A DNA stretch of 64,000 nucleotides from Mobula hypostoma (lineage: Eukaryota): positions 16,120,001-16,184,000 of the forward strand of contig NC_086108.1 of NCBI RefSeq assembly GCF_963921235.1. The letters run 5' to 3'. Both the position numbers and the translations under genes were made by a program. Shown piece after piece: positions 1 through 64,000 of this stretch (position 1 is the first letter of the stretch; each line of letters starts with the position of its first letter). The notes below the pieces were generated by a model. It had not been told where the DNA came from. It saw only the letters and a program-made list of their open reading frames with translations, and did no database searches.

Positions 1-3000
1 CGCCCTCTTGTCCTAGACTCCCCCACCATGGGAAACATCCTTTCCACATCTACTCTATCTGGGCTTTTCAACATTCGAAAGGTTTCAATCAGATCCCCCC
101 TCATCCTTCTAAATTCCAGTCAGTACAGACCTAAAGCCATCAAGCATTCCTCAAATGATAACCCTTTCATAAATTGATTTCATCCTTGTGAACCTCCTCT
201 GAACTCTCTCCAATGTCAACGTATCTTTTCTTAGATGAGGAGCCAAAACCGTTCACAATAATCAAGGTGAGGCCTCACCAGTGACTTATACGCCTCAGCA
301 TCACATCCCTGCTCTTGTATGCCAGACATCTTCAAATGAATGCTAACATTGCATTTGCCTTCCTCACACTGACTCTACCTGCAAGTTAAAGTTTAGGGTG
401 TTCTGCACAAGGACGTCCAAGTCCCCTTGCATCTCAGATTTTTAGATTTTCTCCTCGTTTAGAAAAGAGTCTGCACATTTATTTCTACTATCAGAGTGCA
501 TGACCATGCATTTTCCAACATTGCATTTCAATTGCCACTTCCTCGCCCATTCTCCTCATCCAAGTCCTTCTGCAGCCTACCTGTTTCCTCAACACTACCT
601 GTCCCTCACTAATCTTCATATCATCTGCAAACCTGGCAGCAAAGCCATCATCTAAATCATTGATATACAGTAGAACACCAATAGTCATTTGCAGCCAACC
701 AGAAAAGGATCCTTTTATTCCTGCTTGCTGCCTCCTACCAATCAGCCAATGCTCTAACCATGCTAGTAACTTTCCTGTAATACCATGGGCTCTTAATTTG
801 GCAAACAAGTATAAGTCCAACCATACAACATCCACTGCATCCCCTTTATCTATCTCATGTGTAATCTCCTCAAAGAATTCCAACAGGTTTGTCGGTCAAG
901 TTTTTCCCTTAAGGAAACCATGCTAATTTTGTCCTATCTTGTTCTGGGTCACTAAGTACCCCATCCTTAACAATTGACTCCAACCACTGAGGTCAGGCTA
1001 ACTGGTCTATAATTTCCTTTCTGCTGCCTTCCTCCTTTCTTAAAGAGTAGAGTGACATTTGTAATTTTCCAGTCCTCTAGCACCATGCCAGAGTCCAATG
1101 ATTTTTGAAAGATCATTACTAATGTTTCCACAATCTCTGCCGCTACCTCTTTCAGAACTCTATGGTGCAGTTCAGCAGGTCCAGGTGACTTATGTACCCT
1201 TAGGTCTTTCAGCTTTTTGAGCTACTTCTCCCTTGTAATAGCAACTACACTCACTTCTCTTCCCTCACACCGTTCAACATCTGGCACACTGCTAGTGTCT
1301 TCCACAGTGAAGACAGATGCAAAATGTTCATTTAGTTCATCTGCCATCCCCTTGGCCCTCGTTATTATTTCTCCAGACTCATTTTCTAGAGGTGTTATAT
1401 CCACCCTCATCTCTCTTTTATTTTTTACATACTTGAAGAAGCTTTTACTATCCACTTTGATATTGTTTGCTAGCTTGCTTTCATATTTCATCTTTTCCCT
1501 CCTGATAATTCTTCTAGTTGCTCTCTGTAGGGTTTTAAGAGCTTCCCAATCATCTATCTTCTCACTAATTTTTGCTCTCTCTTGTGCTTTTACATTATCT
1601 TTGACTTCCCTTGTCAGCCACAGTTGTATTATTTTGCCATTTGAGTAGTTCTTCAGTTTTGGAATACATCTATTCTGAACCTTCCTCATTTTCCCCAGAA
1701 ATTACTACCATTGCTGCTCTGTTGACATCCCTGCCAGCAGCTCCTTCCAATTTACTTTGGCCAACTCCTCTCTCATACCAACTGTAATTTCCTTTACTCC
1801 ACTGAAGTACTGCTATGTCAGACTTCACTTTCTCCCTATCAAATTTCAAGTTGAACACAATCATATTGTGATCACTAAGGGTTCTTTTACCTCAAGCTTC
1901 CTAATCACCTTTGGTTCATTACATAACATCAGTATAGCTGATCCCCTAGTAGGCTCAATGACAAACCGCTCCAAAAGCCATCTTGCAAGCATTCAACAAA
2001 CTCACTCTCTTGAGATTTCCAACCTGATTTTCCCAATCGACCTGCATGTTGAATTCTCCCATGACTTTTTGACATGCATTTTCTATTTCCTGTTGTAATC
2101 CGTGATCCACATCCCAGCCACCATTGAAAGGCCGGTATATGACTGCCATCAGGGTCCTTTCACCCTTGCAGCTTCTTAACTCAGCGCACAAGGTTTCAAC
2201 ATCTTCCGATCCTATGTCACACCTTTCTACTGATATGATGACATTCTTTACTAGCAGTGCCACGCCACCCCCTCTGCCTACCTTCCTACCCCTCCAATAC
2301 AATGTGTAAACTTGGATGTTCATCTCCCAACTACAACCATCCTTCAGCCGTGATTCAGTGATGGCCATAACATCATACCCAACAATCTGCAAAAAAGCAA
2401 AAAGATCATCCACCTTACTTCTTATACTCCGTGCATTGATATGTAACACTTTGAGTACTGTATTTGTTACCCTTTTTGATTCTGCATCCCTAATGCACTG
2501 ATACTCACCCTGCTGGCTACAATTATGTCCTATCATCTGCCTGCCCTTCCTGACAGACTTTAACATCCATCCTATCCTGAGTCCCTTAACTCCAGTTCCA
2601 TCTCTGTCAAATTATGTTAAACCCTCCCCAACAGCTGTAACAAACCTGCCCTGAGAATATTGGTTCCCCTCGGGTTCAGATACAACCCATCATATTTGAA
2701 CAGGATATGCCTCCCCAGAAGATATCCAGTGATCCAAGAACCTGCAGACCTGTCCCCTGCAGCAGCTTCTCAGCCACTAATTGATCTGTCAAATCATCCC
2801 ATTCCAAACCTTCACAAGCACATGGCAGCAAACCAGCAATTACTAACCTGGAAGTCCTGCTTCTCAGCTTTCTACCTAGCTCTCTAAATTCTTTTTTCAG
2901 GACCATTTTGCTTTTACTTCCTATGTCATTGGTACAATATGGACCAAGACATCTGGCTGCTCTCCCTCCCACTCGAAAATGTTGTGGACGTGATACGAGG

Positions 3001-3370
3001 CATCCCTAACCCTGGCACCTAGAAAGCAACATACCATCCGGGTGTCCCACTCACCTCCGCAGAATCTCCCGCCTGTTCCCCTGACTACTGAGTCCCCTAT
3101 CACTACCGCTCTCCTCTTCTCCCTCTTTCCCTTCTGCACCACGGACCCGTGCTCAGTGCCAGTAGCTCAGTCTCCATGGCATTCCCCTGAGAGGTCACCC
3201 CCCCACAACAGTATCCAAAACGGTATACTTATTATTGAAGGGAATGGCCACAGGGGCGTTCTGCCTGAAATTTCTGCTAAAACAGTCAACCAGCTATTTG
3301 CCTCCCGCAACTTCAGGGTGACTACTTCCCTGAAACCCTAACCAATTATCTCCTCACTCTCCCGTACAAG
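1..3370 (-). mobile_element. Degenerate near-full-length CR1 LINE (ORF1 esterase, APE endonuclease, RT); 3' end runs off the window
   Basis: Fragments VVIGDSVVRG (ORF1 SGNH), LHINARSIRSK and AITES (EN), YINDLDDG/FADD (RT); many stops and frameshifts. Confidence 0.9.
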
Positions 3371-3411
3371 CTGAAGGTTGCTGAAGAGATTGTGAAGGCA
3401 TTAGTAATGAT

Positions 3412-3842
3412 AACATAGAATAGTACAGCACAGTACAGGCCCTACGGCCCACATTGTTGTGCCGACCCTCAAACCCTGCTTCCCATATAACCCCCCACCT
3501 TAAATTCTAGTAGTCTCTTAAATTTCACTAGTGTATCTGTCTCCACCACTGACTCAGGCAGTGCATTCCATGCACCAACCACTCTCTGAGGTAAAACCAT
3601 CCTCTAATATCCCCCTTGAACTTACCTTAAAGCCATGTCCTCTTGTATTGAGCAGTAGTGCCCTGGGGAAGAGGCGCTGGCTGTCCACTCTATCTATTCC
3701 TCTTGATATCTTGTATACCTCTATTATGTCTCCTCTCATCCTCCTTCTCTTCAAAATGTAAAGCCCTAGCTCCCTTAATCTCTGATCATAATCCATACTC
3801 TCTAAACCAGGCAGCATCCTGGTAAATCTCCTCCCTACCCTG
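3412..3842 (-). mobile_element. CR1 3' fragment
   Basis: MLPGLESMDYDQRLRELGLY..RRRMRGD..NTRGHGFK plus 3' UTR; same subfamily as 5852-6607. Confidence 0.9.
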
Positions 3843-4896
3843 TCTAGACAGCAAGATCTTCTGGAAATGCTTCAAGATCTTGACATAGATGGGAAAGATA
3901 TACGTTTCTTAAGAAACTTATACTGGGACCAGACAGCATCCATCAGAATAGAAGGAGAAGTGAGTGAGTATGTGAATATCATGAGAGGAGTCAGGCAAGG
4001 TTGTGTCTTTTCGCCAGACTTATTCAACCTGTATAGTGAAAATATCTTGGAAGTATCAAAGACATCAAAGGATTAACAGTTGGAGGCCATAATATAAATA
4101 ACATCAGATATGCTGATGACATCGTACTAATAGCTGACTCAGAAACAAAACTTCAAGAACTACTCACTATAGTGACAGCAGAAAGTAATCGCAGAGCCCT
4201 CTCAATCAACACCATGAAGACGGAAAGCATAGTCATCTCCAGACAGACAAACATCCCACAATGTGCGATCAAGATCGGAAATACAAACATCAAACAAGTC
4301 AACAAATTCAGATATCTCGGCAGCTTAATAACAAGTAACGGCAGGTGTGACACAGGTATCAAATACAGAATAGCAATGGCGAAAGAAGCTTTCCAAAAAA
4401 TAAAGACCATATTAACAGACAGAAAGATGAGCACGCACACTAAAAACAGAATACTGCAGTGCTACATTTATTCTATCCTGACTTATGGAAGTGAATGCTG
4501 GACCATTTCTCCAGCAATGGAAAAGAGACTAGAAGCAGCTGAATTATGGTTCTACAGGAGAATGTTAAAAATATCATGGACCACACACACATCAAATGAA
4601 GAAGTTCTCAGAAGAGTCCAAGCAGTTTGATCACTCATACCAACAATAAGAGAAAGCCATCTCAGATTCCTAGGACACATCATGTGGAAAGATGAACTAG
4701 AAAAACTCATACTCTCTGGAAAGATTGAGGGGAGTAAGCCTAGAGGAAGACCTCGGCTTATGTACATCAGAAGCATAGCCAGGTGGCTACACATCGAGGA
4801 AATGGAAGTCATCCAAAAAACAAAGGATAGATCTATACGGAAAACCATGGTCACCAAAGTCTGCATCGGATATGGTACCTAGACAGACAGACAGAC
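3843..4896 (+). mobile_element. 5'-truncated RTE-clade LINE with (GACA)n tail
   Basis: RGVRQGCVFSPDLFNLYSE, NNIRYADD, FRYLGSLIT, ILTYGSECWT, GKIEGSKPRGRPR; tail agacagacagacagaca at 4881-4897. Confidence 0.88.
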
Positions 4897-4934
4897 ATTA
4901 AGTTCTCCCTTAAACTTAACTAGTGTATCTGCCT

Positions 4935-5850
4935 AACTGACTTGGATGAGGAAGTGGAAGGGTGAGTTAGTAAGTCTGTAGATGAAATGAAGGTTGGTGG
5001 AGTTATGAATAGTCTGGAGGATAGTTGTAGGTTGCAGCAAGACTGTCAGGTTATAAAACGGGGTAGAGAAGTGGCAGATGGAGTTCAACCTAGAAAAATG
5101 TGAAATAATTCATTTTGGAAGGTTGAATTTGAAAGCAGTATACAGGGTTATGGCAGGATGCTTGGCAGTGTAGAGGAACTGAAGGATCTAGGGGGTCATG
5201 TCTATAGTTCCCTCAAAATTGCGTCGCAAGTTGTTAGAGTTGTTAAGAAGACGTGGTGTGTTGACCTTCATTAGTTCTGGAATAGTGTTCGAGAGCCATG
5301 AAGTAATGTTGTAGCCCTGTAACACCCTAGTTAAACCACACTTGGAATATTGTGTTCAGTTCTGGTCGCCTCATTGTAAGAAGGATGTGGAAGCTTTAGA
5401 GAGGGTGCAGAGGAAATTTGCCGGGATACTACCTGGAATAGAGGGCATTTCTTATGAAAGTAGGTTAAGTGGGCTAGGAATTTCTCTTTGGAGTAAAGGA
5501 CGATGAGAGAAGACTTCATAAAGGTGTACAAGATGATGAGAAGCATAGATCAAATATATAGTCGGAGACTTTTCCCAGGATGCAAATGGCTAATACAAGT
5601 GGGCTTAATTTTAAGGTGATTGGAGGAAAATATAAGAGGGATGTCAGAGGTAAGTTTTTTTTTTATTTTGAGGGTCATAGATGTGTGGAACCAGGGATGG
5701 TGGTAGAGGCAGATTCATTTGGGGCATATAAGAAAAATAGATAGGCAATGTGTGATAGAGAAATGGGGGGCTATGTAGAAGGGAAGGGTTAGATTGATCT
5801 TAGAGTAGGATAAAAGGTTGGCACAACATTGTGGGCTGAAGGGGCTGTAT
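4935..5850 (+). mobile_element. Old, diverged CR1 3' half
   Basis: Decayed DLDEEVEG, PHLEYCVQFWSP and KDVEALERVQR motifs; CR1-type 3' UTR. Confidence 0.8.
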
Positions 5851-5851
5851 T

Positions 5852-6607
5852 AGAAATAGAAATAGAATAGTACTGCACAGTACAAGCCCTTCAGCCCACA
5901 ATATTGTGCCGACCTTCAAACCCTGCCTCCTATATAAACCCCCACCTTAAATTCCTCCATATACCTGTCTAGCAGCCTCTTAAACTTCACTAGTGTATCT
6001 GCCTCCACCACTGACTCAGACAGTGCATTCCATGCACCAACCACTCTCTGAGTAAAAAGCCTTCCTCTAATATCTCCCTTGAACTTCCCACCCCTTACCT
6101 TAAAGCCATGTCCTCTTGTATTGAGCAGTGGTGCCCTGAAGAAGAGGCGCTGGCTGTCTACTGTATCTATTCCTCTTAATATCATGTCTCCTCTCCAAAG
6201 AGTAAAGCCCTAGCTCCCTTAATCTCTGATCATAATGCATACTTTCTAACCAGGCAGCATCCTGGTAAATCTCCTCTGTACCCTTTCCAATGCTTCCACA
6301 TCCTTCCTATAGTGAGGCGACCAGAACTGGACACAGTACTCCAAGTGTGGCCTAACCAGAGTTTTATAGAGCTGTATCATTACATTGCGACTCTTAAACT
6401 CTATCCCTTGACTTATGAAAGCTAACACCCCATAAGCTTTCTTAACTACCCTATCTACCTGTGAGGCAACTTTCAGGGATCTGTGGACATGTACCCCCAG
6501 ATCCCTCTGCTCTTCCACACTACCAAGTATCCTGCCATTTACTTTGTACTCTGCCTTGGAGTTTGTCCTTCCAAAGTGTATCACCTCACACTTCTCCGGG
6601 TTGAACT
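5852..6607 (-). mobile_element. 5'-truncated CR1 with (TTTCTA)n-like tail
   Basis: HFGRTNSKAEY...RPHLEYCVQFWSPHYRKDVEALERVQRRFTRMLPG. Confidence 0.92.
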
Positions 6608-8430
6608 TTTAAGAATCACCAGATTCTGGAATAGTTCCAGAAGACTGGAACATTGCAAATGTCACTCTACTCTTCAAGAGGAGAGAGAGGCAGAAAAAGG
6701 AGATTATTGGCCAGTTAGTCTGACCTCAGTGGTTGGTAAGATGTTGGAGTCGATTGTTAAGGATGTGGTTTTATGGTACTTGGAGGCACGTGATAAAATA
6801 GGCCATAGTCAGCATGGTTTCCACAAGGGAAAATCTTGCCTGACAAATCTGTTGGAATTCTTTGAAAAAATAACAAGCAGGATAGACAAAGAAGAACTAG
6901 TTAATGTTGTGTATTTGGATATTCAGAGGGCCTTGGACAAGGTGCCACACATGAAGCTGCTTAACAAGCCCATGATATTACAGGAGAGATTCCAGCATGG
7001 ATAAAGCAGTGGCTGACTGGCAGGAGGCAAAGAGTGGGAATAAAAGGAGCCTTTTTTGGTTGACTGCCAGTGGCTAGTGGTGTTTCACAGTGGCCTGTAT
7101 GGGGACCGATTCTTTTTATGTTATATGTTAATGATTTGGATGATGGAATTGATGGCTTTGTTGCAAAGTTTGCAGACAATATGAAGATAGACGGAGGGGC
7201 AGGTCATTTTGAGGAAGTAGAGAGGCTACAGAAGAACTTAGACAGATCAGGAGAATGGGCAAAGAGTTAGCAGATGGAATATAGCACCTGGAAGTGTATG
7301 GTCATGTACTTTGGTAGAATTGAAAGGGTTGTCTATTTTCAAAATGGAGAGAAAATGGGGGACACCTCCCTCTCCCTTGCCAGGGAGAGAGAGAATCTGT
7401 GGTTTGTCAAGTGTGGATGAAATGCGAAGCCTTTGGGGTAACTTTGGTCTGTGTCTTTGCTGTTGCTTAGCACACGCTTGGGTTCAGTGATGGTACTGAT
7501 GCGCCTGTTTTTGCTGGTGGGGGGAGGGGGATTGTTGCTTGCTGCTGCTTACGTGCTGGAGGGGGGACTTTGGGGGTCTCACGTTTAATTGTCATTCATT
7601 CTTTGGGGCACGTCTCTGTTTTTGTGGATGTTTGTGAAGAAAAAACATTTCAGTATGTACATTGTATACATTTCTCTGACATTAAATTCAACCTTTGAAC
7701 CTTTAAATACAAAAAACTGAGGCGAAAAGGAACTTGGGAGTGCTTACACAGGATTCCCTAAAGGTTAATTTGCAGGTTGAGTCAGTGGTGAGGAAGGTAA
7801 ATGCAATGTTAGCATTCATTTCAAGAGGACTAGAATATAAAAGCAAGGATGTAATGTTGAGACTTTATAACGCAATGCTGAGGCCTCACTTGGAGTATTG
7901 TGAGCAGTTTTGCACCTCTTACCTTAGAAGAGATATGCTGAATTTGGAGAGATTCAAAGGAGGTTCACAAAAATGATTCCAGGATTGAATCACTTGTCAT
8001 ATGAAGAACATTTCATGGCTCTGGGCCCCTGTTCACTAGAATTCAGGAGAATAAGGGGTGACCTAACTGAAACCTACTGAATGGTGAAAGGCCTTGACAG
8101 AGTGGATTTGGAGAGGATGTTTCCTATGGTGGGAGAGTCTAAGACCAGAGCACACAGCCTCAGAATAGAGGGGCATCCTTTAGAACAGTGATGAGAAGGT
8201 ATTTCTTTAGCCAGAGAGTGGTGAATCTGTGGAATTTGTTGCCACAGACAGCTGTGGATGCCAAGTCTGTATATATATTTAAGGCAGAGGTTGATAGATT
8301 CTTGACTGGTCAGGGCATGAAGGGATACGGGAAGTAGGCAGAAGATTGAAGCTGAGAGAGAAAATGGATCAGCCATGATGAAATAGTGGAGTAGACTTGA
8401 TGGCCTAATTCTGCTCCTATGTTTATGGAT
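6606..8430 (+). mobile_element. CR1 ORF2 (tether-RT) to 3' end, decayed; its upstream part lies at 3370-3411
   Basis: PVSLTSVVGKMLE, SQHGFHKGKSCLTNLLEFFE, YVNDLDDG..KFAD, RPHLEYC. Confidence 0.9.
7357..7703 (+). mobile_element. Non-coding interspersed repeat with LINE-like tail (ACCTTTGA)n, inserted in CR1
   Basis: Splits CR1 at GAGAAAAT/AAATACAA. Shares its 3' ~150 bp (gtcattcattctttggggca...ctgacattaaat) with 42524-42826 and 44290-44599. Confidence 0.7.
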
Positions 8431-8439
8431 ATCTATAAA

Positions 8440-9032
8440 AAGAGTAGAGATCGTTGCTATGTCTCTAGCTACAGGAGATGGGTGGGGTATTTTATGAATA
8501 TTTCTCCTATGTGTTTACTTAGCAGAAAAACATGGTTGCTCAAGCGAAAAGGGACACAAGTGAAGAAGTTTTGGAGGATAGTTATATTACCAGGGAGAAG
8601 GTATCTGCAACATTATCATACACTAAGGTGGATAACTCCCCAGAGCCTCAACAAGTGCATCCTCATACTTTGTGGAAGGCTAGAGAAGAAACTGTGGAGA
8701 CCCTTGGGAAAATATTCACTTCCTTATTAGATGGTTAAGTTCACAAAGACTGGAAGGTGGATAATGTTGCTCTATTGTTTATGAAGGGTAGCAAGGACAA
8801 GTGAAGGGACTACAGGCCTGAAGTCAGTAGTGGGGAAGTTACTGGAGGGAATTCTGAGGGCCAGGATCTACCAGCATTAGGACAGATGGAATCTGATTAG
8901 GAGGAGTCGGCAGAGCTTCATGGAAAATCGTGCTTAACAAATCTCGTAGAATTCTTTGAAGAGGTAACCAAAGGTGTCGATGAAGGTAGGGCACTGGGTG
9001 TTGTCTAACTGAACTGCAACAAGGGCTTAGAT
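8440..9032 (+). mobile_element. Old CR1 tether/RT fragment
   Basis: KVDNSPEP, DWKVDNVA and KSCLTNLVEFFEEV remnants. Confidence 0.75.
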
Positions 9033-11841
9033 GAGCAGCAATCCGGGCATCGGAAGTTTGGAGAGGAGGGGACTTCAATCTGGTCCGGAGCCTGAGGATA
9101 AAAGGCAGCAGCGGGTCACGGCAGCAAAAAAGAGCTTTGACCAGCGACCAGTTGGCATTTGAGATTGATTAGTAGGTGCAAATTAAAGGAAGACAGTGGC
9201 AAGCACAGTGGACTTCGTCAGAGTGGACAGAGTCAGAGTGGTGATCTTGAGGCTTCAGCTCTTCAGTGAAGAGAGGCTTCAGTCAGAGAAAGCAAAGGAT
9301 AGGAAAGAAAAGCTCAGGTTTTTTCCTTCCTTTCTTCATATCTGCTCAGCTAGGACAGTTGAGATGCCGGCAGGATAGCTGAATGCTCCTCTTGCTGGAT
9401 GTGGGAAGGAAGGGAGACCTTCAGTGTCCCTGACGACTACAACTGCGAGAAGTGCATCCAGCTGCAGCTTCCAACAAACTGCATTAAGGAGTTGGAGCTG
9501 GAACTGAATGAACTCCAAATCATTCGGGAGGCTGAGGGGGTGATAGATAGGACATATAGAGAGGTAGTTACACCCAAGATGCAGGACACAGGAAATTGGG
9601 TGACAGGAAGGGGAAGGGAATAAGGAGCTAGTGCAGAATACTCGTGTGGCAATCACCCTCAACAACAGGTATATCACCCTGAATACTGTCGGGGGTATTA
9701 CCTAACAGAGGAAAGTCACAGTGGTCAAATCTCTGGTACTGAGTCTGCCTCTGTGACTCAGAAGGGAAGGTGGGGGGGGGGCGGGGGAGAAGAGGCATGC
9801 TGTAGTGATAGGGGATCTATTAGTTAGGGGAAAGGACAGGAGGTTCTGTGGGTGAGAACGAGATTTCCAGATGGTATGTTGCCTCCCAGGTGCCAAGGTC
9901 TGAGATATTTTGGATTGAGTCCTCAGCATTCTTAAGTAGGAGGGTGAACAGCCAAAGGGACCAATGACATGGGTAGGACTAGTGATGAGGTTCTGCTTAG
10001 GGAGTTCAGGGAGTCAGGTGCTAAGTTAAAGGGCAGGATCTTCAAGGTTGTGATTTCAGGATTGCTACCCATGCCACGTGCTAGTGAGGCCAGAACTGGG
10101 AAGATTATAAAGTTTAACATGAGGCTAAGAAATTGGTGTAGGAGGGAGGGCATCAGACTTTTGGATCATTGGGCTCTCTTTCACGGAAGGTGGGACCCGG
10201 ACAGAAGGGACAGTTCGCACCTGAACTGGAGGGGGACTAATACCCAGGCGGAAAGGTTTGTTAATGCTACACGGTGGGGTTTAAACTAGAGTTGCAAGGA
10301 GATGGGAACCAGAGTGCCAAAACAGTTAGTGGAGAGGTTGTGGAGGCAAATGTTGGTAAGACCTCAGACAAAGTTAGGAATCAAAAGGCTGAGCATGGTG
10401 CGACTAGTGCCCTGAGCTGCTTATATTTCAATACAAGAAGTGTTGTAGGAAAGGGGGATGATAGTGCTGAAGATGAGGCAGCTGGTTTACTAACAGAGAA
10501 GAGAGGCTGTTGATAGGGCAAAATTGCAGTCAACAGGATGAGTTTCAATGTAAAAGGGAGACAAAATTGAAAAGGGTGAATACAGGACTGAAGGTGTTGT
10601 ATTTGAATGTGTGTAGTATACGGAATGAGTTCGATGAACTTGCAGCACAGTTGCAGATTGGCAGGTATGATGTTGTAGACATCATTGAATCATGGCTGAA
10701 AGATTATAGCTGGGTGATGTGCAATGAACTAAAATTAATTAGAGACCTTAGGAGCAGGTGATCATAATATGATCTAATTCACCTTGAATTTTGAGGAGAT
10801 GATAAAGTCAGATGTATCAATATTACAGTGGAGTAAAGGGAATTAGAGGGATGACAGAAGAGTTGGCCAGAATTGATTGGAAAAGAACACTGGCAGGGAT
10901 GATGGCAGAGCAGCAATGGCTGGAATTTCTGGAAGCAATTTGGAAGTCACAGGATATATATACGTACATACACACAAGGAAGAAGTATTCTAAAGGAAAG
11001 ATGACACAACCGTGGCTAACAAGAGAAGTCAAAACCTACATAAAAGCCAAAGAGAGGGCATATAATAGAAGAAAAATTGGTGGGAAGTTAATGTATTGGG
11101 AAGCTTCCAAAAAGCAACAGAAGGCAACTAAAAAGCTCATTAAAAAGGTAAAGATGGAATACGAATGTAAGCTAGCCAATAGTATTAAAAAAGGACACCA
11201 AAAGTTTCTTCAGATACATAAAGGGTAAAACAGAGGTGAGAGTGGATATTGGACAGCTGGAAAATTATGCTGGAGAGATAGTAATGGGGAACTAGGAAAT
11301 GGCAGATGAACTGAATAAATATTTTATGTCAGTCTTCACGGTGGAAGATACCAGCAGTATGGTGGAAGTTCCAGGTGTTGGGGAATGGAGTGTTTGAAGC
11401 TACCATAACTAGAGAGAGGGTTCTTGGGAAACTGAAATGTCTGAAGGTAGATAAGTCACCAGTGTACACCCCAGGGTTCTGAAAAGAGATGGGTGAAGAG
11501 ATCATGGAGGGGTTAGTTAATCATCTTTCAAAAATCACTAGATTCTGAAATGGTTCCAGAAGACTGAAAAATTGCAAATGTCACCCCACTCTTCAAGAAG
11601 GGAGAGGCAGAAGAAAGGAAACTATAGGCCAATTAGTCTGACCCTAGTGGTTGGGAAGATGTTGGAGTCGATTATTAAGGATGAGATCTCAGGGTACTTG
11701 GAGGTACATGATAAAATAGGCCACAGTCAGCATGGTTTCCTCAAGGGAAAACCTTGCTTGACAAATCTGTTGGAATTCTTTGAAGAAATAACAAGCAGGA
11801 TAGACAAAGGAGAATTGGTTGATGTTGTGTACTTGGATTTT
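9033..11841 (+). mobile_element. CR1 with 5' UTR, ORF1 (Zn finger/leucine zipper + SGNH esterase) and partial ORF2; 3'-truncated
   Basis: CSSCWMWE...CEKCIQLQL, LELELNEL, VIGDLLVRG, YLNVCSIRN, GNYRPISLT, CLTNLLEFFE; ends at VVYLDF. Confidence 0.9.
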
Positions 11842-13086
11842 CATCATGGCTGATCCAATTTTCTTCTCAGCCCCAATCTCCTGCTTTCTCCCTTCTCGTC
11901 ATGACCAATAAAGAATCTATCTACCTCTGCCTTAAATATTCATAAAGACTTGGCTTCCACAGCTGCCTGTGGCAAAGAATTCCACAGATTCACCACGATC
12001 TGGCTAAAGAAATTCCTCCCCATCTCCATTCTAAAAGGATGTCCCTCTATTCTGAGGCTGTGCCTTCAGGTCTTAGACTCTCCCACCATAGGAACTATTC
12101 TCTTCACACCCATTTTCACCATTCAATAGGTTTTAATTAGGTCATCCCTCATTCTTCTAAATTCTAGTGAATAGAGGCCCAGAGCCATAAAACACTCCTC
12201 ATATGACAAGCCATTTAATCCTGGAATCATTTCCGTGAACCTCATTTGAACCCTCTGCAGTTTCAGCACATCCTTTCTAAGATAAAGGGCCCAAAACTGC
12301 TCACAGTGCTCCAAGTGAGGCCTTACCAGTGCTTTATAAAGTTTCAACATTACATCCTTGCTTTTATACTCTAGTCCTCTTGAAATGAATGCTAACATTG
12401 CAATTGCCTTCCTCAACACAGACTCAAACTGCAAATTAACCTTTAGGGAATATCGCACAAGGACTTCTAAGTCCTTTGCACCTCAGATTTTTGTATTTTC
12501 TCTCATTTAGAAAACAGTCCACCCTTTCATTTCTTTGACCACAGCATGACCATACACTTCTCAACACTGTATTTCATCTGCCATTTCTTTGCCCATTCTC
12601 CTAATCTGTCTAAGTCCTTCTATAGCCTCTCCACTTCCTCAAAACTACCAGCCCCTCCACCTACCTTCATACCTACATGCAACAAGGTCATCAATTCCAT
12701 CATCTAAATCATTGACATGTAATGTAAAAAGGAATCGGTACCAACACAGACCCCGGCACCGTCACCGTCAACGCGTCACCGGCAGACAGCCAGAAAAGGC
12801 TCCTTTTATATCCTCTCTTTGTCTCCTGCCAATCAGCCACCACTTTATCTGTGCTAGATTCTTTCCTGTAATACCATGGCTTGTAAGCAGTCTCATGTGT
12901 GGCACCTTCTCACCTTGTTCTTCTGAAAATGCAAGTACAGAACATCAACCTTTGTCTATCCTGCTTGTTATTTCTTCAAAGAATTCCAGCAGATTTGTCA
13001 GGCAAGATTTTCCCTCAAGGAAACCATGCTGACTATGGGCTATTTTATCACGTGCATCCAAGTACCCTGAGAGCTCATCCTTGATA
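11842..13086 (-). mobile_element. CR1 RT-to-3' half
   Basis: QHGFLEGKSCLTNLLEFFE through RPHLEHCEQFW and 3' UTR. Confidence 0.88.
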
Positions 13087-13361
13087 ATGGAAGAGTACAG
13101 AAAAGATTTACAAGGATGTTGCTGGACTTGAGAGCTTCAGTTACAGGGAGAGGTTGTCCAGAATATAGAACTCAATTCCTTGGAACTCAGGAGAATGAGG
13201 TTTGACCTCACAGATGTGTTTAAAATTACGAGAAGCATTGGTTCCAGTGACGTCATTGTCCAGAATAGCAGCTTAAATCAATAGCTCCTCCGGAAAAACG
13301 CATATTTTTTGCCCCATTAATCCATCAAATGTAAGATCTTCAAAAAATATCTGAATTGATA

Positions 13362-14192
13362 ATGGGGTCAAGAATGGGGAAAAAGAATAGAGATAGAAAA
13401 AGCATCACTGCGGAGCCTATGGAAGAGAGAGGTACAACGAGCAGCTCTCCTACACATGCGCGTGGTGGCGAAGCTGACGCGGGACCTTGTTCAGGCGAAG
13501 CGGCAAATATGATAAAGATTCTGGAAGAGATAAGGGAAGTCCAAAAAGATATAAAACAGCAACTAAATGATATAAAGTCAGAGCTCACCAACGTCAATCA
13601 GAAAATAGCGGTGGCAGAGACTCAAATTGAGAAGGTGGAAGATCGCGTGCAATACGTGGAACAGATACTAAGTAAGATGATAAAAATACTAAATCAACAG
13701 GAGAGTAAATTGTTTGACCAGGAGGGAAGATCGCAACGGAAAAATACCAGGGTTTATAATGTTCCTGAAGGAGTGGCAGGATTGTCGATGATTCAGTTTG
13801 TTGAAAAGTTGCTGCGGGAAGCGCAGGAGATTCCCCCGACTATGGAGATTGAAATTGAGAGTGTGCATCGTGCACTCGTCCCGAGGCCTCCCGCAGACAG
13901 AGAAAGTAAGCCGCGCTCAATAGTACTTAGATTCCTTCGATTCAATACCAAGGCGGAGATTCTACGAAGGACCTGGGGTAAGAAGAGGGTGTTTTGGAAC
14001 GGGAAGTTAATATACTTCAATCATGATTACCCCCCAGTGGTCCTACAGAAATGGAAGGAATATTCCGAAGCAAAACGAATATTAAAGCAAGAAAAGATTA
14101 AATTCCAAACCCCGTACCCTGCTAAACTGAGAGTATTTTACGAAGGAGAGATACAGCTATATCAGACAGTGGAAGAGGCGAAGCAGACATGA
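13362..14192 (+). CDS. L1 ORF1p-like protein (coiled coil + RRM/CTD), open frame
   Basis: Heptad region followed by EGRSQRKNTRVYNVPEG, IESVHRAL, PRSIVLRFLRF and YPAKLRV, typical of L1 ORF1p. Confidence 0.85.
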   Translation: MGSRMGKKNRDRKSITAEPMEERGTTSSSPTHARGGEADAGPCSGEAANMIKILEEIREVQKDIKQQLNDIKSELTNVNQKIAVAETQIEKVEDRVQYVEQILSKMIKILNQQESKLFDQEGRSQRKNTRVYNVPEGVAGLSMIQFVEKLLREAQEIPPTMEIEIESVHRALVPRPPADRESKPRSIVLRFLRFNTKAEILRRTWGKKRVFWNGKLIYFNHDYPPVVLQKWKEYSEAKRILKQEKIKFQTPYPAKLRVFYEGEIQLYQTVEEAKQT

Positions 14193-14835
14193 ACAACAGA
14201 GGGATGCCCGTTAGCGTGGCCAAACCAAGGGAAGGCCTGGCTGAGCAGTTATCCCGATCTGCTTGGGAAATAGTAAGAGAACCGAGAAAGCAGGGGATGG
14301 GAGGAGGACAAGAGAAGGATATTAGGAAGAGACTGTGACTTCTCCGAAGACAGCCCTCACCTCCTCCATAAGAGCCATAAGGTTTGGCTAACTTTAAAAG
14401 TGCTGATAAACTAAAAGGAAGCGAAAATAGACGGTGATATACTTATCTCAAGAAATACGTATTATAATGTGGATTTTATATTACTCAATTTTTTTTATTC
14501 TTTCATTCACTCCTTTTTCCCCCACCTAAATGAGAATATACATACATGGGAGAATACACAGGGAAATCTTTTCTGTATAATGGACACAGATTTTTTTACT
14601 TACTTTTATAGGTACTGCAGCGGGGGCCCTCAACTCACAGGTAAGAGGGGCTATCCCCCACGGCTAGATGTTTCTTCTAGCTCAACCCAGGGTCATCCAG
14701 AGACCCCAGCCTTGGAATCACACCTTCGTTACCTTTTTTTTATTATTCGCTTTTCTTGGTTCTTATTTGTTCAGGTAGTAGATCGATTAAGTTATATTCT
14801 GCAAATCTCAATGATATACTAACAGATAAATACAC

Positions 14836-15225
14836 ATGTCTAAGGACAAAGTAAAATTCATTTCTTTTAATGTCAATGGGCTGTTAAATCCAATCAAACG
14901 AAGTAAAATTCTAACAAAAATGAAAAAAGAACAAGCCCATGTAGTATATTTACAGGAAACTCACTTAAGTGATAATGAGCATGGAAAATTAAAGAGAATG
15001 AGCTTCACTAATTTGTTTTTCTCCTCATATAAATCAGGACATAGAAGAGTTGCTATTCTCATCTCAAGCAAGCTAAATTTTGAAAAAGTATTCGAAATGG
15101 AGATAAGGAGGGCAGATATATTCTGGTAAGGGGGAATATTGGCGGAAATCCCGTTACTTTATTGAATATATACACACCCCCAGGCAGTGGTATTAGTTTC
15201 TTCCAGAAAATTACTAATATTATGG
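14836..15225 (+). pseudogene. L1 ORF2 N-terminal APE endonuclease remnant
   Basis: ISFNVNGLLNPIKRSKI, YLQETHL, VAILIS, LLNIYTPP; frameshifted and cut by a CR1. Confidence 0.85.
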
Positions 15226-16934
15226 TGTATATATTTCAATGCTAGGAGTATTGCGGGGAAGGCGGATGAGTTGAGGGCGTGGATTGACACGTGGAATTAT
15301 GATGTTGTAGCAATTAATGAAACTTGGCTACAGGAGGGGCAGGACTGGCAGCTTAATATTCCAGGGTTCCGATGTTTCAGGTGTGATCGAGGCAGAGGAA
15401 TGAAAGGTAGGGGAGTAGCATTGCTTGTTAGGGAAAATATTACAACAGTGCTCAGGCAGGACAGATTAGAGGGCTTGTCTACTGAGTCCTTATGGGTGGA
15501 GCTGAGAAACAGGAAAGGTATGGCCACATTAGTGGGATTGTATTACAGACCACCCAATAGTCAACGAGACTTGGAAGAGCAAATCTGCAGAGAGATAGCA
15601 GGCAACTGCAGGAAACATAAAGTTGTGGTGGTAGGGGATTTTAATTTTCCATACATTGATTGGGACTCCCATACTGTTAGGGGTCTAGATGGTTCAGAGT
15701 TTGTAAAATATGTTCAGGGAAGTTTTCTAAATCAGTATATAGAGGGACCAACTGGAGGGGATGCAATATTGGATCTCCTGTTAGGAAACGAATGAGGACA
15801 AGTGACAGAAGTCTGTGTAGGGGAGCACTTTGGTTCCAGTGATCATAACACCGTTAGTTTCAATTTGATCATGGACAAGGATAGATCTGGTCCTAGGGCT
15901 GAGGTTCTGAACTGGAAGAAGGCCAAATTTGAAGAAATGAGAAAGGATCTAAAAAGCGTGGATTGGGACAGGTTGTTCTCTGGCAAAGATGTGATTGGTA
16001 GATGGGAAGCCTTCAAAGGGGAAATTTTGAGAGTGCAGAGTTTGTATGCTCCTGTCAGGATTAAAGGCAAATTGAATAGGAATAAGGAACCTTGGTTCTC
16101 AAGGGATATTGCAACTCTGATAAAGAAGAAGAGGGAGTTGTATGAAATGTATAGGAAACAGGGGGTAAATCAGATGCTTGAGGAGTATAAGAAGTGCAAG
16201 AAAATACTTAAGAAAGAAATCAGGAGGGCTAAAAGAAGACATGAGGTTGCCTTGGCAGTCAAAGTGAAGGATAATCCAAAGAGCTTTTACAAGTATATTA
16301 AGAGCAAAAGGATTGTAAGGGATAAAATTGGTCCTCTTGAAGATCAGAGTGGTCGGCTTTGTGCAGAACCAAAGGAAATGGGGGAGATCTTAAATAGGTT
16401 TTTTGCGTCTGTATTTACTAAGGAAGCTGGCATGAAATCTATGGAATTGAGGGAATCAAGTAGTAAGACCATGGAAACTGTACAGATTGAAAAGGAGGAG
16501 GTGCTTGCTGTCTTGAGGAAAATTAAAGTGGATAAATCCCCGGGACCTGACAGAGTGTTCCCTCGGACCTTGAAGGAGACTAGTGTTGAAATTGCGGGGG
16601 CCCTGGCAGAAATATTTAAAATGTCGCTGTCTACGGGTGAAGTGCCGGAGGATTGGAGAGTGGCTCATGTTGTTCCGTTGTTTAAAAAAGGATTGAAAAG
16701 TAATCCGGGAAATTATAGGCAGATGAGTTTAACGTCAGTAGTAGGTAAGTTATTGGAGGGAGTACTAAGAGACAGAATCTACAAGCATTTGGATAGACAG
16801 GCACTTATTAGGGAGAGTCAACATGGCTTTGTGCGTGGTAGGTCATGTTTGACCACTCTGTTGGAGTTTTTCGAGGAGGTTACCAGGACAGTGGATGGAG
16901 GGAAGGCAGTGGATATTGTCTACATGGACTTCAG
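15226..16934 (+). mobile_element. Young CR1 ORF2 fragment (EN, tether, start of RT) nested in L1
   Basis: YFNARSIAGK...GDFNFP...SDHN...GNYR..SLTS...QHGF..GRSC; one stop; ends at VYMDFS. Confidence 0.92.
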
Positions 16935-17109
16935 TTTTTTATATATTTAGGGGAGGGTTTAATTATTTATATTACTAATTGGTACTTTTGGAAATTTAGT
17001 ATGGTTTAACATGCTATTCATTTTTTTCGGCTTTATTATAGCGTCTTATAATTGAAATTAAAGTTTTTTTTAGAGACATAATGTTAAACCTAAAAAATGG
17101 CGTTGGTTT

Positions 17110-17460
17110 CAAAATGCAAACCATTATCATATTTTCTGGGAATGCCCCATTATCAAAGACTATTGGAGTGGGATACATAATGCCCTATAAGACATCTTTA
17201 AATGTGAAATACCCTTAGAGAGTAAGACCAATATTTTGGGTATATACCTCAAGAATGGTTGAAAAGAGATAGATATTTGATGAATATACTGCTAGTTGCT
17301 GGTAAAAAGACCCTTACCAGGAAATGGTTATCACAGGAGAGCCCAACTTTAAATGTATGGATGGAAATTACAATGGACATTTACAAAATGGAGAAGATAA
17401 CAGCATCTGATAATCATAAGTTGGATCAATTTCATTCATACTGGGAAAAAATGTTTTAAC
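17110..17460 (+). pseudogene. L1 ORF2 C-terminal (Cys-rich) remnant
   Basis: NANHYHIFWECPIIKDYW, AGKKTLTRKW..PT...W, MEKIT. Confidence 0.8.
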
Positions 17461-17667
17461 TACATAACACCTCATAGGCCTGATTTTATTCTCACAAGTC
17501 AATGAAAACGTTGTAAAAAAAAAATCACTCCCTACTTTGTATGTAGTTTTCTTCTTTTGATTGTTCTTTCTTTCCTCTCCTTTCTATAATTGTATACCTC
17601 AGATAAATATTATGTGGAAATTTGTGACAAATATGACTATATAATATATATGTACAGTATCTGAAAT

Positions 17668-18953
17668 ACATAGAAACATAGAAACATAGAAAATAGGTGC
17701 AGGAGTAGGCCATTCGGCCCTTCGAGCCTGCATCGCCATTTATTATGATCATGGCTGATCATCCAACTCAGAACCCTGCACCAGCCTTCCCTTCATACCC
17801 CCTGATCCCCATAGCCACAAGGGCCATATCTAACTCCCTCTTAAATATAGCCAATGAACTGGTCTCAATTGTTTCCTGTGGCAGAGAATTCCACAGATTC
17901 ACCACTCTCTGTGTGAAGAAGTTTTTCCTAATCTCAGTCCTAAAAGGCTTCCCCTTTATCCTCAAACTGTGACCCCTTGTTCTGGACTTCCCCAACATCG
18001 GGAACAATCCCCCTGCATCTAGCCTGTCCAATCCCTTTAGGATTTTATACGTTTCAATCAGATCCCCCCTCAATCTTCTAAATTCCAACAAGTACAAGCC
18101 TAGTTCATCCAGTCTTTCTTCATATGAAAGTCCTGCCATCCCAGAAATCAATCTGGTGAACCTTCTTTGTACTCCCTCTATGGCAAGGATGTCTTTCCTC
18201 AGATTAGGGGACCAAAACTGCACACAATACTCCAGATGTGGTCTCACCAAGGCCTTGTACAACTGCAGGAGTACCTCCCTGCTCCTGTACTCGAATCCTC
18301 TCGCTATAAATGCCAGCATACCATTCGCCTTTTTCACCACCTGCTGTACCCGCATGCCCACTTTCAATGACTGGTGTGTAATGACACCCAGGTCTCGTTG
18401 CACCTCCCCTTTTCCTAATCGGCCACCATTCAGATAATAATCTGTTTTCCTATTTTTGCCACCAAAGTGGATAACTTCACATTTATCCACATTAAATTGC
18501 ATCTGCCATGAGTTTGCCCACTCACCCAACCTATCCAAGTCACCCTGCATCCTCTTAGCATCCTCCTCACAGTCAACACTGCCGCCCAGCTTCGTGTCAT
18601 CCGCAAACTTGGAGATGCTGCATTTAATTTCCTCATCCAAGTCATTAATATATATTGTAAACAACTGGGGTCCCAGCACTGAGCCTTGCGGTACCCCACT
18701 AGTCACTGCCTGCCATTCTGAAAAGGTCCCATTTATTCCCACTCTTTGCTTCCTGTCTGCTAACCAATTCTCTATCCACATCAATACCTTACCCCCAACA
18801 CCGTGTGCTTTAAGTTTGCACACTAATCTCCTGTGTGGGACCTTGTCAAAAGCCTTTTGAAAATCCAAATATACCACATCCACTGGTTCTCCCCTATCCA
18901 CTCTACTAGTTACATCCTCAAAAAAATTCTATGAGATTCGTCAGACATGATTT
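17668..18953 (-). mobile_element. Young 5'-truncated CR1 (open RT-to-C-terminus ORF 17768-18901) with (TTTCTATG)n tail, in the L1 3' UTR
   Basis: 377-aa [14 protein letters not shown]...GVPQGSVLGP...FADDTK; octamer tail acatagaa x3. Confidence 0.95.
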
Positions 18954-19865
18954 TATGGAAATCTTAACATCTTATGGAAATGTTTGTTTGATGATGAACT
19001 TCAATAAAAAATAAATTACAAAAAAAAAATTATAAGAAGCATAGTTTCAGATAAATAGTAACAATCTTTTTCCTGAGGTTGGGGAGTCCAAAACTAGAGG
19101 GCATCCATTTAGGGTGAGACGGGAAAGATCTAAAGGGGATCTGAATGAGGAAGTGGTTGTAGCAGGTACTATAGTAGCATTTAAGCAACACTTGGGTGGG
19201 TATTGGGGTGGTTCTCAGTGGGCTGGACAAAGGAAATTGGGCCTAACTGTGCTCGGCACAGACTCATTCAGCCATTAGAGTTAGGGTTAGGGTTGGGATT
19301 AACCCTAATACTATTGTTCTATGACTCTATCATTTTATCAACCTCAGCTATCCCTTGCAGATGTGCAGGGACCACTGGATTTGTACGCTAAAGGCCCTTT
19401 TCTCTACAAAGCACCCTAATTATTTATGTCCTAGCCTTACTTGACACCCCCACCCTTATCAAAATACATTATGCATTTCATTGTACCAAAAATGTTTCTT
19501 CCTTCTCTATTAGACATTCCTCTGTTTTTTCCATCCTTCCATTTTCTCCCAGCCAAAAATATTTTGTCTTCTACATTTCACAGTTCTGATGAAGAGTCTT
19601 CAAACTGAAATATTGTCTCTGTTTCTTTCTCCAGAGATGGCGAGTGCATAAGAGTGTTCTCTGCTGGATGGATCAGGATGATGGACTGTGGTGTCAGACG
19701 AATATAGGCCATATGGAGCAGAAAGCAGCAACTTCCACAGGATTATAAGATAGTGAAACTCACGCTGGGGTTAGTGTTTGAGACATAAAAACTGTATCAC
19801 TTTCTTTGGTGAATAGGACTAAGGAAGAACACAAAACAGGCTGATATGCTAGAACATGTCGACGT

Positions 19866-22800
19866 TAAACCATATAAACCATATAACAATTACAGCACAG
19901 AAACAGGCCATCTCGGCCCTTCTAGTCCATGCTGAACGCTTACTCTCACCTGCTTCCACCGACCTGCACTCAGCCCATAACCCTCCATTCCTTTCCTGTC
20001 CATATATCTATCCAGTTTAACTTTAAATGACAACATCGAACCTGCTTCAACCACTTCTGCTGGAAGCTCGTTCCACACAGCTACCACTCTCTGAGTAAAG
20101 AAGTTCCCCCTCATGTTACCCCTAAACTTTTGCCCTTTAATTCTCAACTCATGTCCTCTTGTTCGAATCTCCCCCACTCTCAATGGAAAAAGCCTATCCA
20201 CGTCAATTCTATCAATCCCCCTCATAATTTTAAATACCTCTATCAAGCCCCTCTCAACCTTCTACGGTCCAAAGAATAAAGACCTAACTTGATGAACCTT
20301 TCTCTGTAACTTAGGAGATGAAACCTAGGCAACACTTTAGTAAACCTCCTCTGTACTCTCTCAATTTTATTGACATCTTTCCTATAATTCGGTGGCCAGA
20401 ACTGTACACAATACTCCAAGTTTGCCTTACCAATGCCTTATACAATTTCAACATTACATCCCAACTTCTATACTCAATGCTCTGATTAATAAAGGCCAGC
20501 ATACCAAAAGTTTTCTTTACCACCCTATCCACATGAGATTCCACCTTCAGGGAACTATGCACCATTATTCCTAGATCCCTCTGTTCTACAGCATTCTTCA
20601 ATGCCCTACCATTTACCATGTATGTCCTATTTTGATTAGTCCTACCAAAATGTAGCACCTCACATTTTTCAGCATTAAACTCCATCTGCCATCTTTCAGC
20701 CCACTCTTCTAACTGGCCTAAATCTCTCTGCAAGCTTTGAAAACCTACTTCATTATCCACAACGCCACCTATCTTAGTATCATCTACATACTTACTAATC
20801 CAATTTACCACCCCATCATCCAGATCATTAATATAGATGACAAACAACATTGGACCCAGTACAGATCCCTGAGGCACTCCACTAGTCACCAGCCTCCAAT
20901 CTGACACAAAGTTATCCACCACTACTCTCTGGCGTCTCCCATCTAGCCACTGCTGAATCCATTTTACTACTTCAATATTAATGCCTAACAATTGAACCTT
21001 CCTAACTAACCTTCTGTGTGAACCCTTGTCAAAGGCCTTCCTGAAGTCCATATAGACAACATCCATCGCTTTACCATCGTCAACTTTCCTAGTAACCTCA
21101 TCAAAAAATTCAATAAGATTTGTCAAACATGACATTCCACGCGCAAATCTATGTTGACTGTTCCTGATCAGACCTTGTCTATCCAGATAGTTATATATAC
21201 CATCTCTAAGAATACTTTCCATCAATTTACCCACCACTGACGTCAGACTCACAGGCCAATAATTGCTAGGTTTATTCTTAGAACCCTTTTTAAACAATGG
21301 AACCACATGAGCTATACACCAATCCTCCGGCACCATGCCCGTTTCTAATTACATTTGAAATATTTCTGTCGGAGCCCCTGCTATTTCCACACTAACTTCC
21401 CTCAAGGTTCTAGGGAATATCTTGTCCGGACCCGGAGACTTATCCACCTTTATGTTCGTTAAAAGCGCCAGTACTTCCTCTTCTTTAATCGTCATACTTT
21501 CCATAACAACCCTTCTTGTTTCCTTTACCTTACACAATTCAATATCCTTCTCATTAGTGAATACCAAAGAAAAGAAATTGTTCAAAATCTCCCCCATCTC
21601 GTTTGGCTCCGCACATAGCCGTCCATTCTGATTCTCTAAGAGACCAATTTTATCCCTCACTATCCTTTTGCTATTAATATAACTGTAGAAACCCTTTGGA
21701 TTTATTTTCACTTTACTTGTCAAAGCAGCCTCGTATCTTCTTTTAGCTTTTCTAATTTCTTTCTTAAGATTCTTTTTACATTCTTTATATCCGTCGAGAA
21801 CCTCATTAACTCCAAGCTGCCTATATTTATTGTAGATCCCTCTCTCTTTCCAAACCAAGTTTCCGATATCCCTTGAAAACCATGGCTCTCTCAAACTTTT
21901 GACCTTTCCTTTCAACCTAACAGGAACATAAACATCCTGTACCCTCAAAATTTCACCATTAAATTACCTCCATTTCTCTATTACATCCTTCCCATAAAAC
22001 AAATTGTCCCAATCAACTCCTTCTAAATCCTTTTGCATCTCCTCCAAGTTAGCCTTTCTCCAATCAAAATTCTCAACCCTGGGTCCAGTCCTATCCTTCT
22101 CCATAATTATATTGAAACTAATGGTATTGTGATCACTGGACCCGAAGTGCTCCCCAACACATACCTCTGTCACCTGCCCTATCTCATTCCCTAACAAGAG
22201 ATCCAACACTGCCCCTTCTCTAGTTGGTACCTCTATGTATGGTGCAAAAAACTATCTTGCACACATTTGACAAACTCCAAACCATCCAGCCCTTTTACAG
22301 AAGGGGCTTCCCAGTCTATGTGTGGAAAATTAAAATCTCCCACAATCACAACCTTGTGCTTACTACAAATATCTGCTATCTCCTTACAAATTTGCTCCTC
22401 CAGTTCTCAGTCCCCATTAGGTGGTCTATAAAACACCCCTATAAGCGTCACAACACCTTTCCCATTCCTCAATTCCACCCAAATAGCCTCCCTGAAGGAG
22501 TCCACTAATCTATCCTGCAAGAGCACCGCTGTTATATTTTCTCTGACAAGCAATGCAACACCTCCCCCTCTTGCCCCTCCTATTCTATCACACCTGAAGT
22601 AACAAAATCCTGAAATATTTAGTTGCCAATCACACCCCTCCTGCAACCATGTTTCACTAATAGCTACAACATCATATTTCCAGGTATCAATCCATGCTCT
22701 AAGCTCATCCACCTTTCTTACAATGCTCCTAGCATTAAAATAGATGCATTTAAGAAACTCTCCACCTCTTACTCTCTGTTTATCCTTAATGGAGCAAACA

Positions 22801-23058
22801 ACTTTGTTATCTTTTTCTTCCTTCTCCCCCACATCTTCGGTCTGAGGCTCCCGATCTCTGTCCCATGCCTATCCTCCCTCACACACTGTCTGCTAGCTTT
22901 CTCTATTTGTGAACTAACCTCCTCTCTCCTAGTCTCTTCAATTTGATTCCCACCCCCCCAACCATTCTTGTTTAAAGTTACCTTAGTAGCCTTCGCAAAT
23001 CTCCCAGCCAGGATATTGGTCCCCCTAGGATTCAAGTGCAACCCCTCCTTTTTGTACA
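19866..23058 (-). mobile_element. CR1, ORF1 C-terminus through 3' end, (ATATGGTTT)n tail
   Basis: GLHLNPRGTNILAGRF, CIYFNARS, SDHN, GVPQGSVLGP, YVDDTK; several frameshifts. Confidence 0.95.
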
Positions 23059-23059
23059 G

Positions 23060-24875
23060 GTTACACAGGTTAAGAAAGAGAATGTACTGGAACTGCAAAA
23101 AAAAATTAGGAAAGATCCATCCCCAGGTCCAGATGGGATATATTCAGGTTACTATGAGAAGCATTGACGATCTTTACATCCTCAGTGGCCACAGGAGTAA
23201 TAACAGATAGCAAATGTTGTATCTTTGTTCAAAAAAGGTAATAGGGATAATTCTGGGAATTATAAATCAGTGAATCTTACATTAGCGGTGGGAAAACTAA
23301 TATGGAGGATTCTTCAGGACATGATTTACGAGCATTTGGAGAAGCATAATCTTATTAGGATGGCTTTGTGAGGGGCAAGTCACAAGCTAGTTTGACTTTT
23401 TTCAGGAAGAAACAAAACAAATTGATGAGGGTAGAGCAGTGGATGTGGAGAACATGGACTTTTGTAAGGCATTTGACAAGACTCATCCAGAAAGTCATGA
23501 GGAACAGGATCCATGGAAACTTGCCAGTCTGGATTTGGAATTAGTTTGCCCACAGAAGGCAGAGGATGGTAGTGGCTGGTGAGTATTCTGTCTGGAGATC
23601 AGTGGCCAGGGGCGTTCCACAGGGATTTGCCCTGGGACTCCTGCTCTTTGTGATTTTTATTAATGACTTTGATGAGGAAGTGAAAGGGTGTGTTAGTAAG
23701 CTTGCAGATGACATGAAGGTTGTTGTAGATGGTGTAGAAGGTTGTTGTAGATTACAGTGAGACATGGACAGGATGCATAGCTGGGCTGAGAAGTGGCAGA
23801 TGGAGTTCAATCTGGAAAAGTGAAGTGAGAAGTGATTCTCTTTGGAAGGTTGAACTTGAGGGCAGAGTACAAGGTTAATGGCAGGATTCTTAGCAGCATG
23901 CAGGGGTCCACATCCACAGATCCCTCAAGGTTGCTGTGCAAGTTTATAGGTGGTTAAGAAGGTGTATGGTGTGTTGGTCTTTGTTAGTCAGATGATTGAG
24001 TTCAAGAGCTGAACTCAATCATCACAAGCAGCTCAAGACCTCTAGTTAAACCACACTTCAGGATGCTGCCTGGATTAGAGAACACGCCTTCTGTGGTAAG
24101 GCTGAGCAAGCTAGGGCTTTTCTCCATGTAATGAAGGAGGCTGAGAGGTGCTTTAATGGAGGTGTGTATGAATGTGAGGAGGTGTCAAGGGTCAAATTTT
24201 TTACACAGGGTTTTGTAAGAACATTGCTGGAGGTGGTGGTTAAGGCTGAATCCACAGGGACATACACAGAGCAACTCAGCAGGTCAGACAGCAATAAACA
24301 GTCAATGTTTCAGGACTGGAAAGGAAAGAGGAAGAATCCAGAATGCAGGGGTGGGGAGGGGAAGAGTACAGGCTGGCAGGTGATAGGTGAAGCCAAGTGA
24401 GGGGGAAGGTAGGTGGGTGGAGGAGGGGGATGAAGTGAATAGCTGGAAGGTGATGGATGGAGGCAGTGAAGGGCTGAAGAAGGAGGGATCTGATAGGAGA
24501 GCAGAGTGGACCATGGTGCTGGAGACAAATTCCCAGGAATTTCCCACGTGGCTGTGATAGCGAGTCTGTGGTAGAGTCAAGATCCCCCTTCTTTTCTACT
24601 CCTGATGAAAGCTCTTGGACAGAAATGTCAGCTGTTTATTCCTCTCTGTAGATGCTCAGTTCCTCCGGCATTTTGTGTGTGGTGCTCTGGATTTCCAGTA
24701 TCTGTAGAATCCCTTGTAGTTATCAATAGGGGTATTTAAGAGACCCATGGATGTAAAAAGAAATGCAGGGTTATGGGCTGTGTAGACAGAGGGGTTAGAT
24801 TGACCATTGAGTAAGTTTCTACAGGTTGGGACAACATCCTGGGCCGAAGGGCCCACATTGTGCTCTGTACTTTCC
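23060..24875 (+). mobile_element. Old degraded CR1 (RT to 3' UTR), interrupted at about 24262-24715
   Basis: [29 protein letters not shown]. Confidence 0.8.
24262..24712. mobile_element. Penelope-like non-autonomous element with inverted arms and purine-rich core; hammerhead remnant at 24602-24625
   Basis: Left arm ctcagcaggtcagacagc..cagtcaatgtttcagg is inverted relative to right arm ctgatgaaagctcttggacagaaatgtc..tccggcattttgtgtgt. A similar core occurs at 41665-41920. Confidence 0.6.
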
Positions 24876-25014
24876 TTATGCTTTTATGTAAAAAATCAGT
24901 AGAGCAAAATTACTTGTTTCAGTGTTGTAAATTGCTCCTGTTACCCAATCCCCCTCATCACACCACCATAAAATACTACAGACAAGCCTAAAGTAGCAAA
25001 CCTGCCCTACTGAC

Positions 25015-25141
25015 CAGCTCTGCAGGGACTTCTGAACTTCTGACTGAGCTTGTAACAGCATGCTCATTGTGACCGGCTTGCCATTCTCAATCGCTTCCAT
25101 AATCTGTCTGATGATCTGTGAGCTGCACTGCAGGAGCTCCT
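25015..25141 (-). CDS. RGSL1: RGSL1-like exon G (127 nt, ELLQCSSQIIRQIMEAIENGKPVTMSMLLQAQSEVQKSLQS)
   Basis: Acceptor ccccaacctcttag|, donor TG|gtcagt, phase 1/2. Completes the RGS-like fold. No further exon found to its left in the window. Confidence 0.8.
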
Positions 25142-26850
25142 CTAAGAGGTTGGGGAGGGGTGGGGGTTGTGGTGGGATGGCGAGAGACACATGAGAGAAA
25201 TGAGAATGAATATTTTAGTTCGGCAAACATATCCCCTGTTTTCATCCCCTTCAGCAGGCATGTTGGTAGTGACTGGTTTCTTGGCAGTGAACCTCTCCCC
25301 ATTAGACAGTACCAAGTGCTGGCTTCTCAATAAGCCAGAGCACTCTCTTTGCCTCATTGAATCTGATGAATTCAATAAGACAATGTGGGTCCGTAAAGCT
25401 ATTTACTGATGTTTTCTGCTTGACTAGTTCCACTATGTGAACACTGATGCCCAATGATAAGTACCAAGTAAGGCACAGTTGATGGTCTCTTGAAGGCCCA
25501 ATCAGGTCCAGTGGAGACTGGTCTACACACTCCAAAGCAAATCCTATGTCATTCATTCTCCAAATAACAGATCTGGATGGAGAGACAGTCAGCTCATCCA
25601 TCATGTGACAGAGAAGAGATCTTCACCCCATCAACAATAAGAGTCATGCAGCAGAGAAACAGGTCCTTTTGTCTATCAAGTGTCCACCTGTACCAATTCT
25701 TGCTCCTTGTGACTCTCCTTCCAGGCTTATTTGCAGGGTATGTGGTTGCCCAGCTCACCAAAGCTCAGAGAACCCAGCTGCAAAGACCTCTGGGGTCAGG
25801 AACTGATGCCACACTCGGGATCAAACACAGCAGCATGTCAATATCTGTGGAAGCAAACCTGACACAGTCAGGGGAATTACTCGTCACAGGCATGGTTTGA
25901 GATGAGGCAGCAGGAAACCTCTTATGTGAATCTGGAACCTTCCAACAAGAGGGCTATGGTTATTCAGTGCTGGGAGTATCCAAGGCTGAGATTGATGAAG
26001 CTTTGGACACTAAGGGAATCAACGAAAATGATGAAAAAGTGTGACAGTGCAAACAAATTGAAGGATCACCGATAAGTCTATTGAATGTTGCAGCAAGCCT
26101 GAGGTCTAACTGTAGGCTCAGCAGGTCAGGCAGCATCTATAGCAGGAAATGATCAATCAATACATTAACGTATTGGAGAGGATCTCAGCTTTCTATCTTT
26201 GTTTGTAGGCCTTGCAGCTTGGCCCCTGCAAGGATCTAAAGTCCAGAAAGTCAATTGCCCTTCTTCCTCTGCAGATGCTGCCTAACCTGCTGAGATCCTC
26301 TAGTGTTCCATGAGTTGCTCCACATTCCAGTATTCATGTTCTTGTGTCTCCGGAGATCCAGTTGGTCCTACTCCTACTATAAGTTCTTATACAAGATCTT
26401 GATCAGATGTGTGTTTTAAAGAGAGAGAGGCAGAGAATTAGGAGAGGTTAGGCAAGGACTTCCACACTTTAGGTTTTGAAAGCTTAAAGGGACGACCATC
26501 AAGAAGAGTCTGAGGAAGCCAGAACTGGGGGTGGGGGGGTGTGTGGAGAGATTCAAAAGTTGTTGGAATTAAAAGAAAGAAGAAGCTTCTGAGAAATTTG
26601 AAAGCAAGAGTAAGAATCTTAGATACCCAAGAATTGTTTCAATGAGGAACAGACGTAAATCAGCAGCAGCAGAAATGACGGGGGTAGAGGACCTGGTGCA
26701 AATCGCAGCATAGCTGTTACCCTAACACTACTACAGTGCCAGTGACCTGTGTTCAATTCCCTCTCTGTCTGAGAAACACAATTGTTCATTGTGACTTGCT
26801 AAGGAGTTTAGAAAGGATTTGTCCAATTGGAGACTTTGTGTGGTACTCAC

Positions 26851-27044
26851 CTGGGTTGACGTTCTTGTTGAAGAAGTTGTTAATAACCCAGTTGGTGTAC
26901 AATTTTCTCTCGTTGGCAGTGGTGAGGTTTTGGAGGTTCTCCACTGCCTGCCAGAACTGCAGTGGAGGTTCTGCATCATAGATTTCCAGGAACCTCTGGA
27001 AGAAATGTATTCCTATCGGATCTGTCAGCACATCTGCCAGTTTC
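26851..27044 (-). CDS. RGSL1: RGSL1-like exon F (194 nt), start of RGS-like domain (KLADVLTDPIGIHFFQRFLEIYDAEPPLQFWQAVE...)
   Basis: Acceptor gtgtcttggcag|, donor AG|gtgagt, phase 2/1. RGS-type pattern L..VL......FF..FL......L.FW..VE. Confidence 0.88.
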
Positions 27045-27810
27045 CTGCCAAGACACACAGCAAGTCAGTGGTCAAAATTCACTCCTGCTGTCCCCTGCAT
27101 TTACCAACTGTAGAATGGCAACATCTACTAATGGTGTATGGATGAATTGGGAGGGGCCGAAGCTTCCTCTATGCTGTCTCAATTAAACACCCCTGCAACA
27201 CTTTAGTTCAGTGTAAACAGGTTTGTCCCATCACGCCTTCGAGAAGTTTCCTTTTTTTGTGATATCCTGCCCCAGTTCACAGCATCAACACTGAGTCACA
27301 CTCCCCAGAAGCCAACCTTTCAGACAGATTCCTCAGGGATATCAGTAGGAGGAAGGAGGATGTACCTGCATGACACTCAAAGCAAGCCATCAGTTCTTCA
27401 TTGGCTACATCACCTGTTTGACACAGACTATGGGTTATGGAGCTTCTATGATAAGCAATGTGACTATTCCAATGGATAGGGCAATGACACAGCTCCACCA
27501 TTGACCATATGTGAATCTCATTTTCGGTAGCCCAGCCCTACCCTTGACTTCAGCCACAGGGTGGTGAATCCATTGAATTCATTGCCACATATGGCTGTGA
27601 AGGCCAAGTCATTGAGTTTGATAGGCCCTTGACTATTCAAGGTGTCAAAGGTTAGGGGGAGGAGGCAAGAGAAGGGGGTTGGATGGGATAATATATCAGT
27701 CATAATGGAATAGCAAAACAGGGCTAAATGGGCTAATTGTGCTCCTATGTCTTCTGGCCTTATGGCCAGTGGAATCTGAGTGACTCTTATCTGCAATGAG
27801 GCCACCTTAC

Positions 27811-27916
27811 CTGGGAATTCCTTTAGGTCTGGTCAGGATCTTGTCCCCAAGTTTCAGATGTCCCATGTTCAGCTTTTTCCACAGCTCCTCTCGTAAGATC
27901 TCTTTGTTTAGTAGAC
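27811..27916 (-). CDS. RGSL1: RGSL1-like exon E (106 nt, LLNKEILREELWKKLNMGHLKLGDKILTRPKGIP)
   Basis: Acceptor cctctacctcgcag|, donor AG|gtaagg, phase 1/2. Bridges exons D and F in frame. Confidence 0.75.
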
Positions 27917-29059
27917 CTGCGAGGTAGAGGCCAATGAGTTTAAACTATTTTAAGGCTATTGTGACCATGTTAGGGAGGTGAGCATGATGATGCTAATCTG
28001 CTGGACAGGCTCACAGGCTGAAAGACCTATTCACCCAAAAGAGGTCACAACTGCTTGAGAAGGTGAGGATTTTTATGTGAAGGAGTGTCTCTCACCCACT
28101 GCAGAATTTAGGCAGCATTTGCCTAAACCCTCACCTTCTTAAGCAGTTGTGACCTCTCTAGCCTCAGTCTCCATTCTGACTCTGACATAGCCCCTGGCCT
28201 CACCTCACACTGTCAACTTCAAATGCCCAGTCCAAGCCCAGGTGTTAATGAGTTATTTACCACAAAGGTCTGCATGTTGCCATCTCTCTTGTGACCAGGT
28301 TTGAGTGATCTGAGATAGTGATTAAGATCCTTCCCCAGCTCTCTCCATATCCTCTCTGATCCGAATTCATCTCAGCTCAAAGTGTTTTCAGCTGCTTGAG
28401 GGTGAGTTCACCCCACAGTCTGAGGGTGCTTCTTATGCTGGGATCTGGTGGGGTTCAATACCAATGCAGCCGCTAACACAGCCATTGTATATCCTCAGAG
28501 AGAGTGCCACACTCCACCCTTTCATCATTGCTCCGCTGACATGTGAATCCTTGTTGTCTCTGCACCCATACATCCACACTGCTCTGTCCTTCCTCTTTGA
28601 AGAAAAAAGCAGCTGATTCCTCAACTAAATGTTCCTTAATCTCCCATTTCACATTGGACAGAACCCATGATCCTAAGAGTTTGGAATCCTAATATGGAAT
28701 GGGAAATGGCATGTCAGTACCAGGATATTCAGAATGGTCAAATCAATCATTTGGATAGTGCAGACCTGAACCCCACTTCCTACACCAGTCAAGATGTATA
28801 GTGTTAAAATATAGACTCTGCTCTATTCCTACAGTCAATTGTTTTAATAGACATTCCATCAGCTAGTTGTAGAGTTGACTCTCTGATATTGTAAGAGATA
28901 AGTAGACTGGGTTTGCTGTGTTGGTGTTTTTAGCTACATAATCCTGTGATGCCCTATTTAACTAGACCAGTAGCCGCTGCATTTAACTGGACCTCCATGT
29001 AGTGAGCAATTTAAGAGATTTCCCCATGGTTCAGTGTTTGTCAACAGCCTGCTCTTTCT

Positions 29060-29293
29060 TTAGCGATACAGCACGGAATAGCCCTTCTGGTCCTTCGAGC
29101 CACGCTGCCCCCCCGATTTAACCCCAGCCAAATCATGGAACAATTTGCAACATCAATTAATCTACTGCCTGGTACGTCTTTGGACGTTCCACAGGGTGGG
29201 ACGTACAAACACCTCACAGAAGATGCCGGAAATGAATTTTAAACTCTGACACCCCGACAGAGTGCTGACAACCGCAATGCTACCATGGCGCCC
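29060..29293 (-). mobile_element. Degenerate tRNA-derived SINE (same family as 57862-58122)
   Basis: Shared blocks gatttaaccc, ggacgtaca and atgctacc.tggc.cc. Confidence 0.6.
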
Positions 29294-29464
29294 ACATTTG
29301 CTGTACTGGTTGTTTTTAAATAGACCACTTTGTAATCTTGTAAATAGATTGTTTGCTCTGTTACTGAGTGTAGATTAGTGTAATCTAGGGATAAAAAGAC
29401 TCTATTTGCCATATTACTTTGTTTAAACAGATTCTGCTTAGTTCTGTGTGTAAATATATTGCAA

Positions 29465-29810
29465 ATGATGGAAAAAACTCAACAGATCAGTCAGCATCTG
29501 TTGAAAGAGGAAAAGGTAATATTTGAGTCCAAGACACTTCTTCAGATCAAAGAAAGAGAGAAACAGGTTGCTTAGGTAGGAGAGAGAGAGAGGCAGAAAA
29601 ACCTAATCTTAGCCTTGTAAAAGTGACGTTATATCACTGTGTGAGAAATTACCCGTTCCATCCATTATCCTGCCCTAGTCTTCTCTGCTACCCAGATTAA
29701 CTTGCTTCTCTCTCAGATCTGATGAAAGATTCCAGACCTGAAACTGTTCTCTTTCTACAAGTGCTGCTGGACCAGGTTTTTGCCGCATCTCTAATTTTCA
29801 TCTCTGATGT
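29465..29810. mobile_element. Old Penelope-like inverted-arm element; hammerhead remnant CTGATGA(29719)-14 nt-GAAA
   Basis: Left arm actcaacagatcagtcagcatct..cttcttcagatc; right arm gatctgatgaaag..gaaactg..tgctgctggacc. Confidence 0.5.
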
Positions 29811-30741
29811 AGCCCATGGAAGTACTTGTTGTATTTTTGTATTAGACTCTCCGTGGTCCAGAGTAATGATAGAGTGCGAACCCATGATCAGCTCCAATTC
29901 TTGACCAACTCACCAATTTAAACGTTGGGCAAGACTGAAATCAATGAGGACAAGAATGTAAGGCAAGTGGGTGTTCAGCGCTGTCTAAATCTTTGAATCT
30001 CCACCTGCCTGCATTTGACTGGTCTCCCTCTCCCTCTCACTTGCTGATGCCAGAGAAAGGTGCATGAGTCTTGGGTCTTGGGCAAGGTTTGATTGGCGTA
30101 GTTTGTGGACTGAACTCATTTTTAGAGGACTGCAGTTCATGTCACATGTGTTCTGGTTTCTAGTTACTCTTTTTTTTAATGCTATTTTGCACAAGTTTGT
30201 TCAGAGCAGACTGGCATGTGATAAAATGTGTCCAAACTTACAGCCTCCAATCAACAGATGACACAAGGCTAAATTGAACTGAACAGAACTAAACTGAACA
30301 TTCTGAGCCTGTTTCAAGAATGTAGTGGTTTTATGTTTAATATTCTGTGTGTTACTTGCTCTTTTGTTTTGCAGTTTGCACAATTTGTTGTTTTTTTCGT
30401 GCATTGGGTGTTTATTGTTTTCTTTGAATAAGTTCCATGGTGTTTCGTTGTTTCATGGTTGTTTGCGGGAAGACAAATCTCATACTGCATATGTAGTTTA
30501 ATAATAAATGCACTTTGAATCTTTGAGTATATTGTGTAAGAACTCTGGGGTTATTGCATGGCTGATTCAATACAGTCTCATATGGCACATACTATATTGT
30601 TTTCTTTAAGGTCTGCTACTAATTCTACCCTTCAGTGGGGGACACAGTGGTGTCAATACAAGTTCTAATCAAAAGTGATAGATGGGGCTGGTGGGCAGAT
30701 AGCCAGCAAACTGGTAAAAACAATATAAGCTCCGTACATAC

Positions 30742-30849
30742 CAAGTAGAACCATTTTCTTATAATATCGATGAAAGTTCTTGCTCAGCTCCTCAACTGCA
30801 AGTTTTGGATACTTCAGTGCAAGCTCCTCAAAGGTCATGCTCTTAATAT
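30742..30849 (-). CDS. RGSL1: RGSL1-like exon D (108 nt, IKSMTFEELALKYPKLAVEELSKNFHRYYKKMVLL)
   Basis: Acceptor ccccatcccacag|, donor G|gtatgt, phase 1/1. The M.FEEL..K.PK.A motif is as recalled for RGSL1. Not in the ORF track. Confidence 0.85.
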
Positions 30850-31046
30850 CTGTGGGATGGGGTGGTAGTGGGACAGGGACAACAGAAAGACAAGGTCAGT
30901 GGTGCAACGAACGTCAGTCACTGGCTGACAGATTCTGGAATCAAAGTGAAGTGAATTTATGTCATAGAAATGGGTTATTTACAAATAGGCAGGATGTGAG
31001 AATGCAAAGAGGCCATTCAGGCTTGTGATAAAATATGCCAAACTCA

Positions 31047-31658
31047 TGTAACACTCAGCTCTATCAACCCACGTTTGTCTAGGGGAAACCGCCGTCTGCC
31101 CGCCAGACTGTGTCTCATGTTTGCGTAGATGCTGTGTAATGCACTCCGGTACAACCCACAACGTTAAATATCAGGCAGCACACAATGTACGTTGAAACGA
31201 CTACACTTTATAAGTATTACTGTGACTATGGGGTTAGTAGAGAAAGAAAAATATAAAAAGGCGCCAAAAATAGGGATTATACAGTTCTTGCACAACGTTG
31301 GAGCTCACGCAATGTCCTCAATCCACCATTTGATTTCCTCCGAACTCCACGACCCTCGGACTGGGACCAACCACAGTGGTCTACCAGAGCGCGTCCCGCA
31401 TGTCCTTCCTCTTCGCCTCTCCTCGCCGATCTCCCGCGCACTCACCCAGGTTCCCACACATACAAATAGAATAACATGACTTCCATTGGTTAGTTCCCCG
31501 TTATCTATAAATATAACCCAAACATTTCAGCTACAAAGAACATTACCTCATCAGTTAACATTACAGAGAAGCCATTTCATTACAGCACTACAGAGAAGCC
31601 ATTTTATTATTAGCAGTTAACAGTTACAATTACAGTTAATAGTACTGAGAACTCTACA
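31047..31658 (-). repeat. Gypsy 3' LTR
   Basis: Direct repeat of 39711-40314. Confidence 0.95.
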
Positions 31659-31672
31659 TTCTCCCCCCACCG
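31659..31672 (-). promoter_or_regulatory. Polypurine tract
   Basis: Minus-strand CGGTGGGGGGAGAA immediately before the 3' LTR. Confidence 0.85.
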
Positions 31673-32767
31673 AATTTAGTCATGCCCTCATGACGTTCAG
31701 ATAATTCGCCAACCCTTCCTGCAAAACACAGAGCTCAATCCAAGTGCAGAAAGCAGTGACATAACTCCCCAAAGCAGTAGAGATCACACCCTCTCCCCAG
31801 GCGCTACATAGGCCAACCTCTCCGGGAGGTTCCTAATCCTCTGAGACCTCCATACCCCCTCTTCTAGATCGTCCATCTCAGACACTACAGGAGACATTTT
31901 GGGGCTACCTGGTGAAACCTCCTGCGATCTGTCACTCAAACCCCTCTGCAACTCGGAGCCCCATGTCCCGGGTTTAGGCCCCACTTCCTCTCCTCCCGAG
32001 TCTTGCTTCACTCCCTGTTGCCCACCAACAGCCCCCCTCACCTCCCCTGACACAGTGGGAGAAGGGCCTGGAACAGCAGCATGTACCACTCATCCTCCGA
32101 ATCAGTATCCCTTTCCGGGGTTGGGCCTGGCCCCATCTCTTTCACGGTGGGCCCTTCAATCGCCCCGCACCTTCACAGAGTCCTCGTACTAGGTGTAAAC
32201 TCCAACTCGGGCTCTAGGTCTACCTGCACCTCTTGTTCCGGGGCAACAGTTGGTTCCAATGGAAAATCTTGACAGGCCCCTTCCCTTCGTCTGGTCTCAC
32301 CCGGAAAACCGGTAGATTTGGCATCTGACTCTCCACCACATAGGGCGTAGCCACCCAGCGGTCAGCCAACTTGTGCTTTCCAGGTAATCCCAAATTCCTT
32401 ATGAGGACTCAGTCTCCCAGCAGGAGTTGGGAGAACTTCACTTTTTGGTTATACCTCCTCTTATTTCCCCGATTCTGCATGGCGGCCGCCACCCCAGCCA
32501 ATTTGTACGCCCTTTTCAGCTCTCTCCTCATATCAGACACATACTTCAGATAACGCTTCGGTGGTACATCACCCGTGTCAGTCCCAAAACAGAGGTCAAT
32601 GGGCAACCTCGCCTCACACCCAAACATCAGATAATAGGGTGAATACCCAGTGGCTTCATTGCGGGTACAGTTGTAACAGTGAACTAGATGCCCAATATGT
32701 TGACTCCATCTGCTGTTTTTGCTGATCTCCAAAGTACTGAGCATGTCTAGCAAGGTCCGATTAAACC

Positions 32768-33882
32768 ATATATAGCCATATAACAATTACAGCACAGAAA
32801 AAGGCCATCTCGGCCCTTCTAGTCCGTGCCGAACTCTTACTCTCACCTAGTCCCACCGACCTGCACTCAGCCCATAACCCTCCATTCCTTTCCTGTCCAT
32901 ATATCTATCCAATTTAACTTTAAACGACAACATGGAACCTGCCTCAACCACTTCTGCTGGAAGCTCGTTCCACACAGCTACCACTCTCTGAGTAAAGAAG
33001 TTCCCCCTCATGTTACCCCTAAACTTTTGCCCTTTAATTCTCAACTCATGTCCTCTTGTTCGAATCTCCCTCACTCTCAATGGAAAAAGCCTATCCACGT
33101 CAATTCTATCAATCCCCCTCATAATTTTAAATACCTCTATCAAGCCCCTCTCAACCTTCTACGGTCCAAAGAATAAAGACCTAACTTGATGAACCTTTCT
33201 CTGTAACTTAGGAGATGAAACCTAGGCAACATTTTAGTAAACCTCCTCTGTACTCTCTCAATTTTATTGACATCTTTCCTATAATTCGGTGGCCAGAACT
33301 GTACACAATACTCCAAGTTTGCCTTACCAATGCCTTATACAATTTCAACATTACATCCCAACTCCTATACTCAGTGCTCTGATTTATAAAGGCCAGCATA
33401 CCAAAAGTTTTCTTTACCACCCTATCCACATGAGATTCCACCTTCAGGGAACTATGCACCATTATTCCTAGATCCCTCTGTTCTACAGCATTCTTCAATG
33501 CCCTACCATTTACCATGTATGTCCGATTTTGATTAGTCCTACCAAAACATAGCAGCTCACATTTTTCAGCATTAAACTCCATCTGCCATCTTTCAGCCCA
33601 CTCTTCTAACTGGCCTAAATCTCTCTGCAAGCTTTGAAAACCTACTTCTTTATCCACAACACCACCTATCTTAGTATCATCTGCATACTTGCTGATCCAA
33701 TTTACCACCCCATCATCCAGATCATTAATATATATGACAAACCACATTGGACCCAGTACAGATCCCTGAGGCACACCGCTACACACCATCCGCGAATCTG
33801 ACACACAGTTATCCACCACTACTCTCTGGCGTCTCCCATCTAGCCACTGCTGAATCCATCTTACTACTTCAATATTAACGCC
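32768..33882 (-). mobile_element. CR1 nested in Gypsy integrase (duplicated TAAACC)
   Basis: Removing it restores QPERFNRTLLDM; closely similar to 19870-20990. Confidence 0.93.
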
Positions 33883-36520
33883 TAAACCTCTCAGGCTGGG
33901 GATTGCCCTGCAGGTGATGGGGCATGGTCCTCGGTTTCTCAACTCCCAGCATGCCCAGTAACTCATAGATGAGCTTACTCTCAAAATCCCGTCCCTGGTC
34001 ACTATGTATCCACTGGGGAAGGCCATAATGCACAAAATACTTCTCCCATAACACTTTTGCCACCGTAGTCACCCTCTGGTCCAGTGGTAGGAAAAGCACT
34101 ACTGCACATAGTGTAGTACATATCTAGTGTAGTGGTCTGTGATGACTAAGACATTCGCCGTGTTGCTGGCATCAGGTTCTATGGACAGAAAATCCATACA
34201 CGCCAGATCCAGGGGGGCCTGCACTCTGCAGGTGTGACAAAGGAGCTGCCTGCACAGGCATATGCAGTGAATGCCTGACTTGCAATATTCTTTAACTTCA
34301 TTCTGGGCCACTAAAACCTGTCCTTGAGCAATCCATAGGTCTTCTCCACCCCCAAATGCCCAGAATCATCGTGTAGTGACTTCAACACAATCTTCCGATA
34401 CTTCTCGGGCAGGACCAACTGCCAACACCGAGGTCGGTCCGGGGGTGACGTTACCCGGTATAAAATTTGTTTCCTCAACTTTAACCGAGGCCATTCCCTC
34501 AGTAATGGAGGCACTGAAGCGTGTTTCGTCTACTCCGCCCACGCTATATTCCCCTTTTGCACCGCGTACCAAATGGTGCCAATGCCCAGGTCATCTCGCT
34601 GAGCAACTGCCACTTTCCCTGGACTCAATTCAGGCAGCTGTTCGGTCTTCAGAACAGTTAGGTCACAGTAAACTGGGGGTAGGGCATCGTCAAAAGCCCC
34701 CAATGGGTCCACTGCGCAATCCAGCCTCTCCTTTTCCTTGCCCTTCACAGTGATAGCAAACTGAAACGTGGCTTTCACCTCAGGGGCAGGAACGCTCTCC
34801 CACTCCTCATCCCTCTCCAGTTCCCCGTGCATCTGTTGGGACAAAGCGTCTGCATCAACGTTCTGGCTCCCCGGCTGGTACTTCAGGCTGAAATCATACG
34901 ACGACAAGGCTGCCAACCACCGATGGCCTGCAGCATCCAGTTTTCCCGAAGTCAGGATGTAAGTAAATGGGTTGTTGTCCGTCTTCACCTCAAACTTGGC
35001 CCCGTAGAGATAGTCACTCAGCTTATCCACCACCGCCCATTTTAATGCCAGGAACTCCAACTTGTGGGTGGGGTAGTTTCTCTTGGAGGATGACAAACTC
35101 TGGCTGACAAACGCTACAGGTCTCAATCCGGTGCCCTGATCTTGATACAAGACTGCCCCTAATCCCTTTTGGCTGGCATCGGTGTGTAGTACATAGGGCA
35201 ATCGGGGGTCCGCAAAAGCCAGCACTGGTACCTGGGTCAGCAACTCTTTCAGCAATTTAAAAGCTTCCTCACATTTCGCATCCCACCTGTGTCCGAAGGG
35301 CTCCGATGGGTTGAGATATTCTCCAATCTCCTGTCCCCTTTTCCCTTTCCCTTTCTTCCCCAAAGGAGGGTAACCACGCAGAAGCTGGTTCAAGGGGTGA
35401 CTCACTTTGGCGTAGCCCTTCATGAATATCCAATAATAACCACAGAACCCCAAGAACGAGTGCAGAGCACTCACAGTCTCGGGCCTTGGCCACATGGTCA
35501 CTGCTTCTATCTTAGCCGGCTGTAGCTACTCCATTCCGCAAGACTATGTGCCCAACATAGCTAACAGACATCTTGCAGAACTGGCACTTGTCCAGGGAGA
35601 GTCTTAACCCTTCCTCCTTCAGTCGGCTTAGCATCTTCAGTAGCTTCGTTTCATGTTCTTCCAAGGTGGATCCAAATGCTATCAAGTCATCCAGCACTTC
35701 AAGCAAATTCATATCCCCCACCATATTCTCCATGACCCCTGGAAGATGGCCAGGGCTCCCAATATGCCCTGGGACATCCTTTCGAATTGGAAAAGTCCCA
35801 GAGGGCAAATAAATTCTGTCTTCTCTTTGTCGGCCTCACTCATCAGGATCTGGTAATATCCACTCCTCAAGTCCAGCACACTAAACCAGCGCGTCTTCGA
35901 CCCTCAGGACTGTATACTGCCAGGGACAGTGCGCCGGTTCAGGGTCCTATAGTCCACACACATGCATACCTTTCCGTTCTTCTTCCGGGTCACTACTATT
36001 GGGGATGTATAAGGGCTTTGGGATTCAGAGATGATTCCAGCTTCCTTCAACTTACACAGGTGCTGGGATCTTCCACATCTGCAGGGGCCAGCCGCCGTGA
36101 CCTCTCTCTAAACAGGGTGTCCTCAGTCACCTGGATGGTGTGGCGAGTGCTCTTGGAACAACCCACATCAAACTCGCCACAGGAAGAAACATCTTCTCCA
36201 CCAGCCTTTGCTTCCAACCTGGCAGCACAGGAGAGTCCCCAAAGTTAAAGGCCTCAGCAGTCAGCTTTCCTCTGTTTTCCAATCTGTCCCCCCAAGTAGG
36301 CCTCAAGCGGGGGGGGGGCGCTAGACATTACCGTCACTGGGAACTAATGCGCCAGCAGCATCCCTCTCTTAAAGGTGATTTCTCTTTTCGTAGTGTTCCT
36401 GACAATCACAGTAACACCGAGAGCCTCTGCACTTTGGGTCTCACCAGCACCCCAGCCGGAAATCGTGACTCCCCCTCGAGGTCTTCCACTAAGAGGGCCT
36501 CGCCATCAGGCACTCTGGCA

Positions 36521-37679
36521 AATAAGACCATAAGACAAAGGAGCAGAAGTCGGCCATTCAGCCCATCGAGTCCGCTCTGCTATTATATCATGAGCTGATC
36601 CATTCTCCCATTTAGTCCCACTCCCCCACCTTCTCTCCATAACCTTTGATGCCCTGGCTACTCAGATACCTATCAATCTCTGCCTTAAATACACCCAATG
36701 ACTTGGCCTCCACTGCTGCCCGTGGCAATAAATTCCATAGATTCACCACCCTCTGACTAAAAAAATGTCTTCGTATTTCTGTTCTGAATGGGCGCCCTTC
36801 AATCCTTAAGTCATGCCCTCTTGTACTAGACTCCCCCATCATGGGAAACAACATTGCCACATCCACTCTGTCCATGCCTTTCATCATTCGAAATGTTTCT
36901 ATGAGGTCTCCCCTCATACTTCTAAACTCCAAGGAATACAGTCCAAGAATGGACAAACGTTCCTCATATGTTAACCCTCTCATTCCCAAAATCATTCTAG
37001 TGAATGTTCCCTGTACTCCCTCCAACGTCAGCACATCCTTTCTTAAATAAGGAGACCAAAGCTGCCCACAGTGCTCCAAGTGAGGTCTCACCAGCGCCTT
37101 ATAGAACCTCAACATCACATCCCTGCTCCTATACTCTATTCCTCTAGAAATGAATGCCAACATTGCATTCGCCTTCTTCACCACAGACTCAACCTGGAGG
37201 TTAACCTTAAGGGTATCCTGTATGAGGACTCCCAAGTCCCATTGCATCTCAGAACTTTGAATTCTTTCCCCATTTAAATAATAGTCTGCCCACTTATTAC
37301 TTCTGCCAAAGTGCATAACCACACACTTTCCAACATTGTATTTCATTTGCCACTTCTTTGCCCATTCTTCCAATCTATCCAAGTCTCTCTGCAGACTCTC
37401 TGTTTCCTCAGCACTACTGGCCCCTCCACCTATCTTCATATCATCAGCAAACTTAGCCACAAAGTCATCTATTCCATAATCCAAATCGTTGATGTACAAG
37501 GTAAAAAGAAGTGGCCCCAACACGGACCCCTGTGGAACACCACTGGTAACCGGCAGCCAACCAGAATAGGATCCCTTTATTTCCACTCTCTGTTTCCTGC
37601 CAACCAGCCAACGCTCTATTCACGTATGTAACTTTCCCGTAATTCCACGGGCTCTTATCTTGTTAAGTAGCCTCATGTG
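36521..37679 (-). mobile_element. Young CR1 nested in Gypsy pol (duplicated TGGCA), open 324-aa RT/C-terminal ORF
   Basis: GVPQGSVLGP, FADDMK; tail (GTCTTATG)n. Confidence 0.93.
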
Positions 37680-38308
37680 TGGCATCTGGGGGTTCCCATC
37701 ACTCTCGCTATTTCCCTGTGCCTTATTACCTTAGGCTTTGACTGGGTGCACCACACAGTCCCTCGTTTAAATTCAGTATCTGGCCCAGGGCAGCTCCGCA
37801 CTTCCTCAAAAGCAGCTCGAAACACTGGGTGCACAGCCTGGGTCTCCAAAAGGTTCTCACCCTCCCTCTCCTGGCAGGCCCCCATGAGCCTCCGCACCAC
37901 AGGGGTGTTGGTCCCCATCAAAATTGAAGCACCCCCCCTTCTCAACTGGGTCCGGACAAACCGGCACGAACGTCTCCAGAACTTCGGACACTCCCACATC
38001 GGCTTCTGGAAACTCCAGTCTCACTGACAAATACCCGTCATACGGATAATCACCAGCACTGACGCCCCAAATCTCCAGCACACTGAATGGGGTCAGGGGC
38101 AAATGCTTTAAATACTGGTTGTAAAACAAACGGTATAGTAACCCGCGACCCGGTGTCGAGTATGGCTTTAGCATAGGTTCCCTCCATCCGTAGCGACACG
38201 TTGGATCGGGGTCCCACTAATCCTTCCAGAATCGGGTCTTTTGCTTTCGGGGGTTCCGTGGTACATTTCTGGGAACATGTTCCCCCCCAGAGACACCAGG
38301 CTGTTCCC

Positions 38309-39645
38309 TCACTGGGTCTCCTCTAAGTTTCCCAACATCTCTCCCTGCTTGGATACCCAGGGACTCGCCCTCCGAGGGGCTCCCTGCCACTCACACTCTC
38401 TCCGAAAGTGTCCCTCTTTTCTACAGTTATAGCACACGCTACTGGTCACCCCTCTTCTCGCAGACCCCCCACCACTCACAGCCCTTTGCGCTGTCCGTCC
38501 CCTGGGGGGGGGCCCTGCCTACCGCCCCCTCAGTTCTCAGCTCGGCCACCACCTCCTTTATCAATTTCCGGGTGCAGCTGGCTCTGCTCACTTCCCCACC
38601 AGGGGCTGCAACTGAGGCTTTCACCCTACTGAAAGAGCCCTCCCGCGGCCTCAACATGTTCTCATCCCCCCTCACGTCTCGGATCAGTGAACGACCGTCA
38701 GAGGAGAGCATGTTTTATAGGACTGCTGGAGACCACAAGCAGTCTTGTCCTCAGCCTGGGCACCCCTAGTTACCTGATCCATCCTTAACTGATACACCTG
38801 TTCAGCCTGAATGACCCCCCACCCCCGGCACCGCAGCCCCCTAAGCCGTCTCTCTAGCCGAAAGATGTACGCGGAGAGCTTCTCACCCTGCTCCAGACAC
38901 ATGCTCTGAAACTCCCTGAGGAGTTTCCAAGGCCTCCAGATAGTCAGTCAGAGCGACAGCGGGCTGGTTATCCTTCACACTGCACACTACCCCAGCCGCC
39001 ACTCCCCGCAAACCTTCAACCAATCGCTGTCACTTCTCCTCATCCGAGCACTGCCACTCACTTAACAACTGTGTTGTTTGCTCTATCCACGTCTCATAAT
39101 CCTCTTCACCTTCGGGGGTGGGTGTTATCCCAGAGAAAATTCTTATCCTCTGGCGGGGCCCCTCTGCCTTTCTCGCCAGGGAGGTAATTGCAGATGCCAA
39201 CTCGGAAGTCTCTCTTTTCCCTAAGGGGCAGGAACTAACCAAATTCTCCAAATCTGACCACTCTTTCCCTTCATCCCTCAGTACCAAAAGAATTAGTTCC
39301 CTAAGATCTCCTCCCTCCTCTGCTGGCGACTCAGCTCGCTGGGCTCCGGCCCCTCCCTTCCCGACAATTTGCAGACACCATGGTCCCACCTCCCCTAGGA
39401 TGCCAGTCCTCTCCAGCAACTCCGCCCCTCGTAAGTCTTCGCTTGTCCACACCAACACTAGGCCCGTGCCCGTCTCAAAATCAAAGTTTCGCGATACAAT
39501 TTCCACTTTGCCAGCAGCTTTAACCGTACTCAAACCTCGGAGTATCACTTCATCTGATACATTAGTCCTCACCCCCTTCAACACACACGCATTGCTTACT
39601 GGCACCCCCGCAGCCGCACACCATCGCTGAAAGGCAGCTGTCAAC
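38309..39645 (-). pseudogene. Gypsy gag, PNMA-like, with CCHC knuckle CYNCRKEGHFRREC (38393-38434)
   Basis: RIRIFSGITPTPEGEEDYETWIEQ...WQCSDEEK and QGEKLSAYIFRLE resemble the PNMA/Ma capsid family. Confidence 0.85.
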
Positions 39646-39687
39646 TGTACTTTAAAGAGAGTGGTCACATAGGTTCTACAGAATTCA

Positions 39688-39706
39688 ATCCTGGACAAGG
39701 GCCCCA
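39688..39706 (-). promoter_or_regulatory. Primer-binding site, tRNA-Pro-like (degenerate)
   Basis: TGGGGCCCTTGTCCAGGAT, 4 nt after the 5' LTR; resembles the tRNA-Pro PBS TGGGGGCTCGTCCGGGAT. Confidence 0.7.
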
Positions 39707-39710
39707 CAAA

Positions 39711-40314
39711 TGTAACACTCCGCTCTATCAACCCACGTTTGTCTAGGGGAAACTGCCGTCTGCCCGCCAAACTGTTCTCACGTTTGCATAGATACTGTGT
39801 AATGCACCCCGGTACAAACCCCACAACGTAAAACATCAGACAGTACACAATGTCCGATTAAATGATTACACTTTATAAATTTTACAGTGACTGTGGGGTT
39901 AGTAGAGAAACAAACATATAAAAATAAAAAGGCGCCAAAAATAGGGATTATACAGTTCTTGCACAATGTTGGTGCTCATGCAATGTTCTCAATCCACCAT
40001 TCGATTTCCTCCGAACTCCATGACCCTCGGGCTGGGACCAACCACGGTGGTCTACCGGCGCGCATCCCGCACGTCCTTCCTCTTCGCCTCTCCTCACCGA
40101 TCTCCCGTGCACTCACCCAGGTTCCCACACATACAGATAGAATAACATGACTTCCATTGGTTAGTTCCCCGTTATCTATAACTATAACCCAAACATTTCA
40201 GCTGCAAAGAACATTACCTCATCAGTTGCATTTCATTATAGCACTACAGAGAAGCCATTTTATTATTAGCAGTTAACAGTTACCATTACAGTTAATATTA
40301 CTGAGAACCCTACA
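39711..40314 (-). repeat. Gypsy 5' LTR
   Basis: Direct repeat of 31047-31658. Confidence 0.95.
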
Positions 40315-40424
40315 CTCACAAGATGTGGCAAGCTTCAATTAGCCAATTTTCCTTTGGGTTCCAACAGCAACACACCTAGATGTTGATTCAGTGTGAGCTT
40401 AAAACTGACTGACATCAGGAGCGG

Positions 40425-41228
40425 TGTGACAACAGACCAAATTATCAGAAGATTGATGCCGATAAGAGGACAATGGGGGACGAGAGAGATTAACGAAAGG
40501 GAGACACAGTTCCGAGGATTGTCAAGACCAGTTGCTTTGAACCTGAACTGTTTGAAGTTTGATGGACAGGCGATACCCCAGCAGGGGGATAAAAGGGACA
40601 GGTTCACCAAGGCAAGAGACACACCACGACACCACGAGGTAACGAGACCCTGGAAGCGGTGTGCCCCTACAAGTTGGTGGGAGTTTTGGAGGTCTGGTCG
40701 CGGGACCAGCCATAGACGCACAGGGTGGAAAGGTACGGTCGGCGGGAACCCGGTGTGTGTGTCCGCCCTTGCCTGGGTGCCGGGTTCACCGCAGAAGAAC
40801 GATCGTATCTGGAATGGAGGGGTCACAGTCGGTGACCTCAGAAGACATTACAAAGGGCTCGCCCAAAAGCTAACTGCGAGGAATATCGAAGGTCTGTTTG
40901 GAATCCGATTTGCATATTCGTTCGCTCTCTCTCCCTCCCCAACGGCACAACAGCGATTACTGCGAACTGAACTAAATTGAACTGAACTCTGTGTCACTTG
41001 AGACTGATCATTTTACCCCTAGACTGCGCTAGAACTTGATTGATCCTATTACCCTAGTTCTGTGTACATGTGTGTTTTATCATTGCTAACCTGTTGCATT
41101 TATATCCTTATGATTAGAGTACTGTGTTGTTTATTTCTTTAATAAAACTTTCTTAGTTCCAGTAATCCAGACTCCAACTAAGTGGTCCATTTCTGCTGGT
41201 TTGGAACCCAGTAACGGGGTACGTAACA
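40425..41228 (+). mobile_element. Solo LTR (second family), TSD GCGG
   Basis: TGTGAC...GTAACA termini; gcgg at 40421-24 and 41229-32; AATAAA near 41141; homologous to 56056-56968. Confidence 0.9.
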
Positions 41229-41664
41229 GCGGGAACTCTGCACAAAAAGTTATCAGTTGTAGCCTGAGATTGACAGTAGCTCCCCTACTCAGGCCCAAGA
41301 TCCATATTGTTTCTTGCAGATCTGAAGCCTGTCAGCATTGCCATATGGACAAAGCCCAGTTATTCTCTGCATCTTTGAGGGCTCATTCTCCTCTCCCTTC
41401 TGACAGGTGCATTGCTGACCCCAAGAATTTTCCTACAAAAGCAAACCATGACCGTCCATCCTCACATATAGTGGATACAAAATCATAGGCATTCTGGCAT
41501 ATGTTTTCCAGGAATTCAGTATATTTCCCCCAGAGCAGCATTTAAAAGCAAGGAGTCAGAGTTGTACAGCACATGCCTATGCTGGCCATTTGCCCATCTA
41601 TACCAATCCTATTTGTCTACATTAGGTCTGTCTCCTCCTATGCCTTAGCAACGTGTACAGACTA

Positions 41665-41920
41665 CAGGAGGACTCAGCAGGTCAGGCAGCATCAATGGAA
41701 ATGAATAAATAGTCGTTGTTTCAGGCTGAGATCATTCATCGGGACTGGAAAAGAAGGGAGAAGAAGCTAGTATTAGAAGGAAGGAGGGAAAGGAGTACAA
41801 ACTAGAAGGTGATAGGTGAAGCCAGGTGGGTGGGGGAGGCGGGATGAAATAAGAAGCTGGGAGGTGATAAGTGGAAAAGGTAAAGGGCTTTCGATAGGAG
41901 AGGAGAGTGGACCATGGGAG
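41665..41920 (-). mobile_element. Penelope-like fragment with degenerate hammerhead (41711-41746)
   Basis: Minus strand AGTC-CCGATGA-13 nt-GAAA-CAAC-GACT plus purine-rich core. Confidence 0.6.
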
Positions 41921-41989
41921 ATACTGTATGGAAAAGAGAAAGGGGTTTGGCATGTGAGAAAAGATGGAGTAAGAGGGGTTCAGAGTGGA

Positions 41990-43400
41990 GAACTGTATCG
42001 GTAGTTCAGTGGAGTAAGGGGAATTACAGAGAGAAGTGCTGCTCAAAGTTGATTGGAAGGGAATTGGCAGGGATGATGGCAGGACAGCAGTGGATGGAGT
42101 TCCTGGGGCAATTTGGAAAACACAGGATAAACACATTGCAAAGATGAAGAAGTATTTTAAAGGGAGGATGAGGCAATTGACACTGACAAGGGAAGTCAAA
42201 GAAAAAATGAAAAGGGAAGGAAAGCAAAATAGAGAGCATTTAATATATCAAAAATTAGTGGGAAGTTAGGTTGGGAAGCTTTTAAAATCAACAGAAGGCA
42301 ACTAAAACAGCCATTAGCCGAGAAAAAATGAAATATGAAGGTAATCTAGTCAATAGTATCAGAGGATACCAGAAGTTTTTCAGAGAAATGCAATAAAGTA
42401 TATTCTGTCTTTACTGCAGAAGACACAAGCACTATACCAGAAATTTGAGAACGTCAGGGGTAGAAATGAATGTAGTTGTTATTACTAAGAAGATGCTTGG
42501 GAAGCTGAAAGGTCTGAAGATTTTCTAAGGGTGGAGCTTAGAAGGACGATGGCGCCTAATGGCGACTCCTTTGCTTGCACCTTCGGAAGCATCTTTAATG
42601 TCTCTATTTTTCCCTTTCAGGGTTCTTTTGAAGATCCTGACCTGGAGTTACACACTGACTTAGGTTCTATGTGGAAATGAGGGGGCTTTGGGGTTCTAAC
42701 ATTTAGCTGTCATTCATTCTTTGGGCCATTCCTCTGTTTTTGTGGACATTTGTGAAGAAAAAGAATTTCATGATGTATATTGTATACATTTTTCTGACAT
42801 TAAATATACCTATTGAAACCTATTGAGATAAGTTTGGTCCAACTCATGAAGGTAGGGATGTCACATGCCATCTTCACCAATCTATCAACCTGTGTTGCTA
42901 CCTTCAGAGAACTATGGACCTGAACCTGTTCGTCTCTGTGTTCATCAACACTCCTTAGTGCCATTCCATTTACCATATTTGTCCCAAGTTCCCAAAAATA
43001 CATCACCTCATACTTTTTGGAATTAAGGTTATTAAGGTTATTAAGAAGGCAAACGGAATGTCGGCCTTCGTTGCTATATGGATTGAATTCAAGAGCAGGA
43101 AGGTCATGCTGCAACTATACAGAGTACTGGTGAGGCCGCACCTGGAGTACTGTGTGCAGTTCTGGTCTCCATACTTAAGGAAGGATATACTGGCTTTGGA
43201 GGCAGTGCAGAGGAGGTTCACCAGGTTGATTCCAGGGTTGAAGGGGTTAACCTATTAGGAGAGATTGAGTCGCCTGGGACTACACTCTCTGGAATTCAGA
43301 AGAATGAGAGCGGATCTTATAGAAACATACAAAATTTTGAAAGGGATGGATAAGATAGAAGTAGGAAAGTTGTTTCCATTGGTAGGTGAGACTAGAGCTG
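41990..43400. mobile_element. Mosaic of CR1 fragments (+ 41990-42520, - 42827-43010, + 43020-43400) with non-coding repeat 42524-42826
   Basis: QWSKGNY..QQWMEFL; RPHLEYCVQFWSPYLRKD. Confidence 0.75.
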
Positions 43401-45678
43401 TGGCTTGAGATGACCCTACCGCACAACCAGTTTTCAGGTGTTCACAGACTTACATACATCCTACATTAAATCATAGAGAATTGCATACTGCTGAAATGTT
43501 GAAAATATTTTAAAAAACACAGAATCTGGAAAAATAAAAGCAGAAAATGCTGGAAGTAGTCAGTAGGTCAAACCACACTGGAAGAAAAGAACAGAGTAAA
43601 AGAGGGGAAAACAAACAAACTGAGTTAATATGCTCTTGGACTTTAGGGTCTTTGACAGATGAAAGAAGGGAAAGCATTTATCTACAGCAGCACTGAATGT
43701 GGTAGAGAGTAAAGTGGAACTGTGGATAATGACAGCTTTCAGTAGAGCAGTACCAGCTCAGCTTAATATTCTTTTTGAGAATGGAGGACATTCCTTGTCT
43801 GACCTACCAGCCACGTCCTCCTGCTGTGCATTTTGCAACTCCTACGTTCTTGTATCTACTTTCTTTTGTTGGCATTCGTGCCCTCCAACTGCTCCCATCC
43901 ACTCACTGGATAACCTGTCTGCAGTTTATCCCCATGGTCAATCTGGTTTTAGCCAACAAAGACATCATCCCGACCTCACCCTCCCCCAGCATAATGAGCT
44001 TCTTTTGTCTTCTTCCCAGTTCTGAACAGTGGCCTTCAACTTGCCATGTTAACTCTATTTCTCTTTTCACAGATGAGGCCTGACTTGCTAAATATTTCCA
44101 GCAGTTTCTATATTTATACCGCTGAAGCAAGAGACTGAAATTCACAAGTGACCAAACTAGGCATATATAGTAACTCAGGGTGAAATACAATTATTAAAGA
44201 GCCGATAATGATATTCAAATACAAAGAATGCATTCTATGCTCATCCATGTGTCAGAAACTGCAATGAGGGCAAACCCAGCAACGTGCAGTGAGGCTCCAT
44301 ACCGGCCAAGCTGAGGTCTTTAGGTACTACAAGTCTGTGTCTTTATTGATGCTTTGCTGTACATTTGAATGCTCCGTGGGGGGTGCCAATGTTTTTTTGC
44401 TGGTGGGGGAGGGGGTCATTACCTTGCTGTTCCCTATGGGTAGGAGAGGGGAGCTGGGGGGGTGCTTTGGGGTTCTAACATTTAACCGTCATTCATTCTT
44501 TGGGGCACTCCTCTGTTTTTGTGAATGTTTGTGGAGAAAAAGAATTTCAGGATGTATATTGTATACGTTTCTCTGACATTAAATGTACCTATTGAAACCA
44601 CAGTAAATCTGAAATCAGTGGGCATCAAGGGGAAAAACACTTCAGGACCAGGTCTGTACCCCATGGCATTTTATAAGCAAACATTGAATCCCTCATCATC
44701 AATATCTTAGTGGGTATAATGTCCTGGAACATAAACAGTGTGGCTATAACTAGCAAACAACAGGAATTCTGCAGATGCTGGAAATTCAAGCAACACACCA
44801 GCAACTTTTATGTGTGTGGTTATAACTAGCAGTGTGTTATAATTAACAATGAGACTATAACTAGCAGTTCGCTATAACTATCAGTCAGTGATGAGGTTCC
44901 TTGTATCTCACCTCCTGACACACCAAAGCACAGGTCAAGAGTACGCTGGATTACTCTCCATTTGCTGGATGGATGCTGCTTCAAGAAAACTCAAGAAGCT
45001 CAACACAATTAAGAACTTTCTTTATCAGTGGCAATCCACAACCACAGCTTGTCCACTATCTGTTAGATGCTATGTGGCAACTCACCAATGCTTCTTTGTA
45101 GTTCCCTTCCCACCATCTCCATTACAAAAAAATAACTAGGTCAGCAATACCAATGTCCTGAAGGAAGGCTGGTACCCACTGCATTGACTTCTCCTGACAT
45201 CAGCCAAGTATTATATCAGAGGAGCTTACTCCAATCTTTGCCCAAAGATTTACAGAGTTCCCAGTTGACATATGAAAGAAAACAGGATAAAACAGAATAA
45301 CACAATCTGTGTTGCCACAACTCAATGATTCAAGTCATGTTCTAATTCTGCACTTAGAACCAGACTTAAGTTTTGTGTTGAAGCGAAGGTCAGACTTCAG
45401 ACACACAGATATAAACATATTGTAGATCAAAGAACAAGGGCAACTCTCCCTGTAGGTTTGGATAACATGGTACAATAATAGGTGCAAAGAACAAACTAAT
45501 TTTCTCTAAATCCAAAGTAAACACACTCAAGTTCTCATTGGGAAACTTTCTTGGACAAAATCTCCAGGAAATGGAACAAGAACTATTGAATCGATGCTGT
45601 CAAATTTCTGGAGGGTTCACTCTACCTCTGCAGGGAGCTCAGTGGAAGTTGCCCTTAATGAATCTGCTTTGACATATT

Positions 45679-45867
45679 CGCAAACACAAGGAAATCTGCA
45701 GATGCTGGAAATTCAAGCCACACACATCAAAGTTGCTGGTGAACGCAGCAGGCCAGGCAGCATCTCTAGGAAGAGGTACAGTCGATGTCTCGGTCTGAAA
45801 CGTCGACCATACCTCTTCCTAGAGATGCTGCCTGGCCTGCTGCATTCACTAGCAACTTTGATGTGCG
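45679..45867. mobile_element. Palindromic Penelope-like insertion, 14-bp TSD TGCTTTGACATATT
   Basis: TSD at 45665-45678 and 45868-45881; inverted arms of about 65-70 bp. Confidence 0.85.
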
Positions 45868-46982
45868 TGCTTTGACATATTGACTGCCAATGAACAGAGT
45901 CTAGCAAAAACATTAAAGAGACTGTGATGGTGGCACAAAGCAGTCTGCATTTATTGAACTGTTCCAACTTAAAACCATTCAACCAGTGTATTTTAGAGTC
46001 GGGTGACCAATCAAAAGCAAACAACAACTTCCCAATCATGGGGAGTGAATTCCCGTCTCCACTTTAGTCCCCTTTTCCTCAATTGATGGTTCTGGTGAGT
46101 TTCCATCTATAAAAAAATAATAAAAATGACTTATTTCTGGTGGTTGTTCCTACTGGACTTACTAGTTATGTATTATCAGTGCTCAGCTTAACAAAAGACA
46201 GCAAAGGTTGTGGTGACACTCTGGTCTAAGGGAGAAGACCATGAGCTCATCTACTTGAGTCTCAAGTCTTTAATGAAGGATGATATCTCTAGTGAAGTTC
46301 TGAGGAACTTGTGCATTGTCAGAGGTGCTAACGTTCAGCAAAAGTATTCAACTCCTGTCCTCTCAGATTAATATAAAACATCCCAGAACACTGTTTTTTA
46401 GAATTTCAGGTAGTTTGGTCCTATGTTCTGCCCAGAATTTATACTTTAGCCTACATTGTCAAGAGATTAACATAACACTGTTGCCATGACCTTGCTGTTT
46501 ATGACTGGCTATTACAACAGAGATCACATTTCAAAAGTACTCCATTGGCACATTTGGGACCAACCAATGCAAAGAACTAACCACAGGAGGAAAGTGCTAG
46601 AGATAATAATGCAATGGGAGCTTCTTGTTCACTCAATACAAGTCTGATGGTTCAAATATGTTGAAGAAAAGACATTTATTTAAGTAATCAAGTCCATCAG
46701 TTCAAACTCCAGCCCGGGAGTCTAGTCCAAGTAAAAGATGGTTAATATCCAGACCAAGTTTGAGGGCTCGATTTTTTGAGAAAACTTTGCTCCTAGAACA
46801 TCACATGACTCAGGATGGAGGGTGAGGAGACTTAGATCATTCCATTTGAGAATGCTAGAGATTGGGAAGATCAGCAATCTGCTCCTGCCCTTAGGTCATT
46901 CACACATTGAAGTTATGATTGCTGCCATCCTAGGATGGGCGTAATGAGCCTATACGCTGTCTCTGCTAACCCTACTCGCCTG

Positions 46983-47094
46983 AGTCCTGCCGAAGGGTCT
47001 CGGCCCAAAACATCGACCGCAATCTTTTCCACAGGTGCTGCCTGGCCTGCTGGGTTCCTCCAGCATTTTGTCTGTGTTGCTTGAATTTCCAGCA
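46983..47094 (+). mobile_element. Single-arm Penelope-like repeat with degenerate hammerhead
   Basis: AGTC-CTGCCGA-AGGGTCTCGGCCC-AAAA-CATC-GACC...gcttgaatttccagcat. Confidence 0.7.
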
Positions 47095-47189
47095 TATTGT
47101 TCCTGACTTATTTTGTCTGGATCTCAAATGGGATCTTTCTGTAGAAAGAAGGCACTGTACTTAGCTGTAATGGTTGCAGGCAGTGTACT

Positions 47190-47415
47190 GGTGGGGAGGG
47201 GGAGGGAACGTCGACTCAGACCATGAGGCCTGTGTCGGGCATTTTCATGCCTTACAAAGCACAGATTGGAGGTCTGTGTGGGGCACCACTCCTCACACAG
47301 ACACAATGTGTGGTTAAGTGCCTTGCTCAAGGTCACAAACATGCTGCCAACAGCAAAGGCTCGAACTAGCGACCTTCAGATCATTAGATGAACGCCTTAA
47401 CCACTTGGCCATGTG
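47190..47415 (-). mobile_element. tRNA-derived SINE (A/B boxes plus ccttgagcaaggcacttaac core)
   Basis: Minus strand TGGCCAAGTGG (A box) and AGTTCGAGCC (B box). Confidence 0.7.
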
Positions 47416-47544
47416 AATCCCAAGTACTGCACAGTATCAGGAAGTGCAAGAAACAGCAGGCCCCTGTAAAGCCAGTTGACATCGTGTTAAACACAACAAA
47501 TGCTTATGGCTGTTAGAAACATACAAAGGCAATTCCACAATGAT

Positions 47545-50508
47545 TAAACATAGAACACAGAACATATAATAATACAGCGCAGAACAGGCCCTTCGGCCCA
47601 CAATATTGTGCTGACTCTTAAACCCTGCCTCCCATATAACCCCCACCTTAAATTCCTCCATATACCTGTCTAGTAGTCTCTTAAACTTCACTAGTGTATC
47701 TGCCTCCACCACTGACTCAGGCAGTGCATTCCACGCACCAACCACTCTCTGAGGTAAAACCATTGTCTAATATCCCCCTTAAACTTCCCACCCCTTACCT
47801 TAAAGCCATGTCCTCTTGTATTGAGCAGTGGTGCCCTGGGGAAGAGGCGCTGCCTATCCACTCTATCTATTCCTCTTACTATCTTGTATACCTCTATCAT
47901 GTCTCCTCTCATCCTCCTTCTCTCCAAAGAGTAAAGCCCTAGCTCCCTTAATCTCTGATCATAATGCATACTGTCTAAACCAGGTAGCATCCTGGTAAAT
48001 CTCCTCTGTACCCTTTCCAATGCTTCCACATCCTTTCTATAGTGAGGTGACCAGAAATGGATACAGTACTCCAAGTGTGGCCTAACCAGAGTTTTATAGA
48101 GCTGTATCATTACATTGCGACTCTTAAACTCTATCCCTTGACTTATGAAAGCTAACACCCCATAAGCTTTCTTAACTACCCTATCTACCTGTGAGGCAAC
48201 TTTCAGGGATCTGTGGACATGTACCCCGAGATCCCTCTGCTCCTCCACACTACCAAGTATTCTGCCATTTACTTTGTACTCTGCCTCGGAGTTTGTCCTT
48301 CCAAAGTGTACCAACTCACACCTCTCTGGGTTGAACTCCATCTGCCACTTCTCAGCCCACTTCTGCATCCTATCAATGTCTCTCTGCAATCTTCGACAAT
48401 CCTCTGCACTATCCACAACACCACCAACCTTTGTGTTGTCTGCAAACTTGCCAACCCACCCTTCTACCCCACATCAGGTCGTTAATAAAAATCACGAAAA
48501 GTAGAGGTCCCAGAACCAATCCTTGTGGGACACCACTAGTCACAACCCTCCACCACCACCCTTTGCCTTCTGCAGGCAAGCCAATTCTGAATCCACCTGG
48601 CCAAACTTCCCTGGATCCCATGCCTTCTGATTTTCTGAATAAGCCGACCGTGTGGAACCTTGTCAAATGCCTTACTAAAATCCATGTACATCACATCCAC
48701 TGCACTACCCTCATCTATATGCCTGGTCACCTCCTCGAAGAACTCTATCAGGTTTGTTAGACGCTATCTGCCCTTCACAAAGCCATGCTAACTGTCCCTG
48801 ATCAGACCATGATTCTCTGAATGCCCATAGATCCTATCTCTAAGAATCTTTTCCAACAGCTTTCCCACGACAGACATAAGGCTCACTGGCCTATAATTAC
48901 CTAGAGTATCCCTACTACCTTTTTTGAAAAAGGGGGCAATATTCGCCTCCCTCCAATCCTCCGGTACCATTCCCGTGGACAATAAGGACATAAAGATCCT
49001 AGCCAGAGGCTCAGCAATCTCTTCTCTCACCTCATGGAGCAGCCTGGGGAATATTCCGTCAGGCCCCGGGGACTTATCCGTCCTAATGTATTTTAACAAC
49101 TCCAACACCTCCTCTCCCTTAATATCAGTATGCTCCAGAACATCTACCTCACTCATATTGTCCTCACCATCATCAAGTTCCCTCTCATTGGTGAATACCG
49201 AAGAGGAGTATTTATTGAGGACCTCGCTCACTTCCACAGCCTCTAGGCACATCTTCCCACCTTTTTCTCTAATCAGTCCTACCTTCACTCCTGTCATCTT
49301 TTTGTTCTTCACATAATTGAAGAATGCATTGGGGTTTTCCTTTACCCTACTCGCCAAGGCCTTCTCATGCCCCCTTCTTGCTCTCCTCAGCCCCTTCTTA
49401 AGCTCCTTTCTTGCTACCCTATATTCCTCAATAGACCCATCTGATCCTTGCTTCCTAAACCTCACGTATGCTGCCTTCTTCCACCTGACTAGATTTTCCA
49501 CCTCACTTGTCACCCATGTTTCCTTCACCCTACTATTCTTTATCTTCCTCACAGGGACAAATTTATCTCTAACATCCTTCAAGATATCCCTAAATATCGA
49601 CCACATGTCCATAGTACATTTCCCTGCAAAAACATCATCCCAATTCACACCTGCAAGCCTCATAGCCTCATAATTTGCCCTTCCCCAATTAAAAATTTTC
49701 CTGTCTTCTCTGATTCTATCCTTTTCCATGATAATGCTAAAGGCCAGGGAGCAGTGGTCGCTGTCCCCCAGATGCTCACCCAGTGAGAGATCTGTGACCT
49801 GACCCAATTCGTTACCTAATACTAGATCTAGTATGGCATTCCCCCTAGTCGGCCTGTCAACATACTGTGACAGGAATCCAACCTGGACACACTTAACAAA
49901 CTCTGCCCTGTCTAAACCATTGGAGCTAATCAGGTGCCAATCAACATTAGGGAAGTTAAAGTCACCCATAAATAACCCTAACAACAGGAATTCTGCAGAT
50001 GCTGGAAATTCAAGCAACACACATAAAAGTTGCTGGTGAACGCAGCAGGCCAGGCAGCATCTCTAGGAAGAGGTGCAGTCGACGTTTCAGGCCGAGATCC
50101 TTCGTCAGACGAAGGGTCTCGGCCTGAAACGTCGACTGCACCTCTTCCTAGAGATGCTGCCTGGCCTGCTGCGTTCACCAGCAACTTTTATGTGTGTTGC
50201 ATAAATAACCCTGTTATTTTTGCACTTTTCCAAAATCTGCCTTCCTATCTGCTCCTCTGTATCTCTGCTGCTACCAGGGGGCCTATAGAATACCTCCAGT
50301 AGAGTAACTGCTCCCTTCCTGTTCCTGACTTCCACTCATACTGACTCAAAAGAGGATCCTGCTGCATTAGCCACCCTTTCTGTAGCTGTAATAGTTTCCC
50401 TGTCCAGTAATACCACCCTTCCTCCCCTTTCCCCCCATCTCTATCCCTTTTAAGGCACTGAAATCCAGGAATATTGAGAATCCATTTCTGCCCTGGTGCC
50501 AGCCAAGT
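47545..50508 (-). mobile_element. CR1 (EN to 3' end), same subfamily as 5852-6607
   Basis: ORFs 48788-50020 and 47691-48416 carry [26 protein letters not shown] and RPHLEYC. Confidence 0.95.
49980..50200. mobile_element. Palindromic Penelope-like insertion, 12-bp TSD ATAAATAACCCT, 93-bp arms
   Basis: TSD at 49968-49979 and 50201-50212; arms 50014-50106 / 50108-50200 with one mismatch. Confidence 0.9.
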
Positions 50509-51089
50509 CTGTATGTATGAATTAAATTACTTTAAAATAGTAATTAAAATGAAAAACTTAAAAAACACAAACGTCATCAAATTCAATTATTCCCCACTGA
50601 AATTCAGCAGGCAGAGATGGTTCAGGCAATGTAAGTGGTGCATGTTGCTGCAAATTCATAGTGGTCCACTGGATCCTATGGAAAGGCGAGCTTTTAAACA
50701 GCAGATTTGAAATGCTGGGCTATTGCTGGCAGCTGGTTTGGGAATAATACATTTGAATTCATGTGTGGAAAATCTAAACTTGCAGATTAATGTTGACAAT
50801 CCACGTGGAATGCTCCCACTTCCATACGAAATCTGCCTGAATGTGTTCCACGAATGCAACTCTGGATAGTCCACATTTGTGTGGTTCCAACAATTATTGG
50901 TACATACTACGTACCTTGGTTCCAATGATGGATCGTCCAGTTTTGTTCTGAGCTCCAGCATGATGGTCCACATTGTGGTCAATTGTTATTGCCTTTAGAT
51001 GGCATACTGGTATTGTTTGCATTAAAATAAACTACATTCAACTCAAAGTGAAGAAATTCACTTGCATTGTACTCTGATTGTGAAGTTCA

Positions 51090-52620
51090 GCTTTAGACAG
51101 ATAGGAGAATGAGTGGCAGATTACATGTAGTGCAGGGAAGTATATGGTTTTGCACTTTGGCAGAAACAATAAAGGCATGGACTATTTTCTAAATGGGGAG
51201 AAAGTTCAAAAGTCAGAGTTGCAAAGTAACTTTGCAGGATTCCCTAAAGGTTAACTTGCAGGTTGAATCAGTGGTAAGGAAGGCAGATTCAATGTTAGAA
51301 TTCAATTCAACAGGACTAGAATATAAGAGCAAGAGTGGAGTGTTGAGGTTTTATAAGGCATTGGTCAGACTGCACTTTGAGTATTGTCTTGAGCCCCTTA
51401 TCAAAGAAAAGATGTGCTGGAACTGGAGAGGGTCCAGAGAAGATCCACGAGAATGATTCTGGGATCGAAAGGGTTAATGTATGAGGAGAATTTAATGGCT
51501 CTGGGCCTGTACTCACTACATTGACCACATGAACTTTAATCTTAGGCTTTTGACAAGATCCTACATAGGAATAGAAGGCTAGTCTGGAAAGTGAGGTATC
51601 ATCAGGTCCTGGGTGAGCAAGCCAACTGGATAAAAATTTGACCTGGAGAAAGGAGTAAGGGGGTGTGAATGGAGTGTTGTTTTTCCACATTGGAGGCCTA
51701 TGACCAGTGGTGTGACAAAGATCAGTATTGGGTTCCCTTTCGCCTGTCACATATGTTAACAATTTGCATGAGGATATAGGTGGCATGATGAGTAACTTTG
51801 TGGATGATACCAAAGTTGATGTGTGGAAGGTTAAAGTGAAGAAGGTTATCTAAGGTCCCAAAAGAACCTAGATCAAGTAGGAGGCTAAGCAAAGGAATGG
51901 GAGATAGAATTTAACTCAGAAAAGTGATGCGCTTTGGAAAGTTCACTGAGGATGAGATAAACAGAGTGACTGACAGGCCCCTGATGAGTTGTAGTAGAGA
52001 CCTACATAGTTCGCTGAAAGTCTCGCCAATTTAGTCACGGTTGTGTAGAAGACATATATTACACTTGGCTTCATCGGATGGGTCATTGATTCCAAGAATT
52101 GGGATGCCATGTTATAGCTGTACAAGACATAGTGAGACCATTTATGGAATATTGTTCTGTTTGCCACACTATAGGAAGTATGTGATTTGGTTATTGAGGG
52201 TGCAGACAAGATTCACAAAACTGTTACCAGGACTAGAGGGTTGGAGTTAAAAAGAGAGATGGGGTAGGCTGGGTCTGAGCGAAGGAAGCTGCAGGATGGC
52301 CTCACAGGGCTTTTAAAATCCATGTATGGTGAATGATGACACACTTTTTCCCCAGCTTAGGGAAATTGAGCACTAGAGGGCATAAGTTAAAGGTGAAAAG
52401 GAAGAAATTTAAAGGGGAGCTGAGGGCAAGTTTTTTACTCAGAAGGTGGTGGGTGCATGGAATGAGCTGCCAGAGGAAGTGGCAGCAGCAGGTACAATGA
52501 CAATATTCAGAGACACACATAGAGAGGAAAGATATAGAGGGATATGGGCCAACACAAGCAAATAGGACAGCTCAGATAAGCACAATGGTCAACATGAATA
52601 AGTGGGCTGAAAGTCTTGTT
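51090..52620 (+). mobile_element. Two old CR1 RT/3' fragments
   Basis: LKVNLQVESVVRKA, LVRLHFEYC, FVDDTK, HYRK..RVQTRFTKLLPGL. Confidence 0.75.
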
Positions 52621-52629
52621 TTACATCCA

Positions 52630-54590
52630 TAAGATGATAAAATATAGCAGAATTAGACAGTCAGCCCATCGAGACTAGCTCTGCCATTACTTCATGGCTG
52701 ATTTATTATCCCTCTCAACCCCATTCTCCTGTCTTTTCCCCATAACCTTTGATGCCCTGATGATTAAGAACCTGTCAAACTCTGCTTTTAATATATTCAA
52801 TGATTTAGCCTGCACAGATGCACGTGGCAATGAATTCCACTGATTCACTACCCTCTGGCTAAAGAAATTCCTCCTCATCTCTGTTCTAAAGGACATCCCT
52901 CTATTCTAAGGCTGTGCCCTCTGATTCTAAACTTCCCCACTATAGAAAACATCCACTCTATCTCAACCTTTCAATATTTGAAAGATTTCGATGAGATCCC
53001 CTGTCATTCTTCTAAACTCCAGCGAGTGCAGGCACAGAGCCATCAAATGCTCATCATATGTTCAGCCTTCCATTCCTTGGATAGTTTTCATGAACTTCCT
53101 CTGGACTCTCTCCAATGTCAGCACATCCCTTCTTATGTAAGAGGCCCAAAATTGCTCACAGTACCCAATATGCGGTCTGACCAATGTCTTATAAAGACTC
53201 AGCATTACATCCTTGCATTTGTACTCTAGTCCTCATGAAATGGATACTAACATTACCTTTGACTTCCTTACCATTGACTCAACCTGCAAGTTAACCTTGA
53301 GGGAATCCTACATGAGAACTCCCATGGCACTCTACACCTCTGATTTTTAAAAAAATTTTCTCCCCATTTACAGAATAGTCCGTGCCTGTTGTATACTTAA
53401 TATTTCAATAATATTTGAGTAATCTTGTATGTATAAATGCTTATATATATAGTTTGATTAAGCATTAACAATTAATTATGGGTTATATGTAAAAATATAC
53501 TGATTGCATCCTCATGCTACCATTTGATACGTGTGCCTTGTTTAAAGTAAAGAAGAAGCCAGATTCGCATTTCGGACTCCCGTGTCTTCCTTTGAATTAA
53601 TTGAATGTTTGAAGTTATAGAACATAACGCTTTTATTCCTTCTGTCAAAGTGCATGACCATTATATTCTTTCATCTGCAAACTTAGCCACAAAGCCATCA
53701 ATTTCTTCACCCTAATTTTTCACAGGTAACAAGAAAAGAAGCAGTCCCTACACTGACATCACTAGTCACTGGCAGTCAACCAGAAAAGGCCCCCTTTATT
53801 CCCGCTCGTTGCCTCCTGCCTGTCAGCCAATCTTATGTTCAAGCTAGTATCTTTCCTATAAACATTGGCTCTTATTAAACAGCCTCATGAGTGGCACCTT
53901 GTCAAAGGCCTTTTGAAAATCCAAGTAGACAACATCCACTTGTTATTTCCTCAAAGAATTTCTACAGAGTTGTCAGGCAGGATTTTCCCAGAAGGAAACT
54001 ATGCTGACTTTGGCCTAATTTATCATGTACTTCCAATTACCCAAAACCTCATTTTTAATATTGGATTCCAACATCTTCCCAACTGCTGAAGTCAAGCTAA
54101 TTGGTATAGAATTTCCTTTCTTCTGCCTCTTTCCTTTCCTGAAGTGTGGAGTGACATTTGCAATTTCCCAGTCCTCCGGAACGATTCCGCAATATAGTGA
54201 TTTTTGCAATATCATTACTAATGCCTCCACAGGCTCTTCAGCTACCTCTTTCAGAACCCTGAGTTGTAGTGCATGTGGTCCAGGTGACTTATCTACCTTC
54301 AGACCGTTCAGCTTCCCAAACACCTTCTCCTTAGTAAAAGCAACTACACTCACTTCTGACCCTGACAATCTTGAATTTCTGGCGTGCTACTTGTGTCTTC
54401 CATAATGAAGACTGATGCAAAATATTTATTGATTTCGTCCACCATTTCTTTGTCCCCCATTACTACCTCTCCAGCATCATTTTCTAGTGGTCCGATATCC
54501 TCTCACTCTTTGTGTATCTGAAGAAAAACTTTTAGTATTCTCTTTTGCATTATTGGCTAGCTTACCTTCATATTTCATGATTTCTCTTGC
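52630..54590 (-). mobile_element. Degenerate CR1 with an AT-rich insert at 53387-53628
   Basis: KVDKSPGP..VPEDWEIANVTP; FRTEMRRNFFSQRVVN. Confidence 0.85.
53387..53628. mobile_element. Possible small solo LTR
   Basis: TGTTGT...ATAAC termini interrupting a CR1; TSD unclear. Confidence 0.4.
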
Positions 54591-54824
54591 TTTCGTGCTG
54601 TTGTAACTCTATGACTCCATTTGAAAAGTATCTTGCTGACTGCTCTGTGCTTTGAGAGGTGATGAGGCCATGAATGTTCAATGAGAACTAGCTCTCACCT
54701 TTTCTGAATCCAAAACATAACGAGACACCTAATATCACTCAGGCATGAGCTTCACAACTATCTGGCCAAACGTTAATTGTCTGTCTCCTGATGGGAGAAA
54801 GAAATATGTCATCTAATGGCCTTT

Positions 54825-54928
54825 CAAGCAACGCACATCAAAGTTGCTGGTGAACGCAGCAGGCCAGGCAGCATCTCTAGGAAGAGGTACAGTCGACGTT
54901 TCGGGCCGAGACCCTTTGTCAGGACTAG
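54825..54928 (-). mobile_element. Single-arm Penelope-like repeat with near-consensus hammerhead (54891-54926), TSD ATGGCCTTT
   Basis: TSD at 54816-24 and 54929-37; minus strand AGTC-CTGACAA-AGGGTCTCGGCCC-GAAA-CG-TC-GACT. Confidence 0.85.
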
Positions 54929-55185
54929 ATGGCCTTTAGCTGGTTTTTATAGACAACCATGGAAAAATCGACCTGGGGCAGGAAACCTTATCCAAGTAAC
55001 TATCATTTCCCAGGGCTTCTTAATGATTTTTGGCTTTGGCAGAGCACCTGGGAATGCGGTCATTGGAAATGGACTACAGGATAACATAACAACCACAATG
55101 GTGGCCATATGGCCTGTTCCCTTCCAACAGAAAGAGGGAAATGAAGCTTAGCCCCGGACCAGCCCCCACCTCCCAGCTCCCTTAC

Positions 55186-55429
55186 TTGCATCTTCTGCTG
55201 ATGGCTTTGGGAGTATCAGCATGGAGCCGAGATTGGCCGTGTCTTCAGTGACCAGCAACTTCCAGTCCTCATCAGTCAGGCTCTCAGAGTCGCCGACGGC
55301 AGTGCAGGCCTGGCTCAGCAGTAGTGCCCGCGCCATCCTCCTGATGAACAAGTCTTCAGCATCTGTTGTAGGTGTTGGCAACTTCTTGCACTCTGTCCAG
55401 CTGCTTGGATCATTGGGTTCACTCCCAGC
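55186..55429 (-). CDS. RGSL1: RGSL1-like exon C (244 nt, AGSEPND...ALLLSQA...LVTEDTANLGSM...EDA)
   Basis: Acceptor ttacttgctctatttaag|, donor A|gtaagg, phase 0/1, open frame. Confidence 0.8.
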
Positions 55430-56055
55430 CTTAAATAGAGCAAGTAAGAAGAATGTGATCATAATTCCAAAATTGAGATTGCATTGGACTTAAAAACAAC
55501 CATTCTGAGAATCTGGATTGCAATTTCACATTTAAATTCTTCCTCAGTCCATCCCTGAGGTTTCCAACTCATTCTCGACCTGCATGTAAAATGCGAGTGT
55601 AGCGGGCATTAAGTGAACTGGTCAGAGAGTCAGCAAGGATCTGTAAAGCATATCTGACTTCTCAAACCTGACTGTATTGTTTTCAAGGCAGTCTGCAAAG
55701 CAGAAGGTAGGGTATGTCGATGGGTATTACTTAATGATGCTTCCCAAAAGGCAGCAGACAAAAGCAGAAGCTTTGTTTCAGCCCTGCAAGATGATTAAAG
55801 GATTTGATAGGCAGAGAGTGAGTCTATTTCCCCTGGTTTGGAGTCCAGATGTTCAAACCTGGTGCTAGACTACTGACACACTATAATCTTTCACACAATT
55901 ATAATATTAATAGAACACATTAAGACAAGGTACCTATGTGGAAGAATACCAAATGGGTCTGTTGGTAAAAATGAAATCAAATACTTAGAAAGAGGTGACA
56001 TAGATTCAGAAAGTGTAGAATCTGTATGGGTAGAGTAAAGAAACTGCAAGGGTAA

Positions 56056-56968
56056 TGTGACGAACGAGGGTTACAAAAGTACACATAGACTAAGATGTTA
56101 ACTGTCCTGTGCTAGCACCAGTGGGATCAACAGTTGATCTGCCACCTGTCTTCAGGAGAGAGAGATAAGTAAGACAATGGAGCAGCATTTGGAAATGTTA
56201 ATGAAGAGACGAGAGAGCTTAACGGAAGGAGACACCGGTCTGAGTATTGTCAAGACCGACTCCTTTTGAACCCTGAACTTTTTGAAGTGTGATGGACAGG
56301 CGATACCCCAGCAGGGGGATAAAAAGGGACAGGTTCGCTAAGGCAATCGACACACGACTCCACGAGGTAACGAGACCCTGAAAGCGGTGTGCCCCCCCCC
56401 CCACAAGTTGGTGGGAGTTGTTGGAGGTCTGGTCGCGGGACCAGCCAGAGATGCACAGGGTTGAAAGGTACGGATCGGCGGGAACCTGGTGTGTGTGTCC
56501 ACCCTTGCCGGGGTGCTGGGTTCACCGCAGAAGAACGATCGTATCTGGAACGGAGGGGTCACAGTCGGTGACCTCAGAAGACATTACCAAGGACTCGTCC
56601 GAAAGCTAACTGCGAGGAATATCGAAGGTCTGTGTGGAATCCATTTTGAATATTCATTCGCTTTCGCTCTCTCTCCTTTTTCCCCGCCCAACGGCACAAC
56701 AGTGATTATTGTGAACTGAACTGAACTTTGCGTCACTTGAAACTGGTCATTTATCCCTAGACTGCAATAGAGCTTGATTGATCCTATTATCCTAGTTCTG
56801 TGTACATGTGTGTTTTATCGTTACTGAACTGTTGCATTTATTATCCTTGTGATTAGAGTACTGTGTTGTTCATTTCTTTAATAAAACTTTCTTAGTTCCA
56901 GTAATCCAGATTCCAACTGAGTGGTCCATTTCTGCTGGTTTGGCAACCCAGTTACGGGGTACGTAACA
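56056..56968 (+). mobile_element. Solo LTR, TSD GTAA, inserted in a CR1 endonuclease fragment (55950-57480)
   Basis: TGTGAC...GTAACA; gtaa at 56052-55 and 56969-72; flanks rejoin as VESVWVE.RNCKG.KTLIGVVY. Confidence 0.92.
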
Positions 56969-57481
56969 GTAAAAAGACCCTGATAGGAGTTGTATACAAG
57001 CCTCTAAACAGTAGTCATAATGGGGGATTAAAATGGGCAATGGGTCGTAGGTGATTTCAATATGCAGGTCAGGTAGATTAGGAAAATACATTCGGTGCTG
57101 AATCCCAGAAGAGGAAATATGTAGAATGCCTATAAGATGGATTTTTAGAGCAGCCTGTGATTGAGCCCAAAATAGGGAAGGAAATTCTGGATTGGGTGTT
57201 GTGTAATGAACCAGATTTCATTAGGGAGCTTAAGGTAAAGGAACCCTTAGGAATCAGTGAATCATAATATGATAGAACTCACCCTGCAGTTTGAGAGGGA
57301 GAAGATGGGTGGAGAGGAAGGTAATCTTGAGGAAGCAGGGAGTCTGCAGGAGTAAGACAGATTGGGAGAATGGGCAAAGAAGTGGCGGATGAAATAGAGT
57401 GTAGGGTAGCATATGGTCATGCACTTTGGTAGAAGGAATAAGGACGTAGGCTACTTTCTAAATGGGAAGAAAATTCACAAA

Positions 57482-57836
57482 GACCCTCTACCCGCCTCTA
57501 CCACCTTCGCTGGCAGCCCATTCCACGCACTCACCACTTCCTGCGTAAAAAACTTACCTCTGACATCCCCCTTGTACCTTCTTCCAAGCACCTTAAAACT
57601 ATTTCCCCTCGTGTTAGCCATTTCAGTCCTGGGAAAAAGCTTCTGGCTATCCACACAATCAATGCCTCTCATCATCTTATACACCTCAATCAGGTCACTT
57701 CTCATTCTCCATAACTCCAAGGAGAAAAGGCCAAGTTCACTCAACCTATTCTCATAAGGTATGCTCTCCAATCCAGGCAACATCCTCGTAAATCTCCTCT
57801 GTACTCTCTCTATAGTATCCACATCCTTCCTGTAAT
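57482..57836 (-). mobile_element. CR1 C-terminal fragment
   Basis: YRKDVDTIERVQRRFTRMLPGL...KFFTQEVVSAWNGLP. Confidence 0.85.
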
Positions 57837-57861
57837 ATGTTCCAGACTCTCTGAAATGGAA

Positions 57862-58122
57862 GTATAGGACCTTCTGGCCCTTTGAGCCATGCTGCCTCAA
57901 CAACTCCGATTTAACCCTAACCTAGTTATGCAATAGCCAATGACCAATTAACCTATTCAGTAGCTCTCTGGACTGTGGGAGGAAAGCAGAGAGTCCAGGA
58001 AAAATCCACCATTCCACAGGGAGGACGTACAGACTCCTTACAGATGAGATCGGGATTGAACCCTGAACTCCGATGCCCCGAGCTGTAATAGCGTTGCACT
58101 GACCACTATGCTACCGTGGCAC
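57862..58122 (-). mobile_element. tRNA-derived V-SINE-like element
   Basis: Minus strand TAGCATAGTGG (A box), GGTTCAATCCC (B box), and ttcctcccaca V-like domain. Confidence 0.75.
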
Positions 58123-58259
58123 CCTAGTTAACTTCATGAGGATTTGCACATGCACTGGTGCTCAGAGACCTGCATCTCAATCTTACTGTCCTATGGTGTC
58201 ATCTTGAGCAGTAAAACCCATGGAGATGGACACTGCAAGATGATCTGCAAACGTCTTAC

Positions 58260-58322
58260 CACAAGATTAAGGAAACTCTTATCCTCTTCATCCAGAAACT
58301 CATCATACGTTTCTTGGAGTGT
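58260..58322 (-). CDS. RGSL1: RGSL1-like exon B (63 nt, TLQETYDEFLDEEDKSFLNLV)
   Basis: Acceptor ttttctactcttccaacag|, donor |gtaaga, phase 0/0. The YDEFLDEED motif follows AQKEIC as in RGSL1. Confidence 0.85.
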
Positions 58323-58714
58323 CTGTTGGAAGAGTAGAAAACACATCGGTGAGTTTGTCTCTGTTTCACACACACCAAGATCACTCCCTGCCTGTTCTGT
58401 GTGGCATCGGACCATTTAGTGGGTATCGGACCATGATGGGTTGGCAAATCTCAGGAGATACAGCATTACACCTGGCTTTGTTTCTCCATAGCCAGGGAGA
58501 GGGAGTTTGGTCAAGTTTCCCACATTTGCAATTTTTAGATGACTCTTTGAAAGCAAGAGCAGAAAGAGTGTTGTGGGAGGGTCAGGGTCAGCCTCAAGAG
58601 GGAAGTGTGGACTGACATCATGTAGTGACTGTAGCATTGGTAAACGAGGTGAACAAAATTATCACACTTTCTTTGTGCCTGAACAGTATCATTAATATTT
58701 ATTCCCATGACTTT

Positions 58715-58732
58715 GTGTAGTGTGAGTGTGTG

Positions 58733-58772
<40 letters not shown>

Positions 58773-58845
58773 TGTGTATATGTGTGTGTGTGTATGTGTG
58801 TGTGTAGTGTAAGTACATAGTGTGTGTGTATATGTATATGTAGTG

Positions 58846-58876
<31 letters not shown>

Positions 58877-60129
58877 TATGTAGTGTGTATGTGTGTGTAT
58901 GTGTGTAGTGTATGTACGTAGTGTGTGTGTATGTGTAGTGTGTGTGTGTGTGTGTAGTGTATGTATGTAGTGTGTGTGTGTGTGTGTAGTATATGTATGT
59001 AGTGTGTGTGTGTATGTGTAGTGTGTGTGTGTGTAGTGTATGTATGTAGTGTGTGTGTATGTGTAGTGTGTGTGTGTATGTGTAGTGAGTGTGTGTGTGT
59101 GTGTGTAGTGTATGTATGTAGTGTGTGTGTATGTGTAGTGTGTGTGTGTGTGTGTAATGTATGTAGTGTGTGTAGTGTATGTATGTAGTGTGTGTGTATG
59201 TGTAGTGTGTGTGTGTGTAGTGTATGTATGTAGTGTGTGTGTGTATGTGTAGTGTGTGTGTGTGTGTGTGTGTGTGTGTAGTGTATGTATGTAGTGTGTG
59301 TGTGTGTGTGTGTGTGTAGTGTATGTATGTAGTGTGTGTGTATGTGTAGTGTGTGTGTGTGTGTGTGTAGTGTATGTATGTAGTGTGTGTGTGTGTGTAG
59401 TGTGTGTGTGTGTGTGTAGTGTATGTATGTAGTGTGTGTGTGTGTGTGTAGTGTATGTATGTAGTGTGTGTGTGTGTGTGTGTGTGTGTGTAGTGTATGT
59501 ATGTAGTGTGTGTGTGTATGTGTAGTGTGTGTGTGTGTGTGTGTAGTGTATGTATGTAGTGTGTGTGTGTGTGTGTGTGTGTAGTGTATGTATGTAGTGT
59601 GTGTGTGTGTGTAGTGTATGTATGTAGTGTGTGTGTGTGTGTGTGTAGTGTATGTATGTAGTGTGTGTGTGTAGTGTGTGTGTGTGTGTAGTGTATGTAT
59701 GTAGTGTGTGTGTGTGTGTGTAGTGTATGTATGTAGTGTGTGTGTGTGTGTGTGTGTGTAGTGTATGTATGTAGTGTGTGTGTGTGTGTGTAGTGTATGT
59801 ATGTAGTGTGTGTGTATGTGTAGTGTATGTATGTAGTGTGTGTGTGTAGTGTGTGTGTGTGTGTGTGTGTGTGTAGTGTATGTATGTAGTGTGTGTGTGT
59901 GTGTGTAGTGTATGTATGTAGTGTGTGTGTATGTGTAGTGTATGTATGTAGTGTGTGTGTGTGTAGTGTGTGTGTGTGTGTGTGTGTAGTGTATGTATGT
60001 AGTGTGTGTGTGTGTAGTGTGTGTGTGTGTGTGTGTGTAGTGTATGTATGTAGTGTGTGTGTGTGTGTGTAGTGTATGTATGTAGTGTGTGTGTGTGTAG
60101 TGTATGTATGTAGTGTGTGTGTGTATGTG

Positions 60130-60177
<48 letters not shown>
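58715..60177. repeat. Compound (GT)n microsatellite with higher-order unit GTAGTGTATGTATGTAGT(GT)n
   Basis: About 1.46 kb containing almost only G, T and A. Confidence 0.97.
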
Positions 60178-60180
<3 letters not shown>

Positions 60181-60371
60181 TTGGTGGTCTCCCATAGTGG
60201 AGCTGCAGATTCTTTTCATGCCTTATTATCCTGACATAATGTACTAACTCCTGGTGACAGAAACCTTCATCAACCCATAAGTAACTGATGTAACCTCTAG
60301 AAGTTTGCAGCACAGAAATGCCACCAGAAATCTGAAAGAGGAATCCAGTTCATTCCTCTCCCTAGCCCTTA

Positions 60372-60663
60372 GGAAGCACAGTAGCACAGTGGTTAGTGCG
60401 CCACTTTACAATATCAGTGACCCTGGTTCAATTCCTACCACTGCCCGTAAGGAGTTTGTACGTTCTCTCCATGACCACATGGGATTCCTCCGGGTGCTCC
60501 GGTTTCCTCCCACTGTCCAAAGACGTACCGGTGCGTAGGCTAATTGGTCAATGTAAATTGTCCCGGGATTCGGCTAGGGTTAAATTGGGGGTTGCTGGCA
60601 GCATGGCTCGAAGGGCTGAAAGGAGCTGTTCCGCTCTGTAACTCAACAAATAAATAAATAAAT
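60372..60663 (+). mobile_element. tRNA-derived V-SINE-like element with (TAAA)n tail
   Basis: A box TAGCACAGTGG, B box GGTTCAATTCC, V-domain-like ccgggtgctccggtttcctcccac. Confidence 0.85.
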
Positions 60664-61121
60664 ACGTCGTTCCAGATCTATTTCATGAGCAAGTAGTTTT
60701 CCAAAACCCTTTGAAAAACTACCAGTGCATCTGATTCCAATCATTGGTTTAAAATAAATCTCAGCTAGTTTATTATCGCCATCATCTGACCCAGTGGGAC
60801 AATTTGTCCTAATCGTTTACAGACAGATCAGCCATGATCTTATTGAATGGTGGGGCAGGCTCGATGGGCCGGATGGCCTACTCCTTCTCCTATTTCTTAT
60901 TATGTTCATATACGGAGGTCAGCTGGCATGACTATTGCTAACTAAGTAATAATGTCTTGTTTTGCCCTGGCCGTGTGTTTTCACATTGAATGACATTATT
61001 CCTTCTTTCAGCAATTCATCCCAGGGTCAGCATAGAGCAGCACCTGTGCCCTCTCTACACTGGTACTCTACTCCTCCTTCACAGGCACACACTAAAGCCA
61101 AAATCAAGAGTGGATCCTCAC

Positions 61122-62050
61122 CTCACATATCTCCTTCTGGGCGGCAAATATCCACGGAATGACCTGTCCTGAGGGGAGGAGAGTCTTGAGGTTCTCAGTA
61201 GTTGCTACCTGCAGATTGGTATATTGGTTGCTATTCTCTGTTAGGTACACTTCAACAATCTTCTCAGCCACGATCTTCCTGAGGAGATACCCAGCTCTGT
61301 CCTTCACACTCAGCACAATGCTCAGGAAGTTGCCCATTTCATGCCAGAGGCACAGGTACTGGAGCTTGGAGAGGTTACCACTCACCCTCAGGAAGGTTGC
61401 AAATGGTTCGCCTGCCAGCAGGTCTGCATTAAAGGCCCAGTGGAGGTACCTGAAGTGCTGGGGCAACTCTGGAAACCTCCGACACTGTAGCATCGAGGGT
61501 GCTTTGATGAGCGGGATAGAGGAGCCCAACTGTGGGAAGACATATTCACTCTGCATGTTCGTTGCCCCTTTATCTTTAGCTTCTGTAGAGCAAGGAACAC
61601 GTTGCGGTGCCCGGGAAGAGCACCCTGACTCATCCTGCTTGGGGAAACTATGCAAAGTGGACTTGGGGTCAACTATCCTTGGCTGTGCCTGGCAACTGTC
61701 CCGTTGCTCCTTGGCTTTGAAGTTGTGTGTCTTCGTGGGTTTGCCCTTGCAATAGGGCAGCCTCCACAGGAGATGCTTGTGAGCCTTGGTGAAGTAGGGC
61801 TGCGTAATGCCTTCTCTGTGCGTGATGCTCATCGTTAGGATGGGGGAAGGTGACTTTCTTTGCGACACCTTTCCTTGATACTCTTGGATGATGACACCGT
61901 ACTCCTTCACCTTTCTCAGGCTCTGTTTGCAGTGTGTCAGGAAACGAGGCAACCAGTAACCTTTCAGTTTCTCCAAGACCTGCTTTTGCAGTTTCACCAG
62001 AAAATCCCTCCTGGTGCGAAAGGGCTTCTTTGATTTTAACAATGGAACAT
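61122..62050 (-). CDS. RGSL1: RGSL1-like gene, internal exon A (929 nt; alternative NAGNAG acceptor at 62053)
   Basis: Polypyrimidine tract then ...tttgagaag| acceptor; donor GAG|gtgagg (phase 0). The peptide TRRDFLVKLQKQVLEKLKGYWLPRFLTH...LLPSGQVIPWIFAAQKEICE resembles my recollection of vertebrate RGSL1 (YWLP.F.TH; LLPSG.VIPWI..AQKEIC). Confidence 0.85.
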
Positions 62051-62249
62051 CTTCTCAAATAGGAGGAGAAAGAAACATGAATCAGACAGACTTACAAGTT
62101 TCTGGATTCCATACCCAAAGGACTGTTACAGCTCAGATGGTATTTTCCAAGGGCTACCATACCTACACCCACATCCCTATCACACCCTCAACAGGCAAAG
62201 CAGAGCATGGCTCTGGAAACACTTTGCTCCTCTCTGGCTAAGTTAGAAC

Positions 62250-64000
62250 TAGTCCGTGAGCCAGGACCCCAAATTTGGGCCACCAGTACCATCTGGGGGG
62301 AATAATTCTTATAGTGATTTTTGGCAAGGTATACACCCCTAGTGCTAGAAAATACGTGATAGCATTGCAGCGGTGGTAGCTATTGAAGCCACAGTGAACA
62401 AAGACACATAGACTCCTGGAGGCACATCACAGTTCAGCCTGAATGCTGGAGCTATCAAGCATTACTACATAACAGCTGAGCATCGCAGTGCATTCCTGGG
62501 ACAGTTAAGGGAGATGGTGCAAGGCAACAAATCAGAGCTTTGTCCTGTGGAGTTACAGTGGCAAAGAATCCATAAAGATGAGGAGGCAGTTTCAGCAGTG
62601 GTTACATGAATGGGTCAACCCATTTGCAGAGAAGTGGGACCTCATTAGCATCTCTACGGCAAAGGCAGCCCCCAAGGACATTGCCTCCGACCTGATGAAG
62701 GCATATGAGATTGGTGAGCAATGCTATGCAACCTTCAAGGATCAGAGACTAGAGGAAGACCCACCAGCGAAGAAATTCCATGACCCAATGAAAACCAACA
62801 AGCTGAAAACATTCAGTGATATGTGTAAGAAGAGAGAAGTGAAATCAAGTGGGAGGGCAATCATCTTGAAAGCAGACTGGTCCTTGTTTGGACGTATCAT
62901 AGTGATGGCACAAGGGCGCAGTCTACGTATGGAGGATATATTTTCTCATCCTTTCTCTGCCAGGACAAATAGGTACAAGAACAGTTTCTTACCATATGCC
63001 ATCAGTCTTATGAACACTTGAATTTTAGTCTATTATAAACCAAGTCCACCTGTACATACACTGGTATATAGTTCACGATTATTTGAACTATTGTTTTGTT
63101 TGCTTTTTGATTCTGTACAGCGAGAGCTCAGGGAAACCGGCATCAAATTCCCTGTATGTGTCCACATACTTGGCGATAATAAAGGATTCTGATTCCGATT
63201 CTGATCCCCTTGGACCATTGCCCTGGGCCCTGTCCACACCAGAACGATCACTGAGAAAGACAAATAAAGCTACTTCAGCTACAACCTTGCAGAAAAATGT
63301 AGCAGTAGAAGAGCAACTCTCAGGAAACTCTGCTACAGTGGTTGATGGAATGAACTTGGTCCAAAGAGTGAAAGGTGATCAAGTTACTTTCAGAGATGTT
63401 GCCACAACAGTTCTGGGTATGGCTGTAAGGGAAGTCAGTCAGAGTAGCAGAATAGATATTGTGTTCGACACATACAAGGAGAACTCTATCATAGTGAAGG
63501 ATCTCTACGGGGTGAAGAGACTGGTCATGAGTTGCAAGATATTACAGGCACACAGATGGTGAGGCAGTGGAGGAGCTTCCTGACCAAAGTCAGTAACAAA
63601 AATAGTCTCATTAGCTTCATAGCCCATGAATGGAGGAAGGTGGAGTTCAGAGCAAAGCTACAGGAGAAGATTCTGTATGTAACTGTGAATGATAAATGTT
63701 ACAGAATCACATCTCAAGACAGTGAGGAGGTGTCAGCTCTTCAGTGTCAACAAGAAGAAGCAGATGGCCGCCTACTTCTCCATGCTGCCCATGCCACAAG
63801 AGAGGGATACCAATCTGAGGTGATCTGCTCAGAAGACACAGGTGTCTTTATCATGACTTTAGCATTTTGTGACAAGATTGAGGCCCCATTGTTCCAGAAG
63901 TGTGGCACTAGAACCTGTGCAAGGCTTGTAGACATCAGGAATGTTGCTACCACTGTTGGCATAGAGGTTTGTAGGGCTCTCATCGGGTTGCACACATATA
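62250..64000 (+). mobile_element. Academ-like (XPG/PIN-nuclease type) DNA transposon remnant, continuing beyond the window
   Basis: IEATVNKDT.TPGG, VNPF, FHDPMKTNKLKTF, HPLGPLPWAL, VVDGM, RIDIVFDTY, EEADGRLLLHA, SEDT.V, ALIGLH. The 5' boundary (TAGTCC at 62250) is tentative. Confidence 0.7.
62952..63203 (+). mobile_element. 5'-truncated Rex1/Babar-like LINE 3' end with (GATTCT)n tail
   Basis: ARTNRYKNSFLPYAISLMN*, AATAAA, gattctgattccgattctg; ATCC on both sides; removal restores FSHPLGPLP. Confidence 0.75.

What the first reader, a model, noticed from the sequence alone, without database searches (positions are those of the whole stretch)
49980..50200. TSD-flanked 93-bp hairpin made of two inverted minimal hammerhead-ribozyme units
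Seen: a 221-bp non-coding insert with a 12-bp TSD whose arms (50014-50106 / 50108-50200) pair with one mismatch around a 1-nt loop. The minus strand reads CUGACGA-AGG-AUCUCGG-CCU-GAAA-CG-UC-GACU; the plus arm has the same motif with CAGACGA. Known: Penelope-like elements carry minimal type I hammerheads whose helix III is replaced by a palindromic ACGU that needs dimerisation, and they often insert as inverted arms. Inference: this is a young, very small non-autonomous retroelement (retrozyme- or MITE-like) in an RGSL1 intron. It could form a long dsRNA or cruciform. The 5' strand of helix I is disrupted at the fold point, so this copy may be inactive.
Basis: partly seen in the sequence, partly recalled or inferred. 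Interest (0 to 1): 0.72.

Follow-up and report, generated by a model that had tools for sequence, protein, structure and literature searches.

The report
Tiny fold-back Penelope retroelement insertion
This hairpin is a short, young insertion of a very common Penelope-type jumping gene in a ray genome, laid down as two head-to-head end pieces in a pattern already described for this class, and its ribozyme motifs are broken, so it is real but ordinary.

Summary
In detail: 93-nt arms (one mismatch), 1-nt loop, 12-13-bp TSD, in an intron of an RGS-like gene identical to a Mobula hypostoma protein, inside an old CR1. It is not a new small element. The left arm runs 34 nt beyond the right one, which is the published Penelope-like (PLE) 'inverted 5'-truncated copy plus 30-40-bp tail' layout (PMC8557442, PMC3846280, PMC11167929). 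The arm family is hugely abundant (70,273 contigs laid in one run). Other copies continue past the fold with native helix-I sequence, and folds lie at many different points (3 of 3 young double-armed copies in the window differ; 9 different joints among 15 shown). That argues against an amplified fixed MITE or retrozyme unit. Neither hammerhead unit is intact: helix I is 1 bp in both, one has a broken core, the other a broken helix II. Best mechanism: both ends of a staggered cut primed reverse transcription and the two short cDNAs joined at a self-complementary spot. A link to a PLE RT/GIY-YIG ORF was not shown here. The scan noted the same pattern before in a shark (e1-7789271).

The parts
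49967..49979 (.). Left target-site duplication (13 bp; 12 bp if C50200 is counted as arm)
   Evidence: Paralogous CR1 sites carry the site once, with 2 more bases than this copy (tables 5 and 5c); both repeats share this copy's private change, so the duplication arose at insertion
49980..50013 (-). 34-nt PLE 3' 'tail', present on one arm only
   Evidence: Loose ends with variable flanks (agreement 0.42-0.56) at 49980/49986 in all 4 runs mark the family 3' end; 30-40-bp tail described in PMC8557442, PMC3846280 and PMC11167929
50014..50108 (-). Long arm: 5'-truncated pLTR end, sense on the minus strand, starting at the C of the hammerhead CUGACGA box
50076..50108 (-). Minimal type I hammerhead remnant: core intact, helix II cut to 2 bp by the 50098 change, helix I 1 bp (5' strand lost); predicted cut site between 50081 and 50080
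50107..50108 (.). Head-to-head junction (loop A50107; G50108 shared by both arms) at the family's self-complementary GUC-CU-GAC spot
   Evidence: native upstream letters in loose ends at 50108
50108..50200 (+). Short, tail-less arm: 5'-truncated pLTR end, sense on the plus strand, ending at the family's internal boundary
   Evidence: Variable-flank loose ends at 50201 (54 contigs, run X6) and 50013 (4 contigs, X4); sibling arms end within 4 nt of the same place
50106..50138 (+). Second hammerhead remnant: core broken (CAGA for CUGA), helix II intact, helix I 1 bp
50200..50212 (.). Right target-site duplication
48788..50500 (-). Host: decayed CR1-type LINE ORF2 fragment (endonuclease region) interrupted by the insert
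   Evidence: frames on both sides; PF14529 E=7e-4 and RVT_1 E=0.015, both below curated cut-offs; empty-site joints from paralogues; the label CR1 is from my own knowledge of the sequence type
30851..55186 (-). Host gene intron: between the RGS-like (RGSL1) exons at 55187-55429 and about 30737-30850
44755..44815 (.). Sibling insertion: tail arm plus an inverted, almost non-overlapping 20-nt piece; 15-bp TSD (44740-44754 / 44816-44830, one mismatch)
45679..45867 (.). Sibling insertion: head-to-head arms with a different, asymmetric fold inside the hammerhead; 14-bp TSD
54825..54928 (-). Sibling single arm with native helix I 5' strand (5 bp) and no tail; 9-bp TSD

Best explanation
A single, young retrotransposition product of a high-copy endonuclease-bearing Penelope-like element (PLE) of rays. 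(1) The element's nuclease made a staggered cut 12-13 bp apart in an AT-rich spot of an old CR1. The TSD is shown; the enzyme is inferred. (2) Each free 3' end primed reverse transcription on the element RNA's 3' region, one near the 3' end and one at an internal site 34 nt upstream. This gives a tail on one side only. The boundaries are shown; the two start sites are inferred from in vitro work on the anole PLE. (3) Both cDNAs stopped after about 129 and 93 nt, at the 5' edge of the hammerhead, and were joined head to head at a self-complementary spot (inferred; a cDNA snap-back would give a similar product). The result is a dead-on-arrival palindrome. The hammerhead motifs are passengers from the pLTR and cannot fold, so the only plausible activity is passive: an intronic RNA hairpin or a DNA cruciform.
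For: Tail on one arm, 34 nt; the same layout is described for PLEs. In vitro, the anole PLE cuts and extends both strands, starts at two adjacent sites bounding the tail, and does not need ribozyme cleavage. The motif fits the PLE minimal-hammerhead consensus. The family is very abundant, with recurrent ends at both boundaries of this insert, and continues upstream with native sequence in other copies. 3 of 3 young double-armed copies in the window share the tail-less end (TSD starting at family positions 91-95) but have different folds. 9 different hairpin joints appear among the 15 joints shown. The 44.7-kb sibling has nearly non-overlapping inverted pieces, as double priming predicts. The hammerhead core is sequestered: opening it costs about 31 kcal/mol.
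Against: No PLE RT or GIY-YIG sequence could be tied to the arm. 0 of 119 frames near related copies hit such a family; the one RT hit, 23545-23757, I took for a LINE fragment from its position and did not test further. Motif search found nothing PLE-like. Protein searches returned only two exonised-arm gene models and three repetitive proteins. Four collection scans found 0 loci. The two cDNAs overlap for 93 nt and end within 2 nt of each other; 2 of the 9 joints shown are also exactly symmetric. That fits snap-back copying or secondary trimming of a palindrome as well as two independent cDNAs. Only 15 of 432 joints were shown, so a frequent identical fold elsewhere is not excluded.
Confidence: 0.8

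Rival explanations
1. Same PLE origin, but the palindrome arose by snap-back: one cDNA stalled at the hammerhead, folded at the self-complementary GUC/GAC spot and copied itself back, and the copy was joined to the second target end by microhomology.
For: Near-symmetric fold at a natural quasi-palindrome. 2 of 9 shown joints are symmetric at 4-bp palindromes. The arms agree at the family's polymorphic sites 50025, 50042 and 50139. Self-priming was proposed for PLE palindromic junctions in PMC3846280.
Against: It does not by itself explain why the tail-less end is fixed at positions 91-95. In both siblings the short arm holds sequence that the long arm lacks, unless the tips were deleted later.
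Confidence: 0.1
2. One reading: the 221-bp palindrome is itself a small non-autonomous family (MITE- or retrozyme-like) that is copied as a unit, or is made from a dedicated short RNA.
For: Very high abundance of the arm. Several 5' ends in the window fall at or just inside the hammerhead (family positions about -5, 1, 3, 11, 27). Some other folds have contig depths well above single copy, e.g. 198 over 2 contigs against 16-26 for several flank pieces. Animal retrozymes are reported to derive from pLTRs.
Against: Folds are heterogeneous; there is no second copy of this fold in 64 kb; TSDs vary from 9 to 15 bp; the arms are unequal; there is no head-to-tail hammerhead tandem; both ribozymes are broken.
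Confidence: 0.08
3. Assembly or library fold-back artefact.
For: Perfect palindromes are a known artefact class (own knowledge); no listed contig spanned the centre (tables cut).
Against: Perfect TSD, one-sided tail, one arm mismatch, and aged siblings with the same design and diverged arms.
Confidence: 0.02

Closest known systems
Complex insertions of endonuclease-bearing PLEs: inverted 5'-truncated pLTR plus 30-40-bp tail and TSD (PMC3846280 passages; PMC8557442 passages; PMC8969392 passages)
   Same: Head-to-head inverted copies, tail at one end only, short TSD, palindrome at the inverted junction, insertion into another retroelement.
   Different: Both arms are cut so short (129 and 93 nt) that no ORF body is left and the whole insert is one hairpin.
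Poseidon element of Anolis carolinensis, PAc (PMC11167929; main text read)
   Same: Hammerhead about 90-130 nt upstream of two adjacent 3' boundaries; template not cleaved at the ribozyme site; AT-rich target.
   Different: The clade of the ray family was not determined. PAc starts are reported as not homologous to the target, whereas three insertions here show partial target-template matches at the internal end.
Minimal type I hammerheads of metazoan PLEs (PMC4209133; results and Fig. S3 text read)
   Same: CUGANGA, extra A, helix II, GAAA, palindromic CG, UC; the paper also notes pairs of such motifs about 100-700 bp apart on opposite strands.
   Different: No cartilaginous fish among the Fig. 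S3 rows I saw; in this copy both units are broken.
Non-LTR retrozymes (PMC7229834 passages; bioRxiv 10.64898/2026.07.22.740005, parts 1-2 of 5)
   Same: Short, non-coding, type I hammerhead, related to pLTRs.
   Different: Retrozymes are head-to-tail tandems with complete ribozymes on one strand, giving circular RNA; this is a head-to-head pair with broken ribozymes.
L1 twin-priming 5' inversions (recalled; search listing only)
   Same: Both target ends prime cDNA, giving an inverted piece within one TSD.
   Different: L1 pieces barely overlap and the internal site varies; here the internal end is fixed and the arms overlap by 93 nt.

Membership tests
Endonuclease-bearing PLE insertion | Minimal hammerhead motif near the 3' end (pLTR) | tested here: met
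   Motif fits the consensus. Native helix I is seen in the 54.8-kb sibling (5 bp; that copy has its own core change at G8) and in loose ends at 50108 in 4 of 4 runs.
Endonuclease-bearing PLE insertion | Inverted 5'-truncated copy adjacent at the 5' end | tested here: met
   siblings
Endonuclease-bearing PLE insertion | 30-40-bp tail at one end only | tested here: met
   34 nt here; 37-38 nt equivalents in two siblings (one search gives 35, 39, 38 counting the first TSD base)
Endonuclease-bearing PLE insertion | Short TSD of variable length | tested here: met
   13, 15, 14 and 9 bp in four insertions
Endonuclease-bearing PLE insertion | Arm is the end of an element with telomerase-like RT plus GIY-YIG ORF | tested here: inconclusive
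   No genome held; nothing found in the window, protein sets or prokaryotic, viral and metagenome collections. These sources are unlikely to hold it.
Functional minimal hammerhead (this copy) | Intact CUGANGA core, helix I of at least 3 bp, intact helix II on the same unit | tested here: not met
   Minus unit: helix I 1 bp, helix II 2 bp. Plus unit: CAGA core, helix I 1 bp.
Functional minimal hammerhead (family) | Self-cleavage as a dimer or with protein help | not testable with these tools
   Only contigs were available; no raw RNA reads.
Non-LTR retrozyme | At least two head-to-tail units with complete hammerheads on one strand | tested here: not met
   Units are on opposite strands and broken; definition.
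Non-LTR retrozyme | Abundant monomeric or circular RNA | not testable with these tools
   No raw RNA reads offered.
MITE | Homogeneous unit length, terminal inverted repeats at both ends, fixed TSD | tested here: not met
   One end carries an unpaired tail; lengths are 61, 189 and 220 nt; TSDs 13-15 bp; folds differ.

The most novel reading that the evidence does not exclude
These mini-palindromes record a step of PLE integration that has not been shown: the second target end primes at the fixed internal site by partial base-pairing with the element RNA, and the two nascent cDNAs are joined, or snap back, at short self-complementary words, often in the hammerhead itself. In the three double-armed copies, 14 of the first 21 TSD bases match the element's own continuation (empirical p 7e-5; 11 of 18 without the first base, p 0.002; n=3, noticed after the fact). 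This differs from the in vitro report that PLE initiation is not homologous to the target. With a very large number of young copies, this genome would allow a genome-wide test, including whether a short spliced or hammerhead-limited RNA is the usual template.
Probability: 0.3. Interest if true: 0.5.

Novelty: new member of a known kind. Interest (0 to 1): 0.2.

Why it matters
As a single locus it matters little: a dead intronic insertion. As a sample of a very large young family it is useful, because the steps that make PLE inverted ends and tails are still unvalidated (PMC11167929 says so), and short TSD-bounded copies expose both priming sites and the joint. Such perfect intronic hairpins could also be substrates for RNA editing or small-RNA pathways, which was not tested.

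Tried and rejected
Rfam scan of 49700-50500 at E<=10: no hammerhead family; miRNA hits reflect the hairpin only. Pattern scans gave 0 loci: viral contigs once, metagenome contigs twice, GTDB genomes once. No PLE ORF remnant was found by recalled short protein motifs or by Pfam on 119 frames near related copies. A 42-aa frame through arm and tail found 1 protein and 5 representatives, none with PLE domains (one search scanned 4 of the 5; the fifth, P0001, carried only PF10457). The frame upstream of the old 41.7-kb copy found 0 of 25 candidates. No RNA holder was listed and all runs were contigs, so expression and cleavage were not addressed. The orthologous empty site and presence in related species could not be read: no such joint among 15 of 432 shown. 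Summed depth was not used as a copy number. Literature searches for Penelope + Mobula + genome and Penelope + cartilaginous + retrotranspos + ray genome gave 0 papers; hammerhead + Penelope + shark gave 4 papers, none on shark elements as judged from titles and abstract starts, plus passages for one. The library lacks most subscription papers and Repbase/Dfam, so the family may be catalogued there. The PAc supplement Fig. S2 was a picture, its .gbk file was unreadable and supplements 1 and 3 were not read; bioRxiv supplements were closed. I rejected a ribozyme dimer in cis, because the units are on opposite strands and so never in one RNA as two sense copies.

Full report
Observation. The sequence is as described. 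50014-50106 and 50108-50200 are reverse complements over 93 nt, with one mismatch (T50098/G50116) and a one-base loop. A 13-nt direct repeat (49967-49979, 50200-50212) brackets the insert; its first base is shared with the right arm, so 12 nt and 221 nt is an equally valid count. The next-longest comparable stem in the first 58 kb is 15 bp, and 5 of 5 shuffles gave 14 or less. Both strands fold into a hairpin of about -203 kcal/mol. Rfam returned no hammerhead family at E<=10.

Setting. The long exon at 61104-62051 (minus) is 100% identical to a protein named 'regulator of G-protein signaling protein-like' of Mobula hypostoma. It also interrupts a decayed LINE ORF2. The frames on either side read as endonuclease-region sequence (weak Pfam scores; the name CR1 is from my own knowledge). 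Contigs from paralogous LINE copies skip the insert and carry the target once (6 of the 15 joints shown). Those paralogues have two more bases at the site, and both repeats here share the shortened version. The duplication was therefore made at insertion, on an already mutated LINE.

What the arms are. The left arm continues 34 nt (49980-50013) beyond its partner. nhmmer with the 129-nt arm gave 16 hits in the window, among them two other young double-armed insertions (44755-44815 and 45679-45867), a single arm (54825-54928) and older relatives. Laying four public contig sets on 49700-50500 placed 70,273, 4,066, 42,479 and 10,837 contigs (these include the LINE flanks and are not copy numbers). 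Summed depth peaks on the arms at about ten times the LINE flanks in the largest set. Loose ends show three things. First, variable flanks at 49980/49986, the family 3' end, in all 4 runs. Second, variable flanks at 50201 and 50013, a second internal boundary (one run each among the 24 of 1,171 rows shown). Third, at 50108, in all 4 runs, a native upstream sequence ending in the missing helix I strand. Both outer ends of this insert are thus recurrent family boundaries, and the centre is a truncation point.

Comparison with print. Craig et al. (PMC8557442, passages) describe PLE insertions as often having an inverted 5'-truncated copy at the 5' end and a 30-40-bp tail at only one end. Arkhipova et al. 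(PMC3846280, passages) give examples with 8-10-bp TSDs, a 31-bp tail and palindromes at the inverted junction. Frangieh et al. (PMC11167929, parts 1-2 of 4 read) show that the anole Poseidon protein cuts and extends both target strands, starts cDNA at two adjacent sites that bound the tail, and does not need hammerhead cleavage. Cervera and De la Pena (PMC4209133, parts 1-2 of 4 and supplement parts 1-2 of 3) define the minimal hammerhead consensus that this family fits, and note opposite-strand pairs 100-700 bp apart. The finding reproduces each of these features in miniature.

Is the palindrome a family of its own? The evidence says no, with a gap. The three young double-armed copies in the window have lengths of 61, 189 and 220 nt, TSDs of 15, 14 and 13 bp, and three different folds, while their tail-less ends coincide (TSD starting at family positions 91, 92 and 95). 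Nine of the 15 joints shown lie within the hairpin and all nine differ; 417 joints were not shown, so a recurrent identical fold cannot be excluded. Retrozymes are defined by head-to-tail units with complete ribozymes (PMC7229834 passages; bioRxiv 10.64898/2026.07.22.740005 parts 1-2 of 5). That is not met.

Ribozyme state. On the minus strand the core is intact, but helix I has 1 bp and the arm mismatch reduces helix II to 2 bp. On the plus strand helix II is whole but the core reads CAGA and helix I has 1 bp. The two units lie on opposite strands. In the strand transcribed with the host gene, 12 of the 16 core positions are predicted fully paired, and freeing the core costs about 31 kcal/mol. 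This copy should not cleave. The template was uncleaved, since both arms extend more than 20 nt upstream of the cut site.

Mechanism. The geometry is what priming from both ends of a staggered cut gives: each target 3' end runs directly into antisense cDNA, one from near the family end, one from the internal site, meeting head to head. The TSD, boundaries and orientation are shown; the enzyme, priming and joining are inferred. The 44.7-kb sibling, whose two pieces overlap by only about 4 nt of template, supports two primings. Against a simple reading, the arms here end within 2 nt of each other at a self-complementary spot, and 2 of the 9 joints are symmetric at 4-bp palindromes. Snap-back or later trimming of the tip remains possible. 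One small new point: at the tail-less end the first 7 TSD bases match the element's continuation at 14 of 21 positions (empirical p 7e-5; 11 of 18, p 0.002, without the first base). This was noticed after the fact in three copies and needs a genome-wide test.

What failed. I could not tie the arm to a PLE RT or GIY-YIG ORF. Membership therefore rests on the motif, tail, inversion and TSD. Unchecked scan notes report Penelope ORFs and similar arms in this genome and the same fold-back population in a shark; I count them as leads only. Expression, cleavage and polymorphism were not testable.

Verdict. Real, young and neatly preserved, but an ordinary product of a known class: new member of a known kind, interest 0.2.

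Noticed in passing
P0001 and P0018: The arm is exonised in two Mobula gene models (a STARD3 N-terminal-like isoform and an uncharacterised protein). Both enter at the same peptide, VSPDEGSRPE, which points to a splice acceptor just 5' of hammerhead helix I, as reported for Drosophila Penelope in PMC4209133. That acceptor is cut off in this insert.
   Followed up: partly
window 45679-45867: The long arm of this sibling starts 2 nt upstream of the predicted hammerhead cut site, within a palindromic TCGA; this could reflect cleavage or just microhomology.
   Followed up: partly
window 26091-26333 and 29476-29790: Two old, decayed head-to-head pairs of related arms with spacers of roughly 80 and 170 nt, suggesting the same layout in older subfamilies.
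   Followed up: partly
window 41655-41930 (minus): Older relative with about 190 nt of pyrimidine-rich upstream sequence, probably more of the pLTR or 3' UTR; no protein match.
   Followed up: partly
window 44740-44885: The 61-nt sibling is inserted in a short degenerate tandem of ctataactagcag-like units, which recur three or four times.
   Followed up: no
window 32400-39900: Gypsy-like LTR element remains (RT/RNase H-like frame 34530-35525, gag-like frame 39030-39857, 94% direct repeats at 31249 and 39920) interrupted by LINE fragments; labels are from reading the translations.
   Followed up: no
window 62509-64000: Frames resembling a DNA-transposon protein lie immediately upstream of the large RGS-like exon.
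   Followed up: no
window 58700-60200: 1.5-kb complex GT/GTA microsatellite in the RGS-like intron.
   Followed up: no
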